DNA from: Bacteroidia bacterium
GTDB taxonomy: Bacteria > Bacteroidota > Bacteroidia > AKYH767-A > OLB10
Length of the DNA stretch: 64,000 nucleotides
Reading direction: 5' to 3'
Assembly (NCBI GenBank): GCA_039931675.1
Contig: JBDTRM010000169.1
Location: forward strand, 993 to 64,992
Positions 1 to 64,000 of this stretch are shown here, piece by piece (within the stretch, counting starts at the first letter, position 1; each line of letters opens with the position of its first letter). Below the pieces are notes generated by a model, which saw only the letters and a list, made by a program, of their open reading frames with translations, made no database searches and was not told the DNA's origin. A program made the position numbers and the translations under genes.

Positions 1-277
1 TTAGCACGGACCTATTAGTTGCTGTTTATTTTCTCATGCTTACAGGTATTATATTTTATTTTAAACAACATCCTGTTGGTTTTCTTTTGGGAGAATAAGT
101 AGAGACGGAATCATTTAATAATATCAACTATGAAAAATTTTTTCAGAAAATATGCTTTCGATATTTTGAGCAATCTCATCATCATCCTACTTGCTTATGT
201 TTTGATAATGCTGGTTTTAAATTTTTAGGAAAGTGATTTAAAATTTCGGGTTCGGTTCCTTCTTTGCAATCTTATCA

Positions 278-643
278 TTATTTGGCAAGCGGGTCTATTA
301 GTTGCAACTGCCTGATGTGTTTAAAATCTTCTGTATTGTGAGTAATCAAAGTCAATTCAAAATATATAGCAATGGCTGCAACCAGTGAATCACCAAGCTT
401 CATCATTTTTTTTCTTCTTAAAGAAGTTGCAAGTTGAATGATTTCAAAATTGATTTCATAAATTATTGAAGCAGAAAAAAAATCTTCAAAAAAAAGAATG
501 TCTTTATCTGAAAGTTTATTATATCCCAAAACTTCCAAATAATTAATCCAACATACACCGGGTTTATTGTTTCTGATAAACTCTCTTAGTTCAGCAAATT
601 CAGGTTGCGCAGAATAAATGATAATATTACTGTCTAAAAGCAT
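278..643 (-). CDS. PIN-domain ribonuclease, VapC-like type II toxin
   Basis: 121-aa ORF with N-terminal LLDSNIII (acidic PIN residue) and C-terminal THNTEDF motif. Sits 2 nt downstream of a small partner ORF. Confidence 0.8.
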   Translation of the reverse strand: MLLDSNIIIYSAQPEFAELREFIRNNKPGVCWINYLEVLGYNKLSDKDILFFEDFFSASIIYEINFEIIQLATSLRRKKMMKLGDSLVAAIAIYFELTLITHNTEDFKHIRQLQLIDPLAK

Positions 644-645
644 AG

Positions 646-900
646 CTATCTATTTGGAAGTTTACGGTCTTCGCGCTGTTGTTTTTGCCACGCAACAGGA
701 TTTTTAATGGATTTTAAATTTCCGTTCAAAGCAATTTTTTCGAGAGCGTTTGCCATTGCTTTTCCATTTGATTTTTGTTTTATCTTTTTTGATTTGTTCT
801 GTTCTTCATTTATAGTGGCCCTAATTCCCATCCGTTCACTAATCATTTTAACCAACAGTAAATCTGATTCGTTATTTATATTAAGTGTTATTGATTTCAT
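646..900 (-). CDS. Putative antitoxin partner of the PIN toxin
   Basis: 84-aa ORF directly upstream of, and nearly abutting, the PIN gene on the same strand. Lys/Arg-rich tail. No family recognised. Confidence 0.55.
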   Translation of the reverse strand: MKSITLNINNESDLLLVKMISERMGIRATINEEQNKSKKIKQKSNGKAMANALEKIALNGNLKSIKNPVAWQKQQREDRKLPNR

Positions 901-1130
901 TTCGTTTTACATTTTTTTCTTTCACAACAAAGATAAAATTTGTTTTTGCTGTTGCATAATATTTTATCATTCTATCTTCTATTATCCAACTACTGTTTCA
1001 GAATTACCATCTACTGAAAATCAATTACCAGCTTCTTTAAGTTGCTTTTAATCGCGTATGCATTGCCACATTTTTGCATCATCAAATTCAAAAAAAATAA
1101 TTTAACACACAAAATAAAATTTAAAAACAA

Positions 1131-3845
1131 ATGAAAAAATTAATCGCAGCAGTTACGGCATTGAGCATGTTAGTATTTGCACAACAAACAAAAGCTCAAA
1201 ACGCATTTCCGGCAAACGGAAGCACAGGCATCGGAACTTCCACTCCGAATTCATCTTCGATACTCGAAGTAAAAAGCACAACAAAAGGCATGCTCACACC
1301 ACGCATGACTAAAGCACAGCGCGATGCAATTGCTGCTCCCGCTGAAGGATTGCTGATTTATCAAACGAATTCATCTCCCGGTTTTTATTATTACAACGGA
1401 ACAGTTTGGAAAGCAGTTTCAACAAACAATGTTCGCGGATTGAATGCTAATTTATTTATCGGGCAGGATGCAGGAAAAAGTAACACCACAGGTATATCAA
1501 ACATTGCACTCGGCAAATCAGCATTGAAAAACAATTCATCATTAAGCGGTTCAATTGCCATTGGCGATTCATCGTTAATGACAAGCACTTCGGGCACAGA
1601 TAATACTGCTGTGGGTCATGCAACTTTAGCAAACAATACCACCGGTGGCGACAATGCAGCTTTCGGATATGCTGCATTGTACAGCAATACTGAAGGTGCG
1701 TATAACAGCGCATTGGGTTATTATGCGCTTTACTCGAACACAACGGGTGTTTATAATACTGCTACCGGTATGGGTTCATTGTTGAGTAATTCAACAGGTT
1801 CAAAAAATACTGCTACAGGTGCACTTGTTTTAAATCAGAATACGCAGGGAACAGATAATACAGCATCAGGATATTATGCAATGTATTCTAACACAGTTGG
1901 TGTAGGAAATGTTGGAACAGGTTCTTATGCGATGAATGGAAATGTGACTGGAAGTGAAAATACTGCAACTGGTCATTTTGCCATGTTAAACAACAATGGA
2001 AATTTTAATACTGCGACAGGTTCAAAATCTCTTTACAATAATATTTATGGAAATGAAAATACTGCCACAGGATATTTTTCTCTTTTCAGCAATACAATGG
2101 GCATTGACAATACGGCTACGGGTAGTTACTCCTTGTATTCAAATGTTGATGGCAAGAATAATACTGCTGACGGCAAGGAAGCAATGTACAGCAACACATC
2201 AGGCATTGAAAATGTTGCAGTAGGTTACAAGGCAATGAAGAACAATCAAACAGGAAGTGAAAATACGGCTACCGGTGCCAACTCGCTTTTCAATAATACA
2301 ACCGGTGCAAATAATTCAACTTTCGGAGCACTGTCAATGGCTGTCAATTCAACAGGTAGTAATAACAGTGCTGTTGGTTTTGCGGCTTTATATTATAATA
2401 ATGCAGATAATAACACGGCAGTAGGAAGCCAGGCATTGTTTTCAAATCAGCAGGGCTCTAATAATACCGCAATAGGAAGTGAAGCTCTGAAATCAAATAT
2501 TGTTGGTGGGGACAATGTAGCCGTTGGCCATTTAGCATTGAACAAAAATATTTCAGGTACCAATAACATTGGTTTAGGAAGCAGTGCCTTGTATTCAAAC
2601 ACAGCCGGTTCATCAAATATTGGTATTGGTGCTTTAGCCCTCACCTCAAATACTACAGGAAATAATAATATCGGAATTGGTCAATATACTCTCATAAGCA
2701 ATACAATTGGGTTTGATAATACTGCGATTGGATATCAATCAATGGATAACAACACGACTGGGAATTACAATACAGCAACAGGCACTTACGCACTAAGTCA
2801 CAATACTACCGGATACTGGAACTGTGCGTTTGGAAAACTTGCGCTTGAACAGAACACAACAGGATCCGGTAATGTGGGGATAGGTTATTTTGCATTACAA
2901 GCTAATACCTCCGGTGGTTATAATGTAGCAATAGGATATAGCAGCGGGAGTGTAAATGATAATAGTAACAACTGTACTTTTTTAGGCAATGATGCTAACC
3001 AGGCTAATACCAATGATATTTACAATTCAACTGCATTGGGTAGAGGCAGCCGCATCCTTGCAAGTAACCAGGTTCGTATCGGCCATACCAGTGTTAATTC
3101 AATAGGTGGTTTCCAGGATTGGACCAACTTTAGTGATGGTCGTTATAAAAAGAATATTAAAGAAGATGTGAAAGGCATGGAGTTTATACGCAAGCTTCGT
3201 CCGGTGGTTTATAATTTAGATGTAACAAAGCTCAATGAAAAATTAAATTTAACGGATAGCGATAAGGTTAGCATTAAAGAAAAAGAAAGTCAATTGCAAA
3301 CCGGTTTCATTGCACAGGAAGTGGAAGCAGCAGCTCGTTCATTAGGATATGATTTCAGCGGAGTTGACAAACCTAAAAATGCAGATGATTTTTATGGATT
3401 GCGTTATGCGGAGTTTGTTGTGCCCGTAGTAAAAGGAATGCAGGAGATGGATAAGGTGAATGAAGAGTTGAAAATGAAAAATGAAAAATTAGAAAGTGAG
3501 GTTAGCGAATTGAAAAATGAAATTGCAGAAATCAAACAGCATTTGGGAATTGCAACTGATGAGATGAAATCATCATCAAATCACCAAATTACCAAATCAC
3601 CAAATCAACTTCAAATAATTCCGAATCCTGCAAAGGATGTCGCAACCATTCGTTTTGCAAATGAAGAAAACAAAACAATAAAAGTTATTGTGATTGATGA
3701 AACAGGAAAAGAATTAAAATCAGTTTCAACTAACGGTAACGAAACGCAAATAAACACAAGCATATTTGCGGCAGGAAATTATTCAGTGAAGTTGGTTGCA
3801 GATGGAAAAATTGTTTCAGCAGGTAAGATGGTAGTTATTAAATAA
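1131..3845 (+). CDS. Tail-fibre-like T9SS surface protein: signal peptide, ~15-residue N-T-A-x-G repeat stalk, peptidase S74 intramolecular-chaperone domain, coiled coil, T9SS C-terminal sorting domain
   Basis: 904 aa. Signal peptide [22 protein letters not shown]. Dozens of xNTAxGxxALxxNTxG repeats. S74-type block [11 protein letters not shown]...[11 protein letters not shown]...[20 protein letters not shown]-terminal [14 protein letters not shown]...VKLVADGK is typical of T9SS CTDs. Confidence 0.9.
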
Positions 3846-3887
3846 CCATCCGGTTTTAAGTTGGCAATAAAAATCTTTGTCAAACAG

Positions 3888-3926
3888 GAAGAGCGTATCG
3901 TAAAGGATGCGCTCTTTTTGTTTTTG
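3888..3926 (+). terminator. Rho-independent terminator after first fibre gene
   Basis: Hairpin AGAGCGTATC/GATGCGCTCT followed by TTTTGTTTTT. Confidence 0.6.
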
Positions 3927-4021
3927 CAAAACCCTGATTTCAAAAGATGCAAGTGTTTACCTCCATCTTATACTTTGAATAAGATAAAATTGTACTTGTA
4001 AAAACCTTAATTTTTATTTCG

Positions 4022-4123
4022 CCTTAGTAGAAAAGTATTGCGATAAACCTCGACCTTATTACCTTATTCCTCACTAAAATAAGGTAATAAGGTTGACCTT
4101 GACTTTTGATTTTTCTACTAAGG
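4022..4123. repeat. ~100-nt nested inverted repeat (REP/MITE-like hairpin), function unknown
   Basis: Outer arms CCTTAGTAGAAAA (4022-4034) and TTTTCTACTAAGG (4111-4123). Inner perfect 16-bp arms ACCTTATTACCTTATT (4053-4068) and AATAAGGTAATAAGGT (4078-4093). Confidence 0.5.
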
Positions 4124-4327
4124 TTTTTTATCTGACAATGATTTTGACTCAATCTATTTGTACTAATTTATCAGATTTATAGTATAGTTTCCACCTACTG
4201 TTTCAGAATTACCACTTACTGAAAATCAAACACCGGCTTCTTTAAGTTTCTTTTAATCGGTTGTTCGCTGCTGCATTTTTGCATCATCAAATTCAAAAAA
4301 ATTATAAAACACAAAAAATAAAAACAA

Positions 4328-7117
4328 ATGAAAAAATTAATCACAACAGTTGCGGCATTGAGCATGTTAGCCTTCGCACAACAAACAAAAGCGCAAAACA
4401 CATTTCCGGCAAACGGAAGCACAGGCATCGGAACATCAACTCCGAATTCATCTTCGATACTCGAAGTAAAAAGTACAACAAAAGGCATGCTAACACCACG
4501 CATGACAAAGGCACAGCGAGATGCAATTGCATTACCTGCTACAGGTTTATTAATTTTCCAAACAGATGCCACACCGGGATTTTATTATTACACCGGCACT
4601 TTATGGAAAGCAGTTTCAACAAACAACGTGCGCGGACTGAATGAAAATTTATTCATCGGTTTGGACGCTGGTAAAAGTAACACCACGGGTATATCAAACA
4701 TTGCGCTCGGAAAAGAAGCATTAAAAAACAACAACACTCAAAGCGGTTCAATTGCTATAGGTGATTCATCATTAATGACAAGTACTTCGGGCACAGATAA
4801 TACTGCTGTAGGTCATGCAACTTTATCAAAGAATACTACAGGTGGCGATAATATTGCATTCGGATATTCAGCATTATTTAACAACACAACAGGAAGTCAT
4901 AACAGCGCGCTGGGTTATAATACACTTTATCATAACACAACCGGCAATGAAAATACATCAACAGGAATGGGTTCTATGTTAAGCAATTCATCGGGAAGTT
5001 TTAATACTGCAAACGGTGCATTTGTTCTTAATCATAATATTACCGGTGAAGGAAACACTGCATCAGGTTACAGTTCGCTGTATTCAAATACAAGCGGCAA
5101 TTTAAATGTGGCTTATGGCAGCAATTCATTATATAATAATACCGTAGGGGAACGAAATGTGGCAGTTGGTTCCAGTTCGCTATTGAGCAACATTAGCGGC
5201 AATGAAAATATCGCCATAGGAAACGAAGCATTAAATATGAATTCTACAGGTGACGGAAATGTGGCAGTAGGCACAGAAAGCCTTAACAGCAACATGACCG
5301 GAAAGTATAATACTGCAGTAGGAACTTATACACTAAACAGGAATGAAACCGGAAATTATAATACTGCTTTAGGTACATCATCTTTGCTTTATAATCAATC
5401 GGGAAATGAAAATGTTGCAACCGGGTATCTCGCTATGCAGTTCAATATTAATGGCAATGATAATTCATCTTACGGATACCGGGCGTTAACCAATAATGTT
5501 TCGGGAAGTAATAATGTTGCAATGGGAGCTAATTCAATGAATGCAAATACAACCTCCAGCAACAATACGGCTATAGGTGCTTATACCATGGTTGCAAATA
5601 CAACAGGTACCGGTAACAGTGCGTTTGGATTTGGTGCATTGTATTTTAATAATGCAAATAATAATACAGCGATAGGAAACCAGGCATTATTTGCAAACCA
5701 GCAGGGTACTAATAATACTGCAGTTGGAGTGGAAGCACTCAAGTCAAATACTTCAGGATGGAATAATATTGCAATTGGTTACACTGCATTAAACAAAAAT
5801 GTTGCGGGTACATATAATATCGGTATAGGTAATGGTGCCTTATATTCTAATACCGGTGGTGCATCAAATATTGCAATCGGGGAATTAACGTTAACCGCAA
5901 ATACAACAGGAAATTATAACATCGGAATCGGTGGATACTCTCTTATCAATAATACAACAGGAATTCAAAATATTGCATTAGGATATAATTCACTTGGCAG
6001 TAACGTAACAGGAAATAATAATACAGCCATCGGTACTTATTCGCAGTATCATAATACAACGGGGGTAAACAATACTTCAAGCGGATATAGTTCACTTAAT
6101 AATAACACTACGGGATTTTATAATACTGTAGCAGGTTATAATGCTATGTACACGAATACAACCGGAAGTCAGAATGTTGCGTTCGGATACGATGCAGGAA
6201 GCTACAATGACAATAGCACCAAGTGTACTTTTGTAGGATATGGCTCAGACCAAAACTCATACCTGGATTTAACCAATTCAATGGCAATTGGAAATGCAAG
6301 CCGCATTTCAGCATCAAACCAGGTGCGTATCGGTAATACAGCTATAACTTCAATCGGTGGATTCCAGGATTGGACAAACCTTAGTGATGGTCGTTATAAA
6401 AAGAATATCAAAGAAGAAGTAAAAGGCATGGAGTTTATCCGCAAGCTGCGCCCCGTGGTTTATAATTTAGATGTAACGAAGCTCAATGAAAAATTAAATG
6501 TAAGGGATAGTGATAAGGTTAGCATCAAAGAAAAAGAAAGTGCATTACAAACCGGTTTCATTGCACAGGAAGTGGAAGCAGCAGCGCGTTCAGTAGATTA
6601 TGATTTCAGCGGAGTTGACAAACCGAAAAATACAGATGATTTTTACGGATTGCGTTATGCAGAATTTGTAGTCCCTGTTATAAAAGGTATGCAGGAAATG
6701 GATAAAGAAAATACAGAATTGAAAATTAAAAATGCTGAATTAGAAAGCAGTGTTAAAGAATTAAAAAATGAAAATGCTGATTTGAAAAATGAAATTTCAT
6801 TAATCAAAAAACATTTGGGAATTTCTAATGCCGAAGAAAAATCATCATCAAATTCCAAAACAACTGAAGAATCAAAACAACTTCAAATAATTCCGAATCC
6901 AGCAAAAGATATTGCAACCATTCGATTTGCCAATGAGGAAAACAAAACAATTAAAGTTATAGTGATGGATGCAACAGGAAAAGAAGTTAGTTCAGTTTCA
7001 ACTAACAGTAACGAAATACAAATCAATACAAGTGCATTTGCGTCAGGAAATTATTCAGTGAAGTTAGTTGCTGATGGAAAAATTATTTCAACATGTAAGA
7101 TGGTCGTGGTGAAATAG
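4328..7117 (+). CDS. Tail-fibre-like T9SS surface protein, tandem paralogue of 1131..3845
   Basis: 929 aa. The N-terminal ~110 aa and C-terminal ~290 aa (S74 chaperone block, coiled coil, T9SS CTD) are near-identical to the upstream copy. The central NTAxG repeat region is diverged. Confidence 0.9.
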
Positions 7118-7170
7118 GACTGAGATTACAACATGGCTTTCTGAAAGTTTAGCGATTAAATAATCCTCTG

Positions 7171-7201
7171 AAAAAGTGTTTCGTAACGGAAACACTTTTT
7201 T
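7171..7201 (+). terminator. Rho-independent terminator after second fibre gene
   Basis: AAAAAGTGTTTC-GTAAC-GGAAACACTTTTT hairpin with T-run. Confidence 0.65.
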
Positions 7202-7289
7202 GGCATTTGCGCCATTCATTCCAATTAAATTCATTTCAACTTGCACAAGGAATTTACTTTTAAAGGCAAGTAACCGATTTTAATAAGGC

Positions 7290-7322
7290 AATAAAAAATG
7301 CCATCTGGAAGGATGGCATTTT
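7290..7322 (-). terminator. Rho-independent terminator of 7340..7969
   Basis: AAAATGCCATC/GATGGCATTTT hairpin. On the minus strand it is followed by a T-run. Confidence 0.6.
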
Positions 7323-7339
7323 AATAATGAAAGAATTAA

Positions 7340-7969
7340 TTATTTCGTAACGCGCCATATTGCATAAATAACACCGGGTATAATAAGACAAAACCAAAGA
7401 AGAATACTTAACCAGAAAGGTCCGTGAATGCCTTCGTAAAGACCTACCGCTAATGGTGGAAGAATAATCGCAAATAAAATATAAGCCCACAATGGAATGT
7501 CTGTATCGCCCGGAGCTTTATGACGCAAAAATTTCCTCATTTCTTTTCTGTCTGCTTTTGTATATTTTTTTGCAGCGACTACCGGCTCATTTTTGTTTTC
7601 TTTTACAACATCGCTTTTTACAGCTTCATTTGATTTTGCATTTAAATTATTTGCATCTGTTTCAACACTATTAATAACAGCAGGTGTTTGTCCATTAGAT
7701 GCAATTAAAACGGGTTCAGCAGTTTTTGATTCATTTTGAATTGTTGCTTCAACAGATTTCATTTTACTGAGGTTTTCAGTTGACGCTGGTGCTTGATCTG
7801 TAGTATTTGCTTTTTGTTGTACATCATTTTTATTGCCATGCCAGGCTACAGAATAACCTTTACGGTAATGACGTTTTTCAATGCTAAGTCCTTTTTCAGA
7901 ACTGCATGATGAAAAAATTGATGCAGTAATAGCTACTGCAATTAAACGGAGGAGATTGTTTTTTTTCAT
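7340..7969 (-). CDS. Lipoprotein with C-terminal YqaE/Pmp3-family membrane domain
   Basis: 209 aa. Lipobox ...IFSSCSS. C-terminus ILFAIILPPLAVGLYEGIHGPFWLSILLWFCLIIPGVIYAIWRV matches the Pmp3/YqaE pattern (ILPPL...IPG.I.A.W). Confidence 0.75.
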   Translation of the reverse strand: MKKNNLLRLIAVAITASIFSSCSSEKGLSIEKRHYRKGYSVAWHGNKNDVQQKANTTDQAPASTENLSKMKSVEATIQNESKTAEPVLIASNGQTPAVINSVETDANNLNAKSNEAVKSDVVKENKNEPVVAAKKYTKADRKEMRKFLRHKAPGDTDIPLWAYILFAIILPPLAVGLYEGIHGPFWLSILLWFCLIIPGVIYAIWRVTK

Positions 7970-7987
7970 AATTTGAAGTTTTAAAAT

Positions 7988-8611
7988 TTACGACTGCTTT
8001 TTATTTAAATTAAAATACCATGCTAAATTAATTCCAAACACCCGATTATAAGTATTAGTGGTGGCAGTAGGAATAATGTTTGATAATCCCCAATCAACAA
8101 AAAAGAGGCCTTCAAAATTTTCGCGGAAGTCGGCACCTACCTGAAACACTATACCAAAATCTGATGATTTTAAATTATCGGAACTACTGTTACCAAAGTC
8201 AATTTTTTTTGATTCTTTATATCCGCTTTCATAATAGTAATACTTGCCTGCAATGCCAAATGCGTAATAACCTCCCAAACCAACGATAACTTTTGATTGT
8301 TCACTTGTTTCAAACTTGAAACGCCCCACAACCGGTAACTCAAGATAAACTGGTTTCATTGTGTATTTATAGCCATAGATATCTTTGAATGAATATCCTT
8401 TGCTACTTGCCAATACCTGGAAATGGATATCAACATCGTGAGTAACAGGCACCAATGCCACAGCGCCAAAGTTAAATGCAAATCGCGAATCAGTATTATA
8501 AGAGCTTCCTTTAACGTTGGTTAATTGTGCACCAACAGTAGGCCCAATCTTTACTTGTGCAAAGCCCCTAAAGCTTAATATTAGCAGAACTATGATGATG
8601 GCGTTTTTCAT
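7988..8611 (-). CDS. Outer-membrane beta-barrel protein (porin/OmpW-like family)
   Basis: Signal peptide from the internal Met (MKNAIIIVLLILSFRGFAQ), alternating beta-strand pattern, aromatic-rich C-terminal strand. Start moved from 8638 to 8611. Confidence 0.75.
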   Translation of the reverse strand: MKNAIIIVLLILSFRGFAQVKIGPTVGAQLTNVKGSSYNTDSRFAFNFGAVALVPVTHDVDIHFQVLASSKGYSFKDIYGYKYTMKPVYLELPVVGRFKFETSEQSKVIVGLGGYYAFGIAGKYYYYESGYKESKKIDFGNSSSDNLKSSDFGIVFQVGADFRENFEGLFFVDWGLSNIIPTATTNTYNRVFGINLAWYFNLNKKQS

Positions 8612-8668
8612 TTTTATTTTGAGATTAAACAGATGCAATTAAAGAGGAATATTTGAAAAAATAAAACA

Positions 8669-9826
8669 TTACAAATAAGGGTGTCGTTTAAATTCTTTAT
8701 CACGATCAAATAAATAACGATAGGTTTTTAGAATCCTGCTCTTGTGCGTGGTAAGTGTTTCTGCAACACTGATCATCCTGGGATTAAAATCTCCTATCCA
8801 TTGCATTTCATATTCTTCGTATTGCATTTTATGCTGCACAATAAATGATGATTCAATAATGAGATAGCTATCAACTCCCTTGCCCTGGTGTTCAGGAATA
8901 ACACCAAACACAATTCCGAGAAATTTCTTTATGTACCCGCGCTTGAGCATCCACACAAAACGAAGTTTTTCAATCCATCCAAACTTTCCGTTAAAGTGCC
9001 TGAAGAGTTGATTTATATCAGGAATATTTATAAAGAATGCAACAGGTTCATCCTTATAATAAACGAAGTAAATTATTTTTTCATCCATCACTGGTTTCAT
9101 CTTATTGAAAAGCATTTGCACCTGTTTCGATTCTAAAGCTTTGCCTTCGCCATGTTTCACCCATGCCTTATTATATATGGTGCGAAAGTCTTCGGCATAC
9201 TTTTCTAACTTGTTTTTTTTCAGATACTCGAAGCGATAATTTTTATCGGCAGCAATAATTTTATGACGCTCATAAAGTTTTTCCTGCAATGGTGCATCAG
9301 GATGCATTGCAAAACAATATTGTTCAAAGTATATTTGAAAACCATACGATTCAAATAACTCCACATAATATGGTTTGTTATAATTCATTTTATAGGGCAC
9401 AGGAGAAAAACCATAAGTGATCAATCCCCACCATGCATCGCGTTCCCCAAAATTTATCGGCCCATCCATGGCTTCCATTCCTTTTTCCTGCAACCACATT
9501 TTACAATGGTCGAACATAAAATGCGCTGCGGCTTTATCATTTATACATTCAAAAAAACCAATGCCTCCTGTCGGTTGATTTTCTCTGCGAGATGTTTTAT
9601 CGTTTATAAAAGCTGCTATGCGACCAATAGGTTTTTGTGAATCATCAAACAATAAAAAACGTGTACACTTACCATGACGGAAAAATTTATTTTTCTGAGG
9701 ATCAAAAACCTCTTCAATATCTTTATCTAAAGGGCGAATCCAGTTAGGGTCATCTTTATAAATCTGAAGCGGCAGTTCTAAAAAAAGTTTTTTATCAGCC
9801 TTGGCAACTACTTCGCGAATCTGCAT
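8669..9826 (-). CDS. Conserved hypothetical protein, possibly GNAT-fold acyltransferase
   Basis: 385-aa ORF with no overlap conflicts. The N-terminal pattern LELPLQIYKDDPNWIRPLDKDIEEVF resembles a Bacteroidota family usually annotated as GNAT-like. The function call is weak. Confidence 0.6.
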   Translation of the reverse strand: MQIREVVAKADKKLFLELPLQIYKDDPNWIRPLDKDIEEVFDPQKNKFFRHGKCTRFLLFDDSQKPIGRIAAFINDKTSRRENQPTGGIGFFECINDKAAAHFMFDHCKMWLQEKGMEAMDGPINFGERDAWWGLITYGFSPVPYKMNYNKPYYVELFESYGFQIYFEQYCFAMHPDAPLQEKLYERHKIIAADKNYRFEYLKKNKLEKYAEDFRTIYNKAWVKHGEGKALESKQVQMLFNKMKPVMDEKIIYFVYYKDEPVAFFINIPDINQLFRHFNGKFGWIEKLRFVWMLKRGYIKKFLGIVFGVIPEHQGKGVDSYLIIESSFIVQHKMQYEEYEMQWIGDFNPRMISVAETLTTHKSRILKTYRYLFDRDKEFKRHPYL

Positions 9827-9954
9827 ATTTAGTTTTTGTTTGAGCGTTCAAAGTTAATATTCAATTAATGAATCAATCAATTCCGATACATCGGAACAAA
9901 TTATCACTTCACAAATTACCAAATCACCAAATTTCCATTTCCTTTGTCGTAATT

Positions 9955-10779
9955 ATGAATTCAACCTTAAGGGATAAAGTAGTAATTATTACGGGAGCTT
10001 CATCAGGTATTGGCAGAGCGTGCGCCTTGACTTTTTCGGCAGCCGGTGCCCATGTAGTATTGGCAGGGCGTAATTTAGATAAGTTAGGTGAGGTTGCAGG
10101 CACAATCAAAAAAAACGGATGTGCTGTGCTGGTTATACCTTGTGATGTTACCCATGAGGAGGATTGCAAAAACCTTATGAATGCTGCAATGGAAAGATTT
10201 AAAAAAATTGATGTTTTAATTTGTAATGCGGGTATATCCATGCGGGCTACGTTTGCAGATGTAGATCTGAAAGTGATACGGCTTTTGATGGAAACAAATT
10301 TTTGGGGGGCAGTTTATTGTACAAAATATGCATTGCCCTATTTATTAAATTCGCAGGGAAGCGTAGTTGCTATTTCTTCAATTGCAGGCAAAATGGGTTT
10401 GCCGGGTCGTACCGGATATAGCGCTTCTAAATATGCATTAGAAGGATTTATGGAAACCCTGCGCACTGAAAATTTAAAAAATCACCTGCATGTGTTGGTG
10501 GCACGGCCTGGTTTTACAAGAAGCGCCATTCGCGAGCATGCACTTGCAGCCAACGGAATTGAGCAAAGAGAATCGCCACGTGATGAGGATAAAATGATGA
10601 GTGCTGATGAAGTGTCAAAGCATATTTTAAATGCTGTACTGAAAAGAAAGCGTGATTTAATTTTAACGAAAAACGGAAAACTTACTGTATGGATTAATAA
10701 ATTCTTTCCGGCACTGATGGATAAATTGGTTTATGATCACATGTCGAAAGAACCGGGAAGCCCATTTAAGCCTGTTTAA
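9955..10779 (+). CDS. Short-chain dehydrogenase/reductase (SDR) family oxidoreductase
   Basis: TGASSGIGRA cofactor motif and YSASKYAL catalytic motif. Start placed at the internal ATG 9955 (MNSTLRDKVVIITGASSGIG); the 29 upstream codons look non-coding. Confidence 0.9.
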   Translation: MNSTLRDKVVIITGASSGIGRACALTFSAAGAHVVLAGRNLDKLGEVAGTIKKNGCAVLVIPCDVTHEEDCKNLMNAAMERFKKIDVLICNAGISMRATFADVDLKVIRLLMETNFWGAVYCTKYALPYLLNSQGSVVAISSIAGKMGLPGRTGYSASKYALEGFMETLRTENLKNHLHVLVARPGFTRSAIREHALAANGIEQRESPRDEDKMMSADEVSKHILNAVLKRKRDLILTKNGKLTVWINKFFPALMDKLVYDHMSKEPGSPFKPV

Positions 10780-11373
10780 ATGAAAAAGGTATTTATAACT
10801 TTTGTTGCAGTTGTCTTTATTAATTTTTTGTTGATTTATATTTTTGGCAATAGGGCTGAAAGTAAATCGGAAGGGCTAAGAGCAAATAAATCTCTTGCTT
10901 TAATTATTGATTCTTTAAAAATAGATAAAGCGAAGATTTATTTTTTTGTAGATAAATCTGATTATCGTTTAACTGTGATGTCTGATACCATTAGTTTAAA
11001 ATCATTCCCCGTTGTGTTGGGTCCTGATCCTGTAAACGATAAAATAAAACAGGGTGACGGATGCACGCCCGAAGGATGGTTTGTTATTCAGTCGAAGTAT
11101 CCACACCGCAATTGGAATAAATTTATGTGGTTAGATTATCCCAATAAAGATTCGTGGAAAAAGCACAATGAAGCAATTGGAAAAAAGCTGATTGAAAAGA
11201 ATACTGACATTGGAGGTGAGGTGGGCATACATGGTGTACCAGCCGGAACTGACAACATGATTGACATAAAATATAACTGGACAGCAGGCTGCATATCATT
11301 AAAAAATAAAGATGTTGATGAGATTTATCCATTCGTAAAACCGGGAAGCACAAAAGTTTTTATTCAAAAATAA
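10780..11373 (+). CDS. L,D-transpeptidase (YkuD domain) family protein
   Basis: N-terminal TM/signal segment. GIHGVP...NWTAGCISLKNKDVDEIY matches the YkuD H...GC catalytic motif. Start abuts the SDR stop (TAAATG). Confidence 0.85.
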   Translation: MKKVFITFVAVVFINFLLIYIFGNRAESKSEGLRANKSLALIIDSLKIDKAKIYFFVDKSDYRLTVMSDTISLKSFPVVLGPDPVNDKIKQGDGCTPEGWFVIQSKYPHRNWNKFMWLDYPNKDSWKKHNEAIGKKLIEKNTDIGGEVGIHGVPAGTDNMIDIKYNWTAGCISLKNKDVDEIYPFVKPGSTKVFIQK

Positions 11374-11385
11374 CATTTACCATAT

Positions 11386-11919
11386 ATGAAATCGAAAATT
11401 TTAATTGCTGCACTTTGTCTTATTTTTATGGCAGCATGTAAATCTGAAAAGCAAAAGCTTACTGATCGTATCGCAAGCGTTGAAAAGGAGCTTAGGAATG
11501 ATACCACTGGTGTGATGAACTATAAGAAAGCCGCAGAGGTTATTAAGCTGTATGAAGATTTTGCAGCACGTTTTCCAGAGGATAGCATGAGCGCTAAATA
11601 TCTTTTTAATGCCGCTGATGTTTCAGCTCACAGTCACAATGTGTTACATTCGGTAGAGTTGTATAAAAAAGTGATTGAAAAATATCCGCAATCAAAATAT
11701 GTTCCCCAATGCTGGTTCTTCATTGGCTTTTTAAATGAAAATGAATTGAAGAATATTGCCGAAGCTCATAAAGCTTATACTACTTTGCTTGAAAAATTCC
11801 CCAATTACGAACAGAAAGAAACAGTGCAATGGTTACTTAAGAATTTAGGTAAATCAGATGAAGAACTTGTAAAACAATTTGAAGCCAATCAACAGCAGGG
11901 AGATAGTGTTGGTAATTAG
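11386..11919 (+). CDS. TPR-like lipoprotein (YbgF-like)
   Basis: Lipobox LIFMAACKS. Helical repeats including EKYPQSKYVPQCWFFIGF. Confidence 0.7.
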   Translation: MKSKILIAALCLIFMAACKSEKQKLTDRIASVEKELRNDTTGVMNYKKAAEVIKLYEDFAARFPEDSMSAKYLFNAADVSAHSHNVLHSVELYKKVIEKYPQSKYVPQCWFFIGFLNENELKNIAEAHKAYTTLLEKFPNYEQKETVQWLLKNLGKSDEELVKQFEANQQQGDSVGN

Positions 11920-11978
11920 TTTTTTGAGTTAAACAGATTATAAGATATTTACCACCTGCTAATTTTAAATCTTATTTT

Positions 11979-13916
11979 ATGCAAATAAAAAAACAACAAA
12001 ATAAGCCCGTTGCTAAAACATCCCAGGTAAAAAGTTCAGCATCTGTATCAAGGAAAATACCAGGTGATTTATATGATGCAAAATTAGTTCGTATGCTTGG
12101 TTTAATTGTGGCTGCTGTTGGCGCGGTTATCTACCTGCAAACATTAAGCTTTGATTTTGCATTAGATGATTACAGTGCCATAGTAGAAAATCGTCAAACA
12201 AAACAAGGCACTGCTGCCTTTTTCGAAATCTTTAAAAGCAGCTATCGTTTTGGATATACCATCCAGGGCGATGAATTATATCGTCCGTTATCAAAGGCAG
12301 TGTTTGCTGTAATATGGCAGTTTTCACCTGAAAATGCATTTCCCGGGCATTTGCTTAATCTATTATTTTATGCTCTCACCGGATTTTTATTGTTTACCAC
12401 TTTGTGCCGTTATCTTAAAAATAATATTTACGTTCCTTTTATTGCTTCACTGCTTTTTATAGCGCATCCTATACACTCAGAAGTAGTGGCCAATATTAAA
12501 AGTCTTGATGAAATTTTTGCATTCTTCTTCTTCATTCTCTCCTTAAATTTTGTTCATCGTTATCTTGAAGAAAATAAAATGCGGGATATGGTTATAGCCT
12601 GTTGCAGCTTTTTCTTATCACTGCTTTCTAAGGAATCATCCATCACATTCATTTTGATTTTTCCCTTGTTCATTTACTTTTTTACCGACTTCGAATTTTC
12701 AAAAAACATAAAAACATCATTAACAATTTTAATACCTGCTATTATTTTCTTAATAATACGGCAGCAAGTGCTTAAAGGTAATAATGCCGGACCTCCCGCT
12801 GTTGCTGATAATTCATTGATGGAAGTGGCAGGTAACTTTGGAGCGCAACGGGCAACAGCAGTTATGATTATGGGGATGTATTTAAAGCTGCTTGTTTTTC
12901 CACATCCTTTGGTTTTTGATTATTCATTTAATGAGATACCTAATGTAACTTTAAGTGATTGGAAATTCCTGCTGTCATTTGCCATTTATTTAACAGTTGG
13001 AATATATGCTGTTATGACTTTTAAGAAAAAAAATCTTCTTGCATTTGCGGCATTGTATTTTTTCATAACAGCTTCTGTATCATCAAACATTTTGTTAATC
13101 ATCGGTACCAACATGGCCGAACGTTTAATGTATGCACCTTCATTTGGTTTCTGTTTTGCCATTGCAGTATTATTAAATAAGTTTATAAATACCGAAGCAG
13201 TTAAAACAACTGTTAATTCAATCGGGCAATTTTTTGCTGAAAGAAAAATTCTTGTATCACTTGTATCGGTTATTGTTTTGTTATATGCCGGCAAAACCAT
13301 TGCTTACAGTAGCGTGTGGAAAGATAACATGAGTTTATACGAAAGCGGGATAACAGGTTCGCCAAACAGTACGCGTACGCATTTTTATCTCGGCAACGCC
13401 ATTTGCAAACCTGATTATTATGAAAAATTTCCAAAAGCTGAGCAGCATAAAATAATTGCGCGCGGTATTGATGAACTAAAAAAGTCTGCTGAGATATATC
13501 CATCATTTTCAGAACCCTGGGGGCAGCTTGGTGTAATATATTACAAGTTGAAAAATCTTGACAGCGCCATGTATTATTATAACAGGGCACTGCAGGTTGC
13601 TCCTTATATAGCTACCATTCATAATAATGTAGGCACCCTTTATTTTGAGCGGAAAATGTATAATGAAGCTATTACCGCTTTCGCAAAAGCAACACAACTT
13701 GATCCTTCATACTCAGAAGCATGGTGCAACCTCGGAAGCGCTTATGGAACTATGGGACAATTGGATGCTGCCATTCAGAATTTTCTGGAAGCTGTTAAGT
13801 GGGATCCTAATAATGCAATGGCAAATAAATTTCTGGGAATTACTTACCAGAATAAAGGCGATGCGTTAAATGCAAAGATTTATCTTGATAAAGCAGCATC
13901 ATTGGGGATGAAGTAG
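11979..13916 (+). CDS. Polytopic membrane protein with C-terminal TPR repeats (PMT/ArnT-like glycosyltransferase architecture)
   Basis: 645 aa with about 10 hydrophobic segments, followed by 4-5 TPR units (YYNRALQVAPYIATIHNNVGTLY, AITAFAKATQLDPSYSEAWCNLGSAY ...). Confidence 0.8.
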   Translation: MQIKKQQNKPVAKTSQVKSSASVSRKIPGDLYDAKLVRMLGLIVAAVGAVIYLQTLSFDFALDDYSAIVENRQTKQGTAAFFEIFKSSYRFGYTIQGDELYRPLSKAVFAVIWQFSPENAFPGHLLNLLFYALTGFLLFTTLCRYLKNNIYVPFIASLLFIAHPIHSEVVANIKSLDEIFAFFFFILSLNFVHRYLEENKMRDMVIACCSFFLSLLSKESSITFILIFPLFIYFFTDFEFSKNIKTSLTILIPAIIFLIIRQQVLKGNNAGPPAVADNSLMEVAGNFGAQRATAVMIMGMYLKLLVFPHPLVFDYSFNEIPNVTLSDWKFLLSFAIYLTVGIYAVMTFKKKNLLAFAALYFFITASVSSNILLIIGTNMAERLMYAPSFGFCFAIAVLLNKFINTEAVKTTVNSIGQFFAERKILVSLVSVIVLLYAGKTIAYSSVWKDNMSLYESGITGSPNSTRTHFYLGNAICKPDYYEKFPKAEQHKIIARGIDELKKSAEIYPSFSEPWGQLGVIYYKLKNLDSAMYYYNRALQVAPYIATIHNNVGTLYFERKMYNEAITAFAKATQLDPSYSEAWCNLGSAYGTMGQLDAAIQNFLEAVKWDPNNAMANKFLGITYQNKGDALNAKIYLDKAASLGMK

Positions 13917-13929
13917 TTTTTAAAGGCAC

Positions 13930-13966
13930 AAAAAAAAGAGGTTGAAAATTTTCAACCTCTTTTTTC
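13930..13966. terminator. Bidirectional terminator between convergent genes
   Basis: AAAAAAAAGAGGTTGAAA-AT-TTTCAACCTCTTTTTT, with A-run and T-run on either side. Confidence 0.7.
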
Positions 13967-13987
13967 TACATTAAAGAATCAGGAAAA

Positions 13988-15772
13988 TTATCTGTTAATG
14001 TTGATAGTTTGATTAATAATATCATTACCTGATTTTACCTGGATATGATAAAGACCTGTAGGCTGATTGTTTAAATCAAGAACCTGGTTGCCTAAATTAG
14101 TTAAGTTTTTTACCATAATAACTTGTCCAACCTGGTTTGAAACAGTTACGATTGCAGCCTCATTTAACCCGGAAATATTCACAAGACCATTAGAAGGATT
14201 CGGGAAAAACTTTACAGTTGACAAAGCACCGCTGTTGTCATTAATACCTGTTGAAAGATCAACAAGAATATCATCTACACGTAAAGAACTTGTTCCAGTT
14301 GCAGCAGTGCTAACAAAGCGGAAACCGAAATAATAGGTACCGGTAGTTGCAACGGTAAATGAATTGGTGCTGTGCTGATAAGTAGTATCGGCAGGTATTG
14401 GGCATACTACAATGTTTTGAGTTGCGGCAGCTACATTATTTTGATTGCCAATATAAACTTCAAGTCCGCAAGCTGTGGGGATATCAAATTCTTTATACCA
14501 AAAATCCAACAGGTAATTCGTTCCTGCATTTAAGGCAAAGCAAGTAGTAAAAAACCAATTATCATCAGGGCCACCGCTACCAGGTTTGCGAATACAACCT
14601 ACACCAGTATGTGTTAATGCAGTAGGAATATCAAAAGTGGTTCCATCACCGTCAACATCATAAACTGTGAATCCTGAATAATCATCTGTAGGTTCAAATC
14701 CCATATTATAAGGAGCCGCTGAAACGTCAATTGGAGCATAAGAGGCTGTAACACTTGTTGATGAGTCATTGCTACTGTTGCCGTCACCTGTAATTTGTGT
14801 ATATGATTGAATTGAATGTAAGCCACTTGTTGAAAGGTCAGCAGTTTGAGTAAATGTGTAGCTCAAAGTATCGCCACCATTAATTGGACCTGCAACAGTT
14901 TCCATTACGGGAGTTCCACCGTCAACAGAATAAGCAACAGGAATATTGCTTAATACACTGGTACCTACATTCAAAATGCTTACTTCAATTGATTCAGCAG
15001 CACCCAATGCGCAGCTATTGAAAGGCAATGTTAGCCCTATTACGCTGCCATCGGTTGCCGAAGGCTCATATACTTCAATATCATCTAACTCCCAATAATA
15101 TCCCCAATCGCCACGGTATAAAAATTTAAGATAAACTGTAGCCTGGCTTGCTGCTACAGCTGAAATATTCACATCAACATAATGCGGGTTGGTTGTAGCG
15201 GCACCACTTATAAGGCCGGTTTCCACATGATATACATCTGTCCAATTAATGCTGTCATTTGAAACTAACAAGATTCCCTGTGAAGCAGCAGGATCATAGT
15301 GCCTGTAAAAATCCTGGAATCTGATTTTAACAACTGTATTTGTTGAACAATTGATTGCATCTGAAATAAGCTCTGTTTCAGTGGCTCCCGTTCCCTGGCC
15401 ATAAAGATCATCATCCATTATCATGATACCATTTGAAAATGTGGTTGACAGTAGATTATCAGCCCCTGCAGCAGGAGCACTTGGCCCTGAAGGGCCATCT
15501 GTATCATAAGTCCATATCTTACCACCACCAGAGCTATCTGTTATAGCCCAACCCGCAGGCACACCTGTAGCAAAGTCCTGGCTATAAATAGTTGTCATTG
15601 TTGAAGGGTTTCCACCATGTTTATAGGCACTGTTTGTTTTTAAGTCACCTAACTTTGAAATGCTGTAACTTGTAACTGCCTCTCCCTTTGAATTGGTTCT
15701 TTTCGTTTCTGTTTGTGCTGATGCGCCAAAAGTTAGCGCAGCTAAACAGCAAATAATAGTAATTTTTTTCAT
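13988..15772 (-). CDS. T9SS C-terminal-sorted secreted protein with beta-rich adhesin/MAM-like domains
   Basis: 594 aa. Signal peptide MKKITIICCLAALTFGASAQ. C-terminal FFPNPSNGLVNISG...GLYHIQVKSG is typical of a T9SS type A CTD. Confidence 0.85.
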   Translation of the reverse strand: MKKITIICCLAALTFGASAQTETKRTNSKGEAVTSYSISKLGDLKTNSAYKHGGNPSTMTTIYSQDFATGVPAGWAITDSSGGGKIWTYDTDGPSGPSAPAAGADNLLSTTFSNGIMIMDDDLYGQGTGATETELISDAINCSTNTVVKIRFQDFYRHYDPAASQGILLVSNDSINWTDVYHVETGLISGAATTNPHYVDVNISAVAASQATVYLKFLYRGDWGYYWELDDIEVYEPSATDGSVIGLTLPFNSCALGAAESIEVSILNVGTSVLSNIPVAYSVDGGTPVMETVAGPINGGDTLSYTFTQTADLSTSGLHSIQSYTQITGDGNSSNDSSTSVTASYAPIDVSAAPYNMGFEPTDDYSGFTVYDVDGDGTTFDIPTALTHTGVGCIRKPGSGGPDDNWFFTTCFALNAGTNYLLDFWYKEFDIPTACGLEVYIGNQNNVAAATQNIVVCPIPADTTYQHSTNSFTVATTGTYYFGFRFVSTAATGTSSLRVDDILVDLSTGINDNSGALSTVKFFPNPSNGLVNISGLNEAAIVTVSNQVGQVIMVKNLTNLGNQVLDLNNQPTGLYHIQVKSGNDIINQTININR

Positions 15773-15891
15773 CTATTTTGTTTTTAAATTTATTGCGCTA
15801 ATGTAAACAAGAATTTGACTTATCTAAAGCAAATAAGGAATTTTACGATAAAAAATGATAGTTTTTTTTGCTTCATTTATTTTTGCAGGCG

Positions 15892-15925
15892 AAAAAAAAG
15901 GCTGTCCTTTTGAGACAGCCTCTTT
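15892..15925 (-). terminator. Rho-independent terminator of 15945..16607
   Basis: AGGCTGTC/GACAGCCT hairpin. On the minus strand it is followed by TTTTTTTT. Confidence 0.65.
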
Positions 15926-15944
15926 TAATAATTTATATTATGAC

Positions 15945-16607
15945 TTATTGTCGAGTCCATGTTCCAACGCAAGTAGCTGTTGCACCCTGGCTAACATTTT
16001 GATCTGTATAAGTTAAAGTGAAACCGTTTGCAGTTATCTGACCACTTCCTCCAAAAGTATGAGTCTCAGAGGCTGAACCAATTCCAGTTGCTGTTTGTGA
16101 AGGTAAGGTGATTGTTCCATCTGGATCAATAGTTGCGTAGATGCCGGTGTTACCGGAGTAATCAGCAAACTTATTAAATGTAATTTTGTTTGTGCCGGTT
16201 GATCCAACAGTCTGAACATAATCAAAAGTTACTCCGGCACCGCAATCATCGTGAACAGAATAGCTTGCAGCTAACGCGGTGTTCTTTGCAATAACATCAA
16301 CTTCACGTGTTGCATTACCAATGTTTCCTGCTGCGTCTGATACAGAATAATTAATTTCATAGGTTCCCGGCACGTTAGCCTCTAAAGCAGATTTGTCAAC
16401 TAAGACGCTTGATGTTAAATTACCATCTTGATCATCAGCCGCTGAAAAGCCAGGTTCAACATAAGCAGTCCGCATATCTAAACTAAGCGGATTAGAGCCA
16501 GTTAAGGTGATAACCGGGGAGGTGGTATCATCCTTTGTACATCCGCTGAAAAGCAGAATTGATGATGTAAATGCTAACACTGTTAGCGAGAAGAATTGTT
16601 TTTTCAT
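15945..16607 (-). CDS. Lipoprotein with Ig-like DUF5011-type domain
   Basis: Lipobox LFSGCTKD. PVITLTGSNPLSL...YVEPGFSAADDQDGNLTSSV...GTYEINYSVSDAAGNIGNATREVDV matches the DUF5011/HYR-like pattern. Confidence 0.8.
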   Translation of the reverse strand: MKKQFFSLTVLAFTSSILLFSGCTKDDTTSPVITLTGSNPLSLDMRTAYVEPGFSAADDQDGNLTSSVLVDKSALEANVPGTYEINYSVSDAAGNIGNATREVDVIAKNTALAASYSVHDDCGAGVTFDYVQTVGSTGTNKITFNKFADYSGNTGIYATIDPDGTITLPSQTATGIGSASETHTFGGSGQITANGFTLTYTDQNVSQGATATCVGTWTRQ

Positions 16608-16776
16608 TTTATAATTATTTAAGATTTTAATTTTTGCGTGGCAAAGTTAATACCATTTATTAAAGTGCAAATTTTGAGTTCATCAAATATTTAACATTTG
16701 TGTTAAGCAAATTTAAATTTTCATATACATTTGCGCGCTTATAAACTATTAAACAATAATTAAATTAAACTTCAAA

Positions 16777-17106
16777 ATGAAAAGATCAATCTCATTATTA
16801 TTAGTTGCAGGTATGCTTTCATTAGTAGCCTGCGGACCGGGTGAAAAAGAAAAAGCTGCTGAAGCTGCTCGTTTACAGGATTCAATTACACAAGATTCAA
16901 CTATGCGCGCCATGCAGGCTGCTGAGGCAGCACTAAAGGCTACACAGGATTCTTTGGCTATGATTGCACAGGATTCTGTGATGAAGGCTATGCAGGATTC
17001 TATTACTATGTTGACCAAAAAACCGGCTCCAAAACCAGTTAAGGCAAAAACACCTGAAGAGAAGAAGAAGGAAGAGGTGAAGAAGGCTACTCAAGGCAGA
17101 GGTTAA
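16777..17106 (+). CDS. Small lipoprotein with repeated (A)MQDS motifs and Lys/Glu-rich tail
   Basis: 109 aa. Lipobox LSLVACG. An internal QDS periodicity repeats five times. Flanked by a terminator. Confidence 0.65.
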   Translation: MKRSISLLLVAGMLSLVACGPGEKEKAAEAARLQDSITQDSTMRAMQAAEAALKATQDSLAMIAQDSVMKAMQDSITMLTKKPAPKPVKAKTPEEKKKEEVKKATQGRG

Positions 17107-17124
17107 TCATAAATTGTGCATAAA

Positions 17125-17161
17125 TAAAAAATCCCGTTCATAATTGGACGGGATTTTTTAT
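17125..17161. terminator. Bidirectional terminator
   Basis: AAAAAATCCCGT/ACGGGATTTTTT hairpin between convergent genes. Confidence 0.7.
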
Positions 17162-17214
17162 GCTTGTTAATTGTAGAAAAACTACCACAACAATATTCTT
17201 TTGGCAGCAACTTT

Positions 17215-19266
17215 TTACCAGATGCGAGCGCGGTCTGATTCTTTGCGCCACATTTTATCTGTTTCTTTTATATTAAAGGCTTCATAAAATTCGGGCATAT
17301 TGCTTAGCGGTTCGTTGCAGCGTAATTTGCCTGGTGAGTGCGGGTCAACAATTAAACGCCTGCGTAATTCTTCCTCGCGCACATTTTGCCTCCATACAGT
17401 TGCCCATCCTAAAAAGAAACGTTGAGTTGGAGTAAAGCCATCAATTTTTTCATCACTTTGTCCCTGTTTGGTTTTTTTGAATGCTTCATAAGCTATAGTA
17501 ATACCTCCAAGGTCGGCAATGTTTTCGCCTAAAGTTAAACTGCCATTGGCATGCAATGTGTCAACTACAATGCTATTATTAAACTGGTCAACTACTTTTT
17601 GTGCTTTGCCCATAAAGTTAGAACTGTCCTGTGTTGACCACCAGTTTTTCAGATTACCTTCTGCATCATACTGGCGTCCCTGGTCATCAAAACCGTGTGT
17701 CATTTCATGACCTATCACAGCGCCTATACCTCCGTAGTTTACGGCATCATCAGCATCAGCATTAAAGAAAGGCGGTTGCAATATTCCTGCAGGAAATACA
17801 ATTTCATTAAAGCCCGGATTGTAATAAGCATTAACAGTTGGCGGACTCATGCCCCATTCGTTTTTATCTATGGGTCTGCCGATTTTAGCTACCATGCGGT
17901 TGTATTCGAATTGCGAAGCATGCATTATATTACTTGCATAAGACGTACGGTCAATATCAAGTTTTGAATAATCTCTCCATTTATCAGGATAACCAATCTT
18001 CTTAATAAATGCAGCAAGTTTTGCCTGTGCTTTTTCTTTTGTAGGAGCATCCATCCAATCTAATTTTTCAATACGCTCTTTAAGTGCAATGCCAAGGTTA
18101 TTTACCATTTCAAGTGCGCGCGCTTTTGTTTCAGGCGTAAATGCTTTGCTGCAATACAATTCACCCAATGCTTCACCCATAAGGTTATCGGTCATTTCAA
18201 TCACGCGTTTATATCGTGGCTTTATTTGTTTGGTTCCTTTCAGTATCTCTTCATTAAAATGAAATTCTTCCATTACCATTTCATTATTCAAAGCATCAGC
18301 TAACCCGCTTATCACATTCCACTTAAGATAAGTTTTCCAGTCATTAACGCTAACCGTGCCTAACATTTCGTTTACCTTCTGATAAAATTCAGGATGATCA
18401 ACAATAGCGTAATCAGCAGTTTTTACATTTAGCATGTTTAAATACGGTCCCCAATGAATGTTTGGAGTAAGCTGATCTAATTCGGCAATATTCTTTTTGT
18501 TGTAGATGCGATTCGGGTCGCGCATTTCAACGCGTGTAAGCATTGAATTGGCTAAGTTGGTTTCTATTTTCATCACCACATCAGCGTTAGCTTTTGCTTC
18601 TGCCGGGGTACTGCCTGTTAACTCAAATAATTTAGCAATGTGTTTTACGTACTCACTGCGAATGTTTGCGCTGCGTTCATCAGTGTTGCTGTAATAATCA
18701 CGGTCGGGCAATCCTATTCCGCCCTGGCGCAATTGTGGTACTATCACTGAACTGTTTTTATCATCCTGCCCTGCAAAAAATGAAAACATAGGATTAAGAA
18801 ACATGGTTTGATAATAAGCTGTTGTGGTAATAACGCCATTAATATCCTTAATTGCATTGATGCGGTCAAACTCAGGAAGCAAAGGCTTTATACCATCAGC
18901 TTCTAATTTTGCCGAATCCATTCCTGTTGCATAAATATCACCTATCTTCTGCTCATTACTTCCTTTTTTAGCATCTTTATTTGAAGCAGCACTTTCGCAG
19001 ATTTCTTTCAATACTTTCATATTGTTTTCTTTCACTTCGCTGAACGAACCCCAACGCGATTCTGTGGCCGGCACAGGATTATTCTTTAACCAGCTTCCGT
19101 TTACATATTGAAAAAAGTCTTGACCGGGTGTAATTGTGGTGTCGAAGTTTGCAATATCCACACCGGCAGTTTTCATACCGTTTTCTTTTTTTGTACTGCA
19201 TGAAGTGAGGCAATATGTAAATGAAATTACAGTGAGCGCAACTGCCGCATTTATTTTATTTCGCAT
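17215..19266 (-). CDS. M13 family zinc metallopeptidase (PepO / endothelin-converting-enzyme-like)
   Basis: VIGHEMTHGFD zinc motif, ENIADLGG, C-terminal RCNEP...W. Lipoprotein-type start MRNKINAAVALTVISFTYCLTSCS chosen at 19266. Confidence 0.92.
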   Translation of the reverse strand: MRNKINAAVALTVISFTYCLTSCSTKKENGMKTAGVDIANFDTTITPGQDFFQYVNGSWLKNNPVPATESRWGSFSEVKENNMKVLKEICESAASNKDAKKGSNEQKIGDIYATGMDSAKLEADGIKPLLPEFDRINAIKDINGVITTTAYYQTMFLNPMFSFFAGQDDKNSSVIVPQLRQGGIGLPDRDYYSNTDERSANIRSEYVKHIAKLFELTGSTPAEAKANADVVMKIETNLANSMLTRVEMRDPNRIYNKKNIAELDQLTPNIHWGPYLNMLNVKTADYAIVDHPEFYQKVNEMLGTVSVNDWKTYLKWNVISGLADALNNEMVMEEFHFNEEILKGTKQIKPRYKRVIEMTDNLMGEALGELYCSKAFTPETKARALEMVNNLGIALKERIEKLDWMDAPTKEKAQAKLAAFIKKIGYPDKWRDYSKLDIDRTSYASNIMHASQFEYNRMVAKIGRPIDKNEWGMSPPTVNAYYNPGFNEIVFPAGILQPPFFNADADDAVNYGGIGAVIGHEMTHGFDDQGRQYDAEGNLKNWWSTQDSSNFMGKAQKVVDQFNNSIVVDTLHANGSLTLGENIADLGGITIAYEAFKKTKQGQSDEKIDGFTPTQRFFLGWATVWRQNVREEELRRRLIVDPHSPGKLRCNEPLSNMPEFYEAFNIKETDKMWRKESDRARIW

Positions 19267-19366
19267 GATTTTAATGGGGATAATATTGAAATTACTTTTG
19301 AAGCAGCTAAAGTATTTCAAGCTATTCAAAACAGTAGTTAATGGTTGTTAATTAACTGAAAAATTG

Positions 19367-19489
19367 CTATTGGCACTTATCACAGCCATCATGCGTTTTT
19401 TTGTGAGCCATGCTTAAAACAACTTTACGGCTTACAAAAAAAACAGCCGCTATAAAAAGTAGTGCGATAATTATTGTTTGAATATTCAT
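19367..19489 (-). CDS. Possible 40-aa FeoB-associated Cys-rich-type membrane peptide
   Basis: Hand translation: MNIQTIIIALLFIAAVFFVSRKVVLSMAHKKTHDGCDKCQ*. One TM followed by a C-terminal Cys pair, as in that small-protein family. Below the ORF-track size cutoff. Confidence 0.35.
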   Translation of the reverse strand: MNIQTIIIALLFIAAVFFVSRKVVLSMAHKKTHDGCDKCQ

Positions 19490-19515
19490 GATGGCCGCAA
19501 AGTTACATTTATATA

Positions 19516-19582
19516 GCCACGAAGGCACAAAGACACGAGGAAAAAGATAAAATAAAACTTAGTGTCTTCGTGCCTTAGTGGC
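19516..19582. repeat. Imperfect 21-bp inverted repeat (REP-like hairpin)
   Basis: GCCACGAAGGCACAAAGACAC ... GTGTCTTCGTGCCTTAGTGGC pair at 19 of 21 positions. Shares GCCTTAGTRG with the 4022-4123 hairpin. Confidence 0.45.
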
Positions 19583-19629
19583 AAAATTTCAAATTGCAGT
19601 AACTACATTCGCACCATAAAATAATTGAA

Positions 19630-21633
19630 ATGGAAATTACTGCAACAAGCGCACTTACTTACGACCGTAAAAATTTAAGCAACGAAAATTTACTGCATAT
19701 ATATAAGTCAATTTTAAAACCACGCATGATTGAAGAAAAAATGCTGGTGCTTTTACGACAAGGTAAAATTGCAAAATGGTTTTCAGGCATAGGCCAGGAA
19801 GCAATTGCTGTTGGTGTTGCTTTGGGTATGAACAGTGATGAATACATTTTACCGATGCATCGAAATCTTGGTGTGTTTACTACACGCGGCATTCCGCTCA
19901 ATCGTTTGTTCTCTCAGTTTCAAGGTAAAGCCGGTGGATTTACAAAAGGGCGCGACCGTTCATTTCACTTTGGAACTCAGGAATACAAAATAATAGGAAT
20001 GATTTCGCATCTTGGTCCGCAGCTTGCGTTGGCCGATGGAATTGCACTTGCAAATGTTTTGCGTAATGATGCAAAAGCAACTGCAGTGTTCAGTGGTGAC
20101 GGTGGCACAAGCGAAGGTGATTTTCATGAAGCATTAAATGTAGCTGCTGTGTGGGATTTACCTGTAATATTTGTAATTGAAAATAATGGTTATGGATTAA
20201 GCACTCCGTCAAATGAACAATTCCGTTGCAAACAATTTATTGATAAAGGAATTGGTTACGGTATGGAAGCAGTGCAGGTTGATGGAAATAATGTTCTTGA
20301 AGTTTATACAACAGTAAGCCGTCTTGCTGATTCCATTCGCGAAAACCCGCGACCCATTTTATTAGAGTGCATAACGTTTCGAATGCGTGGTCATGAAGAA
20401 GCATCGGGAACAAAATATATTCCGCAGGAATTGTTTGAAGTATGGGGCAAAAAAGACCCTGTAAAAAATTATGAAGAGTATTTATCAGGAGAAGGGATTT
20501 TAAACGAAGCTAACATAACTGATATACGCTCAACCATTAAACATGAAATAGAAGTAGGGCTCGAAATTACTTTTGCTGAACCATTACCAACAAGCACAAC
20601 AGAACGGGAATTATCTGAAGTGTATGCACCTTTTGATAATCACGCTTTGCAACCTGCCTCACAAAATAAATCAGACAAACGTTTTCTTGATGCACTAACT
20701 GATGGCATGCGACAAGCCATGCAAAAGCATAATAATCTTGTCATTATGGGACAAGACATTGCAGAGTATGGAGGTGTGTTTAAAGCAACTGCAGGTTTTG
20801 TGGAGGAGTTTGGCAAAGGTCGTGTTCGCAACACACCTATATGTGAAAGTGCAATTATTGGTGCAGGTCTGGGATTAAGCATTAACGGTTTCAAAGCAAT
20901 TGTTGAAATGCAGTTTGCCGATTTTGTGACGTGTGGTTTTAACCAGATTATAAATAATCTTGCAAAAACACATTATCGCTGGGGGCAAAATGCAGATGTC
21001 GTAGTGCGAATGCCAACCGGAGCCGCGGTGGGAGCAGGGCCGTTCCATTCCCAAAGCACTGAAACATGGTTTACACAAACCCCCGGGTTAAAAGTTGTTT
21101 ATCCTGCTTTTCCATCTGATGCAAAAGGTTTGTTAGTTGCAGCAATTGAAGATACAAACCCTGTAATGTTTTTTGAGCATAAAGCATTGTATCGTTCCAT
21201 TACAGAATCGGTTTATGATGATTATTATTCAATTGAAATAGGCAAAGCAAAATTAGTAACTGAAGGTGATGACCTCACGATAGTAACTTACGGTCTTGGC
21301 GTACACTGGGCGTTAGATGCATTGAAAAATAATCCCGAAATAAAAGCTGATCTTATTGATCTCAGAACATTATTACCCTGGGATAAGGAAACAGTTTTGA
21401 ACTCTGTAAATAAAACCGGTAAGTGCATTGTGTTGTACGAATGTACTTACACATCAGGCTTCGGTGCCGAGATTGCATCTTACATCAGCGAGCATTGTTT
21501 CATGAATTTAGATGCACCGGTTAAACGTGTTGCAAGTTTGGATACACCTGTGCCAATGAGTGAAGAGTTAGAATCGAACTTCTTACCAAAGAAAAGATTT
21601 GCTGAAGAGTTGGTTAAGCTTTGGAAGTTTTAA
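19630..21633 (+). CDS. Fused E1 alpha/beta subunits of a TPP-dependent 2-oxoacid (branched-chain type) dehydrogenase
   Basis: 667 aa. The N-terminal half carries the alpha-subunit TPP motif (GDGGTSEGDFHEALN...ENNGYG). The C-terminal half is beta-subunit-like (VRNTPICESAIIG...FEHKALYR). Confidence 0.9.
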   Translation: MEITATSALTYDRKNLSNENLLHIYKSILKPRMIEEKMLVLLRQGKIAKWFSGIGQEAIAVGVALGMNSDEYILPMHRNLGVFTTRGIPLNRLFSQFQGKAGGFTKGRDRSFHFGTQEYKIIGMISHLGPQLALADGIALANVLRNDAKATAVFSGDGGTSEGDFHEALNVAAVWDLPVIFVIENNGYGLSTPSNEQFRCKQFIDKGIGYGMEAVQVDGNNVLEVYTTVSRLADSIRENPRPILLECITFRMRGHEEASGTKYIPQELFEVWGKKDPVKNYEEYLSGEGILNEANITDIRSTIKHEIEVGLEITFAEPLPTSTTERELSEVYAPFDNHALQPASQNKSDKRFLDALTDGMRQAMQKHNNLVIMGQDIAEYGGVFKATAGFVEEFGKGRVRNTPICESAIIGAGLGLSINGFKAIVEMQFADFVTCGFNQIINNLAKTHYRWGQNADVVVRMPTGAAVGAGPFHSQSTETWFTQTPGLKVVYPAFPSDAKGLLVAAIEDTNPVMFFEHKALYRSITESVYDDYYSIEIGKAKLVTEGDDLTIVTYGLGVHWALDALKNNPEIKADLIDLRTLLPWDKETVLNSVNKTGKCIVLYECTYTSGFGAEIASYISEHCFMNLDAPVKRVASLDTPVPMSEELESNFLPKKRFAEELVKLWKF

Positions 21634-21693
21634 GACTTCTTACTAAACCACAATTTATTTATTTAAGATTTTCCTTTATGTATTATCTCGGCA

Positions 21694-21746
21694 AAGCCCT
21701 CCGAGGGTTAGGCAGCCGCGCGGGCTGGCAAACCCTCGGAGGGCTT
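21694..21746 (+). terminator. GC-rich nested palindrome downstream of the E1 gene (terminator or REP-like element)
   Basis: Perfect 16-bp arms AAGCCCTCCGAGGGTT and AACCCTCGGAGGGCTT enclose a second small CAGCC/GGCTG stem. No clear T-run. Confidence 0.45.
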
Positions 21747-21812
21747 AGGGCGCGTTGAAAATAAAAACACTTTTCCACCGTTATTCAATCAACATTAAAA
21801 CAAAAATCCTCT

Positions 21813-22421
21813 ATGAATCTCAAATCAATTCTAACCGTTGTCTTTTTATCTCTATTCAATTTTCTTTTTGCACAGGAAATCAGTAAACTAAAAACCGGTG
21901 ATATAATTTTTCAGACTTCACATTCAAAAACGGCTGCTGCTATTGAATTAGCAACCCATTCAAAATTTTCGCATGTGGGTATGGTGCTTAATGATAATGG
22001 AAAATTATATGTTCTCGAAGCAGTGCAGCCTGTGAGTATAACTCCCATTCAGGAATTTATTGAACGCGGTGAGAAAAGTTATTACGAAGTAAAGCGTTTA
22101 AAAAATGCCGATGAAAAATTCACACCTCAACTGCAACAACAACTCATCAAAAAAGGAAAAACATTTAAAGGACTTAACTATGATTTTGCTTTTAGCTGGA
22201 ATGATAATGAATTGTATTGCTCTGAACTTGTTTATAAAATGTATAAAGAGATTTTGAATACAGAACTTGCAAAACCAAAGGCATTAAAAACTTTTGACCT
22301 TTCCTCCAAACCGGTTCAAGAACAATTGGCTTTAAAGTATGGAAAAAATATTCCTTACAATGAACTCATGATCTCACCTCAACAGATTTACAAATCACCG
22401 TTATTAGTTTTTGTGAAGTAA
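21813..22421 (+). CDS. yiiX: YiiX/YaeF-family permuted papain-like (C92) hydrolase
   Basis: GDIIFQTSHSKTAAAIELATHSKFSHVGMV, YDFAFSWNDNELYCSELVYKMY and KYGKNIPYNELMISPQQIY resemble E. coli YiiX, compared from memory. Confidence 0.8.
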   Translation: MNLKSILTVVFLSLFNFLFAQEISKLKTGDIIFQTSHSKTAAAIELATHSKFSHVGMVLNDNGKLYVLEAVQPVSITPIQEFIERGEKSYYEVKRLKNADEKFTPQLQQQLIKKGKTFKGLNYDFAFSWNDNELYCSELVYKMYKEILNTELAKPKALKTFDLSSKPVQEQLALKYGKNIPYNELMISPQQIYKSPLLVFVK

Positions 22422-22497
22422 TAAGGCACTTTTATTTTTTTTGTTAGCGCAATGTTATATGGCAATTGTTATTTTGCAGAAAATATTTATAAGCAGC

Positions 22498-22944
22498 ATG
22501 AAGTTAAAACCCATACTTTATTACGTTTCAGTTTTCATCGTGATCATGGGATTTGTGCAATTTATTATCGCACTCATTGATGGGAAAAAAATACTGATGC
22601 TGAATAGCAGGGGCGAAAAGGTACAAGGCATTATCATTGATAAATTTATTCAGGAACGTTTCCAGGGACCTGAAACAGGTTACAGGTTGCATTTCTTCAA
22701 TGACTCCCTGGATACTTTATATGGCAACCATTTTTTCAAAAGCTACAATGATAAGTATAACCAGGGCGATACACTTTGTGTTTTGCATTATGCACCAAAC
22801 CCTGACCTTTCAAGGCTTTGCGGTTTCCGCGATGCATATAGCGATGGTCTTGCTAACCTCGCGATTAGCATAGCCTTATTAATAGCCGGGTGGATTGGCA
22901 TCAAAAAATATGCATTGATCATGAGGTATCTTAAAGGTCAATGA
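22498..22944 (+). CDS. Membrane protein with DUF3592-like architecture
   Basis: TM, then a beta-rich middle (GEKVQGIIIDKF...), then a C-terminal TM. Start placed at ATG 22498 rather than the TTG at 22441. Confidence 0.55.
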   Translation: MKLKPILYYVSVFIVIMGFVQFIIALIDGKKILMLNSRGEKVQGIIIDKFIQERFQGPETGYRLHFFNDSLDTLYGNHFFKSYNDKYNQGDTLCVLHYAPNPDLSRLCGFRDAYSDGLANLAISIALLIAGWIGIKKYALIMRYLKGQ

Positions 22945-23049
22945 TTCCGATGATTCAGATAAGTACGAAGAATTTTAAACACTCAAATTAAACTGGTGAA
23001 TTTTAAAATCGAATAAGAAAAACATCTTCAACTCTTAAATAAAACCATC

Positions 23050-23535
23050 ATGAAATCGAATGCTTATTTATTAATCACAACACTTATTATAGTATGTTGC
23101 TCTTCATGCTCCACAACTATTTATCTTGTTCGTCATGCTGAGAAAGTTGACAATAGCACCAACTCCCCGCTTTCAGCTACCGGTCTTCAACATGCCAATG
23201 TGCTGCGCGATACTTTAATGAATAAAAGTATTGATACTATTTTTGCTTCCACCTTTCTTCGTACACAACAAACTGCACAACCGCTTTCCACCGCAATTAA
23301 TAAGAGTATGGTTATTTATAATAAAGATACCTCTATACAATTTGTAAATTCAATAAGAAACCTGAGAGGGAAAGACATACTTGTTGTTGGCCACTCAGAT
23401 AATATTCCGCAAATGGTAATTACGCTTACTGATTCCATTGTTGAAATACCCGACAGTGTTTTTAATACAATGTTTATCGTTAAAATAAAAAGATTTCCTT
23501 CGAAGAGAATCACCCTTATTAAAACAACTTATTGA
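23050..23535 (+). CDS. Histidine phosphatase (phosphoglycerate-mutase-like/SixA-like) family protein
   Basis: Signal/lipobox CCSSCS, then IYLVRHAEK (RHxE catalytic motif) and VVGHSDNIP. Confidence 0.8.
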   Translation: MKSNAYLLITTLIIVCCSSCSTTIYLVRHAEKVDNSTNSPLSATGLQHANVLRDTLMNKSIDTIFASTFLRTQQTAQPLSTAINKSMVIYNKDTSIQFVNSIRNLRGKDILVVGHSDNIPQMVITLTDSIVEIPDSVFNTMFIVKIKRFPSKRITLIKTTY

Positions 23536-23940
23536 ATTACTTTTTAGTTTATATGATATACAGAGTTGATAAAGGGTATGCGAAGGAAATTTTCACGTCA
23601 ACTATTTTCACAGCTATTTAATCATTCGGTAAGATTAATAACATGTTGGCATTGTTGCTTTGTCGCAAATTAAAAAGCATCAAAAAGCCACTCCCCGTAT
23701 TTCTATTTACTTCAATCATTACGTCCACAACAATTATTCTGATCAATTATTAAAAGTTGCCATTATTTAAATTCAAGCCATTCTTGCGGAGGGAGTGGCT
23801 TGCTTTTTTACCGCAAAAAAAATTAATCTCGCTTTGAATCAATCACTAAAACCATGAAGTAATTATTTTACCTGGCAAATCAGCTTTCGTAAAGTTGAAC
23901 TCCGATAACTATCGCGTGTTTCCAAAAACACCTTGACGGT

Positions 23941-23989
23941 TGACAAATTCCAAATTTCAAATTTCAAATTTCAAAAGTCTCCATTCAAC
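23941..23989. repeat. Direct repeat copy 1 (TGACAAATTCC + heptamer TCAAATT run) flanking the SEC-C gene
   Basis: TGACAAATTCCAAATTTCAAATTTCAAATTTCAAAAGTCTCCATTCAACC. The first 35 nt match 25890-25924 with one mismatch. Confidence 0.6.
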
Positions 23990-25684
23990 CTAATCATTCA
24001 CCCCATGGCACTTTTTATATTTTTTGCCGCTGCCACAGGGGCAAGGATCATTGCGGTTTATTTTTTCTGAAACGGCTTGCTTTTGTTCAGTATAACTAAG
24101 TGATTTGTATCCATCATTTTTCACTTCTTCGTAATCATCAAAACTTGTAGGGAGCAAAGTCCTGCTATCTTCTTCTTCCAAATCACCAAATCCATTTCTA
24201 AACACATTATCATTTTCATCATCTATATCTTTCTGATCTTCCTTATATCCTGCCCATGATTCAACAACATCATTATATAATTCATAGATGTTATATAATT
24301 CCATTCCTTCTTCAGGTTTTCCGTTTAGTTTAAATTCTTCTACTATATCATTATAATCTCTGCTAACCCAAACATCAATATAATCTTTTTCAAAAAGTGG
24401 CTTTATCAGGGGCAGCAGTTCCGGCAAATAACATTCAACAACATCGCTCACAGCAAAACTTATAAATTCTGTATCAACAATGTTATCGTCAGGCGTAGCC
24501 TCATTAAAAACATTAAACACCTCTTTATAAATCTCAATTATTTCATTTCTCTTTTCGGGATGATGAATTACCATTTGGCACAATGCTATTGAAACAGGAG
24601 TTTTACCATGATAATGCAAACCTGGTTTTAACAAATGTTTCTTAAAAGCATTTAAGCTATCAAATCCCAAAGAATACAATGCCTGCCAAAGTGTTTCGTG
24701 AATATGATCACGAAGCCAGAAATTTAAAAAGTCACCATCATTTTCAAGGAAAGATAAAATCAACTGCAAACTCTCTGTTGCATTTATTTCTTTTAATATA
24801 AAAAAGGCATGTATAGGAAAAGCTACTTCACCAGATGTGAATTTGCCGTTATTAAAATATTGAAATCTGTCTTCAGCATCAAGCAACATTTTTTCTAAAT
24901 CTGAAATTAATGTTTGTCGTGGTAATGCTATGATCTCCTTTAGTATTTCGTGTGGAATAATCAAATCATTATAATACAGATGGCTGATTGCATCGTGATT
25001 AAACATCGGTTTAGCGCTGTTTAAACTTGTCGGTAATTTTTTATTTATAACCGGGTTAATTATAAATTCGCCATAACCATCATCATCCAATGACCATTTT
25101 TTTAAGTTTGCTTTATGCCTGGCCTCAATAACTGCCCGCTCAGAAAATATTGTATGCTGATGATCGGGGGCTATTTTTTGTAAGAGCTTTAACCTGTTAT
25201 CGGCAAGTTCAAAATTGCCAATAGCACAATAATAATAAATGACAACCTGGTAAAAAGCAGTTATTTCCGCCAGCAGAAATACATCTCTACCGGGATACAG
25301 TGATTTCAAATCCATCATCTCACCTAATATCAAAGGCACTTTTTCAGTTTCACCTTTAACGATATATTCGCTTGCAAGGTTAATTTTACCGAATAAATAA
25401 TCAGGATGTTCAGCAATCACCTGGTGATTTATTTCGAATGCTTTTTCTTTGTTGTCCTGTGTAATATAGGCAACAGAAAGAAAGTTTTTTAATTGAGGCA
25501 CCTGAGGATATTTTTCAATAAGAGCAATAAGTTTATCAATTATCTTTTTATTTCCTCTATCGGCACATGCTTTCTGCAACTTATTAAATTGCTTTGAAAC
25601 CCAGGGTGGGATATTATATTTTTCATTTAGAAATTCAGTGTTGGTGATAATTTTATACTCTGATACAACTAATTCCGAAGTCAT
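23990..25684 (-). CDS. SEC-C metal-binding-motif protein with TPR-like N-terminal region
   Basis: 564 aa. C-terminal NDPCPCGSGKKYKKCHG is a canonical SEC-C motif. Confidence 0.85.
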   Translation of the reverse strand: MTSELVVSEYKIITNTEFLNEKYNIPPWVSKQFNKLQKACADRGNKKIIDKLIALIEKYPQVPQLKNFLSVAYITQDNKEKAFEINHQVIAEHPDYLFGKINLASEYIVKGETEKVPLILGEMMDLKSLYPGRDVFLLAEITAFYQVVIYYYCAIGNFELADNRLKLLQKIAPDHQHTIFSERAVIEARHKANLKKWSLDDDGYGEFIINPVINKKLPTSLNSAKPMFNHDAISHLYYNDLIIPHEILKEIIALPRQTLISDLEKMLLDAEDRFQYFNNGKFTSGEVAFPIHAFFILKEINATESLQLILSFLENDGDFLNFWLRDHIHETLWQALYSLGFDSLNAFKKHLLKPGLHYHGKTPVSIALCQMVIHHPEKRNEIIEIYKEVFNVFNEATPDDNIVDTEFISFAVSDVVECYLPELLPLIKPLFEKDYIDVWVSRDYNDIVEEFKLNGKPEEGMELYNIYELYNDVVESWAGYKEDQKDIDDENDNVFRNGFGDLEEEDSRTLLPTSFDDYEEVKNDGYKSLSYTEQKQAVSEKINRNDPCPCGSGKKYKKCHGVND

Positions 25685-25889
25685 GTTTTTAAATTTTTAT
25701 ATAATAGTTTATGGAATGTTTTAGCGTTGAGCAATCGGGGTAACAAATTAAATAACTATGCAAACAGAAAATGCATAACATCAAAATATTTATTAACGGG
25801 AAATCGGTGTAGTGATTTCGGTTTGCTTCCGTTAAAACTTTCGGAAAGTTGATCCCGAACCATCGGGATTCCGAAAGTATTGGTTCGGG

Positions 25890-25936
25890 TGACAAATTCC
25901 AAATTTCTAATTTCAAATTTCAAATTTCCATCAACC
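25890..25936. repeat. Direct repeat copy 2
   Basis: TGACAAATTCCAAATTTCTAATTTCAAATTTCAAATTTCCATCAACC, about 205 nt upstream of the SEC-C start codon. Confidence 0.6.
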
Positions 25937-26197
25937 AAATTAAACCACCTTAAAATCAATCACTTACATCCTTAAGATTCTTTTTACTTGACAAGTGCAT
26001 TTTTACACCATTATATTTAGCCAACAATTATAAAACCCAAAATAAAAGCGACCCTTAATTTTAAAAACCAGATAACTGCCTACAGCCATCGTTATTAATC
26101 ACTCCAGATACTAAAGCGTAACCATTACGGCAGGTCATTCAACAGTTTTTTAAATTAACACTTCAGGGGTTGTTTGCTTAACCGTCAACGCTGCTTT

Positions 26198-26434
26198 ATG
26201 TCAGACGAAAACCGCGAAAAGTATTTAGACATCATTAACACCATTGGCGCAGCCAAAGTGGATGAACTTTATAACAAGCTCGGCACTGAGAGAATCAGCA
26301 TGGCCACGCTTAAAAAAATAATAGCGCAAAATTATATTGATGGTGCTCTCAGAGCAAAGAGATCAGTGGCAAATGTTGCTGCCGACCGCGGTGTGTCGCG
26401 CCTGACTGTTTATCGGGTTATTCATAAAAAGTAA
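26198..26434 (+). CDS. Small helix-turn-helix protein (resolvase/Hin-type C-terminal HTH)
   Basis: 78 aa from ATG 26198. C-terminal AADRGVSRLTVYRVIHKK is a typical HTH recognition-helix pattern. Confidence 0.6.
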   Translation: MSDENREKYLDIINTIGAAKVDELYNKLGTERISMATLKKIIAQNYIDGALRAKRSVANVAADRGVSRLTVYRVIHKK

Positions 26435-26491
26435 AAGGAGTGAAAATGGTGACAATATAAATTATTTCAACAAGAATACAATCAATAGCTG

Positions 26492-27235
26492 ATGTCCGAA
26501 GAAAAATTAAAAATTGTAATTGATATAGTAAAATGGATTATCGGATCTGTGGTGCTTGTAATAGTTACCACAATTATTGATACAGGTTTCAAGGAGCGCG
26601 AAATGGCTATTAAAGAGATGGCGAAGTTTGACTCGTATATTGACATGGTTACTTCTGCTGATAAACTTGTAGAGCGAAAACGGTTGGCGCAGTTTTTCAA
26701 AACTATGACCATTTCCAAAGATGTGCAGGCGCGATGGAGCGATTATTATGAAATTGTGAGTAAAGAATACGATGATACCCTTGCTGTAAGAGTTGCAAAA
26801 CAAGACACGCTTAATTTATTGCTCAAAAAACCCATGAAGAATGAAACCGACTCACAAAAAATTCAACAGATTCAGCAGGATATTAATGGATTAAATTATC
26901 AGCTTATTTCCAACATCAGCCCTACCAATGCTGTACAGATTAAAAATATAAACATTGCTACAGCCCATGAACAGGTAGGTTATGAAGCACTGAAAGATGG
27001 CGACTTTAAAACCGCTGCCGATAATTTTAAAGCTGCCGAGGATAATTATCCAACGCTACATAACAACTATGAACTATCAAGACTGCTTGCTAAAAAATCG
27101 GATGAGTTGAGCAAAGCTGTTACTGAAGAAGAGAAACAAAATATACTCGCTGCAACCTATGATACCATCCTGAAAAATTACACCTATAAGATGCCTCTTG
27201 ATGTTAAACAAAATTTAAAAAGAAAAATAAAATAA
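26492..27235 (+). CDS. Membrane-anchored hypothetical protein (N-terminal TM, helical/TPR-like C-terminal half)
   Basis: 247 aa. TM segment WIIGSVVLVIVTTIIDTGF. No family recognised. Confidence 0.65.
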   Translation: MSEEKLKIVIDIVKWIIGSVVLVIVTTIIDTGFKEREMAIKEMAKFDSYIDMVTSADKLVERKRLAQFFKTMTISKDVQARWSDYYEIVSKEYDDTLAVRVAKQDTLNLLLKKPMKNETDSQKIQQIQQDINGLNYQLISNISPTNAVQIKNINIATAHEQVGYEALKDGDFKTAADNFKAAEDNYPTLHNNYELSRLLAKKSDELSKAVTEEEKQNILAATYDTILKNYTYKMPLDVKQNLKRKIK

Positions 27236-27269
27236 ACGGGGGAAGCCGAAAATCCGAACAAGAGTAGGC
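27236..27269 (+). promoter_or_regulatory. Conserved 34-nt leader motif, copy A (function unknown)
   Basis: ACGGGGGAAGCCGAAAATCCGAACAAGAGTAGGC. Starts right after the preceding stop codon and ends 16 nt before ATG 27286. Confidence 0.55.
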
Positions 27270-27285
27270 AACAAAATTATTCAAA

Positions 27286-27783
27286 ATGACAGAAGCAGAT
27301 CGTAACAAACGCAACACAACTAAGCTCGCTGAGCTTTATCCCACTTTCAAAGCACGACTGATGAGAGTAATTCAAAAATTAGAAGCTTCAGGCCTGCGTC
27401 CCCGCATACAGGATGCATGGCGGTCGCCACAGGACCAGTTAAACGCCTTTAACACCGGCCACTCCAAGCTCAAATTCGGTTTTCATAATGTAACCGGTGC
27501 TGATGGTGTGAGCAAAGAATCGCTCGCAGTTGACATGCTGGACGATGATCACCCGCTCAACTCAGCCTTACCCTATTTATTGCAATTGGCAGCAGCAGCC
27601 GAAGCAAACGGATTAGCCACAGGCATACGCTGGGGGTTACCCGTTGATATGCGCACAGCAATAGATAATGCGATAGCTGCAAAAAACTGGACTGCTCCAG
27701 TCAAAATAGGTTGGGATCCAACGCATGTTGAGCCGGCAGGAATGACAGCAGCCCAGGCAAAAACGGGAGCGAGGCCGGCTTAA
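27286..27783 (+). CDS. M15-family (VanY/endolysin-like) zinc D,D- or L,D-peptidase
   Basis: 165 aa. RIQDAWRSPQDQ, FGFHNV...SLAVDM and WDPTHVE fit the M15 H-D-H zinc ligand layout. Noticeably more G+C-rich than its neighbours by eye. Confidence 0.7.
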   Translation: MTEADRNKRNTTKLAELYPTFKARLMRVIQKLEASGLRPRIQDAWRSPQDQLNAFNTGHSKLKFGFHNVTGADGVSKESLAVDMLDDDHPLNSALPYLLQLAAAAEANGLATGIRWGLPVDMRTAIDNAIAAKNWTAPVKIGWDPTHVEPAGMTAAQAKTGARPA

Positions 27784-27855
27784 AGGCATTTCCGGAAATT
27801 CAATTTGTTTCGTGAATAATGAAATAAGTTTTTTTATTAAAGTTTAAGATTGTAG

Positions 27856-27893
27856 CAAAAATGAAAAAAATGATATAAACATGTTTTTCATTT
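27856..27893. promoter_or_regulatory. Inverted repeat AAATGAAAAA / TTTTTCATTT related to the boxes at 28461 and 34903
   Basis: 10-bp arms at 27859-27868 and 27884-27893. The right arm contains TTCATTTG, which partly resembles the Bacteroidetes -7 promoter box TAnnTTTG. Confidence 0.4.
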
Positions 27894-28051
27894 GGCAACG
27901 GAATAACGATGGAAAACGCTTCCGGTTTTATTTAAAAGTTACAAAATGACAAACCGGATTCATTTCAATTAATGCCACATTCTTTACAATACTGCTGGAT
28001 TCTAATTCGTGATTGACATCGCTTATGCAACAGGGTAAATTTGATTTAACA

Positions 28052-28389
28052 TAATCACCTATGCTATATACAATCCATAAAGTGTTATTCCTTCTGTCAT
28101 TATTGCAAATAGCAAATCATAAGGTGATAATAACACTATCGCTTTTGTTATTCCCAAATCATATTATGTTTTCCTCGATGCCAATGTTGCTAAGTACAAA
28201 TTACATTGTCTTATTCTCGCTGCCAACATTGATAGGCACAAATTACATTGTGTTATCCTCACAGTCAATCTTGCTTAGCACAAAATCAGTCATGTTGTTG
28301 ATTCAGGCAGTTTTGCTAAACGCATTTTCCCGGCTGTTAAGCTCTCACAGTACTTTACAAAGCAGGCTTGCAGAATTGATATAGCCTCT
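28052..28389. repeat. Degenerate tandem array, about 8 units of 42 bp
   Basis: Units start at 28052, 28094, 28136, 28178, 28220, 28262 (44 bp), 28306 and 28348. The best pair (28178 vs 28220) matches at 33 of 42 positions, with core ACAAATTACATTGTNTTATYCTC. Confidence 0.6.
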
Positions 28390-28460
28390 TCCATTTTTGT
28401 CATAGTCAATCATTAACCTGTTCCATAATTCTCAAAGTAAAATCATTCAAAAAAAATATG

Positions 28461-28509
28461 TTAATGTCACAAAAATGAAAGTTTTGTTACAAATTATGAT
28501 TTTCATTTG
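28461..28509. promoter_or_regulatory. 21-nt box TTAATGTCACAAAAATGAAAG plus inverted partner TTTCATTTG
   Basis: The box is identical to 34903-34923. AAATGAAA (28473-28480) pairs with TTTCATTT (28501-28508). Lies 24 nt upstream of leader motif B. Confidence 0.45.
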
Positions 28510-28532
28510 ACTGATAATAAATAACAATATAA

Positions 28533-28566
28533 ACGGAGCTAGCCGAAAATCCGTGGAAGAGTAGGC
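28533..28566 (+). promoter_or_regulatory. Conserved 34-nt leader motif, copy B
   Basis: ACGGAGCTAGCCGAAAATCCGTGGAAGAGTAGGC. Ends 22 nt before ATG 28589. Confidence 0.55.
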
Positions 28567-28588
28567 TGTTAAATTAAATGAATAAAAA

Positions 28589-29995
28589 ATGTTATTTAAT
28601 TGGATTGATGAAAAATTAGGGCCAAGAAATCTGATTAATAAAGATTCCGAAAAGGTTACTTATGTTCAGATAATGGGATTTATTTTAATAGGATTTGGTG
28701 TCAGTTACATAATGTTCTTTCAATTCCCTAAAAATGAAGCCAGTAGTAATGGGATGGCAGCTTCTTTTTTCCTAATAATGCTAGGAATGTCAATGTCTTT
28801 TCCATCTTTACTTAAAGGGCAGACAAAAGATGTTAGCACAATGCGAATAATTGTATTCATGTTTGCTAATGTGATTTGTATGCTGCTTCTTAAAATCGGT
28901 TGGGACAAACATTCATTAAGCGAGATTGGTTTAGACGGTTACTGGATGGGAGTAATTGCATTTCTCTTTGGAGCAAAAGCAACACAAGCATTTTTTGAAA
29001 ATGCAGACAAATTTTTTTCAAAGAAGCAAATCACTCCCCAAGAGATTTTAAGTGAAACAGTAGAAAAGAAAGACTTGGATATTAGTCAAATTGCAATTGC
29101 ACAGTTGGCAAAGATTCAAAATGAGAGTAAGTTACAAACTAAATTCCCAAATATAGTTTCTGTTAGCGATACCTTATTAGGAGGCAAATGCTGTCTGACT
29201 TTATATCTTGAAGACAATAACGGGAAAAATATTCCTGAATTTGTAACGGCAGAAATAAATGAAAAAACAAAAGTTCAAGTAAGAATCGAAGTAATTACCG
29301 ATTCGCCAGCAGCAATAACTCATATTGGTCAAGCAACTGATGAATTGAGTGATTCTGATAACCCAGAAGGGTTTGCTTCATTTTGCGCTTTACTTTCTAA
29401 TACAGATAATATAGATTTAAAATTTTTAGCAACTGCAGGCCATAATTTTACAAATGGTAACTTCAAGAGTATGGGAGGATTTATTTTTGATGATGAACAA
29501 AGAGCTGTTTTTATTAATGGAAAAACTAGAGGTTCTTTATTCTATCAACGAATGCACTTTACACAAGATTTGGCTATAGTAAAATTAAGCCAAACAGATA
29601 GTTTGCTAGAGAATTATATTTCTTTCAATAGTGGTTACAAAGAACTAAGTACTAACGATGTTAAAACTAAAGTTCCAAATGTCACCATCGCATCAAGGAA
29701 AAATATTAATAGAAATGGTTCAAATATTCATGATGCATTTGTACTGGATATTAATATTCCTTTTGATGTCATGTATAATGGTGAAAAGAGGCGACTTCAA
29801 AATGTGATTTTATTAGGAGACACTAATGAACCCGACAAATCTAAAGAAGTTTCAATGCGGGGTGATTCTGGAAGTCCTGTTTATTGCAACCAAACTAAAA
29901 AACTTATTGGTATTTTGATTGGAGGGAATGGAAAATTCTCCTTTGTATTACCACTAAAAGATGTACTAGAAACAAACAACTTTAAATTAATATAA
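28589..29995 (+). CDS. Membrane-anchored trypsin-like (S1/chymotrypsin-fold) serine protease
   Basis: 468 aa. Four N-terminal TM segments. Catalytic triad context TAGHNF (His), DLAIVKL (Asp), GDSGSPVY (Ser). Confidence 0.85.
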   Translation: MLFNWIDEKLGPRNLINKDSEKVTYVQIMGFILIGFGVSYIMFFQFPKNEASSNGMAASFFLIMLGMSMSFPSLLKGQTKDVSTMRIIVFMFANVICMLLLKIGWDKHSLSEIGLDGYWMGVIAFLFGAKATQAFFENADKFFSKKQITPQEILSETVEKKDLDISQIAIAQLAKIQNESKLQTKFPNIVSVSDTLLGGKCCLTLYLEDNNGKNIPEFVTAEINEKTKVQVRIEVITDSPAAITHIGQATDELSDSDNPEGFASFCALLSNTDNIDLKFLATAGHNFTNGNFKSMGGFIFDDEQRAVFINGKTRGSLFYQRMHFTQDLAIVKLSQTDSLLENYISFNSGYKELSTNDVKTKVPNVTIASRKNINRNGSNIHDAFVLDINIPFDVMYNGEKRRLQNVILLGDTNEPDKSKEVSMRGDSGSPVYCNQTKKLIGILIGGNGKFSFVLPLKDVLETNNFKLI

Positions 29996-29997
29996 GA

Positions 29998-32475
29998 ATG
30001 AAAACTCTATTTACAACAATTCTACTTGCGTTAGCAAGTTATGCCTTCGCTCAAACTGGGAAGGAAATTTACCTTAAATGGGATAATAACGAATTAAAGA
30101 TTGAACGCGGAGATACATCAAGTATTGAACTTCCCTTCGCTTTAAGATTCAAAGAAGCAAATTTTAAGAACAAGGAACTTAAATGGAAAAATGGCAATAC
30201 TGTAATCCCCGGAACTACTAAAAAATTCGGGACAGATATTAAATTAACCCTTGAAGATAATGGGTATTACAAAATTATTATGGAAATTAATGAAGGAAAA
30301 GTTGTTTCCAGCATCCTTGGTGAAACTAATCTTCCAAACAGTTCCATTACTCTTGAAATATCAGGAAAGTCAATCACATTTAATTATAAGGGGGGTAAAA
30401 AAGAAGAGCGTGATACAGGTGATAAGAATAAAGAAAATGAAGTAAAATATACCGCTGGATATATTTACTATGATGCAATGGCATTGGTTTCAAATAAACT
30501 TTCGCCAAAAGATAAACTCGAAATTTTAGAAAGCTATGGTTACAAAGGATCTGAAAACAATCCCTATTTAAAAGGCATATTTGATGAAGAAAATGTAAAG
30601 GCTGGTGCACATGTATCGTTGAGTCCGGGTGCCTTGTTAACCAATATCGGCAACACCGATGTAACCAATTTCGCAGCAGGTTTAGCAAGGTTTCTTGCTG
30701 AAAGAACAAAGGAAGAATTGAACGAAGCATTTTTCAAAAAGATGAAAGAGCAATTGAATGCTTATCCCGAATTAAAAACTGCTTTCCCAACAACCGCCTC
30801 TTTCTTAGATATTATTGAAACCTACTCTTACGCATCGGTTATTCAGGTTTTGAAAGAAGCATTTGAAACGGATATTCAGAATTTGCCTGAGAATTTATAT
30901 AGCATAAAAAATTTGACTTCCGCTGCGTGTAATGAAAACCTCATTTGTGGCAAAAATATTAAAGGAGAAGACAAAAAGGATTGTGATAAATATAAAGACT
31001 GTACATTAAGACTTACTAATTTGGAAAATTTTTTCAAAACAATGGAGGGGCATTGGGTGGCTTTAGGCATGTTCTCACTTAAAGAAGGAATTCAATCAAC
31101 TAATCCTGCCGAGTTATTAAAATCTATTGCTTCATCAACAGAATTTGATAATCTTAAAACGGCATCTGCAAAGTTGAAGCTTTATAATGATTATAACATT
31201 ACTTCTTCCATTGAATTGAGTAATCTTATTTCGCAAAGTTTAGTTAGTAATGAAGTTAATCAGGTTTGGATTTCTACAAATCAAATCAATTCTTTATTCA
31301 ACACCAAAGACGCATTTAAAATTTACTTAGGACTTCTCTTGGCAAAAGAACTTAAAGGGGATACTAAAGTTGAATTTTATGACTCATCTCCAAAACTTGT
31401 TTCATTCGGAAAAATTTTATCGGATAGATATCAAACTTACACAGAGTTTGAAGGTTTAATTAAAAATATCTTCTCAGCATATAATGCTACAAACAATGCT
31501 GTAAAGAAAATGCTTGCTGCATCTGAAAAATCAGTTGAAGCAGACCCACAAGCACTTTATGACTATTATAGAACCTTTACATCATCCTTAAAACCAATTG
31601 CGCATAGTCCATTATTGAAAACAATAACTGGTAAAGACATTGGTGCAGGGTACGACAAAGTAGAACAATTTTTAAATCCTGCCGTTGATATTGCGTATCA
31701 CATTTCTACAAAAAAATATTCTGCTGCAATTTATGATGCATCAATTCTTTTGAGTGCTTTAAACGAGCTTAAAGTAACAACGACAGATGAAAAAGGAAAA
31801 GTAGTAGAAGAAAAATATGATGGCTTTAAGATAGTCACAAAATCTTTTCTGAAATATGGAACCCTGATTTCAACAGTTGCAAATGCTCAAACATCTGAAG
31901 AAGTGAAAAAGGCAATTGAAGCATCCGTATTGCCGGTTGGAAGTTCTTCAATCAAAAGAAACTCTAATTTCAGTATTTCCGTCAATGCTTACGTAGGTGG
32001 GTTTTATGGTAGAGCATATACCCATGAGATGGAATACAAATACGATTCTCTCATGAATCCCATTGATACAAATCGAATTAAAAAAAATTATCAAACTTTT
32101 GGATTGTATGCTCCCATCGGAGTTTCATTCAATAAAGGCTCTAAATGTGGCTGGGGAGTTAGTGTAACAGCCCAACTATTGGATTTGGGTGCACTTGTAA
32201 ACTTTTATTTAACTGAAGGGGATCAAACTGCCCTTCCTGATGATTTCAAAATTAGATTATCAAATATCTTTGCTCCGGGTGTGCAGTTAGGCATTAATAT
32301 TCCGAAGACCCCTCTTACATTAACGGGTGGATTCCAATATGTTCCGGCATTATACCAGACAGACCAGATATCTTCTTCATCAGAAATTATTGCATCCAAT
32401 GCAGTACGATGGCACATTGGATTGGTGGTTGATATTCCTTTGTATAATGTAAAAGTTTGGGATTTTAAGAAATAA
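29998..32475 (+). CDS. Large secreted hypothetical protein (helical core, beta-rich possibly membrane-embedded C-terminus)
   Basis: 825 aa. Signal peptide MKTLFTTILLALASYAFAQ. 2-nt gap from the protease gene. No family recognised. Confidence 0.8.
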   Translation: MKTLFTTILLALASYAFAQTGKEIYLKWDNNELKIERGDTSSIELPFALRFKEANFKNKELKWKNGNTVIPGTTKKFGTDIKLTLEDNGYYKIIMEINEGKVVSSILGETNLPNSSITLEISGKSITFNYKGGKKEERDTGDKNKENEVKYTAGYIYYDAMALVSNKLSPKDKLEILESYGYKGSENNPYLKGIFDEENVKAGAHVSLSPGALLTNIGNTDVTNFAAGLARFLAERTKEELNEAFFKKMKEQLNAYPELKTAFPTTASFLDIIETYSYASVIQVLKEAFETDIQNLPENLYSIKNLTSAACNENLICGKNIKGEDKKDCDKYKDCTLRLTNLENFFKTMEGHWVALGMFSLKEGIQSTNPAELLKSIASSTEFDNLKTASAKLKLYNDYNITSSIELSNLISQSLVSNEVNQVWISTNQINSLFNTKDAFKIYLGLLLAKELKGDTKVEFYDSSPKLVSFGKILSDRYQTYTEFEGLIKNIFSAYNATNNAVKKMLAASEKSVEADPQALYDYYRTFTSSLKPIAHSPLLKTITGKDIGAGYDKVEQFLNPAVDIAYHISTKKYSAAIYDASILLSALNELKVTTTDEKGKVVEEKYDGFKIVTKSFLKYGTLISTVANAQTSEEVKKAIEASVLPVGSSSIKRNSNFSISVNAYVGGFYGRAYTHEMEYKYDSLMNPIDTNRIKKNYQTFGLYAPIGVSFNKGSKCGWGVSVTAQLLDLGALVNFYLTEGDQTALPDDFKIRLSNIFAPGVQLGINIPKTPLTLTGGFQYVPALYQTDQISSSSEIIASNAVRWHIGLVVDIPLYNVKVWDFKK

Positions 32476-32699
32476 CGATTACGCTATATTTTATTTGATG
32501 GAGTTTAATTACGATATCATTAAAAATATTGGATAAAAAGTTTTAATACCAGGCAGTATAATAAATTCATTTGTAAAATAAATAAATTGAATACGCTGAA
32601 ATCTTTCAACGGATGTAATGCTATCTTTTAGTAAATTAGTAATTATATTATTTCAAATTGTATTGTTTTAAGAATACAATATCTTAAATTTTCAATATC

Positions 32700-33308
32700 A
32701 TGATTTTACTACAGGATACCTTATCATCTTTTGCCAATCTACCCGACATTCTTAAGTTCGGATTAGTTGGATTAAGTGCAATTGTACTAATCCTCGCATA
32801 CAATTTACTTTCTAAAGAACAGTCGCGAACTGGCGCTGCTCGCGAAAACATTCTGAAAACAATTAAAACATACATGTGGATTGCCTTGGCTTTTTTAATT
32901 GTTTCTGGAATTTGGTCAGTTATTGATAAGTTAATTTCAAAACCGCCTGCAACTGATCTTGCTAAGCAGGAGAGCCCCGTCATTAAAAACTGCAATAAAA
33001 ACTTTGTATTGAACTTTTCTCTCGATCCTGATTTGACTGAATTAATCACAGATAGCGACTCCCTCGAATTGCAATACAGGGTTAGACGTACTGAAACTAA
33101 ATTGAAAACAGTTCCTGTTGAAAGAGCCAAAGGACAGGGGTTCACAGCCTTTATTGATAGTCTTGACAATGATGATATTTACGAGGTTAAACTTATTAAT
33201 AGAACAAAAAAGATATTTTGGGAAAATACTGATGCGGTTTCGGTCAACTATACCTTTACTAAACTCATTCATTCTCCGGAGGATAAGTTAAAAAATTCAA
33301 TTCAATGA
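32700..33308 (+). CDS. Two-TM membrane protein with beta-rich C-terminal domain
   Basis: 202 aa. TMs FGLVGLSAIVLILAYNLL and YMWIALAFLIVSGIWSVI. Its stop overlaps the next start (ATGA at 33305-33308). Confidence 0.7.
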   Translation: MILLQDTLSSFANLPDILKFGLVGLSAIVLILAYNLLSKEQSRTGAARENILKTIKTYMWIALAFLIVSGIWSVIDKLISKPPATDLAKQESPVIKNCNKNFVLNFSLDPDLTELITDSDSLELQYRVRRTETKLKTVPVERAKGQGFTAFIDSLDNDDIYEVKLINRTKKIFWENTDAVSVNYTFTKLIHSPEDKLKNSIQ

Positions 33309-34261
33309 AAAAAAATATTTTACTATTAATATTCTTCACTTTCATAGTCTTTGCAGCAAATTCTCAAATGCGTTTTGCTGAAAAATCTCAGGATGTTTTA
33401 TTTAATGTTCAAACTACCAGCTATTCCAATGGCGTGACTAGATGGGATGTCACTGTTGATAGCAATGACAATCAGTATGATAGCATAGTAGCTATAGAGT
33501 ATAATCTCGATGGACTATTATTTAAAAATCCTGTAAGGAAAAGCGTTAACCCTAAGAATAATTTTCTGCTTACAACTTTTCACACAGTCGAAAGTAATAT
33601 TGAAGCCGTTGTCCATTTTAAAAATGGCGATGTCAGTAAAACAAAAGTACTTCTGAGCATTAACTCACAATCAACATTGCAGATTAATAATACGGCTAAA
33701 CAAATCAAATCTGGTCTTTGGGAATGGGAAGCATTTCTAACAGGCAATGCCCAAGAAATTAATAATGTGGATTACATCATTTATCAGCTACATCCTACAT
33801 TTAAAGAGCCTTATCAGAAGATTGATAAACGTGGCGATTTAAATAAAGCTTTTGCGCTAAGTGCAAAGGGCTGGGGTATTTTTATACTCAAGGCAACTGT
33901 TTACTTTAAGGATGGAAAAACAATATCACTTCGGCACGTTCTTAAATTTAATACCATAAAAGTTGATGTTTTTTACCTTGAAAGTACTCAATCCACATCA
34001 CATACATCAGCGGAAAAAATTGCACAGATTATTAGTAACAATAGCGATTTTAAAGCCTCCCCTAGGTTACTTACCGATATTATTAACGCTGGTGAAGGTT
34101 ATCGCCTTTCTGAAAATCAGATAAGGTATAACATTCTCGAAAATGATTATGTTACAACCATAATCAAAATGCTAAGTAAGGAAGGAGTAAATTCCACTTT
34201 TAAAAAGAATTTAATTTCTTACGATACACCTGAGTATATTTCAATATTTATTGTCAGGTAG
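33305..34261 (+). CDS. Exported protein with two tandem prokaryotic-YEATS-like domains plus an unknown C-terminal domain
   Basis: 318 aa. Signal peptide MKKNILLLIFFTFIVFAANSQ. The second repeat, WEWEAFLTG...VDYIIYQLHPTFKEPYQ...SAKGWGIFILKATVYFKDGKTISLRHVLKF, follows the YEATS pattern (W.W..., V.F.LH.SF..P, G(W/Y).GF, v.F...). The first repeat is weaker (RWDVTVDS...VAIEYNLDGLLFKNP...). Confidence 0.7.
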   Translation: MKKNILLLIFFTFIVFAANSQMRFAEKSQDVLFNVQTTSYSNGVTRWDVTVDSNDNQYDSIVAIEYNLDGLLFKNPVRKSVNPKNNFLLTTFHTVESNIEAVVHFKNGDVSKTKVLLSINSQSTLQINNTAKQIKSGLWEWEAFLTGNAQEINNVDYIIYQLHPTFKEPYQKIDKRGDLNKAFALSAKGWGIFILKATVYFKDGKTISLRHVLKFNTIKVDVFYLESTQSTSHTSAEKIAQIISNNSDFKASPRLLTDIINAGEGYRLSENQIRYNILENDYVTTIIKMLSKEGVNSTFKKNLISYDTPEYISIFIVR

Positions 34262-34397
34262 TTTCCTCTGTTTGTTGCTTTCCTTATTCCTTTCAAACAG
34301 CCTTCCCCTTTCTCACATTTTAATTCCCAAACTATTCTCATTCAAAATTTAAAACTTACTTAGCAGGTTGAAAATGTAAAACAGCATCCCAATAAGT

Positions 34398-34733
34398 ATG
34401 AATGACAATACAACCCTTGAAGCAGTATCAAAACAAAAGAAACCTGCCAAACCCAAAAAACAATCCTCAATAGAAGAAACCCTCTGGGACAGCGCCAACA
34501 AACTCCGTGGCTCTGTTGAATCATCCTAATACAAGCACGTAGTGCTGGGTTTGATATTCCTCAAGTTTGCGAGTGATAAATTTGAAGAACGCAAAAAAGA
34601 ATTGATTGCCGAAGGCAAAGAAAAGTATATGGACATGGTAGAATTCTACACCATGCGCAACGTATTTTATTTGGCCGACATTTCGCGGTGGAGTTACCTC
34701 ATTGATAATGCCAAGCAGGCCGACCTCGCTTAA
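34398..34733 (+). pseudogene. hsdM: Type I R-M methyltransferase (hsdM) N-terminal remnant, with in-frame stop and 3' truncation
   Basis: The translation ...[44 protein letters not shown]... is the canonical HsdM N-terminal domain. TAA at 34527-34529 replaces the usual Glu of SEYKHV. The frame ends at 34733 after about 110 codons, far short of a full HsdM. Confidence 0.8.
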
Positions 34734-34821
34734 AGTTGTTTCTATTTATGGGTAGAAACCCTCTTTATTTTTTGCTCAATCTTCATCCTTACAACAATCC
34801 ACTCCCCTCTGTTTCTGGTCT

Positions 34822-34846
34822 GAGAGAGAGAGAGAGAGAGAGAGAG
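34822..34846. repeat. (GA)12 dinucleotide microsatellite
   Basis: GAGAGAGAGAGAGAGAGAGAGAGAG read directly. Confidence 0.95.
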
Positions 34847-34902
34847 GTTGGGGATGTGTCAATTTCACTCTGATATTTCAAGGCATACTCCTCCAAAACA
34901 TT

Positions 34903-34923
34903 TTAATGTCACAAAAATGAAAG
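34903..34923. promoter_or_regulatory. Second copy of the 21-nt box TTAATGTCACAAAAATGAAAG
   Basis: Identical 21-mer to 28461-28481, followed by the small palindrome TGAAAGCTCTCTTTCA. Confidence 0.45.
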
Positions 34924-35254
34924 CTCTCTTTCAAATCATCCCTTTTCACTCGCTAAATTTATTAATAAAAACAATTGTTGTCCCTCTTCTCTCAATTTGC
35001 GTGAGTCACACAAGCCTCTGCCCCCAAAATTGGGAGTATATGTCTTATTGCTTTTGATTATGATCTTCCTTCTATGTTTTTTTTGAGGAGAGTTTTTAAG
35101 ATATAATAAAGTCAAAACCAATTTGGCACTCAAAATACCCACCCGCATTCCCTCAAAATATTACCGTGTTCTTTTCTGAATAACCACTTTCCAATTTACG
35201 ATTGACTTGGCTCGTAACCTACTGTATGTTTGATCTCAATTACGAATAAAAAAC

Positions 35255-35288
35255 ACGGAGTTAGCCGAAAATCCACTAAAGAGTAGGC
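35255..35288 (+). promoter_or_regulatory. Conserved 34-nt leader motif, copy C
   Basis: ACGGAGTTAGCCGAAAATCCACTAAAGAGTAGGC. Ends 18 nt before ATG 35307. Confidence 0.55.
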
Positions 35289-35306
35289 AATAAAAAAATA
35301 AATGCC

Positions 35307-36098
35307 ATGAAAAGAATTAATTTTTATGTGTTTCTCCTGTTACTTTTATCTATTGCCTGTCATGATAAAGATGTGTCTGTTCCCGCAGCCAATAAAAACA
35401 CAATTGAAAACACATTCGATATTCCCGTTAAAATTAAAGGCACGCCTTTTCTCTCAATTCAACTGCTGCAAAAAACCTCTTATGATGTTGCTAACAGCTT
35501 TTATTACACAACCATCACTTTAAAAGTGATTAACACGTCCTCTTATTATTTGGATTCAGTAAAATATGAAGTGCTGTTTTTTAACGATAGCATCAAATCA
35601 TATTTAAATCTGGTAACCCGGTTTATAGGCACTGCTACCAATCTCGCTCCTGGCGGATTCACTGGTTACATTGATTTTTATGCAGGTCGGATAACAAATA
35701 TTACATCTGATTTTTTCGAAGCGGTAGTTATTAAACCCTATGCTTCAGGTTTATCCGCAAGCAATTTTTCGGGCGCCTGCTCAGGAAACTATACATTGTT
35801 TTCAGGTTATACTGATACCCATAAATCAGATGATCTTTCTTTTGGATATGTAGATGCGGGGGGAAGCTTAAAAATCTATATGAATCACGACTCAAACAAT
35901 CTGATTTTTAAAGCAATCATTGATGACGATGGTATAGCCTATGGAAAGCTATACGACTACTATAATGATCCCATTGAATTTAATAACGCTGCCGATCCCA
36001 TTCTAGGCTCTTCAAATGATTTTACTATCAACTTCAAAACCGATATTAACAATCCCGATAGTCTTCATATACTCAGGTTTTCATTACAAAAATCTTAA
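35307..36098 (+). CDS. Hypothetical lipoprotein
   Basis: 263 aa. Lipobox LLLLSIACHDK. Beta-rich. No family recognised. Confidence 0.7.
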   Translation: MKRINFYVFLLLLLSIACHDKDVSVPAANKNTIENTFDIPVKIKGTPFLSIQLLQKTSYDVANSFYYTTITLKVINTSSYYLDSVKYEVLFFNDSIKSYLNLVTRFIGTATNLAPGGFTGYIDFYAGRITNITSDFFEAVVIKPYASGLSASNFSGACSGNYTLFSGYTDTHKSDDLSFGYVDAGGSLKIYMNHDSNNLIFKAIIDDDGIAYGKLYDYYNDPIEFNNAADPILGSSNDFTINFKTDINNPDSLHILRFSLQKS

Positions 36099-36110
36099 TA
36101 CACATACACT

Positions 36111-37829
36111 ATGAAATCATTATTTATTAGTATCAGTTGCATAATGATGTTTATCTCCATCGGAGTGATAACAGCAAATGCCCAAAGTGGCTCCTCTCAA
36201 AGCAAATTAATTTACAACACCTTCTATCCCTTAACGGACACTGCAACCGGTAACACGGTAAACCATGAAATTAAGGTGCTCATCAACAACGATGGTTTGT
36301 ACTATTTTCAGCTAATGGATGTAAATGTTCCCGATTCGGCAATTAGCACACTTCAGTTGTCGCAAATGAACTACGGTAAAATTAATAACTGGTTGCAGAA
36401 TAATATTAAACCTGATGACGCCTCCGAAAAAACTAAAGTCGCTGATTTAACCGGCTTATTAATAATTAATACAGCAATAAATAAATTGAATATTGATGAA
36501 GATAGACCGCTTGCAGGCGAGTTTACTTTTAAAGATCAGTTAAAAGTAACATTCCGGGATAATGACAAAAAAGAAAGCCCGGTAAAAAAGGACAGTGTAA
36601 ATAAAGCGCCAGATGCTAAAGATTCCATAAGCAACAAGCAAACAACAACTGCTCACGACAGCCTGCTTACAGTAGAAGATATTGTTTTCGAATTTGACGA
36701 AGGCTTCATAACAACTATTAAGGTTACGGGTAAATTGCTTGGCGAAGAAATTATGTTTATTAATAAATATCCAATAGGGTTTTCAACAATCAGGGATTAT
36801 AATAATATGAGCCAAACGGACTTGTTTGCAGTTCAGGAAGAAGGTATAAAAAGTATTAAATTAGCTGACCTCATAGCACGATATAATCCCGAAATATATC
36901 ATCAGCAGCGTGAATACAATCCCGGTAATGGTGTCGTGGCCTGGACAAAAGAAGATGGCAAAAAATTAAAAGTTTACCACGATAAATCCACCGAGCTTTT
37001 CAAAGCAAAAGTATTCAGCGATTTTGTAGGTTTGGATGAGGCTAAACCTAATGGACTGGTGCAAATTGAAGTGTCAAAGAGATTTAATTTATGGACTAAA
37101 AGACATGGGGTAGGAAAAGAGGATGGATCAAATACAGGTTTCCTGGCATGTATTGAACCCTATGCAGCCATTACTAAAATTGAAGAAAACAATAAGTTCA
37201 TTCCCCTGCAGGAAAAATATTCCATCCAAAACGGGGTGCTGGTGAAAAAATCCTACATCTCCCGGCTCGACTTAATGCAATTTCAGAATTTAAGAACAGG
37301 GTTAGATCAAAATATCTTTTTATGGGATATACCTACATTAAAATCTACTTTTTTAATAAATTTTGGAATTAATCTTATTCGTACAGGAGTTATTGATAGT
37401 GCAAAAATTTTAGACCATAATAATGTTGTCAATACAAATGTGGTAGATAAATTCCAGGTTACATCAGTTTCATTTTATCCTGAATTCTGCTGGCAGATAT
37501 TCACCGATGCACGTATGAGTGCGTTTGCCTCTTACCGCCTCTCAAAATTATTCATGTACAGCGATAAGGTAATGGCCGTAAGCAATATTAAAAAGTTTGA
37601 GCAGGGCGATGAAGAAGAAAAAATTGGATGGATAAGCTCGTTTAATTTTACGCTCACCTTTAAGCCCAATGCAATGACAACAGAAAAGCAAGGCACCAAA
37701 ACAAATAATCCCGATAAAAACGAACTGTTTTTCAGGTTCGGTTATAACCAGATGAATAGCGAAATAAAACGAAACTACTTCCAGGCGCAGGTAGGTTATT
37801 CATTCTTCATTTTTAAGAAAAACAACTGA
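36111..37829 (+). CDS. Hypothetical secreted protein, possibly an outer-membrane beta-barrel
   Basis: 572 aa. Signal peptide ...ISIGVITANAQ. The C-terminal ~200 aa have an alternating pattern ending FFRFGYNQM...YFQAQVGYSFFIF. 12-nt gap from the lipoprotein gene. Confidence 0.7.
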   Translation: MKSLFISISCIMMFISIGVITANAQSGSSQSKLIYNTFYPLTDTATGNTVNHEIKVLINNDGLYYFQLMDVNVPDSAISTLQLSQMNYGKINNWLQNNIKPDDASEKTKVADLTGLLIINTAINKLNIDEDRPLAGEFTFKDQLKVTFRDNDKKESPVKKDSVNKAPDAKDSISNKQTTTAHDSLLTVEDIVFEFDEGFITTIKVTGKLLGEEIMFINKYPIGFSTIRDYNNMSQTDLFAVQEEGIKSIKLADLIARYNPEIYHQQREYNPGNGVVAWTKEDGKKLKVYHDKSTELFKAKVFSDFVGLDEAKPNGLVQIEVSKRFNLWTKRHGVGKEDGSNTGFLACIEPYAAITKIEENNKFIPLQEKYSIQNGVLVKKSYISRLDLMQFQNLRTGLDQNIFLWDIPTLKSTFLINFGINLIRTGVIDSAKILDHNNVVNTNVVDKFQVTSVSFYPEFCWQIFTDARMSAFASYRLSKLFMYSDKVMAVSNIKKFEQGDEEEKIGWISSFNFTLTFKPNAMTTEKQGTKTNNPDKNELFFRFGYNQMNSEIKRNYFQAQVGYSFFIFKKNN

Positions 37830-37859
37830 TACAGTTTACATCAAAAATTCACTCTATTG

Positions 37860-37895
37860 CCCCGGTTCCTAAATTTAGGATCCGGGGTTTTAAAT
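37860..37895 (+). terminator. Rho-independent terminator
   Basis: Near-perfect palindrome CCCCGGTTCCTAAA/TTTAGGATCCGGGG followed by TTTTAAATTTT. Confidence 0.7.
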
Positions 37896-38139
37896 TTTAT
37901 ACTCAATCCAACTAAAAAACTCAATTGATGTTCATTTTGTTTTTTTCAGATTTAAAAACTAGGTATTAGTACTGTTTACTTTAAATATCATTTCAAATTC
38001 CTTACTTGCATTTTCTTAAATACAAAATGAGTTCATTGTATTTTCTTAAAGAGATAAGTTCTCAATGAATCTTTTGTAACATTAAAAATTCTCGAATCAA
38101 AATGAAAAAGGAAACTAATTTTAAATTTCTTTGCATTAT

Positions 38140-38517
38140 ATGTTCCAAAGCAACCTCCCTTTAAATTGTCCACCAACGGATGCTCATGAAGATGAAAAAT
38201 GGCTTTATCGTATTTTGAAATCCACCTCTGTTTGTGAGGAAGAATTTGAAAATTATGTAACCATATATTCACATAAAGTTGAGTATAAAAAAATGTGCGG
38301 TGCCTACGCCATTTCACTTTATGAATTGAAAGAAAAGGCAATTGAAAATGCAAAAAAGAATCCTGTCATAGGTACGTATATCACAAAGATTTTAATAAAG
38401 CCTCAATACGGAAAACTTCACTGTGGCAATACTAAAACGGGTCATTATAACCTTTGGCTTTACACTACCTTTGACGCTTCTAAAGTTGAACACGAATTAA
38501 TTGAACCAATAGTATGA
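38140..38517 (+). CDS. Small hypothetical protein, first gene of the SNF2/methyltransferase operon
   Basis: 125 aa from ATG 38140 (the ORF track starts at TTG 38131). Its stop overlaps the SNF2 start (ATGA at 38514-38517). No family recognised. Confidence 0.6.
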   Translation: MFQSNLPLNCPPTDAHEDEKWLYRILKSTSVCEEEFENYVTIYSHKVEYKKMCGAYAISLYELKEKAIENAKKNPVIGTYITKILIKPQYGKLHCGNTKTGHYNLWLYTTFDASKVEHELIEPIV

Positions 38518-41500
38518 ATTTACTTGACGATAAATATGCAACATCTTCGCATCATCTCGATTTATTGAGATTGTATGACCTGCTGGATTTTGCAGATTTT
38601 CCTTTCTTGAAAGTAGATTTTGCCTCGAATGGAAAAAAGTTCTTGAATTATTTTGTGGCCCAGTTGGATTCTTATGAGCATCGTTTATTATCGGAGATAC
38701 ACCCTGCCAACCTTTTTCTTGTTGAAGCGGGAATTTTATCTGTGAGAGAAGCATTTAATAAAACAGAAAGTAGTATAGTTTATTCGTGCCTATACGATAA
38801 CGCAGAAAAAATTATAAAGTGTTTTGCTATTCCCATAAATGAATTCATTGCAGCAAATCCAATACCTGATGATTATATTGTTGAACTACCGAAGGAAAAT
38901 AACCATACACACCTTACTCCATATCATGCAAAGTATTATTCGTATGAGTTAACTAAACAAAGTTCTTCTGACAGTGTGGACAAACTTGCATCAGCAATTG
39001 TTGATGCACAGGTTCAATTAAATCCTCACCAGGTTGATGCTGCACTCTTTGCTTTTCAATCACCATTAAGCAAAGGTGTACTCTTAGCCGATGAGGTGGG
39101 TTTAGGTAAAACCATTGAAGCGGGATTGGTTATTTTGCAAAAATGGGCTGAGAGAAAGAGAAAAATATTAATCATTGTTCCTTCTAATTTAAGAAAGCAA
39201 TGGTACCAGGAATTACAGGAAAAATTTTTCCTTGAATCTGTAATTCTTGAAACAAAATCATTCAATTACCAGATTAAAAAACTATCGAACCTTAATCCAT
39301 TTGAACAAAAAGATAAAATAATTATTTGCTCGTATCATTTTGCCAAGTCAAGGGACACTTACATTAAATTAGTTAATTGGGATTTAGTTGTAATGGATGA
39401 AGCGCACCGCTTACGCAACGTATATCGTCCTGATAATAAAATTGGCAATGCAATTAAAAATGCGTTAAGTCATGTGGACAAGAAACTATTGCTTACTGCT
39501 ACTCCGTTGCAAAACACCCTCCTTGAATTATTTGGTTTAGTGAGCTTGATTGATGAAAATATTTTCGGGGATTTGAATAGCTTTAAGAACCAGTATAGCC
39601 ATGTTGTTGAGGGGGAGGAGAATTTTGATGATTTAAAAAACCGCTTATCTACAATCTCCAAGCGAACATTGCGTAGAGATGTACTCCAGTATATACCTTA
39701 TACCGAAAGGCACTCCATAACTGAAGACTTTTATCCTACTGAGCCAGAAGCAGATTTGTATGAAATGGTGAGCGACTATCTAAGTTCTCCTAAATTATAT
39801 GCGCTTCCTGCAAGCCAGCGTCAATTGATGACTTTGATTTTACGCAAACTTCTTGCCTCATCTACTTTTGCTATTTCAGGCACATTAAAAGCATTTGCCG
39901 ATAGGTTAGATGGATTAATCAGCCTGAATGCAAAGGCTAATGAAAATTTAGAAAAGGAAATTATAGAGAATTACGAAGGTTATGATGAAGCAAAAGAAGA
40001 GTGGGAAGAAGAGGAAGAAGAATCTAATGAAATAACAAATATAAAACCCAAACCCAAAAACAGTTTCACTCCTGAAGAATTAATTGACGTAAAAAAAGAA
40101 CTTGCTGATTTAAGAAAATTTCAGGCATTGGCTGAAGAGATACGTGAAAATTCAAAAGGCAATAAATTAATGATTGCTCTCAAAAAAGGATTTGAAAAAT
40201 TACAGGAAAAAGCAAATAAAAAAGCTATCATTTTTACAGAGTCAACCCGCACCCAACAATATCTTTTTGAAATTTTAAGCCAAACAGAATATGCGGGTAA
40301 AATTGTTTTATTTAACGGAACAAATAATGATGAGCAATCAAAAAAAATCTATCGGGACTGGTTGGATAAAAATAAAGGAACTGATAAAGTTACAGGAAGC
40401 GCAACGGCAGATAAGCGTTCTGCATTGGTAGAATACTTTAGGGATGAAGCAGAATTAATGATTGCTACCGAAGCTGCTGCCGAAGGTATCAACTTACAGT
40501 TTTGTTCTTTAGTAGTTAATTATGATTTACCTTGGAACCCGCAACGCATTGAACAACGGATAGGGCGATGTCATCGTTATGGTCAAAAATATGATGTAGT
40601 GGTGGTGAACTTTTTAAACAAAGGTAATGAAGCCGACCAGCGGGTATATGACATTTTAAAATTCAAGTTTCAATTATTTGATGGTGTTTTCGGAGCAAGC
40701 GATGAAGTGCTCGGAGCCATTGGTTCAGGGGTTGATTTTGAAAAGCGTATTGCAGAAATTTATAAGAACTACCGAAGCCCCGAAACCATTCAATTAGAAT
40801 TTGATTTTCTACAGGAACAGTACAAAACAGAAATTGATACAGAGGTTGGCAGAGCACGACAGAGCCTGTTGGAAAATTTTGATGCGGAAGTAAACGAAAA
40901 ACTAAAAATTCAAAGTGAGAACACGTTGAATAAATACGAAGAATGGTTGTGGTCGTTGAGCGCTTTCTTTTTAAAACCTTATGCTGAAATTGATAATGCC
41001 AATAAATGGTTCCTGTTAAAAGAAAATCCGTTTAAAGATTTAGACATTAATGAAGGACCTTATCGCCTTGCGAAAAATGTAGAGGATGCAAACACGTATC
41101 GCTTACAGCATCCGTTAGCGGAAAACATTATTGCAGTTTGCAAGCAAATGGAAATGGAAGAAAAAGAATTAACTTTCCATTACCAGGGCATTCCGAAAAT
41201 GACAGTGATTGAAAATCTTCGCGGACAAACAGGTTGGCTTACGGGCATCAATTACAATATAAAAACAGCCGAAGAGCAGGATTATGTTTTGCTTACTGCC
41301 CAGTGTGATGATGGCACTTTGTTAGACATTGACATTTGCCGTAAACTTTTTACACTTCCCGCTACGGAGAGTGCCGTTAACTATCCTTTTGAAGAATCTA
41401 AAAAAGAAACACTTTCGAAATTGAAAATGCAGTTAGATAGCTTGAAGGCTGAAATTACAAGTGAGATTGAATTGAAAAACGTTGGCTTCTATAAAATTGA

Positions 41501-41810
41501 ATTGGATAAATTAGAAAGATGGAGTGCAGATAAAAGGATTTCTGCCAAGCGAAACATTAAAGAAAAAGAACAGGAAAAAAAATTAGCAAAACGGGCATCG
41601 CGTGAAGCCGGAACAATGCAGGAGATTTTGAATTATGAAACAAGACTTAAGCAACTTCAAAAAGATTTGGATAAGGCAGAGGAAGAGTATAAAAGAGAGT
41701 CAGAAGAAATAGAAAATCAGTATGACGAATTATTAAAGGATATACGCAGGAAAATAGGTAAAGAATTTAAAGAAGAACAGTTATTCACCATTCGTTTCAG
41801 AATACAATAA
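38514..41810 (+). CDS. SNF2-family ATPase/helicase with unknown N-terminal domain and long C-terminal coiled coil
   Basis: 1098 aa. LADEVGLGKT (motif I), VVMDEAHRLRN (II), LLLTATPLQN (III), NYDLPWNPQRIEQRIGRCHRYGQ (VI). Confidence 0.92.
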   Translation: MNLLDDKYATSSHHLDLLRLYDLLDFADFPFLKVDFASNGKKFLNYFVAQLDSYEHRLLSEIHPANLFLVEAGILSVREAFNKTESSIVYSCLYDNAEKIIKCFAIPINEFIAANPIPDDYIVELPKENNHTHLTPYHAKYYSYELTKQSSSDSVDKLASAIVDAQVQLNPHQVDAALFAFQSPLSKGVLLADEVGLGKTIEAGLVILQKWAERKRKILIIVPSNLRKQWYQELQEKFFLESVILETKSFNYQIKKLSNLNPFEQKDKIIICSYHFAKSRDTYIKLVNWDLVVMDEAHRLRNVYRPDNKIGNAIKNALSHVDKKLLLTATPLQNTLLELFGLVSLIDENIFGDLNSFKNQYSHVVEGEENFDDLKNRLSTISKRTLRRDVLQYIPYTERHSITEDFYPTEPEADLYEMVSDYLSSPKLYALPASQRQLMTLILRKLLASSTFAISGTLKAFADRLDGLISLNAKANENLEKEIIENYEGYDEAKEEWEEEEEESNEITNIKPKPKNSFTPEELIDVKKELADLRKFQALAEEIRENSKGNKLMIALKKGFEKLQEKANKKAIIFTESTRTQQYLFEILSQTEYAGKIVLFNGTNNDEQSKKIYRDWLDKNKGTDKVTGSATADKRSALVEYFRDEAELMIATEAAAEGINLQFCSLVVNYDLPWNPQRIEQRIGRCHRYGQKYDVVVVNFLNKGNEADQRVYDILKFKFQLFDGVFGASDEVLGAIGSGVDFEKRIAEIYKNYRSPETIQLEFDFLQEQYKTEIDTEVGRARQSLLENFDAEVNEKLKIQSENTLNKYEEWLWSLSAFFLKPYAEIDNANKWFLLKENPFKDLDINEGPYRLAKNVEDANTYRLQHPLAENIIAVCKQMEMEEKELTFHYQGIPKMTVIENLRGQTGWLTGINYNIKTAEEQDYVLLTAQCDDGTLLDIDICRKLFTLPATESAVNYPFEESKKETLSKLKMQLDSLKAEITSEIELKNVGFYKIELDKLERWSADKRISAKRNIKEKEQEKKLAKRASREAGTMQEILNYETRLKQLQKDLDKAEEEYKRESEEIENQYDELLKDIRRKIGKEFKEEQLFTIRFRIQ

Positions 41811-43873
41811 TGGAAATAGGAAAAGTAGATTTAAAGAGTTTGGATTTGAAGCAGCACCAATTGGAAAAGCTGAAAGAAATTTTTCCTGAAGCCTTTATAG
41901 AAGGTAATAAGGTAGATTGGGATAAGTTGCGTCTTACTTTAGGAGAAAACATTGATACAGGTAAAGAACGTTTTGGAATGAACTGGCCCGGCAAAGCAGA
42001 TTGTTTCAAAACTATACAGCAGCCAAGTATAGGCACGCTGATACCCGACCGCGATGAAAGCATAAACTTTGATACCACGCAAAATACTTTTATTGAAGGC
42101 GACAACCTTGAAGCGCTAAAGCTTTTGCAAAAAGCTTATCTCGGAAAAATAAAAATGATTTATATAGACCCTCCGTATAATACAGGGGAAGACTTTATTT
42201 ATCCTGATAATTATAATGAGACCCTCGATACCTATTTAAAATATACAGGACAGATTGATAATGAAGGTAGAAAATATGCTACTAATCCTGAAACAGACGG
42301 ACGCTTTCATAGTAAATGGATGAATATGATATATTCACGATTATACATTGCAAAAAATTTATTGAAGGATGAAGGGGTTGTAGTAATACACATGGATGAA
42401 CATGAAATAGTCAATTTGACTATTATATTAAACGAACTTTTTGGTCCAGAAAATAATTTAGGTACTATCATTTGGGATAAAGGAAATCCAAAGGGTGATG
42501 CAAAAGGAGTTGCTATACAACATGAATATTTAACTGTATTTGCGAAAAACAAAGAGGCATTTGTAAAAGATAATTCATTAGAAAAAGAAAAAGAAAATGC
42601 TGACAGAATTTTAAGGAAAGCGAAGAAAATATTTTCAAGATTAGGGAAGGATGATTATCCTGATGCTATAAACGAAATTATTGAAGAGTTTGATATCAAG
42701 GAAGAAATATTTAGTGTTCACAAAAGAAAGATTGTTCTTGAAGACATTAATTCAGAGTTTAATGCCTGGATGAAAAAACAAGGAAATCTTTCAGGGGGAG
42801 AAAAAGCTTACATATTAATAGATAAGAACGGAGACGTATTTCAATCTGTTTCGATGGCTTGGCCCAACAAAAAGGAAGCTCCAGAAGATTATTTTACTCC
42901 TTTGATTCATCCTTTGACTAAAAAAGAATGCCCAGTTCCAGAGAGAGGTTGGCGTTATCCATCAGAGTCAATGAAAAAATACCTTGAAAAAAATGAAATT
43001 ATTTTTGGGCAAGACGAATCAACACAACCAAGAAGAAAATACCTTCTCAAGGATAATAAGTTTGAAAACCTTCCTTCAATCATTTTCTATGGAGGAAGTG
43101 ATGATAAGCTTTTTAAAGAATTGAAATTATCATTTGACAATCCAAAACCTTTAGAATTTGCTAAACTCTTATTGAAGATTTTTTTGAATAAAAAGGATGA
43201 TATCGTTATAGATTTTTTCGCTGGTTCAGGAACAACAGCCCATGCAGTATTAGAACTAAATTCAACTAATAATTTAAGCAGAAAATTTATTTGCGCACAA
43301 CTTCCTCAACCTACTGAAAAAAAATCTGCTGCAAGAAAACAAGGTTTTGAAACAATCTCACAACTTTGTGTCGAGCGAATAAAAAGGTCCATTTTAAGAA
43401 CAAAATTGAAATTTGCCGATAAGAATAACTTGTTTACTCCTGTTCAAGCAGAAGCTGATTTAGGTTTCAAAGTTTTCAAATTATCGCCCTCCAATTTTAA
43501 TGTATGGGATACCAATGTTAAACACGAGGATGAGGAGATAACGAAGCAATTGCAGTTGAATATACATAATCTTTCAGAACAAGCACTGGAAGAAGCTATT
43601 CTATTTGAACTACTTTTAAAATCAGGTTTTGAGTTAACTATACCTGTTCAGCAACTTGTGCTTGCCGATAAAAAGGTGTACAGCATAGCTAATGATGCAA
43701 TGCTTATTTGCCTTGATAAAAAATTAAATAAGGAAGTTTTAAAAGCCATTGCTGATAGACAACCCAGCCGCGTTATTTGTCTTGATGCAGGCTTTAATGG
43801 CAGCGATGAATTAAAAACAAATGCCGTGAAGCAGATGGAAAGCAAGGGAGTTGTAAAATTTATGACGGTATAA
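41810..43873 (+). CDS. Beta-class N6-adenine/N4-cytosine DNA methyltransferase (Type III Mod-like)
   Basis: 687 aa. IYIDPPYNTGEDF (motif IV) precedes IDFFAGSGTTAHAV (motif I), the permuted order of Type III Mod / N6_N4 MTases. Its start overlaps the SNF2 stop (TAATG). Confidence 0.92.
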   Translation: MEIGKVDLKSLDLKQHQLEKLKEIFPEAFIEGNKVDWDKLRLTLGENIDTGKERFGMNWPGKADCFKTIQQPSIGTLIPDRDESINFDTTQNTFIEGDNLEALKLLQKAYLGKIKMIYIDPPYNTGEDFIYPDNYNETLDTYLKYTGQIDNEGRKYATNPETDGRFHSKWMNMIYSRLYIAKNLLKDEGVVVIHMDEHEIVNLTIILNELFGPENNLGTIIWDKGNPKGDAKGVAIQHEYLTVFAKNKEAFVKDNSLEKEKENADRILRKAKKIFSRLGKDDYPDAINEIIEEFDIKEEIFSVHKRKIVLEDINSEFNAWMKKQGNLSGGEKAYILIDKNGDVFQSVSMAWPNKKEAPEDYFTPLIHPLTKKECPVPERGWRYPSESMKKYLEKNEIIFGQDESTQPRRKYLLKDNKFENLPSIIFYGGSDDKLFKELKLSFDNPKPLEFAKLLLKIFLNKKDDIVIDFFAGSGTTAHAVLELNSTNNLSRKFICAQLPQPTEKKSAARKQGFETISQLCVERIKRSILRTKLKFADKNNLFTPVQAEADLGFKVFKLSPSNFNVWDTNVKHEDEEITKQLQLNIHNLSEQALEEAILFELLLKSGFELTIPVQQLVLADKKVYSIANDAMLICLDKKLNKEVLKAIADRQPSRVICLDAGFNGSDELKTNAVKQMESKGVVKFMTV

Positions 43874-43874
43874 T

Positions 43875-46796
43875 ATGAAGCTTAAATTCGAGAGCAACCA
43901 AACTTTTCAGCGTGAAGCTATTGATGCAATCACTGATTTATTTGAAGGGCAACCTTTGCAAAAGGGAGACTTTTCAGTAAGCATTGAAGCAGCAGGTTCA
44001 GGGATTTTCAGTGGCCAGGTGCAAACAGAATTTGGTATTGGCAACAACATTTTATTAAACGAAGAAGCCCTGTTTAAAAACCTGCACATTGTACAGGATA
44101 AAAATGATTTAGACCGCACATCAGCAGGTGAATTTAACAGCAACGGTTTAAACTTTTCAGTTGAAATGGAAACAGGTACAGGTAAAACTTACGTTTACCT
44201 GCGCACCATTTTTGAACTAAGCCGCAAATACGGATTTAAAAAATATATCATTGTTGTACCCGGTGTTGCAATAAGAGAAGGCACATTAAAAACAATTGAA
44301 ATCACGAAAGAGCATTTTCGCTCGCTCTATAATAATATCGAATTAGAATCATTCGTGTATGATTCTAAAAAGCCTGTCCGCCTCAAGCAGTTTGCAACAA
44401 GCAACCATGTGCAGATTATGGTTATCAATATTGATGCATTCAATAAAGAAACCAATGTGTTCAACCAAGAGCGTAACCAGATGAATGGTTACAGCCCTAA
44501 AGATTTTATAAATTCAGTAAATCCCATTGTAATTATTGATGAGCCGCAAAGTGTTGATAAAACCGAAAAGGCAAAAGAAGCCATCAAGTCACTAAACCCG
44601 CTTTGCATTTTCCGCTATTCTGCAACTCATGCCAATCCTTATAACCTTGTTTACCGTTTAGACCCTGTGCGAGCTTATCAGATGCGATTGGTAAAACAAA
44701 TTGTAGTTGCCGAAGCAAAAGGCAGCGAGGCAGCCAATGATGCGTATATAAAACTTTTGAAAACCGATAATAAAAAAGGAATTGTTGCCGAATTACTGAT
44801 TCATAAAAATACCAATGATGGACCAAAAGAGAAAAAGGTTAAAGTTAAGCAGGGCGACAGCCTGTTCAGAAAAAGTGATGAAAGACATTTATATAAAGAC
44901 GGGTATGAAGTAGTTGACATTAACAGTGAGCCAGGAAATGAATTTATAGACTTCAGCAACGGAAAGCGATTGATGCTTGGGCAGGAATCAGGTGGTATAG
45001 GTGAAGAGTTAATCGAATTGCAAATAAGGCAAACTATTCAAAGACATCTCGACAAGGAACTTTTAATGAAAGATAAAGGCATTAAAGTGCTTTCTTTATT
45101 TTTTATTGATACAGTTCCCAACTATCGTATATATGGAAGTGATGGAGTAGTTGAAAAAGGAAAATATGCAATTTGGTTTGAGAAACACTACAATGAATTA
45201 ATTGTATTAGAAAAATATAAACCGTTAAATAAATTTACGGCAGAGCAAATTCATAACGGTTATTTTTCGCAGGATAAAAGAACTATAACACCTTTTGAAG
45301 TTGTAACCAATAAAACAAATACACAAGCAGAAGATTCAACTTTCAATCTTATTATGCGTGATAAGGAACGTTTGTTGGATATGAATGAGCCATTGCGCTT
45401 TATTTTTTCACACTCTGCACTTAAAGAAGGATGGGATAATCCGAATGTGTTCCAGATATGTTCGCTCCGCGAAATGGGAAGCAGCCGTGAAAGAAGACAA
45501 ACTTTGGGAAGGGGTTTAAGATTACCTGTTAACCAGGATGGAGACCGGATTTTTGACGAGAATATAAATAAGCTCACCGTAATTTCTTCTGAGGGGTATG
45601 CTGATTTTGCCGTGGGTTTGCAAAAAGAATATGAAGATGACTGCGGTGTTACGTTTGGCAAGGTAAATAAAAATGCCTTTGCAAAGCTGTCCATGCTTAT
45701 TGACGATGAAGAAAAACACGTAGGCAGAGAAACCTCAGAAAAAATATGGGATGCGTTAAAGCAAAACGGATTTATTGATGATAAAGGAAAAATCACTTCA
45801 ACTTTTGACCCGAAAAAAGAAGTTTTCACACTGAATCTTCCTCCTGAATTCAGCAACATAGAAAATGAAATAATTGAAACGTTAGAAAGCTACCGCTTAG
45901 AAAGACATATTAAGCAAGCCGAAGAGCCACGCAAATTACGTTTGAAAAGTAATAAAGAATTACGTGAGCAGGACTTAGATAAAGAATTTGAAGAATTATG
46001 GAACCGCATAAAACATAAAACCACTTACGAGGTTGTTTATTCAAGCGATGAGCTGATTGCAAATTGCATAAAATCCATTGGCAAAATGGAAAAGATTGAG
46101 CCGGTAAGTATAAGTTACCGCGAAGCATTGCTTGATGTTGAGATGAAAGGTGTAACAGCGCAGGAAACAAGAGCCAACTATTACACCTTAAAATACAAAG
46201 GTGCATTGCCTGATATTATTACCTATTTGCAAAACGAAACTGAATTAACCCGCGCAACCCTTGTTAAAATATTGACTGAAAGTAATAGCATAAATTATTT
46301 TCTAATCAATCCTCAACGCTACATGGATGCTATCGCAGCAATAATCAGGAAAGAATTATACCGCCTGATGGTTGACGGAATCAAGTATGAAAAAATCGGG
46401 GGTGATGAATGGCACATGCGTTTATTTGAAGATAAGGAAGTGATGAGTTATTTATCAAACCGCTGCGAAGTAAAAAAGTCGGTGTATGATGCCATTGTTT
46501 ATGAAAGTGAGATAGAGCGAAGATTTGCCGAAGACCTTGATAAACGAGACGACATAAAACTATTTGTAAAACTTCCCTCATGGTTTGAGGTGGATACCCC
46601 TATTGGCAAATACAATCCAGATTGGGCAATTGTAAAAGAAAATGATTCTGCCATTTATCTTGTTTGCGAAACAAAGGGAACAAGGGACTTTTTGAAATTA
46701 AGGACGAGTGAAGCTGATAAGATAAAATGTGGGAAGAAGCATTTTGAGATACTCAATACAACCTTTAAAGTAGCTGTTAGTGCAAAAGAAATTTGA
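43875..46796 (+). CDS. Type III restriction Res-like DEAD/DEAH helicase with C-terminal PD-(D/E)xK nuclease
   Basis: 973 aa. FSVEMETGTGKTY (Walker A), VIIDEPQS (motif II), ALKEGWDNPNVF. C-terminal E...YNPDWAIV...LVCETKG nuclease motif. 1-nt gap from the MTase gene. Confidence 0.92.
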   Translation: MKLKFESNQTFQREAIDAITDLFEGQPLQKGDFSVSIEAAGSGIFSGQVQTEFGIGNNILLNEEALFKNLHIVQDKNDLDRTSAGEFNSNGLNFSVEMETGTGKTYVYLRTIFELSRKYGFKKYIIVVPGVAIREGTLKTIEITKEHFRSLYNNIELESFVYDSKKPVRLKQFATSNHVQIMVINIDAFNKETNVFNQERNQMNGYSPKDFINSVNPIVIIDEPQSVDKTEKAKEAIKSLNPLCIFRYSATHANPYNLVYRLDPVRAYQMRLVKQIVVAEAKGSEAANDAYIKLLKTDNKKGIVAELLIHKNTNDGPKEKKVKVKQGDSLFRKSDERHLYKDGYEVVDINSEPGNEFIDFSNGKRLMLGQESGGIGEELIELQIRQTIQRHLDKELLMKDKGIKVLSLFFIDTVPNYRIYGSDGVVEKGKYAIWFEKHYNELIVLEKYKPLNKFTAEQIHNGYFSQDKRTITPFEVVTNKTNTQAEDSTFNLIMRDKERLLDMNEPLRFIFSHSALKEGWDNPNVFQICSLREMGSSRERRQTLGRGLRLPVNQDGDRIFDENINKLTVISSEGYADFAVGLQKEYEDDCGVTFGKVNKNAFAKLSMLIDDEEKHVGRETSEKIWDALKQNGFIDDKGKITSTFDPKKEVFTLNLPPEFSNIENEIIETLESYRLERHIKQAEEPRKLRLKSNKELREQDLDKEFEELWNRIKHKTTYEVVYSSDELIANCIKSIGKMEKIEPVSISYREALLDVEMKGVTAQETRANYYTLKYKGALPDIITYLQNETELTRATLVKILTESNSINYFLINPQRYMDAIAAIIRKELYRLMVDGIKYEKIGGDEWHMRLFEDKEVMSYLSNRCEVKKSVYDAIVYESEIERRFAEDLDKRDDIKLFVKLPSWFEVDTPIGKYNPDWAIVKENDSAIYLVCETKGTRDFLKLRTSEADKIKCGKKHFEILNTTFKVAVSAKEI

Positions 46797-46802
46797 TAGC
46801 AA

Positions 46803-47624
46803 ATGCTTTTAGTAAATAGTATATCACCCATCAGCAAAATCATTCCGACTAACGGAAGCAATCCGGCTTTGGTGCTATGCGAAGACCTCACAGAATATTA
46901 TTGCAAATACAGCCGCTACACACCTGCAAATAAGTTACTCATTGAATTCATTTCATCATCCTTTTTAAAAGTATGGAATGTCCCGACACCTGATTTTGCT
47001 TTTGTTGAAATAGCAGCAGAACATGTTCCTGCCGAAATATTGTCAAACAGAATTTCGCGCAATGATTTTCTGATACCCACATTTGGTTCACAGCACTTAG
47101 AACATTCGCATGAAATTGATGAATCAGTTATTCTATCATGGAATAATAAACGAGGACAGGTAAATAAAATAATAAATAAAGAAGATTTCTTACGTATAGG
47201 ATTGTTTGATTTGTGGATGGCAAACGAAGACCGGAATCACAATAATTATAATTTAATGATAAGTGCGAAAGAAGAAGGAAGCGTTATTTATGCAATTGAC
47301 CATGAAAAATGTTTCAATTCAGGTATCCTTGACAACGTACATCCCATTCAGATTTTAACTGAAGACGAATCAATTTTAAAAACGGACTTGGTTCCCATAT
47401 TATTTAACAATGAATTTCACTTAGAAGATGCCATTCGTGGGATTTTAGAAGGATATAGTAATTCTGTTAATGAATGTAAGCATCAATTACCCGGAATATT
47501 GCAGCAAATACCCGAAAGGTGGAACATAAATACAGATGAAATTGCTACCTTGCTTGAGAAAAATATCTTTGCGCCAGAATGGATGGAACTGACAGTGCAG
47601 ACATTTAAAGAATATTTGAATTAA
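46803..47624 (+). CDS. HipA-like serine/threonine kinase-fold protein
   Basis: 273 aa. LWMANEDRNHNNYN (catalytic-loop D.H..N pattern) and YAIDHEKCF (metal-binding Asp). 6-nt gap from the Res gene. Confidence 0.75.
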   Translation: MLLVNSISPISKIIPTNGSNPALVLCEDLTEYYCKYSRYTPANKLLIEFISSSFLKVWNVPTPDFAFVEIAAEHVPAEILSNRISRNDFLIPTFGSQHLEHSHEIDESVILSWNNKRGQVNKIINKEDFLRIGLFDLWMANEDRNHNNYNLMISAKEEGSVIYAIDHEKCFNSGILDNVHPIQILTEDESILKTDLVPILFNNEFHLEDAIRGILEGYSNSVNECKHQLPGILQQIPERWNINTDEIATLLEKNIFAPEWMELTVQTFKEYLN

Positions 47625-47646
47625 ACTTGCGTTATAAAAGGAAAAA

Positions 47647-48450
47647 ATGAAAAGCACTTATTCTATAGTCTATTTATCTCTTAAGCCAACGGTTCAGGAG
47701 CAGATAGCCATTGGCTTGCTTCTGACCAATGGAGAGAAAGCGCATTTTGAATATTCCCCGCTCAAGCTTAAGTACATTTCAAAACTGATGAATAACGAAA
47801 CGTATGGTTTTGTAAACAATTATTTATCAGGCTTGAAATCTGACTTTAAAGGAACAAAATTATCTTCAGTTGATTATTTAAGCTATCTGACTAAGTACAG
47901 GAATAACCTGGTTATATTTTCGCAAGCTGTTGACATAAATATGGAAACTAATGAAGCTAATTTCAAAAAGCTTTTTGTAAAGTTCATTTTTGAAGATGCT
48001 CCGTTGAAATCAGTTTTACCTTCAGAAAAAGTGAACATTAATACTAAGGTTAAAAATATTTTATATCCTAAAATAAAGGATAATGTTAATATAGATAAGA
48101 CGTTTACTCCTAAGGAAATTCCATCATTGCTTATTCCAACCGTGAAGGTTAATTTTATCGGGCGTAATGATAACCCTGTTGCCGGTGAGGTAATAGATTT
48201 TGAAGGAAGTATAAATTCCTTATCCAATAAGATTTCCCACTTTATCAGCCTTATAAAAGCTTTTGAAATTGAAAAAGAAGAAGGCAAATTTTTCGTTATT
48301 GGCGATGAACCCAGAAGAGAAAACCCATCGCATGAAACATGGCAGCATCTTAAAGAATGGCAATCAGTAGAAATAGTTTCAACAAACGAAATTGAAAAGG
48401 TTTCTGATTATATTCATACGCATCATGTTAGGCCTTTTCAGCAAAATTAA
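47647..48450 (+). CDS. DUF3037-like protein
   Basis: 267 aa. N-terminal YSIVYLSLKPTVQEQIAIGLLLTNG fits the DUF3037 N-terminal pattern as I recall it. 22-nt gap from the kinase gene. Confidence 0.65.
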   Translation: MKSTYSIVYLSLKPTVQEQIAIGLLLTNGEKAHFEYSPLKLKYISKLMNNETYGFVNNYLSGLKSDFKGTKLSSVDYLSYLTKYRNNLVIFSQAVDINMETNEANFKKLFVKFIFEDAPLKSVLPSEKVNINTKVKNILYPKIKDNVNIDKTFTPKEIPSLLIPTVKVNFIGRNDNPVAGEVIDFEGSINSLSNKISHFISLIKAFEIEKEEGKFFVIGDEPRRENPSHETWQHLKEWQSVEIVSTNEIEKVSDYIHTHHVRPFQQN

Positions 48451-48601
48451 TTTCAGTTCAGACTGGATTCTTAATTTTATTTAGCAAAATATTCACCCTA
48501 TCAATTGATCTAACTGGTGGGGTTGAGGAATTTTAATTGATTAACGGTTACTAAACCTTATTGAGCTTTAATAGAACATCTTAATCCCGATTCAAAAATA
48601 T

Positions 48602-49264
48602 TTATTGAGTTTTTGATTTGCGCAATATTAAAAACCCTTTCAAATAAAGAGAGAAAACAGCAACTTCAATCAATGCATGTACCCACCAAAGTTTTGTGGC
48701 AAGCGTTGTTCCGAATAAAAGAAACAGGAATACAGAACAGAAAAAATAAAAAAATATACCTGCTAAAAACCAAAAATCTGAAGACATTATTTCATCTCCT
48801 TTTTCAGCAATATTCAATAAAGCATTTGCCGCAAAAAATGATATAGCAACTGAAGTAAAGCCGTCATATATGTTATTGAGATTATATTCAGGTTTATTAA
48901 TTATTATGGTGATTAGCCATAAAACAAAAGAAAAACAAATCAGAAAAACAGACAGATAACTTTTAATTTTTTTCCGGTTAAACCCGGGAACAAACCATAA
49001 ATAAAAAATAGTTTCAATCAAAGCATAACCCGAATACCTTATTGATTGAGTGCTTTGATGAAATTCAAAATCAATAAAAAAAATATTGAGGCTGGTGAAA
49101 TCAACAAAAAAAGCAAATAATAAAAACCACCAAAAGGCTTTGTAGATTGTATAAGTTTCTTTTAAAACAAACCTTCCGGCAATAATTGGCACTAACGCAT
49201 AAAAAATAGTAAAGACTTTAAAATCAAAATCAACGTGCCTCAGGTATTCAATTGATTCAGTCAT
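48602..49264 (-). CDS. Polytopic membrane protein (about 6-7 TM), unknown family
   Basis: 220 aa, hydrophobic throughout. Its start abuts the stop of 49265..49957. Confidence 0.7.
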   Translation of the reverse strand: MTESIEYLRHVDFDFKVFTIFYALVPIIAGRFVLKETYTIYKAFWWFLLFAFFVDFTSLNIFFIDFEFHQSTQSIRYSGYALIETIFYLWFVPGFNRKKIKSYLSVFLICFSFVLWLITIIINKPEYNLNNIYDGFTSVAISFFAANALLNIAEKGDEIMSSDFWFLAGIFFYFFCSVFLFLLFGTTLATKLWWVHALIEVAVFSLYLKGFLILRKSKTQ

Positions 49265-49957
49265 CTATGGAAGGGTACGCTCAAGAATTATTTTGTTCTC
49301 CCAGGCTATATTAAAGTCAGAATTAATCTGAAATAAAATAATTCTATAGGGGTTTTTCAGCTCTGTGTCATCATACCCTATTGTACAAAAAATGCCTACA
49401 CCATTTCCTAATTCATTGTACATTTTTGACAAATCGTGATCATAGAAATAATCGCTGACGACAAGGTTGGGATTTTGAACAAATTCTTTAAAACGATTAA
49501 CATCCGGGGCGATTTGATCCCATGTAGTTTGCTGGGCCTCCACATCATCAAAATAAAATGATTTAAGATTTTCTTTTACAACTTCAGGATCATCGGAACC
49601 CGTATAAAGCCATGTATCAGTATAATAAACGATATCATCTGGGTTTAACATAACATCTGAAGCATTCGTAGGCTCATTCTCATCATAATCAAGTTTTGCA
49701 GCAGCCAAATAAAAAGACTCTCTGCCTCCTTCATTACTATAACAAAGGAAAAAAGTTGCTCCATTTCCATCGGATAGATCAAGTAATTGCTCTTTGGTGA
49801 TAATTCCTCCAAAACCCAACCTTCGCGAATAAGCATCCGAATCATCCCCAAGTTTAAAGTAATTAGCAAGCAAATATCCAGCTACGTTAAAAGATATGTC
49901 ATGACGGAATCCTCCTCTGCTTAAAATGAATTGGAATAGTTTATTTTGTTTGTCCAT
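49265..49957 (-). CDS. Hypothetical protein, paralogue A (GFRHDI ... NKIILERTLP family)
   Basis: 230 aa. Shares GFRHDI.(F/P)NVA, FGG, TFFLC, AAAKL.Y, GYD(D/E)TELKNP(Y/F)R and a terminal NKIILERTLP with 50008..50826. Confidence 0.7.
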   Translation of the reverse strand: MDKQNKLFQFILSRGGFRHDISFNVAGYLLANYFKLGDDSDAYSRRLGFGGIITKEQLLDLSDGNGATFFLCYSNEGGRESFYLAAAKLDYDENEPTNASDVMLNPDDIVYYTDTWLYTGSDDPEVVKENLKSFYFDDVEAQQTTWDQIAPDVNRFKEFVQNPNLVVSDYFYDHDLSKMYNELGNGVGIFCTIGYDDTELKNPYRIILFQINSDFNIAWENKIILERTLP

Positions 49958-50007
49958 TTGTTTGTGATTTTTGAAATTAAGTTTGTAAGTATTTTGGATG
50001 TTATATT

Positions 50008-50826
50008 CTACGGCAATGTTCTTTCTAAAATTATTTTATTCCAATAATTCAAAGTATTATCATTATTGACTTCAAACATAATTAATCTGAATGGGTTTTT
50101 TAATTCAGTTTCATCATAACCAACAAAGACATAAATTCCTTTGCATTTATCATTGTACGCTTCGTCATAAAGCTTCGAAAGATCATCTCGATGAAGAAAG
50201 TTACTCACGATATTATTTGAAGGGTAAGCTTTGCTCCCAAAATTATCTACATAGGTTTTTACCTCGCTCCATTTTAATTGCGGCTGCGCAGGTGCTGGTG
50301 GGGGCACACTCGGTGGACTTGAATTAATAAAGCTAATAACAGCACGGTAGTCTAAAGGTTGTGCGTATGTCCACTTTATGCAATTGGAAAAATAAAGTCT
50401 ATCGTTATCTCTAAGATTAACAGATCCGGAATTCTCGCCAACTGAAGGGTTGTATTTTAGCTTTGCAGCAGCAATGTGAAACTCACCATCCTTTAAGCAT
50501 AAAAAAAAAGTTGAACCAAGCCAATTCCCAGCTAAGTCCTTGATAGAGGCCATATCAAAAAAGCCTCCAAATCCATATTTTTCAGCAAAGTTAATTTGTA
50601 CGGTCAAAGGTAAGTCAGCTTGGTAATGAAGGATATTTTGTTGAATTAAAAATGATGCAACATTTGGAGTAATGTCATGCCGAAAACCGGGTCGCGATTT
50701 ATTTTCCTTATCATTATTAATTGTCTCAATAAGGGAATTGACTTTTTCATTTGTGTAATAAAGCCATACAATAAGTCCTGCAAGGCCAAAAATAATAAGA
50801 GTTAAAACAATTCGGGTTTTCATCAT
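50008..50826 (-). CDS. Hypothetical protein, paralogue B with N-terminal TM anchor
   Basis: 272 aa. TM IVLTLIIFGLAGLIVWLYY, then the same conserved blocks as paralogue A. Confidence 0.7.
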   Translation of the reverse strand: MMKTRIVLTLIIFGLAGLIVWLYYTNEKVNSLIETINNDKENKSRPGFRHDITPNVASFLIQQNILHYQADLPLTVQINFAEKYGFGGFFDMASIKDLAGNWLGSTFFLCLKDGEFHIAAAKLKYNPSVGENSGSVNLRDNDRLYFSNCIKWTYAQPLDYRAVISFINSSPPSVPPPAPAQPQLKWSEVKTYVDNFGSKAYPSNNIVSNFLHRDDLSKLYDEAYNDKCKGIYVFVGYDETELKNPFRLIMFEVNNDNTLNYWNKIILERTLP

Positions 50827-50998
50827 TTAAAATTAATATTTGATACTTGTTATTCAGGAGTTTTCAAATGTAGATTTTTTCATTTTAGAAACCAACCCAG
50901 GCAAAAAATAATATTCTGATAACAGGAAACAGGGTCTTACCTTTTATCCGATATTAATGAATCATTACCAAAGATTTTTACTTTAAACATAACATATT

Positions 50999-52397
50999 TC
51001 AAGCAGCTAATTTTTGTCCGTCTATAATTTCTAATTCTGCTGATGCTCTTTGATATGCTTTGATGAATAATGCAAGAGTTTTTTCAATAACATCTTTTGT
51101 ATAATTAGCCATCATTTGAAATCTGAATATTGCTTTCCCTCTTGGCACCGCGGGGTATTCTATAAGGTTTGCTATAACACCTGACTGCGTAATGTTCTTA
51201 GAAATAAGACGTGCCAGCCGTTCATCTCCTATTAATACAGGTATAATCGCTGATGGATTTCCATTGGTTTTAAACCCGGCCTGGTGCATGCACTTCAGTA
51301 TATGTAATATGTTTTCCATAAGCTTAGCACGCAGCAATTCACCTTCATGCGAAAAAACTATTTGCATTGCACTGTTTACTATCGCACATTGCACAGGTGA
51401 GATGGCATTGCTGAAAGTGTAAGTAGGTCCAAAAAAAGTAATGCGTTGTCGTATTACCTGGCTGCCGGCTACAAAGCCGCCATTACTTGCAAAGGTTTTA
51501 CTGAAGGAACCCGTTATAACTAAATTCTCAGCATTTTCTAATTGCATATTTTCCAGGTTGCCCAAACCATGCGTGCCAAGGCACCCAAAATCATGAGCCA
51601 CGTCAATAATTAATATGGCATCGTAAGTAATTGCTAATTGCTGTATTGCTTTAAGATCAGGTCCATCTGAATTCATACTGTATAAACTTTCAACAACAAT
51701 AAAAATTCCGTTCTGTGCATTCTTAGCTCTTAGTGATTTCAATTTGTTTTCAAGGTCCTCAATATTGTTATGCATAAACTTAAACACATTGGTGGTTGCA
51801 TAATGAGCTGCCACATCAAGGCAGTTGTGTGAGAGTGAATCCATCACTATACAATCTTCCTTAGTTACTAACCCGGCAATGGCACTAAAGCAAGCCATCC
51901 ATCCTGAGCTAAAAACCAATGCTTGGTCCTGTTGCAATATTGTTGCAATTCTCTTTTCAAGTTCATCAGTAATGGATGAGCGCCCAGTTAATATTGCTGC
52001 ACCCGCTGAATGTATTCCATATTTATCTCTTTTCAAGTTCATCAGTAATGGATGAGCGCCCAGTTAATATTGCTGCACCCGCTGAATGTATTCCATATTT
52101 ATCAATTGCATGTTTAGCTGCATCAATTATTTCCTTGTGATGAGAAAGGCTTAGATAATCTTGCGAACCAAAATTAATCAGTTCCTTTTGATTTAAATCT
52201 TCAGTAATTATTGTTTTAATTGCTATGTCATTATTAGCGGTATAGGTTCGGGAGAATGGCCACACTTCATTTTGCTGGCGTAACAAGCACCAATCATTAA
52301 ATTTTGCATAACGGTCATTCAAGTTACTTCCTTTTACATTTCTAAAGTCAAAGGAGTTTTGCCTAAGTGATTCCACGTTAAAATTATTAGTGTTCAT
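50999..52397 (-). pseudogene. Alpha-oxoamine synthase family PLP enzyme (serine palmitoyltransferase / 8-amino-7-oxononanoate synthase-like) disrupted by a 76-bp tandem duplication
   Basis: Split into ORFs 52023..52397 and 50999..52042. Both contain DKYGIHSAGAAILTGRSSITDELEKR. PLP-lysine context GSFSKTFASNGGF. 76 is not a multiple of 3, so the duplication shifts the frame. Confidence 0.85.
51951..52102. repeat. Perfect 76-bp tandem duplication (2 copies)
   Basis: 51951-52026 and 52027-52102 read identically (CTCTTTTCAAGTTCATCAGTAATGGATGAGCGCCCAGTTAATATTGCTGCACCCGCTGAATGTATTCCATATTTAT). Confidence 0.9.
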
Positions 52398-52585
52398 GAT
52401 AAATGGTTTTTTATAAAAATTTTAAATGACGCATCAAACGTACATGCGACTTAAGCCAACAAAAAGTTGAAGTTTAAAAACGGGGGAAATGGGTTTGAAA
52501 ATGGTATTAAATTTAAGAAAAGCGGTGGTCAGGTTTTATTGGAATTTCAAATAGAAAATAATGAACTGATTATCCTAACTGCATT

Positions 52586-53335
52586 TTATAATTTCTTTAA
52601 GGCACTTAAAAACTCCTCCTTTCTTCTGCGACTAACGTCAATCATACTACCATCAACCATCTTAACCTGCCCGCCATCCCCTTTAATATATTCTTTAATA
52701 TAGCTTAGATTAATCAGGTGGGAGGTATGGACTCTAAAAAAGTTATATGAGTTTAAAAGCTCCTCACACTCTTTCATACCCCGTGATACCATTTGTTTGG
52801 TTTTATTGGTAAAGTAAAAAGTTGTATAAACATTGTCACTTACACAATGCACTATATCATCTACCTCGGCAAACACAAAACCAGATAGAGTAGGCAAGGC
52901 AATTTTTGCTTTTCCTGTCGTGTTGTTATTGATGTTATGGAGCAAAGCTTCAATATGTTGTAAGTTTTTTTTCAATAATATTTTCTCTTCAAATTTTTCA
53001 AGTGCTATCTTTAAATCATCAGGGCCGAAAGGTTTTAATAAAAAGTCAACGGCACTCATTTTTAACGCACGCAAAGCATACTCTTCATAAGAAGTGCAAA
53101 AAACCACTTCAAAATTTATTTCCTTAAGCTCATTAAGTAAATCAAAGCCTGTTTTTGGTGGCATCATCACATCTAAAAAAACCAATTCAGGTTTTACCTT
53201 AGGTATGTATTCCAATGCCTCCATTACAGAGTTGCATCTCCGGCTAACGTTATATTCAGGGAAATTTCTTTCAAGCATGGTTGATAAAATGTCCTGCTGA
53301 TCAGGTTCATCGTCAACAATAATGGTGGAGTGCAT
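52586..53335 (-). CDS. LytTR-family response regulator (REC + LytTR DNA-binding domain)
   Basis: 249 aa. IIVDDEP...VFLDVMMP receiver motifs. C-terminal FFRVHTSHLINLSYIKEY LytTR pattern. Confidence 0.9.
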   Translation of the reverse strand: MHSTIIVDDEPDQQDILSTMLERNFPEYNVSRRCNSVMEALEYIPKVKPELVFLDVMMPPKTGFDLLNELKEINFEVVFCTSYEEYALRALKMSAVDFLLKPFGPDDLKIALEKFEEKILLKKNLQHIEALLHNINNNTTGKAKIALPTLSGFVFAEVDDIVHCVSDNVYTTFYFTNKTKQMVSRGMKECEELLNSYNFFRVHTSHLINLSYIKEYIKGDGGQVKMVDGSMIDVSRRRKEEFLSALKKL

Positions 53336-53426
53336 ATACGGGTTTATTGTTTGATGTAAAGTTTTGCTAAATGGGCATTTTGTACGGAGTTAAATACAAT
53401 AACGGTTGCAAAATACATTTTACTTC

Positions 53427-55109
53427 CTAATTAATTTGCTCAAACGGTAATGCAATTTCAACTTTTCGTCCAGAATAATTATTCTTGTCATCATATAACT
53501 CTGTTTCTTTAAAACCGGCCTTACTTTCTTTTTCAAGATTGATAAGATCAATTCTTTCCTGTGTCAATGCTTTTCCCATAGACGTTTTCTTTACGAATTC
53601 TTTCAGGTCATCAGTTTCTTTTGAAAGGGTGCCATTGTCAGTGATTACGTATTTCATGTAGTCACCTTCCACCTCAATTTTTAATTCCAGTAAACCTTGC
53701 CCGGTTTTGTTATTTAACCCATGCCAAATAGCGTTTTCAATAAAGGGCTGTAAGATAAGAGGAGGTATTTGTGTATTGTCAGTGATTACATTTTTAGCAA
53801 TCGAAATTTTATAATCAAAAATATGTTTCAGTCTCAGTTGTTCCATTTGAATGTAAAGTTCCAAAGCCTCGAGTTCATCAGTCAATGGCACTTCTTTAAA
53901 CTTTGAATTTTCCAGTATCGCCCTTATCAATTTAGAGAATCGGACTAAATAATCACCTGCTTTTTGGTTGTCATTTTCCTGCATAAACTTATAGATAGAG
54001 TTCATGCAATTGAAAATAAAATGAGGGTTCATCTGGCTGCGCAGTGCCTTCATTTCCATTTCTGAAATTTGCTGTTTGAGTTCTGCTTCTTTAACGCGGA
54101 TTTGCGATTCCCTTTTACGCCTGTAAAAAACAAAAATGATAAATGAAAAGGCCACTAAGAATGCAACGAAACTAAGGGATGCGATAAATAGAATTCTGTC
54201 ATTCTCTTTTTGATTAGCCAGCGTTTCATTGTTGACCGTCAAATCATTTAATGTTTTTTCCTTTTTATTGATCTCAGTTCTCGTTGTTACGTAATTTGCA
54301 TGAAGAGAAATAATACTGTTTGAGTCATTTTTAATCAGTGGCCATTTTTCATGTTTGTAAAGTAGAAAATACCTATAAGCATTAATAGAGTCGTTTAATG
54401 CAATATAACAATTGGTTATACCTTCATATAAATCTTTGCTCGGATAATGGCCAATATTTAAAAAATTGATAATTTTCTCTAGCTCATTATAATACTTTAA
54501 AGCAGAAATATAATCTTTCTTGAACACATAGATTTCAGCAATTCTGTTGAGTAAGCTTAATAGCTGAAGATTTTTATTGTTTTTCTTATAATAATTATAG
54601 CACTCCAGGAAGCAGACTAAGGCACTGTCATTTTTAAGTTCAGAAGTTTTAATTTCTCCTATATAATTTAGTGTTATGTAATAATTTGGGTGATTGATTT
54701 TTTTAAAACAATTTAAAGCAAGTTTTAAGGTATCCGTAATCTCATCAGTTTTATCTCCGCTAATTAAATCATGTGTGCATACGTAAAGATAATAGCTACC
54801 AGATAAGAAGCTATTATTAGAATTAATTTTCATTCTATTATTTCTGATTTCTTTAAACAAACATCCTTCAATTGAATCTACATAATAATAGGTATAGGCA
54901 ATTTTTTTAGTGCCAATAAGCTTGGTTTGTTTACCAATTTTTTGAATGTTTTCCAGAAACATATATGCACTTTCAAATTCATATTTCAATGCTGCTTGCT
55001 TAGCAGAGTCGAGCAAAGAATTTATGATCTTTTCCTCCTCCTTTGTTTGAGCTTTAGATTGAGTATTGAATAGAATGCAAATACCCATTATCAGAATAAT
55101 AGATTTCAT
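53427..55109 (-). CDS. LytS/YehU-type sensor histidine kinase with periplasmic TPR-like sensor region
   Basis: 560 aa. Signal/TM, TPR-like repeats, TM (ILFIASLSFVAFLVAFSFIIFVF), LRSQMNPHFIFNCMNSI (His_kinase motif), HATPase-like C-terminus. Confidence 0.85.
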   Translation of the reverse strand: MKSIILIMGICILFNTQSKAQTKEEEKIINSLLDSAKQAALKYEFESAYMFLENIQKIGKQTKLIGTKKIAYTYYYVDSIEGCLFKEIRNNRMKINSNNSFLSGSYYLYVCTHDLISGDKTDEITDTLKLALNCFKKINHPNYYITLNYIGEIKTSELKNDSALVCFLECYNYYKKNNKNLQLLSLLNRIAEIYVFKKDYISALKYYNELEKIINFLNIGHYPSKDLYEGITNCYIALNDSINAYRYFLLYKHEKWPLIKNDSNSIISLHANYVTTRTEINKKEKTLNDLTVNNETLANQKENDRILFIASLSFVAFLVAFSFIIFVFYRRKRESQIRVKEAELKQQISEMEMKALRSQMNPHFIFNCMNSIYKFMQENDNQKAGDYLVRFSKLIRAILENSKFKEVPLTDELEALELYIQMEQLRLKHIFDYKISIAKNVITDNTQIPPLILQPFIENAIWHGLNNKTGQGLLELKIEVEGDYMKYVITDNGTLSKETDDLKEFVKKTSMGKALTQERIDLINLEKESKAGFKETELYDDKNNYSGRKVEIALPFEQIN

Positions 55110-55405
55110 AATTTAAGTTTTGGACTGGAGTTGCTGTAAATAAAAAACAGAAAATTGAATTCACATAATATATTGATGTGAAAGTATGGTTATCTTAAAT
55201 CTGTTTGATTTGACAATATCTATTCAACCAAAAAAATTCCTTACAAGACCTTATTCAAATTCAAACCTACCGGATTCCATTTGCCACTTTCCCCGGCACA
55301 GCATGCCTATACTTTTACTCGCGTTAAATAATTAACAAACAAAAAATATTATTAAAAACAAACAAACAGTGCGGAGTCAGCACTATAATCACTGACAAAA
55401 ACAAA

Positions 55406-56671
55406 ATGAAAAAATTAAACATTCAAACAGGTTTCATCACCTGCATGTTAATTACTGCCTCAATGATTCAGGTAGCGAGCGCACAAAGTTGGAACCTAAC
55501 AGGTAATGCAGGTACAACCGGAAGTAATTTTATCGGAACTACGGATAACGTTTCATTAAAATTCAAAACGAAAAATATAAACCGCATGACAATTTCTTCT
55601 GTAGGAAGTGTTGGAATTGGAACGACCACTCCGGGAGCTAAACTAGATGTAACAGGAAATTCGTACTTAACAGGACACTTTACTAATACAGCTACGGGGG
55701 TAGATAATGTCGGAGTAGTTGGCGGCTGTAATAATACCCCGGGTTATGGATGGGGAGTTTGGGGAAGTGGCGGTTCAACAGGAGTTCGTGGGGAATCAAG
55801 ATTAGCCGGACTTGGTAACCGGGTTGGAGTAAATGGAGTAGCGTTAGATGGTTCAGGATACAATAGAGGGGTGAGCGGCTTTGCTTCCGGTGGTTCGGTT
55901 GCTTATGGCGTATTCGGTTATGCACAGAGTGCAACGACATCAACTTATGCCGGTTATTTTGAAGGAAATGTTTATGCAGTCGCCTATTATCAATCCTCCG
56001 ACCGCAAATTAAAAAATGACATTCAACCACTAAGCGGAGCATTGTCTATAATTCAAAAACTCAAACCCTCGGTTTATACCTTCAAAACGAATGAATATCA
56101 GCAAATGCAATTGCCTGCGGGGCTGCAATATGGCTTAATTGCTGATGAAGTGCAGCAAGTTATCCCGGGTGCAGTTAAAAAAGCTGTGCATCCTGCAATG
56201 TATGAAAATGATGATGAGCATAACGGAAAAAAACTAAGCGAAGAAGTAGAGTTCAACGCAGTTAATTATATCGAAATGATTCCTATACTTATAAGTGGCA
56301 TAAAAGAACAACAGGCGATGATTGAAAAACTTACCGCCAAGGTTGCAGTATTAGAAGGCAGCGATATGAGTAACGGTTCAGCAAAAGTTGCAGTTAATGC
56401 GGCCGCTAACACACCTCTTCTTGGTCAGAATATTCCTAATCCATTTGAAAACAATACCATAATCCCTTTCCGTATTCCCCAAAATTGTAACTCTGCTTCA
56501 ATCATTATTTCAGAAGCAGGAACAGGAAAAATCGTAAAAACAATTCCTGTTAGCTGCAATGAAACCCAAATTGCCATTGACGCAGGAACTCTTTCGATTG
56601 GAAGTTATTCGTATTCTTTGTTTATAAATGGAGAATTGGTAGATTCAAAGCAAATGATTTTAGTAAAATAA
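55406..56671 (+). CDS. Tail-fibre-like T9SS protein (short form): Gly-rich stalk + S74 chaperone domain + T9SS CTD
   Basis: 421 aa. SSDRKLKNDIQPLSGALSIIQKLKPSVYTFK...YGLIADEVQQVIPGAVKK...VNYIEMIPILISGIKEQQ. C-terminal NIPNPFENNTIIPFRIP...YSYSLFINGE. Confidence 0.85.
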   Translation: MKKLNIQTGFITCMLITASMIQVASAQSWNLTGNAGTTGSNFIGTTDNVSLKFKTKNINRMTISSVGSVGIGTTTPGAKLDVTGNSYLTGHFTNTATGVDNVGVVGGCNNTPGYGWGVWGSGGSTGVRGESRLAGLGNRVGVNGVALDGSGYNRGVSGFASGGSVAYGVFGYAQSATTSTYAGYFEGNVYAVAYYQSSDRKLKNDIQPLSGALSIIQKLKPSVYTFKTNEYQQMQLPAGLQYGLIADEVQQVIPGAVKKAVHPAMYENDDEHNGKKLSEEVEFNAVNYIEMIPILISGIKEQQAMIEKLTAKVAVLEGSDMSNGSAKVAVNAAANTPLLGQNIPNPFENNTIIPFRIPQNCNSASIIISEAGTGKIVKTIPVSCNETQIAIDAGTLSIGSYSYSLFINGELVDSKQMILVK

Positions 56672-56750
56672 TCTTCTCAGAAACTACTTTTAATTAAACA
56701 AAGTAACATCGGCAAAGGACAATTTGTAATTAATAATAACTTTACAATTA

Positions 56751-56780
56751 AAAAAAGGGTGTAACTGCACCCTTTTTTTA
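56751..56780 (+). terminator. Rho-independent terminator
   Basis: AAAAAAGGGTG-TAACTG-CACCCTTTTTTT. Confidence 0.7.
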
Positions 56781-56810
56781 ATTTAATTTTTTTTCAAACA
56801 TTATAATCCC

Positions 56811-57056
56811 ATGTCAACTAACAAAAACAACACAAACAATAATTATTTTTTTGAAGGCGGCTGGGAAGAGCATATTCAAACTAATGAATATAAGCTTAAG
56901 GTGATGAAAATTACAGCAGAGGTTAACGCCATCTATAAACCAAAAATAGAGGCAGAAGGAAATTTTTTGAGAAGATATTTTTTAAGAAGAAGGAGGAATA
57001 AGGAAATAAATAAACGAATAAAGGATTTAACGGAATGGAATTTATATTTCGCCTGA
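56811..57056 (+). CDS. Possible small basic hypothetical protein
   Basis: 81-aa ORF after a terminator. No family, low-complexity N-terminus. Weak support. Confidence 0.3.
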   Translation: MSTNKNNTNNNYFFEGGWEEHIQTNEYKLKVMKITAEVNAIYKPKIEAEGNFLRRYFLRRRRNKEINKRIKDLTEWNLYFA

Positions 57057-57721
57057 TTAGATAAATTCCTTTTCATGAATTAATTCGTTTCAATTCCACA
57101 GTGTAAGTGTCCTTGCCCCCTGCCCCTTTGTCAAAAAAGAAACACCTTTTATCTTTCACACTGTTATAATAAAACCAATTCTTAACTTGTAGTGAGTACA
57201 CCTGCGGTGAAAAACCAATAATCAGTCTAATCAAGAAACTTGTGGTGAGCGTAGTCGAATCCATCAAATTAATCAGCGGTTCAAACATTTTTCTTTTTCA
57301 CTGCAATTATCAGGTTGAATAGGATTAAATTAATCATCAGCCACCTCACAATTCCAATACAAAACTTAATTAACCGAAAAACTTTTTTCATTTATTTTCA
57401 ATAATTTAGCCCAAATATTTAGTTCTTTCAAATAATATATTTGCACATTAACCAAAATAATTTCTTAGATTTGCATCAGTTCTTTCACTAAATCAAATCA
57501 AGAGAAAATAAAATACCGGCCGTAAAAGATATTTTCTTCACTTTGATTTTCCCGCGCCTCAAACACTTAAAAAAACAAATAAAAGTTTTTGTGCAATCGG
57601 GTACTATTCTGATTCTTTTTTTCAAAGCTGCACCACAGTTCAAAAGATAAAGCGCTTTTTCTTTTTACCGCAATGCAGCAACTCTAAATTATTTTTCTAA
57701 CAAATTAAATCCCCCTCTAAG

Positions 57722-58630
57722 ATGAATTCAAAAATTGAAAATTTCGTCTCTGCGGCTATAGCCGCCACCAAAGTTTGCCACAATAATCAAGCTATCATCG
57801 TGGCATCTCCAACATTCACCGCAGCCCTTCAGGAAACTGATGATGCTATTTCAGTTATCCAGGCATTCGGGCAGGTACAGCAATTAACTACCAAAGGTGT
57901 AACAGAAATGAAGCACCTTGCACGCAACAGCACATCCGAAGCTGGTATTATTATCGCACAAGGCATCGTTAACTTTGCCTTTGATCAGAAAAAGTTCGAT
58001 CTTCTTAAAGAAGCAGGCATTCCCAAAACAAAATTTATTCGTGGCAGGGATGTAAAAGTGCTCGCCACATTTAAAAAGGTTCATGAATTAGCTCTTGCTA
58101 ACGCAGCAGCTATTATTCCTTTTGGAGTAACCGCTTCCCAGGTTTCAGATTACGGTAAGCTGATAGGTGATTTTGAAGCATTGATGGTCGAGCCTCGTGT
58201 ACTGATTGCAAAACGTAAAAATGCAACCACGCAGGTTGCTCAGCAGGTTAAAACGCTTGGCGATACTATTAAGTATAAACTTGATGCAGGGATGGAGCAA
58301 TTCCACCTGTCGAATCCCGATTTTTACAACGAGTACTTTAACGCACGCATCATAGTTGATTTAAAAGGTCCTTCTACCGGCATCAAAGGCACTGCCGAAG
58401 ATAAGCTTTCACACATCAGGCTGAAAAATGCAAAGATTACACTTTTAGAAACAGGCAGCGATCGCAGCACATCTAAGCAAGGCAACTATGCATTTAAAAA
58501 ATTGTCACCCGGCATCTACACATTAAAAATTGTGGCGCCCGGTTACGAAGAACTATTTCTCGATAACATCCAGGTAATCCCCGGCCACCTCACCGATTTG
58601 GATTTGCAGCTCGTTAAATTAGCTGCGTAA
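57722..58630 (+). CDS. Hypothetical protein with C-terminal carboxypeptidase-regulatory-like (CarboxypepD_reg) beta-sandwich
   Basis: 302 aa. The C-terminal GNYAFKKLSPGIYTLKIVAPGYEELFLDNIQVIPG pattern is typical of that fold. Confidence 0.7.
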   Translation: MNSKIENFVSAAIAATKVCHNNQAIIVASPTFTAALQETDDAISVIQAFGQVQQLTTKGVTEMKHLARNSTSEAGIIIAQGIVNFAFDQKKFDLLKEAGIPKTKFIRGRDVKVLATFKKVHELALANAAAIIPFGVTASQVSDYGKLIGDFEALMVEPRVLIAKRKNATTQVAQQVKTLGDTIKYKLDAGMEQFHLSNPDFYNEYFNARIIVDLKGPSTGIKGTAEDKLSHIRLKNAKITLLETGSDRSTSKQGNYAFKKLSPGIYTLKIVAPGYEELFLDNIQVIPGHLTDLDLQLVKLAA

Positions 58631-58654
58631 AAAAACATTTTCAATGTACCTTCA

Positions 58655-58687
58655 AAAAGGCTGTCTTCCAAAAGGGCAGCCTTTTTA
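58655..58687 (+). terminator. Rho-independent terminator
   Basis: AAAAAGGCTGTC...GGCAGCCTTTTT hairpin. Confidence 0.7.
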
Positions 58688-59087
58688 ATTTCTCTTAATC
58701 AGCCAACAATAATTTCACGGATATTCATAAAACGGGATTAATTAGTACATTTTAATTTTGGAAATATTGAAACTCTAAAGTCAAAAGATTTTTCAACTCA
58801 TTGTTATATTTATTATTGATTGTTTGAAAAAATCCATTGATTGCCTGATGAAATGTATATCTAAACTTGGTGACGCAATGTTTGCGTATCACGAATTCAT
58901 CGTCAAAATGATCAATTTGTAATATTTTTCCACTGACTTTTTAGTTTATTTCGAGGTACGATTCTCCACAACATGAGTAAGAACGTACCTCTAAAAGGCA
59001 CATTTTATATGGTTAACAAGTTGGCACGATTTATTCATATATGAAACCGTTAACACTTAATCATTAATTAATTTAAACACATATAAA

Positions 59088-59846
59088 ATGAAGAAATTCC
59101 TGGTATTATTAATTACAGCGGCATCATGTATTACTGCATCTGCTCAAAACAGTACTCCTGCTTCAATGCCAACAGGCAAGCTGGATGGAAAAACATTTAA
59201 GATCACCCTTGTGGCCAAACAAAGCATTGATGAAAAAACGGCTTCAACAGCAAACACAAAAGATGTGGCAGCGCAGGGTGTTCAGCGTGCTGATGAGAAT
59301 GTGACCATGAGCACGACTACTACCACAGGTTCTGGCAGTACAACTACCACCACCAATGATGTCAAAGACAAAAACGCAGAAATGGCAGGCAATGTTGAGC
59401 CATTAAAAGATGAAAAAACTGTTGATGCTCAGCAGCCTGTAATGGCACCACAGGATAACACTGCCGTTAACAATCCCAATGATGCTGATTATAGCATGTA
59501 CTCACAGCCACTGAACAGCAAAACAACATTAACATTCAGCAATGGCATGATGGACTCTCCAATGATGACTGAAAGGAAGTTAGAATCATGTCCTTATAAA
59601 GTAAATGCAAGCGAAGGAGACATGACGGCATTTTCTGCCACCTGTCGGTCTGCTGTTCCCCCTGCTTCAGCAATATGGAGTGGAATGGTTACTGGCAACT
59701 CTATTAAGGGAAATGTATCCTACAGGTTAGGTAATGGTCGTGTAATAGATTATAGCTTTACGGGCACTACCGCTGCAACAAAGAAAACAAGTTCAAAAGG
59801 CAAAGCATCTTCAGGCATTCAAAAACCATCAGGCGCAACTGAATAA
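59088..59846 (+). CDS. Secreted hypothetical protein (Thr/Ser-rich linker)
   Basis: 252 aa. Signal peptide MKKFLVLLITAASCITASAQ. Followed by a terminator. Confidence 0.7.
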   Translation: MKKFLVLLITAASCITASAQNSTPASMPTGKLDGKTFKITLVAKQSIDEKTASTANTKDVAAQGVQRADENVTMSTTTTTGSGSTTTTTNDVKDKNAEMAGNVEPLKDEKTVDAQQPVMAPQDNTAVNNPNDADYSMYSQPLNSKTTLTFSNGMMDSPMMTERKLESCPYKVNASEGDMTAFSATCRSAVPPASAIWSGMVTGNSIKGNVSYRLGNGRVIDYSFTGTTAATKKTSSKGKASSGIQKPSGATE

Positions 59847-59874
59847 ATAAAAGCATTTGGAGCGAATGCTATTA

Positions 59875-59911
59875 AAAAAGAGGTTGTCTCAAATTTGAGG
59901 CAGCCTTTTTT
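59875..59911 (+). terminator. Rho-independent terminator
   Basis: AAAAAAGAGGTTGTCTCA-AATT-TGAGGCAGCCTTTTTT; the stem needs two G-U pairs. Confidence 0.6.
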
Positions 59912-60162
59912 GCTTTATAATAAACTATAATTAAAAGTTGAAAAAATTAATGTATAGATAATTGAAGCAACTAAAGGTTGTGCGATGCGATGTTTCCTCA
60001 CAAAAAATCGGTTTTAATTTTTGAGTACTTCATCCGTTCTTCCGATACCTATCGGATCATTATTCAAAATTCGTTATTCATTTTTATCATCACTTTACGA
60101 ATAATATTATCATTGCATTCAATATCAGCATATCTGAATTGGCTGAAAATGAATAAAAGACA

Positions 60163-60978
60163 ATGGAAAAACAATTTAGCAGGAACAGGAAGAATTTAAT
60201 TGTCAGCTACAATAATGTAGAAAATAAAATCATTCTTGGATTTGTCAATGAAGTTGGATCCGAAAGCAAAGCTTACGATTATTATGTTTTAGACATTAAA
60301 GAAACTGCAACCTTCATTGATCTCATCAATGCAATAAAAGAGCTTTTCGAAACCGTTCCCTTTGATGCCGAAAGCAGTTATGAAGAAAATTATGTGCGTC
60401 CTAAACGTATTAAGCTACCTGCTTCCGAAGAAGAGTTGTACTATGATTATTTAAAAGAGTTGGCACACGTAGTCATAGCGCTTCCGCAAAATAAAACCGA
60501 TCATGAAATTCAGGATATGGTTTTCACAGCCTCCAAAGATTTTATGGAAACGCTTGGTTATGAAATTGTATTCGGTGACGATGATGCCGACCTTTCAGAA
60601 TTTCAGCAATATAATTTCAAGCGTACCAACAAGGCTTCTGAAGAAGATATTAAAGAATTATATGCCGAGGCTAAGAAAGCATTGGAAACAAGGATTTCAA
60701 AACCTTCAACTAAATCCATTTTAAAAATAGCCGAAGCAGCCGGAAAACTTATTTCATCCCTTGATCTGATACCTGAAGCTGCAATAAGACTCGGTGTACT
60801 TTTAATTGTTAAAGCAGTTAAGGATGAAAAGACTGTAATTACTGTTAAAGCAATTACGCCATCAATAACGGCCGTCCTGGATGAACATCCCCGTTTATTA
60901 AAACATCCCAAAGCTGCATTAGAATTAATCACTGTTCCTGTAAAACAAAAGCAGGTCAAAAGCTGGCGCAAGCCTTAG
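60163..60978 (+). CDS. Acidic hypothetical protein
   Basis: 271-aa ORF, 11 nt upstream of the lipid kinase gene. No family recognised. Confidence 0.6.
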   Translation: MEKQFSRNRKNLIVSYNNVENKIILGFVNEVGSESKAYDYYVLDIKETATFIDLINAIKELFETVPFDAESSYEENYVRPKRIKLPASEEELYYDYLKELAHVVIALPQNKTDHEIQDMVFTASKDFMETLGYEIVFGDDDADLSEFQQYNFKRTNKASEEDIKELYAEAKKALETRISKPSTKSILKIAEAAGKLISSLDLIPEAAIRLGVLLIVKAVKDEKTVITVKAITPSITAVLDEHPRLLKHPKAALELITVPVKQKQVKSWRKP

Positions 60979-60989
60979 CATTTTATCAC

Positions 60990-61838
60990 ATGCAATCATC
61001 CAACATTGCTCTTTTGGTAAACGCCAAAGCCGGAAAAGGCAAGGCTATGCAGCTCTCTCTTTTTTTGCAATCAGAATTAAAGCAAAAAAATATTGCACAT
61101 AAAGTTTTCATAGATGATTGGACTGATGAATTAACAACTTTTACAGAAGCGTGGGTGGTAGGCGGAGATGGCACCCTGAATTTTTTTCTCAATAAATACC
61201 CAGAGTGCAATATTCCTATTGCTATTTATAAAGGAGGCACAGGTAACGATATTGCCTGGAAATTATATGGCGATATAACCGACAAAGAACAGTTGGAATA
61301 TGTGCTGAATGCAACACCAAAAAACGTTGACGCGGGAATGTGTAACGATAAAGTTTTTATTAATGGCATTGGTATTGGTTTCGATGGTGAAGTCTTAAAG
61401 TCAATAAAAGCTATTCGTTTAATGGGTGGTCATATTGGTTATCTTCTGGTGGTGATAAAAAAGATTTTTTCGTTTAAAGAATTTCATTTTACAATAAGCA
61501 TAGATGAAAGAAAAATAACAGGAAAGTTTTTGTTGCTGCTGGTTTTTAATTCATCCAGAACGGGCGGTGGCTTTCATGTCGCACCTACTGCTTTAATGAA
61601 TGACGGATTATTGAACGTTGTTCTTTGTAAACCTTTATCTGTTTTGCAAAGGTTGCGTTATCTTCCAGTAATTGAAAAAGGAAAGCATTTACACCTTCCG
61701 TTTATTGATCATTCTTTGGGTAAGGAAATAGTTATTGAATGTAACACAATACTACCTGCACAATGCGATGGAGAGCTGATACATGCCAAACGGTTTGTGA
61801 TAAAGGTTTTGCCAGGGAAGTTTTTGTTTAAGTATTAG
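60990..61838 (+). CDS. Diacylglycerol-kinase-family lipid kinase (YegS/BmrU-like)
   Basis: VVGGDGTLN and GGTGNDIA motifs. Confidence 0.85.
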   Translation: MQSSNIALLVNAKAGKGKAMQLSLFLQSELKQKNIAHKVFIDDWTDELTTFTEAWVVGGDGTLNFFLNKYPECNIPIAIYKGGTGNDIAWKLYGDITDKEQLEYVLNATPKNVDAGMCNDKVFINGIGIGFDGEVLKSIKAIRLMGGHIGYLLVVIKKIFSFKEFHFTISIDERKITGKFLLLLVFNSSRTGGGFHVAPTALMNDGLLNVVLCKPLSVLQRLRYLPVIEKGKHLHLPFIDHSLGKEIVIECNTILPAQCDGELIHAKRFVIKVLPGKFLFKY

Positions 61839-62207
61839 GAACACACAACCGTCATTCAGTAGGAACCTTCTTAATCCTTGGTAGGATTTATCTTCCAAAA
61901 GTTTTGTGCTATTCAGCATGTTGTTTTATCATGAAATTCACACCCTCACTTCCACCAAGTTCCTTCACTTTGTGGAAGTTTATTTTCACGTTTGCAACCT
62001 GATGAGACATAAAATTTCTTTATTATAAAAATTTTACCTGGTTTAAAAATAAAATCTGTTACCCTCAACAGCCATATTTTACGCTTGTTTCAGGCATTTC
62101 AGCAACTGTTTCAAATTTTTTTCAGCGCACTCTTGTTAATATCGAATTAGTATCTACTTTTGCGTTCCCTTTTTTTAAGGGTAGTTATAAATATATCAAG
62201 AGATAAA

Positions 62208-62618
62208 ATGCCGACTATACAACAGTTAGTACGTAAGGGAAGAGAAGCCTTAATAGACAAGAGCAAATCTCCGGCCCTGGTTTCATGCCCGCAACGCAGA
62301 GGTGTATGTACACGTGTATATACAACCACTCCCAAGAAACCAAATTCAGCAATGCGCAAAGTAGCCCGTGTTCGCTTAACCAATAAGTTTGAGGTTACCG
62401 CTTACATCCCGGGTGAAGGTCACAACCTGCAGGAACACTCCATCGTGTTGATTCGCGGTGGTCGTGTTAAAGATTTGCCAGGTGTGCGTTATCACATTAT
62501 CCGAGGTGCATTGGATACTTCAGGTGTTGAAGGTCGAAGACAACAACGTTCAAAATATGGAACCAAACGTCCTAAAGCAGGCACCGCGCCAGCAGCAGCT
62601 AAAGGCAAAAAGAAATAA
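62208..62618 (+). CDS. rpsL: 30S ribosomal protein S12
   Basis: [13 protein letters not shown]...[36 protein letters not shown]... Start at ATG 62208, not the TTG at 62160. Confidence 0.97.
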
Positions 62619-62694
62619 TTACTAATACAAAGATTGCTTCTCCCGATCGCTATCGGGATCGCAATGACAATTTAAGAAAAAATAAAATTAAAAA

Positions 62695-63162
62695 ATGAGA
62701 AAGTCGAAACCCAAGAAAAGAATGTTGTTACCTGATCCTCGCTTTAATGACGTATTGGTAACACGCTTTGTAAACAACTTAATGTACAGCGGTAAAAAAA
62801 ATACTGCTTTCGATATATTCTATGATGCTCTTGCAAAAGTGGAAGAGAAAACTAAAGAAAATGGCCTTGAAACTTTCAAGAAAGCATTGAACAACATTAT
62901 GCCAACTGTAGAAGTAAAAAGCCGCAGAGTTGGTGGTGCTACATTCCAGATTCCATCGGAAGTACGTCCTGAACGTAAGATAGCTGTTGGGATTAAGTGG
63001 ATGATTACATTTTCGCGCAAGCGCAATGAAAAAACAATGGCTGATAAATTAGCTGGTGAAATTATGTCTGCTGCAAAAGGTGAAGGTGCTGCTGTGAAAA
63101 AGAAAGATGATACGCACCGCATGGCAGAAGCAAATAAGGCATTTGCTCACTTTAAAGCTTAA
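62695..63162 (+). CDS. rpsG: 30S ribosomal protein S7
   Basis: [19 protein letters not shown]...[16 protein letters not shown]... Confidence 0.97.
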
Positions 63163-63266
63163 TTGAAACACAAAATAAAAAGACAAGAATTATAAATTAA
63201 ATAAAGTGTTTAGGTTTTTTGGCAGATTGAAACTGCAAACAGAAGACTATAAACCGAAAACATAAA

Positions 63267-64000
63267 ATGGCTCAAGACTTAAGACTTACGCGTAACATTG
63301 GAATTTCGGCTCACATTGATGCTGGAAAAACAACGACTACAGAGCGTATTCTATATTATACGGGTAAAGTGCATAAGATTGGTGAAGTGCATGAAGGTGC
63401 TGCTACTATGGATTGGATGGTGCAGGAGCAGGAGCGTGGTATCACAATCACATCGGCTGCTACAACGTGCTATTGGAATTACCCTACAGATAACGGAAAA
63501 GCTACAGACGAGACCAAAAAGTATCGTATGAATATTATAGATACTCCCGGTCACGTTGATTTTACTGTGGAGGTAGAACGTTCATTACGCGTATTAGATG
63601 GTGCAGTTGCTTTGTTTTGTGCAGTTGGCGGTGTAGAGCCGCAATCTGAAACGGTATGGCGCCAGATGAATAAATATAATGTGCCGCGTATTGGTTTCGT
63701 AAATAAAATGGACCGTGCAGGTGCCGATTTCTTTAGTGTTGTTGACCAGGTTCGCACACGCCTTGCGGGTAATCCTGTTCCGCTACAGGTTCCCATTGGC
63801 GCTGAAGAGTCTTTTACAGGTGTTGTTGATTTGATAAGAAATAAAGCTATTGTGTGGGATGATTCTACCCAAGGCATGACCTATACTGAAATCCCTATTC
63901 CTGATAGTCTTAAAGATGAAGTGCATCAATGGCGCGCTAATTTAGTGGAAGCTGTTGCCGAATTTGATGATAAGTTATTAGAGAAATTTTTCGATGACCC
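63267..64000 (+). CDS. fusA: Elongation factor G, 5' partial (runs off the window)
   Basis: Hand translation [61 protein letters not shown]...[23 protein letters not shown]. Canonical str-operon position. Confidence 0.95.

What the first reader, a model, noticed from the sequence alone, without database searches (positions are those of the whole stretch)
27236..35288. Identical-length 34-nt motif placed 16-22 nt upstream of three start codons in the island
SEEN: the three copies are A 27236-27269 ACGGGGGAAGCCGAAAATCCGAACAAGAGTAGGC, B 28533-28566 ACGGAGCTAGCCGAAAATCCGTGGAAGAGTAGGC and C 35255-35288 ACGGAGTTAGCCGAAAATCCACTAAAGAGTAGGC. Invariant blocks are ACGG, AGCCGAAAATCC and AAGAGTAGGC, about 27 of 34 positions. 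All three are on the + strand, just before the first gene of a module (M15 peptidase, protease operon, lipoprotein/OMP pair). All the products are envelope-directed. I did not see the core GCCGAAAATCC or its complement elsewhere in the window. It does not resemble the Bacteroidetes TTTG/TAnnTTTG housekeeping promoter. Only a 3-bp GGA/TCC pairing is common to all copies, so there is little covariation support for an RNA fold. INFERENCE: this may be a dedicated promoter (for example for an alternative or ECF sigma factor), an operator, or a translational leader that co-regulates otherwise unrelated island modules. Alternatively it may be a cassette-boundary signature left by modular gene acquisition.
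Basis: seen in the sequence. Interest (0 to 1): 0.7.

Follow-up and report, generated by a model that had tools for sequence, protein, structure and literature searches.

The report
Known DUF805b pseudoknot RNA leaders
The three 34-nt repeats are copies of an already catalogued Bacteroidota RNA leader (Rfam DUF805b), a small pseudoknot that sits about 20 nt upstream of start codons of many unrelated accessory genes; its function has not been tested experimentally.

Summary
Three 34-nt copies lie at 27236, 28533 and 35255 on the + strand, 27/34 positions are identical, and they end 16, 22 and 18 nt before an ATG. The pattern gives 0 matches in shuffled sequence.

The motif is not new. All three match Rfam RF02914 (DUF805b RNA, cis-regulatory) at 39.0, 34.0 and 40.5 bits; the gathering score is 35.6.

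I collected 126 instances, 3 from the window and 123 from 118 loci, about 95% of them Bacteroidota. They show strong Watson-Crick covariation for a 4-bp hairpin and a 3-bp pseudoknot. G·U outnumbers A·C 19 to 1, so this is a sense-strand RNA fold and not a promoter or operator.

The knot ends a median 22 nt (IQR 19-24) before the start codon. The linker is an A/U-rich, unstructured, standard Bacteroidetes initiation region. In some cases a normal TAnnTTTG promoter box lies just upstream.

Downstream genes are very diverse: 51 Pfam families in 119 proteins, including outer-membrane proteins, T9SS cargo, small Cys-rich peptides, rhodopsins and phage regulators. Seven homologues of one window gene have no knot directly upstream.

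My best reading is a modular leader that acts on translation initiation. A small-molecule or second-messenger riboswitch is not excluded. Novelty: already known. Interest is low to moderate.

The parts
27236..27269 (+). DUF805b pseudoknot copy A. P1 pairs 27237-27240 with 27253-27256. P2 (the pseudoknot) pairs 27245-27247 with 27267-27269. It starts directly after the TAA stop (27233-27235) of ORF 26492-27235, so it may be internal to a transcript.
   Evidence: Rfam RF02914 at 39.0 bits, above the gathering score of 35.6. Own model R1 scores 48.8 bits. Sequence.
27270..27285 (+). 16-nt A/U-rich linker between copy A and the ATG at 27286.
27286..27783 (+). Downstream ORF of copy A: 165 aa, no signal peptide, weak endolysin-like similarity only.
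   Evidence: phrog_465 E=8.7e-5, phrog_2649 E=2.3e-4.
28502..28509 (+). TTCATTTG, a near match to the Bacteroidetes -7 promoter box TAnnTTTG, 23 nt upstream of copy B. Inferred promoter; it would put the transcript start about 15-20 nt before the knot.
   Evidence: Family-wide enrichment of such boxes.
28533..28566 (+). DUF805b pseudoknot copy B. P1 pairs 28534-28537 with 28550-28553. P2 pairs 28542-28544 with 28564-28566.
   Evidence: Rfam RF02914 at 34.0 bits, 1.6 bits below the gathering score, E=1e-6. R1 scores 41.8 bits. All invariant nucleotides are present and both helices can form.
28567..28588 (+). 22-nt A/U-rich linker between copy B and the ATG at 28589.
28589..32475 (+). Genes downstream of copy B: a 468-aa protein with an N-terminal membrane segment and a weak trypsin-like C-terminus (28589-29995), then an 825-aa protein 2 nt later (29998-32475).
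35225..35232 (+). TATGTTTG, an exact TAnnTTTG -7 box 22 nt upstream of copy C (inferred promoter).
   Evidence: It overlaps the sigma-70-like hit at 35202-35230.
35255..35288 (+). DUF805b pseudoknot copy C. P1 pairs 35256-35259 with 35272-35275; its outermost pair is a C·A mismatch. P2 pairs 35264-35266 with 35286-35288.
   Evidence: Rfam RF02914 at 40.5 bits. R1 scores 50.0 bits.
35289..35306 (+). 18-nt A-rich linker between copy C and the ATG at 35307.
35307..37829 (+). Genes downstream of copy C: a 263-aa predicted lipoprotein (35307-36098) and a 572-aa protein (36111-37829). Neither has a family match.

Best explanation
Shown: the three repeats are members of the known RNA family DUF805b (Rfam RF02914). 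Each is transcribed as part of the 5' leader of the gene that follows. Each can fold into a 34-nt H-type pseudoknot. Stem P1 pairs positions 2-5 with 18-21. Stem P2 pairs positions 10-12 with 32-34. The loop nucleotides GAAAA (13-17) and AGAGUA (26-31) were fixed by my search pattern, so their conservation rests on the independent Rfam consensus and on pattern-independent copies.

Inferred: the knot is a modular, gene-independent leader that acts in cis on translation initiation of the next ORF. It sits at the 5' edge of the unstructured, A-rich initiation region that Bacteroidota ribosomes use in place of a Shine-Dalgarno site. The folded knot is probably stabilised by a partner, such as the 30S platform or protein bS1, another protein, or a small ligand. 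In that state it would set how efficiently the 30S subunit loads. Because the same leader precedes three unrelated modules in this region, they would receive the same post-transcriptional input.

My confidence that this is DUF805b RNA with this fold is about 0.97. My confidence that it works at translation initiation is about 0.5. The direction of the effect (activating or repressing) and the partner are not known.
For: Identity:
- cmscan hits to RF02914 for all three copies.
- All DUF805b matches reported in 18 other loci reach the gathering score.

Fold, from 126 instances:
- 93% of pair cells form standard pairs, against 75% in shuffles (0 of 500 shuffles reach this).
- The covariation score is 0.421, against 0.096 in shuffles and 0.07 or less when the partners are slid.
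- Pair 5/18: AU 59, CG 37, GC 11, UA 7. Pair 10/34: GC 51, UA 21, CG 18, AU 15, GU 12.
- Both of these pairs lie outside the search pattern, so they are free of ascertainment bias.
- Copies found independently of the pattern show compensatory GUC/GAC and GCU/AGC in P2.
- G·U/U·G outnumber A·C/C·A 19 to 1 at these two pairs, which points to the sense-strand RNA.

Position:
- The distance from the 3' end of the knot to the ATG has a median of 22 nt, IQR 19-24, in 119 of 126 instances.
- By contrast, the distance from an upstream TAnnTTTG box to the knot varies from 6 to 28 nt.
- The linker is 83% A+U. It has A peaks at -3 (63%) and at -11 to -14 (59-74%). This matches the F. johnsoniae initiation signature in PMC6847099.
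- These A peaks are stronger than in 622 control ORFs from the same loci.
- Larger spacers are mostly filled by a hairpin or a second mini-knot.

Modularity:
- 119 downstream proteins hit 51 Pfam families.
- 111 viral contigs carry the motif, in front of regulators, an HNH endonuclease and small ORFs.
- Seven homologues of gene B (46-76% identity) have no knot directly upstream.
- There is no alternative pairing between the knot and the initiation region: mean z = -0.01 +/- 0.10.

Background: Bacteroidia ribosomes do not use Shine-Dalgarno pairing (PMC13000453; PMC6847099).
Against: - There is no experimental datum for this family. I found no functional study.
- The two stems alone are weak: P1 is -1.7 to -3.7 kcal/mol and P2 is -2.0 kcal/mol. 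The fold therefore needs tertiary contacts or a partner, which fits a ligand-sensing aptamer equally well.
- A fixed distance to the start codon could simply reflect compact 5' UTRs.
- Copy A, and the Pedobacter arrays, lie inside operons. In one phage cluster the knot lies 105-116 nt from the next ORF, followed by three hairpins. Spacing is therefore not universal.
- My 126 instances were collected with a pattern that fixes 17 positions, so the invariance of those positions is not independently shown here. It rests on the Rfam consensus and on about 14 pattern-independent copies.
Confidence: 0.55

Rival explanations
1. A classical riboswitch. The 34-nt pseudoknot is an aptamer for a small molecule or ion, most plausibly a global signal such as a second messenger or alarmone. 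Ligand binding locks the knot and changes expression of the downstream gene.
For: - The loop nucleotides are highly conserved across a phylum, according to the Rfam consensus and the pattern-independent copies.
- The helices are marginally stable and would need a partner to fold.
- The size and topology resemble small pseudoknot aptamers such as preQ1-I, SAM-II and guanidine-III (my own knowledge).
- A few loci carry tandem knots: L015, L047, L072 and L102.
- The heterogeneous, surface-biased and phage-borne gene set resembles that of c-di-GMP riboswitches (my own knowledge).
Against: - There is no coherent metabolic or transport theme: 51 Pfam families in 119 proteins.
- I detected no expression platform. 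There is no mutually exclusive pairing with the initiation region, and no regular terminator follows the knot.
- Homologues of gene B have no knot directly upstream, unlike the tight link between aptamer and gene family seen in most riboswitch classes.
- Rfam types the family only as 'Cis-reg'.
Confidence: 0.25
2. An mRNA stability or processing element. The knot at or near the 5' end protects the downstream message from 5'-end-dependent decay, or marks a processing site inside operons. This would raise the level of the following cistron.
For: - Promoter -7 boxes lie 6-28 nt upstream, so the knot is near the 5' end of many transcripts.
- Each gene in tandem small-peptide arrays has its own knot: L002, L031 and L059.
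- Copy A is intercistronic.
Against: - The distance to the transcript start is variable, whereas the distance to the start codon is tight.
- A protective structure would be expected to be thermodynamically stable, and this one is weak.
- Strict conservation of 11 loop nucleotides is not needed for a simple roadblock.
Confidence: 0.1
3. A DNA-level signal. This would be a promoter for an alternative or ECF sigma factor, or an operator for a DNA-binding regulator such as the HTH protein encoded at 26174-26434.
For: - The motif is upstream of genes, always on the coding strand.
- Its 34-nt length could hold -35 and -10 elements.
- An HTH gene is nearby.
Against: - The variable positions covary as antiparallel Watson-Crick pairs in an interleaved (pseudoknot) arrangement.
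- G·U is tolerated and A·C avoided, 19 to 1. That asymmetry has meaning only for RNA of the + strand.
- Ordinary -7 boxes lie upstream of the motif.
- Copy A abuts a stop codon inside a likely operon.
- The motif spans the whole phylum and its phages, whereas the HTH gene is local.
Confidence: 0.03
4. A cassette-boundary or recombination scar left by modular gene acquisition, with no function of its own.
For: - The copies sit in a variable region rich in orphan and defence genes.
- Multiple copies cluster in accessory regions of other genomes as well.
Against: - The flanks of the three copies share nothing beyond the 34 nt.
- Compensatory base changes show selection on an RNA fold.
- The position relative to the start codon is fixed.
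- The Pfam scans of the region found no integrase or recombinase next to the copies.
Confidence: 0.02

Closest known systems
DUF805b RNA motif (Rfam RF02914, clan CL00115). From my own knowledge it was reported among the 224 candidate structured RNAs of Weinberg et al. 2017, NAR 45:10811. The main text held here does not name it and the supplement is not held.
   Same: The consensus is the same 35 nt, AAGGcGGAAgCCGAAAAgCCUuAAaAGAGUAGGcA. The hairpin, the phylum and the position upstream of protein-coding genes on the same strand are also the same. Copies A and C exceed the curated threshold. Copy B misses it by 1.6 bits.
   Different: Nothing essential differs. None of the three window genes encodes a DUF805 protein, and only 2 of the 119 sampled downstream proteins do. 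Positions 2/21 and 5/18 in the window copies (C-G and A-U or G-U) differ from the Rfam consensus (A-U and C-G) in a compensatory way.
Small H-type pseudoknot riboswitch aptamers (preQ1-I, SAM-II, guanidine-III, fluoride).
   Same: The length is about 34 nt. There are two short interleaved helices, conserved loop nucleotides, marginal stability without a partner, and a location in 5' leaders.
   Different: There was no Rfam match to any of these families, even at E<=0.5. The loop sequences are different. There is no Shine-Dalgarno sequence or start codon inside the knot, no detectable expression platform and no coherent gene function.
Structured 5'-leader elements that engage the 30S platform or protein S1. 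Examples are the rpsO pseudoknot, standby sites such as tisB (PMC7708055), and S1 binding to the preQ1 pseudoknot (PMC7038950).
   Same: A pseudoknot lies just upstream of the ribosome-binding region, with an effect expected at 30S loading.
   Different: Those elements are gene-specific and occur in Shine-Dalgarno-using bacteria. This one is a portable module found before hundreds of unrelated genes in a phylum whose ribosomes ignore Shine-Dalgarno sequences. No binding to the ribosome has been shown.

Membership tests
DUF805b RNA (Rfam RF02914) | Score at or above the curated gathering threshold (35.6 bits) with the Rfam covariance model | tested here: met
   Copy C scores 40.5 bits and copy A 39.0 bits. 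Copy B scores 34.0 bits, E=1e-6, which is 1.6 bits short. It aligns end to end (model positions 1-35) with all conserved residues present.
DUF805b RNA (Rfam RF02914) | A 4-bp hairpin (positions 2-5 with 18-21) enclosing a 12-nt loop that contains CCGAAAA | tested here: met
   Shown in the alignments. Pair 5/18 covaries in 126 instances (AU 59, CG 37, GC 11, UA 7). Copy C has one C·A mismatch at pair 2/21.
DUF805b RNA (Rfam RF02914) | A conserved 3' tail AGAGUAGG whose GGN pairs with NCC of the loop to form a pseudoknot | tested here: met
   Pair 10/34 is GC 51, UA 21, CG 18, AU 15, GU 12 and other 9. Compensatory GUC/GAC and GCU/AGC variants occur in P2. The Rfam covariance model itself encodes only the hairpin.
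DUF805b RNA (Rfam RF02914) | Lies in Bacteroidota, upstream of and co-oriented with a protein-coding gene | tested here: met
   The window encodes T9SS sorting-domain proteins. About 114 of the 120 genome loci are titled Bacteroidota. An ATG-initiated ORF of at least 40 aa follows on the same strand in 119 of 126 instances.
Metabolite-binding riboswitch (generic) | An expression platform with structures that are mutually exclusive with the aptamer (a terminator or sequestration of the initiation region) | tested here: not met
   Duplex energies between the knot and the initiation region equal those of shuffles (mean z = -0.01). The initiation region is unstructured at -1.3 kcal/mol. No regular terminator follows the knot.
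Metabolite-binding riboswitch (generic) | Downstream genes share a pathway or transport function linked to one ligand | tested here: not met
   51 Pfam families in 119 proteins, with the largest class at 6 members. Phage copies precede regulators and nucleases. Homologues of gene B have no knot directly upstream.
Metabolite-binding riboswitch (generic) | Direct, selective ligand binding by the RNA | not testable with these tools
   This needs in-line probing, ITC or a structure.
Bacteroidetes primary-sigma promoter (-33 TTTG / -7 TAnnTTTG) | The motif itself carries the -7 and -33 boxes | tested here: not met
   There is no TTTG within the 34 nt. Such boxes lie upstream of the motif instead. 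A strict box occurs within 30 nt upstream in 10 of 125 instances, against a background of 1.9.
Shine-Dalgarno sequence or mimic | Selection for GGAGG complementary to the 16S 3' end | tested here: not met
   GGAGG occurs at positions 3-7 in 17 of 126 instances, against 20.3 expected from the column frequencies. Position 5 covaries with position 18.
preQ1-I and other catalogued pseudoknot riboswitches | A match to the family covariance model | tested here: not met
   At E<=1 over 27000-35500 and E<=0.5 over the whole window, the only matches at the three motif sites were to DUF805b and its clan.

The most novel reading that the evidence does not exclude
The DUF805b pseudoknot may be a portable ribosome-recruitment or translation-control module specific to Bacteroidota. 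It would be a structured substitute for the Shine-Dalgarno interaction, docking on the 30S platform or bS1 about 20 nt upstream of the start codon. Accessory genes, bacteriocin-like peptide genes and phages of this phylum would use it to obtain or gate efficient translation.
Probability: 0.2. Interest if true: 0.8.

Novelty: already known. Interest (0 to 1): 0.3.

Why it matters
The family itself remains an orphan, and I found no published function. Bacteroidota ribosomes ignore Shine-Dalgarno sequences, and it is unclear how particular mRNAs are favoured in this phylum. That makes it a concrete, testable candidate for mRNA-specific translational control. If it proves to boost expression it could also be useful in Bacteroides or Flavobacterium expression constructs.

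Tried and rejected
- **Literature.** Searches for DUF805b, DUF805 motif and RF02914 gave only machine-learning or benchmark papers. RF02913 turned out to be pemK, not DUF805. A search for pseudoknot plus Bacteroidetes translation gave background only. A full-text search for the motif sequence gave only unrelated primer hits.
- **Weinberg 2017.** The supplement is not held and the main text does not name the motif.
- **Helix extensions.** The possible extra pairs 1/22, 9/35 and 8/36 are mostly unpaired, so I rejected them.
- **Shine-Dalgarno mimicry.** I rejected this for the 5' AAGGAGG seen in some copies.
- **Anti-knot pairing.** I found no alternative pairing with the initiation region.
- **Terminator after the knot.** L073 and L113 carry stable hairpins but no U-run, so they are not a regular platform.
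- **Sibling Rfam family DUF805.** It was never the best hit in 18 loci, so I could not compare it directly.
- **Window genes.** The exact-sequence look-up of gene B found nothing on record. PDB, Pfam, NCBIfam and PADLOC searches of the knot-led genes gave essentially nothing.
- **Compositional island.** GC is 34.9% in the region against 35.6% for the window, so there is no compositional signal.

Full report
**Observation.** They are identical at 27 of 34 positions. They end 16, 22 and 18 nt before the ATG codons at 27286, 28589 and 35307. The gapped pattern with up to three mismatches finds only these three sites, against none in 100 shuffles. The 11-nt core occurs nowhere else in the window apart from one chance-level 1-mismatch site.

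**Identity.** A scan of the window against Rfam 15 returns two hits above the curated threshold, both at these coordinates: RF02914, 'DUF805b RNA', type Cis-reg, clan CL00115. With an E-value threshold the third copy is found too. The scores are 40.5, 39.0 and 34.0 bits against a gathering score of 35.6, and each copy aligns end to end to the 35-nt consensus AAGGcGGAAgCCGAAAAgCCUuAAaAGAGUAGGcA. No further copy exists in the window at E<=0.5. So the motif is a catalogued RNA family. From my own knowledge it comes from the Weinberg et al. 2017 survey of 224 candidate RNAs. The held main text does not name it and the supplement is not held. I found no paper that tests its function.

**Structure.**
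- I scanned one genome per species with CCGAAAANCCNNNNNAGAGTAGG. About 114 are titled as Bacteroidota of all classes. The rest are FCB-group relatives, MAGs labelled otherwise, or two gammaproteobacterial isolates.
- Together with the window this gives 126 instances, aligned without gaps.
- For a 4-bp hairpin P1 (2-5 with 18-21) plus a 3-bp pseudoknot P2 (10-12 with 32-34), 93% of cells are standard pairs, against 75% in shuffles (0 of 500 reach this). The covariation score is 0.421, against 0.096 in shuffles and 0.07 or less when the partners are slid.
- The two pairs that the search pattern did not constrain are decisive. Pair 5/18 is AU 59, CG 37, GC 11, UA 7, GU/UG 7 and unpaired 5. Pair 10/34 is GC 51, UA 21, CG 18, AU 15, GU 12 and unpaired 9.
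- A covariance model built from the alignment found about 14 further copies in the flanks that are independent of the pattern. Among them are GUC...GAC and GCU...AGC variants, which are compensatory changes at the other two P2 pairs.
- At pairs 5/18 and 10/34, G·U/U·G occur 19 times and A·C/C·A once. That asymmetry makes sense only for RNA of the + strand.
- Extending either helix is not supported.

**Anatomy around the knot.**
- The distance from the 3' end of the knot to the first ATG that opens an ORF of at least 40 aa has a median of 22 nt, IQR 19-24 (119 of 126 instances).
- The linker is 83% A+U and 6% G. It has A peaks at -3 (63%) and at -11 to -14 (59-74%).
- This is the initiation-region signature described for Flavobacterium johnsoniae: A at -3, -6, -12 and -13, with low structure from -20 to +20 (PMC6847099).
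- The signature is stronger here than in 622 control ORFs from the same loci.
- Upstream, a strict TAnnTTTG -7 box lies within 30 nt in 10 of 125 instances, against 1.9 +/- 1.4 at random positions. Its distance to the knot ranges from 6 to 28 nt.
- In the window, copy C has an exact box (TATGTTTG, 35225-35232) and copy B a near match (TTCATTTG, 28502-28509). Copy A begins directly after the stop codon of ORF 26492-27235 and so is probably internal to a transcript.
- The knot is therefore transcribed. Its distance to the transcript start is loose and its distance to the start codon is tight.
- Where the distance to the ATG is longer (48-51 nt and more), the extra sequence is usually a hairpin (Pedobacter small-peptide genes) or a second, shorter knot in tandem (L015, L047, L072, L102).

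**What it precedes.**
- The 119 downstream proteins hit 51 Pfam families: outer-membrane beta-barrels (6 and 5), T9SS sorting-domain proteins (5), DUF6520 (3), and 2 each of rhodopsins, DUF805, phage tail-collar and TM2. Single cases include proteases, HU, aegerolysin and PixA.
- About half have a signal-peptide-like N-terminus. 40% are 120 aa or shorter, including double-glycine-leader and Cys-rich peptides.
- The motif also occurs in 111 IMG/VR viral contigs. There it precedes transcriptional regulators, an HNH endonuclease, an exonuclease and small unknown ORFs.
- Seven metagenomic homologues of window gene B (46-76% identity) have no knot directly upstream. In the four whose upstream sequence I read (L232, L233, L234 and L238), the homologue starts about 10-20 nt after the preceding stop codon. 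L238 carries two knots, but in front of other small secreted proteins.
- The knot is therefore a portable leader and is not tied to a protein family.
- In the window it heads three orphan modules inside a variable region that also holds a pYEATS protein and a DrmD-like helicase, methylase and type III restriction cluster. GC content is not unusual.

**Mechanism.**
- What is shown: a sense-strand RNA pseudoknot with strongly conserved loops lies at the 5' edge of a canonical, unstructured initiation region, independent of gene function.
- What I tested and did not find:
  - No pairing between the knot and the initiation region beyond chance (mean z = -0.01 +/- 0.10).
  - No regular terminator after the knot.
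  - No selection for a Shine-Dalgarno-like GGAGG (17 observed, 20 expected).
- The helices alone are weak (-1.7 to -3.7 and -2.0 kcal/mol). Stable folding must therefore rely on tertiary contacts or a partner.
- My best inference, at about 0.5, is that the folded knot acts on 30S loading at the adjacent start site. In this phylum Shine-Dalgarno pairing is not used (PMC13000453), and the A-rich -11 to -14 tract has been proposed to contact bS1 (PMC6847099). S1 is known to bind small leader pseudoknots (PMC7038950).
- The main rival, at about 0.25, is a riboswitch for a global signal. Conserved loops, marginal stability and occasional tandem copies fit it. The lack of a platform and of any functional theme argue against it.
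- A 5' stabiliser or processing element is less likely (about 0.1). A DNA-level promoter or operator (0.03) and a cassette scar (0.02) are contradicted by the covariation.

**Comparison and novelty.** The copies meet every testable defining feature of DUF805b, so they are members of it. Copy B is just under the curated score. They resemble small pseudoknot aptamers in size and topology, but they match none of those models and lack a platform. The element class is already known. I cannot say whether the original supplement already noted these points.

**Limits.** My instance set was gathered with a pattern that fixes 17 positions. There are no expression or binding data. Start codons are inferred from ORFs. 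Organism names are taken from record titles.

Noticed in passing
window 38514-47624: Defence-type gene cluster: a DrmD-like SNF2 helicase (38514-41810; PADLOC DrmD E=3e-194), an N6/N4 DNA methylase (41810-43873), a type III restriction enzyme (43875-46796; E=2.8e-299) and a HipA-like kinase (46803-47624). It lies directly downstream of the knot-led modules.
   Followed up: partly
window 33305-34261: A 318-aa protein with a prokaryotic YEATS domain (PF20305, E=4.5e-23) in the same orphan-gene region, after a 202-aa ORF whose stop overlaps its start.
   Followed up: no
window 1131-3845, 4328-7117, 55406-56671: Large proteins with a Peptidase_S74 (endosialidase chaperone, tail-fibre-like) domain. 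Two of them also carry a T9SS C-terminal sorting domain.
   Followed up: no
L123-L231, e.g. L131:6552-6700: In a cluster of roughly 55-108-kb viral contigs, most from one IMG sample (3300045988), whose only close GenBank phage match came from human faeces, the DUF805b knot is followed by three conserved hairpins. The last is terminator-like and shows compensatory changes between two subfamilies. Only then comes a 50-51-aa ORF, 105-116 nt downstream. This may be a longer structured leader or a small RNA.
   Followed up: partly
L131:6474-6506: An extended Shine-Dalgarno-like sequence (AAAGGAGGTGAGATC) sits directly before an ATG-AAA-TAA mini-ORF in a phage contig that also carries the Bacteroidota-type DUF805b knot. 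This is odd if its host's ribosomes ignore Shine-Dalgarno sequences.
   Followed up: no
L015, L047, L072, L102 (e.g. L072:5406-5443 on the - strand, and the 30 nt after it): Tandem arrangement: a full knot is immediately followed by a shorter variant (3-bp P1, 8-nt L3, e.g. AGUGUAAGCCGAAAAACUUAAGAGUAGGC). In L015, L047 and L072 the next ORF resembles an outer-membrane beta-barrel protein.
   Followed up: partly
L002, L031, L059, L067 (Pedobacter): Arrays of 2-4 tandem genes for 81-87-aa Cys-containing peptides (MA.WY...CAIY...). Each has its own knot plus a conserved AAAGUUUUU element and an A/U hairpin before the ATG (spacer 48-51 nt).
   Followed up: partly
L063 (Glaciecola amylolytica CP034120.1) and L099 (Dyella koreensis): Motif matches in genomes titled as Gammaproteobacteria. 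L063 has both helices and an ATG 22 nt downstream. These could be horizontal transfer, mislabelling or chance.
   Followed up: no
window 17107-17223: Weak sub-threshold Thr_leader matches on both strands (30 and 28 bits against a gathering score of 55, E 0.12-0.33), just downstream of the - strand M13 peptidase gene (17215-19329), whose 3' end they overlap. Probably a palindromic terminator and not a leader.
   Followed up: no

Follow-up and report, generated by a model that had tools for sequence, protein, structure and literature searches.

A predicted exported tandem pYEATS protein encoded next to a two-helix membrane protein in a Bacteroidia genome

The window, i.e. the whole stretch of DNA that was analysed, comprises 64,000 nucleotides of a Bacteroidia bacterium genome (GenBank assembly GCA_039931675.1, contig JBDTRM010000169.1). 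It carries a gene encoding a pYEATS protein and, immediately upstream, a gene encoding a putative membrane protein, here called the partner. The features of the locus are the following.

32700..33308, + strand: partner gene, 202 aa (GenBank MEO8149051.1, annotated as hypothetical)
32754..32924, + strand: transmembrane hairpin of the partner, residues 19-75, predicted from hydropathy peaks and charge counts
33305..34261, + strand: pYEATS gene, ATG-to-stop ORF, 318 aa (GenBank MEO8149052.1)
33305..33364, + strand: predicted Sec/SPI signal peptide, residues 1-20, cleavage between ANS and Q21 (heuristic)
33401..33655, + strand: pYEATS copy 1, residues ~33-117, a paralogue that has diverged and lacks the aromatic pocket
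33680..33952, + strand: pYEATS copy 2, residues 126-216, with a predicted eukaryote-like acyl-lysine pocket (Pfam, PDB profile, Foldseek)
33791..33802, + strand: pocket motif H163-P-T165-F166, aligned with Taf14 H59-P-T61-F62
33869..33883, + strand: pocket loop G189-W190-G191-I-F193 ("WG motif"), aligned with Taf14 G80-W81-G82-G-F84
33956..34258, + strand: C-terminal alpha/beta domain, residues 218-318, beta-alpha-beta-beta-alpha-beta-beta, LytR_C-like by predicted fold

The pYEATS protein thus starts with a predicted signal peptide followed by a degenerate pYEATS domain, a pYEATS domain with an intact pocket, and a LytR_C-like domain. Exactly the same protein is named "pYEATS domain-containing protein" in GenBank, and the domain is not new, as it belongs to the existing Pfam family pYEATS (PF20305). 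What does appear to be undescribed is the tandem arrangement in an exported protein, together with its pairing with a membrane protein in a two-gene module. The stop codon of the partner gene and the start codon of the pYEATS gene share four bases (ATGA), and the gene pair is found at three loci, the window, L001, and L012. In the latter two, an orthologue of the partner (52% identity in L001) also lies immediately 5' of the pYEATS gene. We found no further copy of the module domains elsewhere in the window. A scan of the locus for sigma-70 promoters and terminators performed no better than on shuffled sequence; Bacteroidota promoters also fit a sigma-70 consensus badly.

The assignment of copy 2 is supported by several searches. 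In Pfam, it matches pYEATS PF20305 over residues 139-213 (E 4.5e-23, 81.4 bits at a cut-off of 26.9) and also the eukaryotic YEATS family PF03366 over residues 140-216 (E 3.9e-13, 49.6 bits at a cut-off of 22); PF20305 is likewise matched by all four homologues. The family profile yielded 36 PDB matches at E <= 0.01, and all 36 were eukaryotic YEATS domains, the best being Sas5 (3.6e-8). A Foldseek search with the AlphaFold model retrieved the YEATS domains of YAF9A, ENL, AF9, and Yaf9 at 20-28% identity, with YAF9A and ENL superposing on the model at an rmsd of 2.5-2.6 Å over ~103 columns. The first-pass annotation had noticed the order and spacing of YEATS-like motifs in the ORF at 33305-34261, and the peptide that it cited lies at residues 139-215. 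It had also allowed for profile and structure comparisons without any YEATS match, but both types of comparison gave specific YEATS matches, so that the resemblance it saw is borne out.

To assign the pocket residues, we aligned copy 2 pairwise with the Taf14 YEATS domain (sequence matched to PDB 5d7e), taking Taf14 T61, F62, W81, and G82 and AF9 H56, S58, F59, Y78, and F81 as the reference positions. In this alignment, H163, T165, F166, W190, G191, and F193 occupy the Taf14/AF9 pocket positions. The roles of the Taf14 pocket residues in ligand binding, including those of T61 and F62, have been described (PMC6212594). The aromatic cage, whose conservation had been left to be checked, is therefore retained in copy 2 as Taf14-type residues, while the equivalent of AF9 F28 is not conserved. 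Eleven residues (N129, W139, W141, Y160, H163, F166, G189, W190, G191, F193, and A197) are invariant in an alignment of seven sequences from Bacteroidota, Desulfobacterota, and Cyanobacteriota, and G189, W190, G191, and F193 are identical in all five family members. In one of these members (P0004), the positions of H163 and T165 are occupied by N and G, and hence the constraint on the pocket is not absolute. Copy 2 thus seems to retain a Taf14-type acyl-lysine pocket, with the geometry read from the alignment. The earlier suggestion of a different ligand for an exported YEATS domain does not necessarily follow, since conservation of the pocket argues more for a chemically similar, probably acyl-amide, ligand in another compartment.

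Copy 1 is clearly weaker, as had been supposed. Scanned on its own (residues 1-132), it matches pYEATS over residues 46-110 with 27.8 bits against a cut-off of 26.9 (E 2.4e-6). Profile-profile comparison of the two copies with hhalign gave a probability of 94% and E 1.3e-7 over 74 columns, and the reciprocal HMM matches between them had i-E values of 2.6e-4 and 8.8e-4. By these comparisons, the tandem arrangement is real, being far beyond chance. The AlphaFold model of copy 1 is all-beta with pLDDT 85-93; copy 1 by itself had no match among PDB sequences. In place of LHPTF it has YNLDG..F, and the GWG loop is absent. Accordingly, the pattern common to pYEATS domains from other phyla, formed by the motifs W-x-W, LH.[ST]F, and GWG.F, is present in copy 2 and not in copy 1.

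The leader of the pYEATS protein, MKK followed by NILLLIFFTFIVF and AANS before Q, was assessed manually and has the n, h, and c regions of a Sec/SPI signal peptide, with a maximum Kyte-Doolittle hydropathy of 2.65 over 15 residues. Small residues at -3 and -1 and Q at +1 of the predicted cleavage site correspond to the Bacteroidetes Q-rule, by which Q follows the cleavage site (PMC5837995, PMC10653852). Three of the four homologues likewise have such a hydrophobic leader with SQ after it. These features agree with the signal peptide proposed earlier, and the protein is probably exported to the periplasm. At the corresponding site, exported proteins encoded nearby in the window have AFA or ANA before Q. 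Among other pYEATS proteins, the one from Ca. Electronema (L005) has a leader, and a Stanieria plasmid protein has an N-in membrane anchor.

The C-terminal domain of ~100 aa, initially listed as unknown, can be assigned tentatively by predicted fold but not at the sequence level. It had no match in Pfam, and its profile found nothing among PDB sequences; LytR_C (PF13399) in particular matched none of the ten domain sequences even at E <= 10. The same domain is present in families P0006-P0010, where it follows an N-in membrane anchor, and in P0022, where it follows a hairpin. The C-terminal domain of MEO8149052.1 itself was modelled poorly; the fold search used the AlphaFold domain of a P0022 homologue (pLDDT ~90). 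With this model, the best Foldseek match in PDB was 2m5y, the C-terminal domain of Rv0431/VirR (E 1.5e-4, probability 1.00, TM 0.53), followed by 6q10, an orthologue of Rv2700 (E 1.7e-2, probability 0.99, TM 0.39), while all subsequent matches had probabilities of at most 0.57. The domain is therefore tentatively predicted to fold like LytR_C of the mycobacterial envelope proteins VirR and Cei, the TM-scores being modest. Weak Pfam matches to the parvulin family "Rotamase" in two to three members (E ~1e-3) were dropped in favour of this fold, and matches to Phage_lysozyme (E 0.16) and LIC11177 (E 0.13) were considered noise. In mycobacteria, LytR_C mediates self-interaction of VirR and interactions between VirR and Lcp, and LytR_C solo-domain proteins function in cell-wall remodelling (PMC11832169).

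The partner combines an N-terminal two-helix membrane hairpin with a beta-rich C-terminal domain of ~100 aa, predicted to be periplasmic. It had no match in Pfam, NCBIfam, PADLOC, or PDB sequences. The loop between the helices (residues 38-58) contains five K/R against two D/E, and the N-terminal tail contains no K/R. By the positive-inside rule, the loop is predicted to be cytoplasmic, and both the N-terminus and the C-terminal domain would then face the periplasm. Six orthologues of the partner share the loop motif KEQSR..AR.N.L without change. Five representative clusters cover the partner at full or almost full length, and the hairpin itself is common to ~70 representative clusters with unrelated C-termini. 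Of the 71 members of the hairpin family, one has a CarboxypepD_reg domain, as is typically found in extracytoplasmic proteins. In P0022, a hairpin of the partner type is fused directly to the LytR_C-like domain, and this Rosetta-stone fusion joins in one chain the parts that the window encodes in two genes. The domain identities, the conservation of the pocket, the gene pairing, and this fusion are observations; export and topology, the class of ligand, contact between the two proteins, and any downstream effect are inferred.

The architecture is rare, with only five clusters among 5.8 billion cluster representatives. Scans with family-specific patterns, which by their nature find few relatives, gave two loci in genomes and one in metagenomes. 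Only one match was found in 72,556 plasmid records; phage records contained no homologue, and no phage or viral relatives were found. Neither protein had a match in PADLOC-DB 2.0 at E <= 0.01. Other pYEATS domains typically occur together with TIR or other conflict-system effectors, although membership of the Pfam family does not depend on this context. In the window, no TIR domain was found in the subset of ORFs scanned, and neither TIR nor any other effector domain is encoded beside the pYEATS gene; the two proteins of the pair themselves lack enzymatic or other recognisable effector domains. The pYEATS gene of the window adjoins an HsdM remnant on its downstream side, and genes for a DrmD-like helicase, a type III restriction-modification system, and a HipA-like kinase are found within ~4 kb, the first two downstream. 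Surface or exported proteins are also encoded near the module. At L001, a WYL regulator gene is transcribed divergently. In a Dokdonia MAG (L006), a stand-alone pYEATS gene of 102 aa overlaps the gene of a CAP12 CBASS/Pycsar-type TIR effector, while no defence context was seen at L013. In total, four loci were examined, of which just two had defence-type neighbours, in each case different genes. The flanks could be read at two of the loci with the gene pair, the window and L001, and the neighbours differ between them. The related families combining a membrane anchor or hairpin with the LytR_C-like domain (P0006-P0010 and P0022) sit in housekeeping neighbourhoods, and P0022 is restricted to one bacterial family.

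Taken together, these data are best explained, with a probability of roughly 0.55, by a two-gene cell-envelope module that is tethered to the membrane and reads an acyl-amide ligand in the periplasm. The partner would serve as the inner-membrane anchor, with its hairpin in the membrane and its small beta-rich domain facing the periplasm, and the pYEATS protein would be a Sec-exported soluble reader in three parts. The degenerate copy 1 may be a scaffold or spacer. Copy 2 would bind an N-acylated amine, either the side chain of an acyl-lysine or a chemically similar acyl-amide, on a molecule that belongs to the envelope or comes in from outside, and hold it by pi-stacking of F166 and W190 and by hydrogen bonds to T165 and the backbone of W190. 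The LytR_C-like domain could retain the reader at the envelope by associating with itself or with the partner, as in mycobacterial VirR, and the hairpin protein would link the complex to the inner membrane. With low confidence, we lean towards an accessory role in surveillance or conflict over a housekeeping one, because the cassette is rare and its neighbours differ at the two loci with readable flanks; the case for defence is only circumstantial. A more ambitious form of the same idea is that a YEATS acyl-amide pocket works here outside the bacterial cytoplasm, reading acylated lysine or a similar N-acyl group on an envelope, phage, or competitor molecule and acting via a previously unclassified two-helix membrane module. 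We regard this form as unlikely.

Of the alternatives, abortive infection in response to phages or in other conflicts is the most probable, although we consider it rather unlikely. Here, the periplasmic pYEATS protein would sense a phage- or damage-derived envelope molecule, and the hairpin protein would be an effector that oligomerises and breaches the inner membrane. The hairpin is joined to many different C-terminal domains, as is often the case in sensor-effector families; yet the family in which it is fused to the LytR_C-like domain occurs in one bacterial family and among housekeeping genes. Similarly, the HsdM remnant and the further defence-type genes in the window, the WYL regulator in L001, and the TIR effector beside the Dokdonia pYEATS gene fit this explanation, but such neighbours occur at just two of the four loci and are not shared. 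The rarity of the cassette and its changing neighbours could also be expected of a conflict system, whereas the lack of PADLOC matches and of phage or viral relatives, and the single plasmid match, are at odds with it.

It is distinctly less likely that the pYEATS protein is an accessory of envelope homeostasis, a variant of the LytR_C-like solo-domain envelope proteins of Bacteroidota in which the pYEATS domains are Ig-like spacers or bind N-acetyl groups of peptidoglycan or glycans, serving the organisation of the cell wall or outer membrane. The LytR_C-like predicted fold of the C-terminal domain, the role of the mycobacterial solo-domain proteins in cell-wall remodelling (PMC11832169), the housekeeping contexts of the families with a membrane anchor and the same domain, and the exported or surface proteins encoded near the module are consistent with it. 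Still, an architecture confined to five clusters is unlike a core envelope function, and a pocket kept across phyla argues for specific binding of a ligand and against a spacer. Finally, the YEATS likeness could be a coincidental feature of a generic Ig-like beta-sandwich, or the protein could be cytoplasmic with a mis-called start, both of which we consider highly improbable. When the whole two-domain model was submitted to Foldseek, the best E-values did belong to generic tandem Ig/FnIII proteins. However, these align at 7-12% identity and an rmsd of 13-21 Å, compared to 20-28% and, for the best two, ~2.5 Å for YEATS domains, and sequence profiles match YEATS domains only; the antibody, FnIII, adhesin, and phage tail matches of the whole model were therefore set aside as generic likeness of tandem beta-sandwiches. 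By these comparisons and the alignment with Taf14, coincidence is effectively refuted. A mis-called start is contradicted by the conservation of the leader and start codon in homologues and by the overlap of the start with the upstream stop codon.

YEATS domains attract intensive research, both as readers of chromatin and as targets for drugs. The related bacterial domains have been catalogued in Pfam, but our search of the open-access literature on pYEATS and prokaryotic YEATS domains yielded no relevant paper and no experimental study. The protein described here is a compact testable case, with 318 aa and a putative Taf14-type pocket that is predicted to work in the periplasm, where there is no histone-like substrate. 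The identity of its ligand would reveal what the YEATS fold recognised before chromatin. If the more ambitious form of the proposal is true, acylation would for the first time have a "reader" outside the cytoplasm, and the module would give a hint at the role of YEATS domains before their recruitment to eukaryotic chromatin; if the protein is just a rare envelope accessory, the result is a modest refinement of annotation. In addition, two unclassified envelope modules of Bacteroidota, the hairpin (~70 protein clusters) and the LytR_C-like domain, merit family definitions.

Like other PF20305 proteins, such as that of Dokdonia, MEO8149052.1 has the invariant W-x-W, Y..LH.[ST]F, and GWG.F motifs of the family. 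Unlike the Dokdonia protein, it carries the domain in duplicate, with one copy degenerate, and has a predicted signal peptide at its N-terminus and a LytR_C-like domain at its C-terminus; moreover, its gene lies beside that of a two-helix membrane protein and not of a cytoplasmic TIR effector. Similar to the eukaryotic YEATS readers (Taf14, AF9/ENL, YEATS2, GAS41, Yaf9, and Sas5), it has an Ig-like fold and matches PF03366, and the H-P-T-F and G-W-G-x-F pocket motifs of copy 2 are identical in type to those of Taf14. By contrast with these readers, it is bacterial, predicted to be exported, and arranged in tandem, lacks a chromatin context and the AF9 F28 position, and is combined with other domains. 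As for the C-terminal domain, the P0006-P0010 and P0022 proteins follow the overall plan of the mycobacterial LytR_C proteins, in which a membrane anchor at the N-terminus is followed by a linker and a single domain of this type. MEO8149052.1 differs from the mycobacterial LytR_C proteins in that its host is a diderm member of Bacteroidota and the domain is joined to pYEATS instead of a membrane anchor.

The ORF at 33305-34261 (+) runs exactly from ATG to stop and encodes 318 aa, including the peptide quoted in the first-pass annotation, which had read the protein as tandem YEATS-like domains, the first one weaker, behind a signal peptide. In a Pfam hmmscan of this protein, the pYEATS family (PF20305) matched with E 4.5e-23 (81.4 bits against a cut-off of 26.9, best stretch 139-213) and the eukaryotic YEATS family (PF03366) with E 3.9e-13 at residues 140-216. 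When the N-terminal 132 residues were scanned, copy 1, the diverged N-terminal domain, by itself passed the pYEATS threshold (27.8 vs. 26.9 bits, E 2.4e-6, residues 46-110). Compared by hhalign, the profiles of the two copies align over 74 columns with 94% probability and E 1.3e-7. When all six frames of the window are translated, the HMM of either copy also recovers the other one (i-E 2.6e-4 and 8.8e-4). Given the Pfam scores, the copy-to-copy alignment and the reciprocal matches, the tandem arrangement is real, far beyond chance. Its abundance is very low, as the close family consists of five clusters with 46-49% identity between them.

The resemblance to eukaryotic YEATS domains could have been a coincidence of Ig-like folds, and the profile and structure comparisons suggested earlier were made. 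A single-sequence search of PDB matched the YEATS domains of Sas5, YEATS2, TAF14b, AF9, Taf14, and Yaf9, and a copy 2 profile built from five family members matched 36 distinct sequences at E <= 0.01, all of them YEATS (best, Sas5, 3.6e-8). In the AlphaFold2 model (5-sequence alignment, mean pLDDT 70.6), both beta-sandwich domains have pLDDT 80-93. For the whole model, generic tandem Ig/FnIII proteins have the top Foldseek E-values (identity 7-12%, rmsd 13-21 A). Where one domain is matched by itself, the hits are to YEATS structures, namely YAF9A 8jg4 (28% identity, rmsd 2.6 A across 104 columns), ENL 9ehi (rmsd 2.5 A), AF9 4tmp, and Yaf9 5wyi. A coincidental Ig-like resemblance is effectively excluded.

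In Taf14, W81 and F62 sandwich the acyl-lysine, which is hydrogen-bonded by the T61 hydroxyl, the W81 backbone and, via water, G82; the "WG motif" is conserved across YEATS domains, with the exceptions of AF9 and ENL (PMC6212594). A pairwise alignment was made between copy 2 and the YEATS domain of Taf14, whose sequence was checked against PDB 5d7e. Taf14 H59-P-T61-F62 corresponds to H163-P-T165-F166, and G80-W81-G82-G-F84 to G189-W190-G191-I-F193, so by alignment copy 2 keeps the pocket residues, and the pocket geometry is the one predicted from this alignment. The residues listed for copy 2 are invariant, as are W139, W141, and Y160, across the seven aligned pYEATS domains, which come from Bacteroidota (the close family and Dokdonia), Desulfobacterota (Ca. 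Electronema), and Cyanobacteriota (Stanieria). In P0004, a close family member, N and G replace the pocket H and T. Copy 1 has YNLDG..F in place of LHPTF and no GWG loop, and its pocket is lost; its own motif is invariant within the close family.

The N-terminus (MKK, then NILLLIFFTFIVF, then AANS/Q) looks like a Sec/SPI leader, and a glutamine at +1 is what the Bacteroidetes Q-rule (PMC5837995, PMC10653852) would lead one to expect. Neighbouring exported ORFs of the window have AFA/Q and ANA/Q, and an equivalent leader followed by SQ is found in three of four homologues. The protein is therefore predicted to be exported by Sec, in line with the proposed signal peptide.

Residues 218-318 form a C-terminal domain common to two other Bacteroidota families. 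In one (P0006-P0010) it follows an N-in membrane anchor and a coiled coil, and in the other (P0022, 35 clusters, every species-named member being Flectobacillus, Runella, or Emticicia) a two-helix hairpin. The conserved positions are F..Y (VFY), QIRY, E, and Y-x-S-x-F. Against Pfam and PDB sequences the domain gave nothing significant, with only weak parvulin matches (E about 1e-3), and by sequence it does not belong to PF13399. It is poorly modelled in the pYEATS protein, while the P0022 model has pLDDT about 90 and the order beta-alpha-beta-beta-alpha-beta-beta. The Foldseek PDB ranking is clearly topped by the C-terminal domain of Rv0431/VirR (2m5y, E 1.5e-4, probability 1.00) and the Rv2700 orthologue (6q10, E 1.7e-2, probability 0.99), all further matches having probability <= 0.57; hence the modelled fold is likely LytR_C-like. 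[quoted passage not shown] Loci L003 and L004 (P0006-P0010) and L007-L010 (P0022 family) encode a membrane anchor, a linker and this domain, annotated as hypothetical only.

The pYEATS gene is preceded by a partner:
32700-33308 (+), partner ORF, 202 aa, its end overlapping the pYEATS start codon (ATGA)
32754-32924, two-helix hairpin of the partner, consensus LKYG.xGLSAI...[K/R loop]...IK.FMW, also in proteins P0016-P0086

The two genes are probably translationally coupled. In the partner, residues 19-37 and 59-75 are hydrophobic helices. The loop between them is rich in K/R, with 5 positive and 2 negative charges, and the N-terminal tail of the protein carries no positive charge. By the positive-inside rule applied to this loop, the topology would be N-out/C-out and the beta-rich C-terminal domain of ~100 aa periplasmic. 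The hairpin, including the predicted cytoplasmic loop KEQSR..AR.N.L, is the most conserved region. Orthologues lie directly upstream of the pYEATS gene in two other loci, L001 (52% identity), where the remaining neighbours differ from those in the window, and L012. L013 starts at the pYEATS gene, so that the partner position lies outside. Among 1.84 billion representative proteins, searched exhaustively, the partner was found over full or nearly full length in five clusters, and the hairpin alone in about 70 more. The C-termini of the latter are unrelated and include coiled coils, a recurrent Y-R-x-L-K..F..GAD..W-L..IP domain and, in one case, CarboxypepD_reg; the hairpin itself belongs to no family in Pfam. 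P0022, as a fusion of a partner-type hairpin with the LytR_C-like domain, provides a Rosetta-stone link between the two genes.

Downstream of the module in the window, and beside the pair in L001, the surroundings include defence-type genes and a regulator:
34398-34733 (+), N-terminal remnant of HsdM (type I restriction-modification; HsdM_N E 1.9e-10), with in-frame TAA at 34527-34529, ending after about 110 codons with the N-terminal domain only
38131-47624 (+), defence-type gene block, in this order: 128-aa ORF with a match to PD-T4-10_A, a candidate defence protein of PADLOC; DrmD-like SNF2 helicase (E 3e-194); type III methyltransferase (E 8.5e-195); type III restriction enzyme (E 2.8e-299); HipA_2-like kinase (weak PDC-M66A match)
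L001 2054-3007 (-), WYL-HTH regulator (PADLOC WYL model, E 2.2e-56), divergent from the partner/pYEATS pair

Two exported hypothetical proteins separate the HsdM remnant from the block, and a non-coding (GA)12 microsatellite (34822-34846) lies between the remnant and the next gene. Upstream of the module are exported or surface proteins. The nearest, an exported protein of 825 aa (29998-32475, +), matches Big_8 (E 1.4e-4) and a PorU-N-like domain (E 9.6e-4), both only weakly, and is not conserved beside the module in other loci. Three proteins of the window (1131-3845, 4328-7117, and 55406-56671, +) carry Peptidase_S74, the endosialidase intramolecular chaperone, two of them along with a C-terminal sorting domain for type IX secretion; all three resemble chromosome-encoded tailspike-like surface proteins.

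The window encodes a protein in which two pYEATS copies, one with its pocket intact, precede a C-terminal domain of probably LytR_C-like fold, together with a conserved membrane partner from an overlapping gene. We favour, at a probability of roughly 0.55, a periplasmic, membrane-tethered acyl-amide reader, in which copy 2 would bind the ligand and the LytR_C-like domain and the hairpin protein would provide the tether. That the module is a sensor for conflict or defence, the hairpin serving as its effector in the membrane, seems rather unlikely. WYL-HTH-type regulators often control defence cassettes, and the block lies downstream; still, no effector domain was found in the module's proteins, PADLOC matched neither of them, no homologue was found in phage records, and a pYEATS match occurred in only one of 72,556 plasmid records. 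With these outcomes, the uninformative context of L013, and the housekeeping neighbourhoods of the related LytR_C-like and hairpin families, the defence association is circumstantial. The same neighbourhoods and the cell-wall role of VirR may suggest an envelope-homeostasis accessory, which we consider less probable still.

The domain family and the label of the acyl-amide reader candidate are already known. The identical protein, MEO8149052.1, is named "pYEATS domain-containing protein" in GenBank, a product name also used on a Stanieria plasmid, and the partner, MEO8149051.1, is annotated as hypothetical. The Pfam family reportedly goes back to the Aravind group's surveys of conflict systems; we found no paper discussing pYEATS in the open-access literature. 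What appears to be undescribed is the tandem architecture in a predicted exported protein, its fusion to a LytR_C-like domain, and the pairing of the gene with one from an unclassified hairpin family in a two-gene module. A pocket-intact YEATS domain in the periplasm would be a mild to moderate surprise for a chromatin-reader specialist. Other pYEATS proteins offer a comparison:
L005 5371-6952, Ca. Electronema sp., leader, uncharacterised N-terminal domain and C-terminal pYEATS
L006 419-1487, Dokdonia MAG, CBASS/Pycsar-type TIR effector gene (PF10137, E 8.6e-32) overlapping a pYEATS gene

The next gene in L005 is a paralogue with the same N-terminal domain, no pYEATS and a His/Arg/Asp-rich tail. 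The Ca. Electronema protein and the Stanieria one, with an N-in membrane anchor ahead of pYEATS, also look extracytoplasmic. By contrast, the Dokdonia pYEATS protein is leaderless, has 102 aa, and forms with the CAP12/Pycsar-type TIR effector a candidate two-gene cytoplasmic defence pair.

Follow-up and report, generated by a model that had tools for sequence, protein, structure and literature searches.

Gene content and boundaries of the locus

The window that we analysed is a stretch of 64,000 nucleotides from a Bacteroidia genome, in which six ORFs follow one another on the + strand at 38140-48450. The ORF listing and a direct reading of the junctions reproduce the strand, overlaps and gaps reported for these genes in the first-pass annotation. 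The first gene, p1 (38140..38517), encodes a small PD-T4-10A-like protein of 125 aa counted from its ATG; a TTG lies upstream of this codon at 38131. It shares an ATGA overlap at 38514-38517 with the second gene (38514..41810), which codes for a SNF2-family ATPase of 1098 aa with a DrmD-like core and a DUF6575-like N-terminal extension spanning approximately residues 1-133 (38514..38912). The stop codon of the SNF2 gene in turn overlaps the start of the third gene in the sequence TAATG at 41808-41812. The latter (41810..43873) encodes a Type III Mod, namely a beta-class amino-methyltransferase with a DPPY motif, and is separated by 1 nt from the gene for a Type III Res (43875..46796), in which a SF2 ATPase is combined with a C-terminal PD-(D/E)XK endonuclease. 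After a further 6 nt comes a HipA_2-family Ser/Thr kinase of 273 aa (46803..47624) and, after 22 nt, a 267 aa protein, P6 (47647..48450), which family-level profile matches and gene order mark as a probable, divergent DUF3037-like partner of the kinase.

The strong terminator previously noted on the 5' side proved to be real: a + strand hairpin (about 37859-37888) with UUUU behind it (37859..37892 in all) has a dG of -21.4 kcal/mol (z -5.4) and none of 200 shuffled sequences was equally stable. It belongs to the two genes that precede the unit, as their predicted intrinsic terminator, and marks the unit's 5' limit. Downstream of P6 there is, again as reported, a convergent ORF (48602-49264), and no + strand terminator-like sites were found inside the six-gene unit. 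The tight spacing of the six genes suggests that they are co-transcribed as a single operon.

The kinase pair at the 3' end

The kinase is recovered by the Pfam model PF20613 (HipA_2; 6e-17, 62 bits vs a cut-off of 27), the PADLOC model PDC-M66A (8.4e-8) and phrog_3162 (1.4e-26), and its catalytic motifs are intact (DRNHNN at residue 143 and IDHEKCF at 165). It presumably acts as the toxin, or effector, in a module of two genes. Its partner P6 has no match of its own in Pfam or PADLOC. Within the P6 family, which comprises 712 representatives, 15/43 members match PF11236 (DUF3037) with a best E of 8e-6 (6/12 in a smaller set) and no other family recurs; hence, of the labels originally given to the proteins of the operon, SNF2, Mod, Res and HipA-like stand as they were, while DUF3037 applies to the sixth more weakly, through its family. 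P6 has two predicted domains, and its AF2 model has a pLDDT of 81.9. In every related locus with assessable upstream sequence, a P6 homologue is found directly behind a HipA_2 kinase.

The combination of a HipA-like kinase with a DUF3037 protein is already listed as the candidate PDC-M66 and has been validated as a stand-alone defence, DS-6/HipAD; the defence depends on the kinase there, and losing the partner has a toxic effect (PMC12548924, PMC13092281). By homology and gene order the kinase and P6 are a PDC-M66/HipAD-like pair: a HipA_2 kinase is followed by a probable DUF3037-family protein of ~270 aa, and the pair is, like its counterparts, mobile and mostly autonomous (PMC12548924, PMC13092281). 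It differs from them in that P6 is missed by both the Pfam DUF3037 and the PADLOC PDC-M66B models, has a C-terminal domain that is not DUF1829 (Pfam), and is encoded with its kinase right behind a restriction gene, with no intergenic promoter region belonging to the pair.

The first-pass annotation had proposed a single undescribed system in which the kinase is coupled to the nuclease. In its fullest form, this would be one integrated six-component system with the kinase and its partner wired to the restriction core, the kinase being triggered by blocked restriction, for instance, or phosphorylating, and so regulating, Res or SNF2, and with p1 as a dedicated subunit. The recurrence of the gene set in three related loci speaks for such an arrangement, and the expectation that the six-gene synteny would recur holds to differing degrees: locus L116 has all six genes in the same order, L081 has them with SNF2 and Mod set apart by additional genes, and L083 preserves the frame around another Mod/Res, with a module of the Nsn type embedded. 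Moreover, the pair follows Res in 4/6 informative loci of the p1 clade vs 0/39 loci elsewhere in the family (Fisher p = 1e-4, on a small count of phylogenetically non-independent loci), with junctions of 2-48 nt and no intervening terminator. Its arrival behind Res happened on at least two occasions, involving distant kinase lineages and Res proteins of two different classes; the L116 pair shows just 25% and 24% identity to that of the window, whereas the remaining four genes reach 50-66%. In L101 the pair also adjoins a Type III Res, though convergently. Such recurrence exceeds what simple chance stacking predicts, and a functional link could lie behind it.

Nevertheless, the pair is found on its own in at least eight loci with at least 4 kb of upstream sequence (L089, L090, L093, L094 and L104-L107), in none of which did profile HMMs find SNF2, Mod or Res upstream of it; elsewhere, it thus occurs independently of these genes, an outcome that the first-pass annotation had itself named as counting against its proposal. 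In L088 it lies behind an unrelated PIN/HerA/NurA/methyltransferase cluster. Conversely, L115 and L085, both members of the closest clade and otherwise operons of the L083 type, lack the pair altogether. The R-M-linked pairs are not monophyletic, and homologous pairs are known to defend alone (PMC12548924, PMC13092281). Finally, sister operons carry unrelated defence genes at equivalent positions, with inserts including AbiU, PDC-S05, NsnA/NsnC, LmuB-like and SIR2-like genes, and this makes a stacking of defence modules the simplest reading of the locus. Any mechanistic link between the kinase and restriction is hypothetical, and we regard full integration of the six components as unlikely. 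We instead consider it fairly probable that one operon holds three separable defence modules: the SNF2-Mod-Res core, the fusion of a DUF6575-like domain accompanied by p1, and a captured kinase pair. The last of these might act as a toxin-antitoxin-type abortive-infection module that forms a second defence layer, and its capture at the 3' end of the operon would lead to its being co-transcribed and co-transferred with the rest.

The SNF2-Mod-Res core

The Mod protein matches PF01555 (N6_N4_Mtase; 5.2e-32) and PADLOC MTase_III (8.5e-195), and its motif IV (DPPYNTGEDF at residue 120) precedes motif I (FAGSGTT at 470). Its ends are 44-78% identical among relatives, while the centre fails to align, as for a target-recognition domain; it is probably an N6-adenine methyltransferase. 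Res is detected by PADLOC REase_III (2.8e-299), PF04851 (ResIII; 2e-15) and PF19778 (RE_endonuc; 1.4e-36 at residues 867-966), and by NF012027 (1.6e-106) at 357 bits, which is below the equivalog cut-off of 564 bits. The motifs ETGTGKTY (residue 99), DEPQ (222), PDW (915) and ETKG (932) are all in place; indeed, every motif quoted earlier for SNF2, Mod, Res and the kinase is present. Hence, at the gene level, a beta-class Mod with a variable centre stands directly before a Res with SF2 and C-terminal PD-(D/E)XK domains, as in Type III R-M systems of the EcoP15I/StyLTI type, an assignment on which PADLOC and NCBIfam agree. The hallmark of Type III systems is the hemimethylation of an asymmetric site, together with ATP-dependent cleavage for which two unmethylated sites in inverse orientation are needed. 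To our knowledge, classical Type III systems have no DrmD-like SNF2 in the operon. The locus was rightly set apart from a plain Type III system: with a SNF2 gene just upstream of Mod/Res and extra modules at both ends, in the form of the small ORF and the kinase pair, it is a composite.

The SNF2 protein matches PF00176 (SNF2-rel_dom; 8.6e-35) and PF00271 (Helicase_C; 1.7e-21), and bears the motifs GLGKT (residue 196), DEAH (295), TATPLQN (328) and QRIGRCHRYGQ (681). Its C-terminal region is family-specific and ends in a coiled coil. The commoner form of the protein is 960 aa long and begins at the position equivalent to residue 133 of the window protein; conservation is high, mean column identity being 65% across phyla. 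The first-pass annotation had overlooked that the SNF2-Mod-Res triad is, in its own right, conserved and very widespread. In a species-representative genome collection at least 600 stretches matched, from many phyla, and 599 of the matches listed encode a relative. The order SNF2, Mod, Res is near-universal in a set of 80 loci from many phyla, in 54 of which Res exceeds 600 aa and falls into three classes, and the triad is also carried on conjugative IncFII Klebsiella plasmids. We found no paper in the literature that names it; the triad is thus widespread and conserved, yet apparently unnamed.

In this core, Mod would methylate host sites, Res would be the ATP-dependent nuclease and the DrmD-like SNF2 a DNA translocase, which may assist the restriction complex as an auxiliary motor. 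It is conceivable that it clears or remodels protein-bound invading DNA or, alternatively, that it supplies a second translocating partner for cleavage. A quite different possibility is that SNF2 and p1 form an independent defence beside a plain Type III system, so that three unrelated systems would share the locus and there would be no helicase-assisted restriction. Single-gene SNF2 defences do exist, for example HmaA (PMC11232893), and in related loci SNF2 and Mod are often parted by further defence genes, which indicates that this junction tolerates separation. Despite these insertions, SNF2, Mod and Res keep their order and strand across phyla, with Res of three classes and Mod of two size classes; those of the 80 loci that are sufficiently long have a methyltransferase downstream, bar contig ends or a few cases; and the stop codon of the window's SNF2 gene runs into the start of Mod. 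We hence hold an independent SNF2 to be improbable. The Hma system (HmaA SNF2 helicase, methylase and ATPase) resembles the locus in encoding a SNF2 with a methyltransferase, and ATPases are frequent in the sister operons; unlike Hma, the window has a Type III Res, its SNF2 matches the HmaA model at 1e-53, far more weakly than DrmD, and Pfam detects no NOV_C domain in it.

A degenerate or variant class 1 DISARM (DrmD, DrmMI, DrmA, DrmB and DrmC) is a very remote prospect: the best models for SNF2 are those of DrmD (3e-194 in PADLOC; 1.5e-194 for NCBIfam NF038318) and a methyltransferase gene comes next, an order resembling the drmD-drmMI order that Ofir and colleagues reportedly described in 2018, but the NF038318 score of 648.6 bits falls short of the cut-off of 950, with a match confined to the helicase core at model positions 22-655 of 868, the C-terminal region is another one, and the methyltransferase and nuclease are a canonical Type III Mod and Res, as in the sister loci. 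Among the operon genes and flanking ORFs scanned, DrmA, DrmB and DrmC are never the top PADLOC model; the sole DrmA match (4.2e-42) is a lower-ranked one of SNF2 itself, and none of the window ORFs scanned with Pfam has a DUF1998 or PLD domain. With these core genes missing from the ORFs scanned, membership in class 1 DISARM is ruled out, in agreement with the original annotation.

p1 and the extended N-terminus of SNF2

The small ORF had been listed as an extra; it is no orphan, since p1 matches PADLOC PD-T4-10_A (PDLC04023) at 2.2e-9, as do the six homologues scanned from its clade (7e-8 to 6e-11). No match was found in Pfam, NCBIfam or PHROG. In hhalign comparisons p1 aligns with the small partners of DUF6575 proteins at 98.8% probability (E 1e-16), and on this evidence it is a homologue of PD-T4-10A. 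PD-T4-10 is a validated two-gene abortive-infection toxin-antitoxin system of E. coli, in which the toxic B is neutralised by A (Vassallo et al. 2022; PMC9519451). Comparable A-like small genes overlap or abut a gene of ~400 aa in Rahnella, Pantoea, Bacillus and Rhodococcus; the neighbour is annotated as DUF6575 in Rahnella and Pantoea, the Rhodococcus protein aligns to that of Rahnella, and the one in Bacillus has no detectable family.

A further feature passed over in the earlier annotation is a DUF6575-like domain at the N-terminus of SNF2 that co-varies with the small ORF. The extension matches Pfam DUF6575 at model positions 12-124 with an E of 1.1e-4 and 22.1 bits, under the cut-off of 26.6, and 3/5 relatives weakly match the same region of the model. 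Against DUF6575/PD-T4-10B-type proteins, hhalign gives 92.3% probability and an E of 5.5e-7 over 77 columns of shallow alignments (7 and 4 sequences). We found no PADLOC match to PD-T4-10_B at E up to 1, and a separate B gene is absent from the operon. p1 and the extension co-occur in 7/7 loci of a small Bacteroidota clade with SNF2 proteins of 1100 aa, and in 0/80 other loci.

The N-terminal ~130 residues of SNF2 thus resemble the DUF6575 N-terminus of PD-T4-10B-type proteins. As in PD-T4-10, an A homologue overlaps a downstream gene whose product begins with a DUF6575-like region; that product, in contrast, is a SNF2 helicase rather than a toxin of ~350-430 aa, with ~80-110 residues of DUF6575 recognisable and the remainder of B, which presumably bears the toxicity, absent. 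We propose that in this Bacteroidota clade SNF2 acquired a DUF6575-type domain, namely the one found at the N-terminus of a PD-T4-10B-like toxin, with the overlapping p1 gene preceding it. By analogy with the neutralisation of B by A, p1 may bind the N-terminal domain of SNF2 and restrain the latter until infection. The fusion of a DUF6575-like domain to SNF2, together with p1, would be the new part of this locus.

The operon and its surroundings

The six + strand ORFs at 38140-48450 encode, in order, the small protein p1 (125 aa), a SNF2 protein (1098 aa), the Mod and Res proteins, a HipA_2 kinase and a sixth protein, P6 (267 aa), in a Bacteroidia MAG whose locus tags across the window take the form ABI723_155xx; the contig measures 75,323 bp. 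The layout proposed by the first-pass annotation withstood scrutiny: its coordinates are exact, the junctions that it listed (an ATGA overlap at 38514-38517, a TAATG overlap at 41808-41812 and gaps of 1, 6 and 22 nt) can be read in the sequence, every motif that it quoted is present at a sensible position, and a convergent ORF indeed lies 3' of the operon. The upstream terminator that it had claimed corresponds to a hairpin of -21.4 kcal/mol (z = -5.4; equally stable shuffles, 0 of 200) followed by UUUU, and no terminator-like site was found on the + strand within the six-gene unit. The spacing of the six genes suggests that they are co-transcribed. A sigma-70 promoter scan returned 51 sites as against 44 expected from shuffles, which is no better, and a scan for the Bacteroidetes TAnnTTTG element found no convincing promoter 5' of the kinase gene; internal promoters may be present all the same.

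The operon sits within a ~28-kb stretch (23-51 kb) in which most genes have no known function, with housekeeping genes on either side and neither a tRNA nor an integrase in the window. At the edge of this stretch, on the - strand at 23990-25684, is a gene for a 564-aa protein combining DUF1186 with a C-terminal SEC-C motif. Two overlapping + strand ORFs at 32700-34261 have no PADLOC match; the second of them (33305-34261) encodes a protein with a YEATS domain of the prokaryotic type (PF20305, 4.5e-23), a domain described in predicted NTP-dependent conflict systems. Given these YEATS and SEC-C/DUF1186 proteins, the stretch looks variable and defence-rich. Immediately 5' of the operon, a + strand gene pair at 35307-37829 (263 and 572 aa), closed by the strong terminator, is without a Pfam or PADLOC match and is possibly a further defence pair yet to be characterised; convergent with the operon are three consecutive - strand ORFs of 220, 230 and 272 aa (48602-50826), none of which matches Pfam or PADLOC.

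The SNF2, Mod and Res triad

Mod matches MTase_III (8.5e-195) and Res matches REase_III (2.8e-299), with an RE_endonuc domain at the Res C-terminus; these profile matches identify the two unambiguously as Type III proteins. The DPPY motif of Mod presumably indicates N6-adenine as the target. The SNF2 protein contains the SNF2-rel_dom and Helicase_C domains and finds its closest models in DrmD (PADLOC, 3e-194; NF038318, 648.6 bits, under the 950-bit cut-off), the NF038318 match being restricted to the helicase core (model positions 22-655 of 868). DISARM membership was rejected for want of the core genes and because the scores fall under the cut-off. With no operon gene or scanned flanking ORF having DrmA, DrmB or DrmC as its best match, the operon is not DISARM, in agreement with the first-pass annotation. 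The SNF2 proteins of the Hma, BREX-related/MANTIS and Zorya systems give matches much weaker than DrmD, and their partner genes differ.

A word-indexed protein search recovered at least 8000 relatives of the SNF2 protein at E <= 1e-30, and among the matches listed most are ~960 aa long and ~55% identical. In a one-genome-per-species scan at least 600 stretches matched, and a relative is encoded in 599 of those 600. We retained 80 general loci from Bacteroidota, Pseudomonadota, Planctomycetota, Acidobacteriota, Bacillota, Actinomycetota, Verrucomicrobiota and others, in which tblastn and protein clustering revealed the order SNF2, Mod, Res nearly everywhere that the contig permits. A Res of more than 600 aa is present in 54 of these 80, and Mod was found in 68 of the 91 loci of a larger set. 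The related loci have three Res classes, all labelled REase_III by PADLOC. Among SNF2, Mod and Res, conservation is highest in SNF2, with a mean column identity of 65% across phyla. From this synteny across phyla and Res classes, together with the stop/start overlap of SNF2 with Mod, we infer with moderate confidence that SNF2 is a functional third partner of the Type III core.

The same triad is carried by conjugative IncFII Klebsiella plasmids and other plasmid records, where it is annotated merely as 'SNF2-related protein', 'DNA methyltransferase' and 'DEAD/DEAH box helicase', and where SNF2 is often preceded by a small HTH gene that overlaps its start. The matching plasmid records number 50, chiefly from Salmonella and Klebsiella. 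In the Klebsiella quasipneumoniae plasmid pKAM622_3 (L117; NZ_AP026395.1, 77475-87227), the triad lies near the psiB/ssb leading region and adjoins IS elements, with the HTH gene overlapping the SNF2 start in the same place as p1 does in the window. In the closest full relative of the operon, locus L081, Mod is split at 15822-17730 into ORFs of 121 and 518 aa that together align to the window Mod; the split may reflect a frameshift, misassembly or the sort of phase variation known for Type III mod genes.

No paper that names or studies the triad turned up in a literature search on SNF2, DrmD or DISARM alongside Type III restriction that reached few subscription journals or REBASE notes, and an earlier description may exist. 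The unnamed SNF2-Type III triad is worth follow-up.

p1 and the N-terminal extension of SNF2

The small first protein unexpectedly matches PADLOC PD-T4-10_A (2.2e-9). In the PD-T4-10 system B is toxic, A neutralises B, and A is undeletable (PMC9519451). Most SNF2 family members begin at residue 133 of the window protein; among the best 120 of at least 8000 matches, eight are ~1100 aa long with the N-terminus covered. Every readable ~1100-aa locus (L081, L083, L085, L114, L115 and L116) has a p1 homologue (39-50% identity) that runs into the SNF2 start or lies just before it, the exception in placement being L114, where it is frameshifted and ends ~100 nt upstream of SNF2. The extensions of these SNF2 proteins are 38-50% identical, and PD-T4-10_A is matched by all six p1 homologues scanned. 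Neither p1 nor the extension was found in any of the 80 general loci. Being present together in every readable ~1100-aa locus and absent from the 80 others, the two features co-vary perfectly.

The extension shows a sub-threshold but repeated similarity to the first half of Pfam DUF6575 (1.1e-4 for the window protein, model positions 12-124), the same region being matched by the extensions of three of five relatives. Taken alone, the SNF2 N-domain matches neither PD-T4-10_B nor any other PADLOC family at E up to 1, and the C-terminal 303 aa of the protein likewise match no PADLOC family at that level. When p1 was searched against plasmids by tblastn, it recovered small genes in Rahnella and Bacillus, each overlapping or abutting a gene of ~400 aa; the Rahnella partner is an annotated DUF6575 protein (Pfam, 5.9e-35) with a PD-T4-10_B match (8.6e-5), and the same pairing of small and ~400-aa genes occurs in Pantoea and Rhodococcus. 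Profile-profile comparison relates p1 to the small partners of DUF6575-type proteins (98.8% probability, E 1e-16, 109 columns) and the SNF2 extension to the DUF6575 protein N-terminus (92.3%, E 5.5e-7, 77 columns, from shallow alignments). DUF6575 is listed among newly defence-linked domains (PMC9519451). We read this as the fusion of a B-type toxin's N-terminal, A-binding portion to a SNF2 ATPase, which brought A along; p1 might bind and gate SNF2, and the DUF6575 assignment itself is sub-threshold and rests on shallow alignments. The fusion and its A-type partner are worth follow-up.

Other searches with p1 yielded a single non-self match in the word-indexed protein search and none in phage records, while the p1 and DUF6575 family profiles recovered nothing meaningful among PDB sequences. 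An AlphaFold model of p1 built from two sequences has a pLDDT of 39.6. A RES/ADP-ribosyltransferase-like reading of the Arg, Ser and His conserved in the p1 alignment was dropped, having no profile support. On the Rahnella aceris plasmid p2 (L118, 5938-7661), the PD-T4-10-like A and DUF6575 pair occupies a prophage late-region slot after antiterminator Q, flanked by MT-A70 and site-specific methyltransferase genes, and the C-terminus of its DUF6575 protein weakly matches DUF7226.

The kinase-P6 pair, proposed module stacking and their meaning

The fifth protein is a HipA_2 kinase (PF20613, 6e-17; PDC-M66A, 8.4e-8; phrog_3162, 1.4e-26). P6 has no direct match in Pfam, PADLOC, NCBIfam or PHROG, nor does the PDC-M66B model match it. 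Its family is modest (712 cluster representatives at E <= 0.001, almost all ~280 aa), and DUF3037 of Pfam is matched by 15 of 43 diverse members (best E 8e-6), no other family recurring. The DUF3037 label given to P6 at first pass thus appears right at the superfamily level, the window protein being too divergent to score. The P6 model is confident (pLDDT 81.9) and predicts two domains; it has no significant match in the PDB (best E 0.03), and the weak matches are mostly PD-(D/E)XK-fold nucleases, a likeness we take as a lead only. The P6 family profile found nothing meaningful among PDB sequences, and full-length unnamed relatives are present in phage proteomes in BFVD. A HipA-like kinase with DUF3037 constitutes the PADLOC candidate PDC-M66, and in two studies it has been validated as a defence in its own right (PMC12548924, PMC13092281): in the Retron-Sda1 operon deletion of the kinase abolished defence and deletion of the DUF3037 gene was toxic (PMC12548924), and DS-6/HipAD defence requires the kinase catalytic residue (PMC13092281).

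A search seeded with P6 yielded 27 further loci, with a HipA_2 kinase directly 5' of P6 wherever the upstream region is assessable. In eight of them with at least 4 kb upstream (L089, L090, L093, L094, L104-L107), neither tblastn nor profile HMMs found SNF2, Mod or any of the three Res classes upstream of the pair. Elsewhere it stands beside other genes: in L088 (3210-10825) it ends a cluster of PIN_8, DUF87 (HerA-like), NurA and N6_N4 methyltransferase genes, and in L101 a convergent Res lies downstream. The pair is therefore an autonomous mobile module, with an independence from SNF2, Mod and Res that the first-pass annotation itself had named as counting against its composite system. L088 is itself a further methyltransferase-containing putative defence operon. 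A second kinase-P6 copy (L087; P0122, ABI723_22135) occurs on a different contig attributed to the window's MAG; its P6 is 86% and its kinase C-terminus 96% identical, the contig ends inside the kinase, and an RNase_Zc3h12a-domain protein and an S1-domain protein follow.

Within the loci having p1 and the extended SNF2, the pair directly follows Res in the window, L081, L083 and L116 and is absent from L115 and L085, as against 0 of 39 informative loci in the wider family (Fisher p = 1e-4, from a small count of related loci); this association with restriction is not random. The Res that precedes the pair in L083 is of another class; in L116, kinase and partner share just 25% and 24% identity with their window counterparts, as against 50-66% for p1, SNF2, Mod and Res; and in a neighbour-joining tree restriction-linked pairs are interspersed with stand-alone ones. 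These three observations indicate that the pair was placed at this spot more than once, and L083 and L085, which differ essentially in its presence or absence, that it is gained or lost as a whole.

Sister operons (L001, L013, L023, L037, L083) have PADLOC-recognised defence genes embedded at the SNF2-Mod or the Mod-Res junction: AbiU-like proteins, LmuB/PtuA-like ATPases, PDC-S05, a SIR2/pAgo-associated-like protein, a Ppl/AriA-like ATPase, and NsnA and NsnC. Evidently these operons accumulate unrelated defence modules at their junctions, with the triad as the scaffold that collects them. This habit would account for the 3' HipA_2 pair without a mechanistic link to the nuclease, and we favour stacking of modules over an integrated system. 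The constituent pieces are of known kinds, namely Type III restriction-modification, a PDC-M66/HipAD-like pair and PD-T4-10A. The feature reported at first pass is thus real and accurately observed, and its interpretation as one composite, possibly layered restriction-and-dormancy system is too unified.

In Type III families, methylation by Mod falls on a single strand of an asymmetric site, and Mod2Res undergoes an ATP-driven switch into sliding, cleaving upon collision at inverted unmethylated sites (PMC4490356, PMC3413136). Very tentatively, SNF2 might act as an auxiliary translocase, exposing protein-bound DNA or serving as a collision partner, and p1 might restrain it through the DUF6575-like domain until infection. 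By homology, the kinase would be a growth-arresting toxin held by P6, acting as a population-level back-up. The far-reaching version, a distinct three-component Type III class with SNF2 obligatory, here infection-gated by p1 and the DUF6575N graft and with the HipA_2/DUF3037 pair wired in as a fail-safe once restriction is defeated, making a single restriction-then-dormancy machine, strikes us as rather improbable.

For half a century, work on Type III restriction has dealt with an enzyme of two proteins. If the SNF2 translocase holds up as a conserved third partner, one that hundreds of species and clinical Klebsiella plasmids carry, this picture would need revision, and the access of some Type III systems to protein-coated or site-poor DNA could be explained. 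The p1/DUF6575N graft, should it be confirmed, suggests that the PD-T4-10 A/B interface is a portable regulatory switch attachable to a helicase, and it would offer a handle on what PD-T4-10A senses. Operons that absorb AbiU, PDC-S05, Nsn and HipA pairs would serve as bait for new defence modules and as a test case for the cooperation of co-transcribed defences.

Follow-up and report, generated by a model that had tools for sequence, protein, structure and literature searches.

Two adjacent genes in a Bacteroidia bacterium form a diverged Bacteroidota version of an anti-phage toxin-antitoxin pair that was described recently, in which a short HipA-like kinase is encoded next to a partner protein of the DUF3037 type. 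The pair lies in the window, a stretch of 64,000 nucleotides (GenBank assembly GCA_039931675.1, contig JBDTRM010000169.1, positions 993 to 64,992 of the forward strand). It is distinctive in its diverged partner, in the C-terminal domain of that partner, which is unlike that of the E. coli homologue DS-6B, and in its recurrent attachment 3' of several types of restriction genes. We estimate at about 0.72 the probability that the two genes make up an autonomous anti-phage toxin-antitoxin module of the HipA-like kinase/DUF3037 type (PDC-M66; DS-6/HipAD).

The family is known under several names. The HipA-like/DUF3037 pair is PDC-M66 in PADLOC (PMC12548924), the PDC set having been described by Payne et al. 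(bioRxiv 10.1101/2024.01.29.577857). The same system is DS-6 in DefensePredictor (PMC13092281), and the name HipAD is that of Brenes & Laub 2025, as cited in PMC13092281. An earlier note on this DNA had considered the pairing uncharacterised; this view has to be given up, as the pairing was already on record as PDC-M66, as DS-6/HipAD, and as the pair linked to Retron-Sda1.

Organization of the locus

The pair closes, on the 3' side, a compact operon consisting of a PD-T4-10A-like ORF and the genes for a DrmD-like SNF2 helicase, Mod, Res, the kinase, and the partner (Table 1). Only 6 nt separate the end of Res from the start of the kinase. Downstream of the partner, a 151-nt spacer is followed by a convergent 220-aa ORF that has no Pfam match and looks like a membrane protein from its hydrophobic sequence. 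The spacers of 6, 22, and 151 nt leave no room for an HTH ORF adjoining the pair. The earlier note was thus right that no HipB-type HTH gene is adjacent, the flanks being Res and the convergent ORF. It was also right that the module is embedded in a defence operon, here at the 3' end of a type III restriction-modification (R-M) operon, and such embedding is recurrent in the clade. A scan for sigma-70 promoters and terminators was uninformative, with counts near the shuffled expectation. Promoters of Bacteroidota are unlike the sigma-70 consensus.

Table 1. Features of the operon and of the kinase-partner pair, in window coordinates.
Feature	Position	Strand	Basis or remark
128-aa ORF, probable first operon gene	38131..38517	+	PADLOC PD-T4-10_A E 2.2e-9; overlaps SNF2 start by 4 nt
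SNF2 helicase, DrmD-like	38514..41810	+	NF038318 648.6 bits (below the cut-off of 950); PADLOC DrmD E 3e-194
Type III methyltransferase (Mod)	41810..43873	+	PF01555; PADLOC MTase_III E 8.5e-195
Type III restriction subunit (Res)	43875..46796	+	NCBIfam PRK15483 E 1.6e-106; PF19778, PF04851; PADLOC REase_III E 2.8e-299
HipA-like short kinase, 273 aa	46803..47624	+	Pfam HipA_2; predicted toxin/effector
K35 codon (invariant Lys)	46905..46907	+	43-sequence alignment A3
Catalytic loop N141-E-D143-R-N-H-N-N148	47223..47246	+	alignment A3
D166-H167, presumed Mg-binding 'IDH' motif	47298..47303	+	invariant in A3; aligned to 'IDHN' of DS-6A
22-nt spacer, kinase to partner	47625..47646	+	read from sequence
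Partner N-terminal domain, residues 1-116, divergent DUF3037	47647..47994	+	profile-profile comparison
Inter-domain linker, residues 117-128	47995..48030	+	AF2 pLDDT <50; poorly conserved columns
Partner C-terminal alpha/beta domain, residues 129-267 + stop	48031..48450	+	undescribed; possible restriction-endonuclease-like fold

The kinase

The earlier note had described a 273-aa kinase with a HipA-type loop, followed 22 nt later by a 267-aa protein, and both the coordinates and the family assignment agree with it. The kinase matches HipA_2 (PF20613) over residues 19-174 at 62.1 bits (E 6e-17), far above the cut-off of 27, and this is the sole Pfam family above cut-off; all 49 kinase homologues carry the same domain. 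PADLOC PDC-M66A also matches the kinase, at E 8.4e-8. Across the 43 kinase relatives in alignment A3, K35, E48, N141-E-D143-R144, N148, N150, and D166-H167 are invariant. By analogy with HipA-type kinases, K35 is presumed to be the ATP-binding Lys. Judged from the sequence, the residues presumed to form the catalytic loop (an Asp base and an Asn), the Mg-binding Asp, and the ATP-binding Lys are all intact in the window kinase.

The AF2 model of the kinase (pLDDT 94.5, pTM 0.92) has a fold of the HipA/CtkA/PI3-4-kinase type. Its Foldseek matches in the PDB include PI4KII-alpha (4e-6), CtkA (4e-5), HipA (4pu5, 5e-5), and HipT (8ezr, 5e-4). Searched against PDB sequences, the kinase-family profile matched HipT(Lp) and HipA at E 0.004-0.02, and the single kinase sequence gave chance-level matches only. 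Inspection of its length and domain matches suggests that the kinase appears to be the core catalytic domain only, with the HipA N-terminal subdomain missing.

The partner protein

The proposal of the earlier note that the N-terminus of the partner fits DUF3037 failed in direct Pfam HMM searches but stood up in profile-profile comparison. Pfam DUF3037 (PF11236, threshold 22.6 bits) does not match the window partner even at E<=10, and NCBIfam and PADLOC scans at E<=0.1 returned no matches to it, PDC-M66B included. Close relatives of the window partner match DUF3037 weakly in 6 of 11 cases (best E 0.0058). A group of seven relatives of ~285 aa (A4) comes nearer: four score 24.6-31.1 bits, over the cut-off of 22.6, and three fall just below it at 19.9-21.3, the domain mapping to residues 5-128. 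When the close family of the window partner (A1) was aligned to A4 with hhalign, the probability was 99.9% (E 1e-32) over 268 columns, that is, the full length. Profiles of the partner align to the DUF3037 domain of DS-6B at 90.7-94% (E 1e-6 to 1e-7), the N-domain profile reaching 94% (E 1.4e-7), and the small close-family profile reaches a probability of just 39%. On these profile-profile comparisons, the partner N-domain is probably homologous, remotely, to the DUF3037 domain of DS-6B.

In the wider partner family, 20 of 127 representatives match DUF3037 at E<=0.01 (best 1.4e-9), and PADLOC PDC-M66B matches five of the 127. Since the window partner is not matched by PDC-M66B, PADLOC models probably miss this locus as a PDC-M66 system.

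The C-terminal domain has no convincing family in Pfam; a lone AHJR-like match (E 0.0044) was found in one of the 127 relatives. With the partner model as query, Foldseek gave weak matches to BstEII, BsoBI, XPF/Mus81, a phage endonuclease, and DUF2726 and DUF1828 proteins, all PDB E-values being above 0.03. G172, N174, D184, E221-P222, W232, and P263 are conserved. A canonical PD-(D/E)xK motif was looked for in this domain, and a confident nuclease call was rejected. A long helix lies between the conserved D184 and E221-P-x-K224, and the window partner has N169, R173, and R224 in place of the mostly D, K, and K of the wider family; conserved residues off the canonical positions, together with R224 in the window, thus speak against a confident nuclease assignment.

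By HHpred, the C-terminus of DS-6B is assigned to DUF1829, of clan PDDEXK, at 0.78. A profile of the window C-domain shows no sequence similarity to this region (probability 0.2%), and a DUF1829 domain is therefore not claimed for the window partner; a weak nuclease-like fold signal is common to both. The partner-family profile (A2), searched against all PDB sequences including HipS (8ezr), gave no HipS match at E<=10 and chance-level matches only. Neither HipS nor the HipA N-domain is among the top 50 Foldseek matches of the partner.

Pairing and genomic contexts

Loci were searched with the kinase alignment, so the co-occurrence test is independent of the partner. The sample comprised 80 genome loci, of which four are cut by a contig end and were excluded. 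In all of the 76 testable loci, a partner-family ORF lies directly downstream on the same strand, and the kinase gene invariably comes first. The co-occurrence of the two families, which the earlier note proposed to quantify, is thereby borne out, and kinase-partner adjacency is far above chance. The two genes are spaced by -26 to +53 nt in the relatives, mostly by -4 to +8 nt. The pair recurs across unrelated contexts, in some of which it stands alone, and at most loci it has its own upstream spacer of more than 100 nt. The partner profile recovers 712 cluster representatives at 50% identity.

In six of eight contexts among the closest relatives, the pair comes immediately 3' of genes for restriction enzymes or methylases, namely type III (twice), a ResIII/SNF2 system, MmeI-like, Mrr, and PIN-HerA-NurA-Mtase. 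Among the 80 genome loci, an R-M gene is directly adjacent in 13, and about three quarters have none within 8 kb as judged with a limited query set. One locus (L064) has the order hsdS-kinase-partner-hsdR; this position between hsdS and hsdR is one that we take to be the slot of PrrC in EcoprrI. A metagenomic locus (L095) is syntenic with the window for the Res-kinase-partner block, with identities of 61% (Res), 49% (kinase), and 41% (partner). Homologues of the window Res and Mod are missing from all 80 genome loci, and the type III system of the window was for this reason dismissed as an obligate partner of the pair. Autonomous defence genes embedded in R-M, BREX, and DISARM systems are a general pattern (bioRxiv 10.1101/2024.01.29.577857). 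The attachment to R-M genes most likely reflects this known habit of defence genes of being embedded or appended, and not an obligatory functional dependence.

Comparison with known systems

Studies of homologous pairs are the source from which function may be carried over to the window. For example, in the Retron-Sda1-linked pair, defence is lost when the HipA-like gene is deleted and toxicity appears when its DUF3037 neighbour is deleted; the two genes are active without the retron (PMC12548924). DS-6 protects E. coli, and the D139A substitution in DS-6A abolishes protection (PMC13092281). An interaction between DS-6A and DS-6B is predicted by AlphaFold3 with ipTM 0.76-0.79 (PMC13092281). 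The window kinase aligns with DS-6A (WP_000389051.1) in hhalign at 98.4% (E 5e-15), D143 being aligned to D139. The hhalign identities with the two E. coli proteins are low, at 26% for the kinase and, against DS-6B (WP_000210934.1), at 14-17% for the N-domain of the partner. By analogy with these homologues, the window pair would have defence activity and need its catalytic Asp, and deletion of its DUF3037-type gene would be toxic.

The window pair is like DS-6/HipAD in that a short HipA-like kinase is followed by a partner of ~270 aa with an N-terminal DUF3037 domain, with no HipB, and in tight gene coupling (a 4-nt overlap in DS-6, a 22-nt gap in the window). It differs in that its partner is unrecognised by the Pfam DUF3037 and PDC-M66B models, and that the C-domain has no detectable sequence similarity to the DUF1829-like region of DS-6B. 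In addition, it comes from Bacteroidota and is joined to the end of a type III R-M operon. The Retron-Sda1 pair contains the same two families, and Bacteroidota occurrences have been noted (PMC12548924). There, the pair takes the place of the retron effector, whereas the window has no RT or retron context; moreover, the Sda1 DUF3037 protein has a C-terminal region similar to the DNA-binding protein found in type III-A1 retrons (PMC12548924). The Bas51 methyltransferase was discarded as a candidate trigger of the pair, as it is the trigger of other retrons, Asa1 and Squ1 (PMC12548924).

HipBA of E. coli K-12 and HipBST share with the window the kinase superfamily with its catalytic motifs and a separately encoded neutraliser. 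In contrast to both, the window pair has no HTH HipB, and its presumed antitoxin is encoded downstream and not upstream. Canonical HipA is ~440 aa long with an N-terminal coupling domain, whereas the window kinase has 273 aa and belongs to HipA_2, not to HipA_C/Couple_hipA. In apparently missing the N-terminal subdomain of HipA, as judged by inspection, the window kinase resembles HipT and the short HipG/I/J/M kinases (PMC8262856). Unlike in HipBST, no HipS-like similarity is found in the partner by sequence or fold. In hipIN (PMC8262856), the short kinase HipI is likewise followed by a two-domain partner with a putative neutralising N-domain and a putative nucleic-acid-binding C-domain; HipN combines a HipS-like domain with a HIRAN DNA-binding domain, whereas the window partner combines DUF3037 with an undescribed alpha/beta domain. 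PrrC, the anticodon nuclease embedded in the type Ic R-M system EcoprrI, is similar in that a suicide-type effector gene lies within a restriction operon or at its end. Its effector chemistry is unrelated, and the window-type pair brings a neutraliser of its own and is found in most cases without R-M.

Proposed mode of action and alternatives

The DUF3037-type protein is most likely the antitoxin, as co-occurrence, gene coupling, homology to DS-6/HipAD, and published genetics indicate; the same evidence sustains the proposal of the earlier note that it is the partner of an atypical kinase that lacks a HipB. The short kinase would be a growth-arresting effector kept inactive by the partner, whose DUF3037 domain probably binds the kinase directly. 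For the C-terminal alpha/beta domain of the partner, nucleic-acid binding or sensing is a candidate role. Phage infection, the presumed trigger, may release or activate the kinase, and the active kinase would phosphorylate an essential target of the host (or of the phage), so that infection is aborted. Aminoacyl-tRNA synthetases are the precedent for such a target.

The location of the pair raises another reading, in which it is a PrrC-like fail-safe: the kinase would be silent while R-M works and would become active once a phage had inhibited or escaped restriction, with the partner as the link or sensor. The 6-nt spacing between Res and the kinase within a tightly packed operon fits this reading, as does the conservation of the Res-kinase-partner order in L095 despite deep divergence. 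So do the frequent position of the closest relatives 3' of restriction or methylase genes, the loci in which an R-M gene adjoins the pair, and the gene order of L064. We consider it unlikely, as most loci lack R-M within 8 kb for the limited query set, many pairs stand alone, most have their own upstream spacer, and the DS-6 and Sda1 pairs protect E. coli alone (PMC13092281, PMC12548924). Furthermore, the neighbouring R-M types are mutually unrelated, which disfavours a specific protein-protein interface, and the embedding of autonomous defence genes is a described pattern (bioRxiv 10.1101/2024.01.29.577857). It is equally doubtful that, in the Bacteroidota clade, the pair serves as a portable 'second line' plugged in 3' of restriction operons, whatever their type, and co-expressed with them, the kinase being a PrrC-like guard. 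That in such a guard the nuclease-like C-domain reads DNA or restriction status (uncut or modified phage DNA, anti-restriction), and the kinase fires if restriction fails, is an improbable proposal as well.

The pair could also be an ordinary addiction module that stabilises an island or mobile element by post-segregational killing and has no direct role in phage defence. Its tightly coupled toxin/neutraliser architecture, its scattered occurrence in variable contexts, an integrase near the pair in one locus (L001), and a HigB/HTH pair adjoining it in another (L007) are what such a module might show. Yet homologous pairs protect against phages and need kinase catalysis to do so (PMC13092281, PMC12548924), and the neighbours are strongly enriched in defence genes, not in plasmid or transposon genes, and this makes addiction an improbable account. 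Lastly, the roles may be reversed or different, with the C-domain of the partner as the effector and the kinase in a sensing or regulatory role, its substrate being the partner, a nucleic acid, or a small molecule. The weak resemblance of the C-domain to proteins of restriction-endonuclease fold, the DUF1829 assignment of DS-6B, the conserved acidic and basic residues D184, E221, and K224, and a kinase fold that is also found in kinases of lipids and small molecules, PI4K for instance, lend themselves to it. Against it stand the Foldseek E-values of the partner, conserved residues off the PD-(D/E)xK positions with N169, R173, and R224 in the window, and the genetics of Retron-Sda1, where a toxic DUF3037 deletion and a defence-null kinase deletion fit the kinase being the toxin (PMC12548924); we regard reversed roles as very unlikely.

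Implications

The self-contained toxin-antitoxin module that we favour reveals no new kind of system. The attachment to unrelated types of restriction operon raises the question of layered defence. The DUF3037 and PDC-M66B models miss the window partner and catch only 20 and 5, respectively, of its 127 relatives, so that censuses of defence systems probably count too few such loci. The alignments mark conserved residues in both proteins that can be used for mutagenesis. In the partner, the DUF3037 domain is conserved and the C-domain has no similarity to that of DS-6B, which is consistent with a division of labour in which one domain neutralises and the other senses. The validated HipAD/DS-6/PDC-M66 family is extended to a large and divergent lineage in Bacteroidota.

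Gene organization and co-occurrence

The kinase and its partner lie at the end of a tightly packed run of six genes on the + strand, from 38131 to 48450. The spacer between the type III restriction subunit (Res) and the kinase is 6 nt, and that between kinase and partner is 22 nt. Beyond a 151-nt spacer downstream of the partner lies a convergent 220-aa ORF, whose hydrophobic sequence resembles that of a membrane protein. Re-reading the ORFs reproduced all coordinates, lengths and the 22-nt spacing of the earlier note. Its observation that the pair has no HipB-type HTH neighbor also holds, as the 6-, 22- and 151-nt spacers are too short to hold even a small HTH gene. The PD-T4-10A-like gene at 38131-38517 suggests the start of a type III restriction-modification (R-M) and DrmD-like SNF2 operon.

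Features of the window and of related loci
Feature	Position	Strand	Remark
Trypsin-like protein	28589-29995	+	run 28589-34261
825-aa protein	29998-32475	+	run 28589-34261
202-aa ORF	32700-33308	+	run 28589-34261
Prokaryotic-YEATS protein	33305-34261	+	overlaps 202-aa ORF; PF20305, E 4.5e-23
128-aa ORF	38131-38517	+	PADLOC PD-T4-10_A, E 2.2e-9; 4-nt overlap with SNF2 gene start
SNF2 helicase, DISARM DrmD-like	38514-41810	+	NCBIfam 648.6 bits, under cut-off 950
Type III methyltransferase (Mod)	41810-43873	+	profile matches
Type III Res	43875-46796	+	profile matches
HipA-like kinase, 273 aa	46803-47624	+	Pfam HipA_2
Partner, 267 aa	47647-48450	+	remote DUF3037 homology
Tandem paralogue	49265-49957	-
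Tandem paralogue	50008-50826	-
Aminotransferase-like ORF	50999-52042	-
Aminotransferase-like ORF	52023-52397	-
76-nt tandem duplication	51950-52101		perfect
Partner P0002 (L006)	104-904
hsdS-kinase-partner-hsdR (L064)	6880-13224
SNF2-to-partner locus (L095)	1-9676
HTH_3 gene (L001)	10847-11125	-	convergent
HTH_3 gene (L095)	10160-10474	-	convergent

With the kinase profile as sole query, 80 loci were drawn from one-genome-per-species contigs, 79 from Bacteroidota or unclassified relatives and 1 from Ignavibacteriae. In 74 of them the kinase gene is immediately followed, on the same strand, by a partner-family ORF (E 1e-25 to 1e-102). Two further loci, arranged alike apart from an over-called start, were counted in, and four in which the contig ends within 56-267 nt were left out. 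The partner thus comes directly after the kinase in 76/76 testable loci (spacing -26 to +53 nt, mostly -4 to +8), and the families co-occur beyond chance, as the pairing drawn in the earlier note implied. The pair is an autonomous two-gene module, since it turns up in unrelated contexts as well, some of them stand-alone. The window's genome probably carries two paralogous pairs, because the same MAG (locus-tag prefix ABI723) has, on another contig, a second partner gene whose product, P0002, is 86% identical to the window partner. The contig edge truncates the ORF upstream of the P0002 gene, so that only its 3' end remains.

The kinase

The HipA-like identity proposed for the first protein was confirmed by Pfam HipA_2 (62.1 bits, cut-off 27); PADLOC PDC-M66A also matches (E 8.4e-8). 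K35, E48, N141-E-D143-R144, N148, N150 and D166-H167 are invariant in an alignment of 43 homologues, and presumably correspond to the ATP-binding lysine, the catalytic loop and the Mg-binding Asp. The AlphaFold2 (AF2) model is confident (pLDDT 94.5, pTM 0.92), and its best PDB fold matches are PI4KII-alpha, H. pylori CtkA, Shewanella HipA and Legionella HipT (E 4e-6 to 5e-4). By sequence, the family profile reaches HipT and HipA (E 0.004-0.02). At 273 aa, the kinase appears to be of the core-domain-only type, resembling HipT and the short HipG/I/J/M families described in PMC8262856.

The partner protein

The partner had been called a DUF3037 protein from an N-terminal motif. Scanned directly against Pfam, NCBIfam and PADLOC, the window protein gives no credible match, so the HMM search suggested in the earlier note does not confirm the call. 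Profile comparisons nevertheless support it as a remote homologue of DUF3037 proteins. The exhaustive search with the partner profile returned 712 cluster representatives, nearly all about 280 aa long and aligned over their whole length. Among 127 partner-family representatives, 20 match DUF3037 (best E 1.4e-9) and 5 match PDC-M66B; some relatives are named 'DUF3037 domain-containing protein' by NCBI. DUF3037 spans residues 5-128 in seven relatives, four at 24.6-31.1 bits (cut-off 22.6) and three just under it at 19.9-21.3. A profile of the 11 closest relatives of the window partner aligns with these seven over the full length (99.9% probability, E 1e-32).

In the AF2 model (pLDDT 82), a disordered linker (residues 117-128) connects two domains. 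For the C-terminal alpha/beta domain there is no convincing Pfam family, and its PDB fold matches are weak and confined to restriction-endonuclease-fold proteins (E 0.03-0.3). Its conserved residues are G172, N174, D184, E221-P222, W232 and K224 (R in the window protein), and they lie outside the canonical PD-(D/E)xK positions. A confident assignment as a nuclease was therefore rejected, and a nuclease-like fold is a lead, not a finding.

In the viral structure library BFVD, two uncharacterised proteins of phages match the predicted structure of the partner over the full length (E 7e-10 and 2.5e-9), and DUF1828, DUF2726 and endonuclease proteins match it more weakly. Together with a third uncharacterised phage protein, of 125 aa, which matches a single domain (TM 0.78, rmsd 2.2), the two full-length matches make up the entries A0A516KTX2, A0A516KZK0 and A0A6J5NRF1. 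Because of these matches, DUF3037-like proteins may be phage-encoded too.

Relation to known HipA-like/DUF3037 pairs

The pairing had been considered uncharacterised, which is out of date, although the interpretation was right in substance. A strong association between DUF3037 and HipA-like proteins has been reported, together with PDC-M66 as the PADLOC label for the pair (PMC12548924). In the Retron-Sda1 operon, where such a pair adjoins a retron, kinase deletion abolishes defence and deletion of the DUF3037 gene is toxic, independently of the retron (PMC12548924). The E. coli pair DS-6 has been validated, and its defence is lost in a catalytic mutant (PMC13092281). The same paper predicts a DS-6A-DS-6B interaction with AlphaFold3 and, citing Brenes & Laub 2025, gives the new name HipAD. 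Its Table S8 lists the sequences, the order kinase then DUF3037 with a 4-nt overlap, the mutant D139A, and HHpred calls for DS-6B (DUF3037 at residues 7-125; DUF1829, PDDEXK clan, 0.78).

In profile-profile alignments (hhalign), the window kinase family matches DS-6A at 98.4% probability (E 5e-15), with D143 falling on D139. The partner family matches DS-6B at 90.7% overall and at 94% when only the N-domain is compared (E 1e-6 to 1e-7). On these alignments, the window is judged to encode a divergent member of the HipA-like kinase/DUF3037 (DS-6/HipAD, PDC-M66) family, like DS-6 in gene order, kinase homology and DUF3037 domain. It differs in the C-domain of the partner, for which the profile alignment detects no sequence similarity to DS-6B. 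The C-terminus of the Sda1 DUF3037 protein resembles a retron DNA-binding protein (PMC12548924), in agreement with a conserved DUF3037 domain joined to a C-domain without sequence similarity to that of DS-6B.

Restriction context

Restriction genes are over-represented beside the pair. An R-M gene is directly adjacent in 13/80 loci and within 8 kb in 20/80, and the 115 immediate neighbors include 8 type I specificity subunits as well as HsdR, Eco57I/MmeI-type and Mrr enzymes. This location matches the 'guilt-by-embedding' in BREX, DISARM and type I R-M by which PDC candidates were predicted (bioRxiv 10.1101/2024.01.29.577857). None of the 80 genome loci has a homologue of the window's own Res or Mod.

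The closest relatives of the window pair (partner identity 41-53%, kinase identity 47-72%) represent eight contexts, and in six the pair lies directly 3' of restriction or methylase genes. These are type III genes in the window and L095, an Mtase/GmrSD/AAA_15/ResIII-SNF2 set in L001, an MmeI-like gene in L089, an Mrr gene in L009 and PIN-HerA-NurA-Mtase in L093; L003 and L094 are stand-alone pairs. The metagenomic locus L095 encodes SNF2 (1098 aa), an AAA_23 ATPase, Mod, Res, kinase and partner. Judged by identity to the window proteins (Res 61%, kinase 49%, partner 41%), the Res-kinase-partner block has persisted over a large evolutionary distance, with the pair less conserved than Res. In L001 and L095, a small convergent HTH_3 gene lies just 3' of the pair and may regulate it or belong to the island; the window has no such gene.

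The pair also directly follows hsdS of type I R-M operons in L017, L043, L053, L054, L079, L082 and L084, and in L064, where it likewise follows hsdS, hsdR comes next. That slot between hsdS and hsdR is the position of the suicide effector PrrC in EcoprrI, and the likeness would fit a pair that depends functionally on R-M. The many stand-alone loci, and the activity that homologous pairs show on their own, make such dependence less likely. Most pairs have their own upstream spacer of >100 nt. The R-M attachment is probably co-location, with probable co-expression, of layered defences.

Other features of the window

None of the genes in the run at 28589-34261 is in PADLOC; lying upstream of the R-M operon, the run may represent a conflict system of its own. 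The tandem paralogues are 36% identical (E 6e-38), share the C-terminal ending ...IILERTLP, and have no Pfam match. The duplication splits an aminotransferase-like gene into overlapping ORFs, both containing the same 25-residue peptide. As 76 is not a multiple of 3, the split gene is either a pseudogene with a frameshift or an artefact of the assembly.

Functional implications

Most likely, the kinase would act as a toxin that the DUF3037 partner holds in check, and infection would release the kinase, thus aborting the infection.
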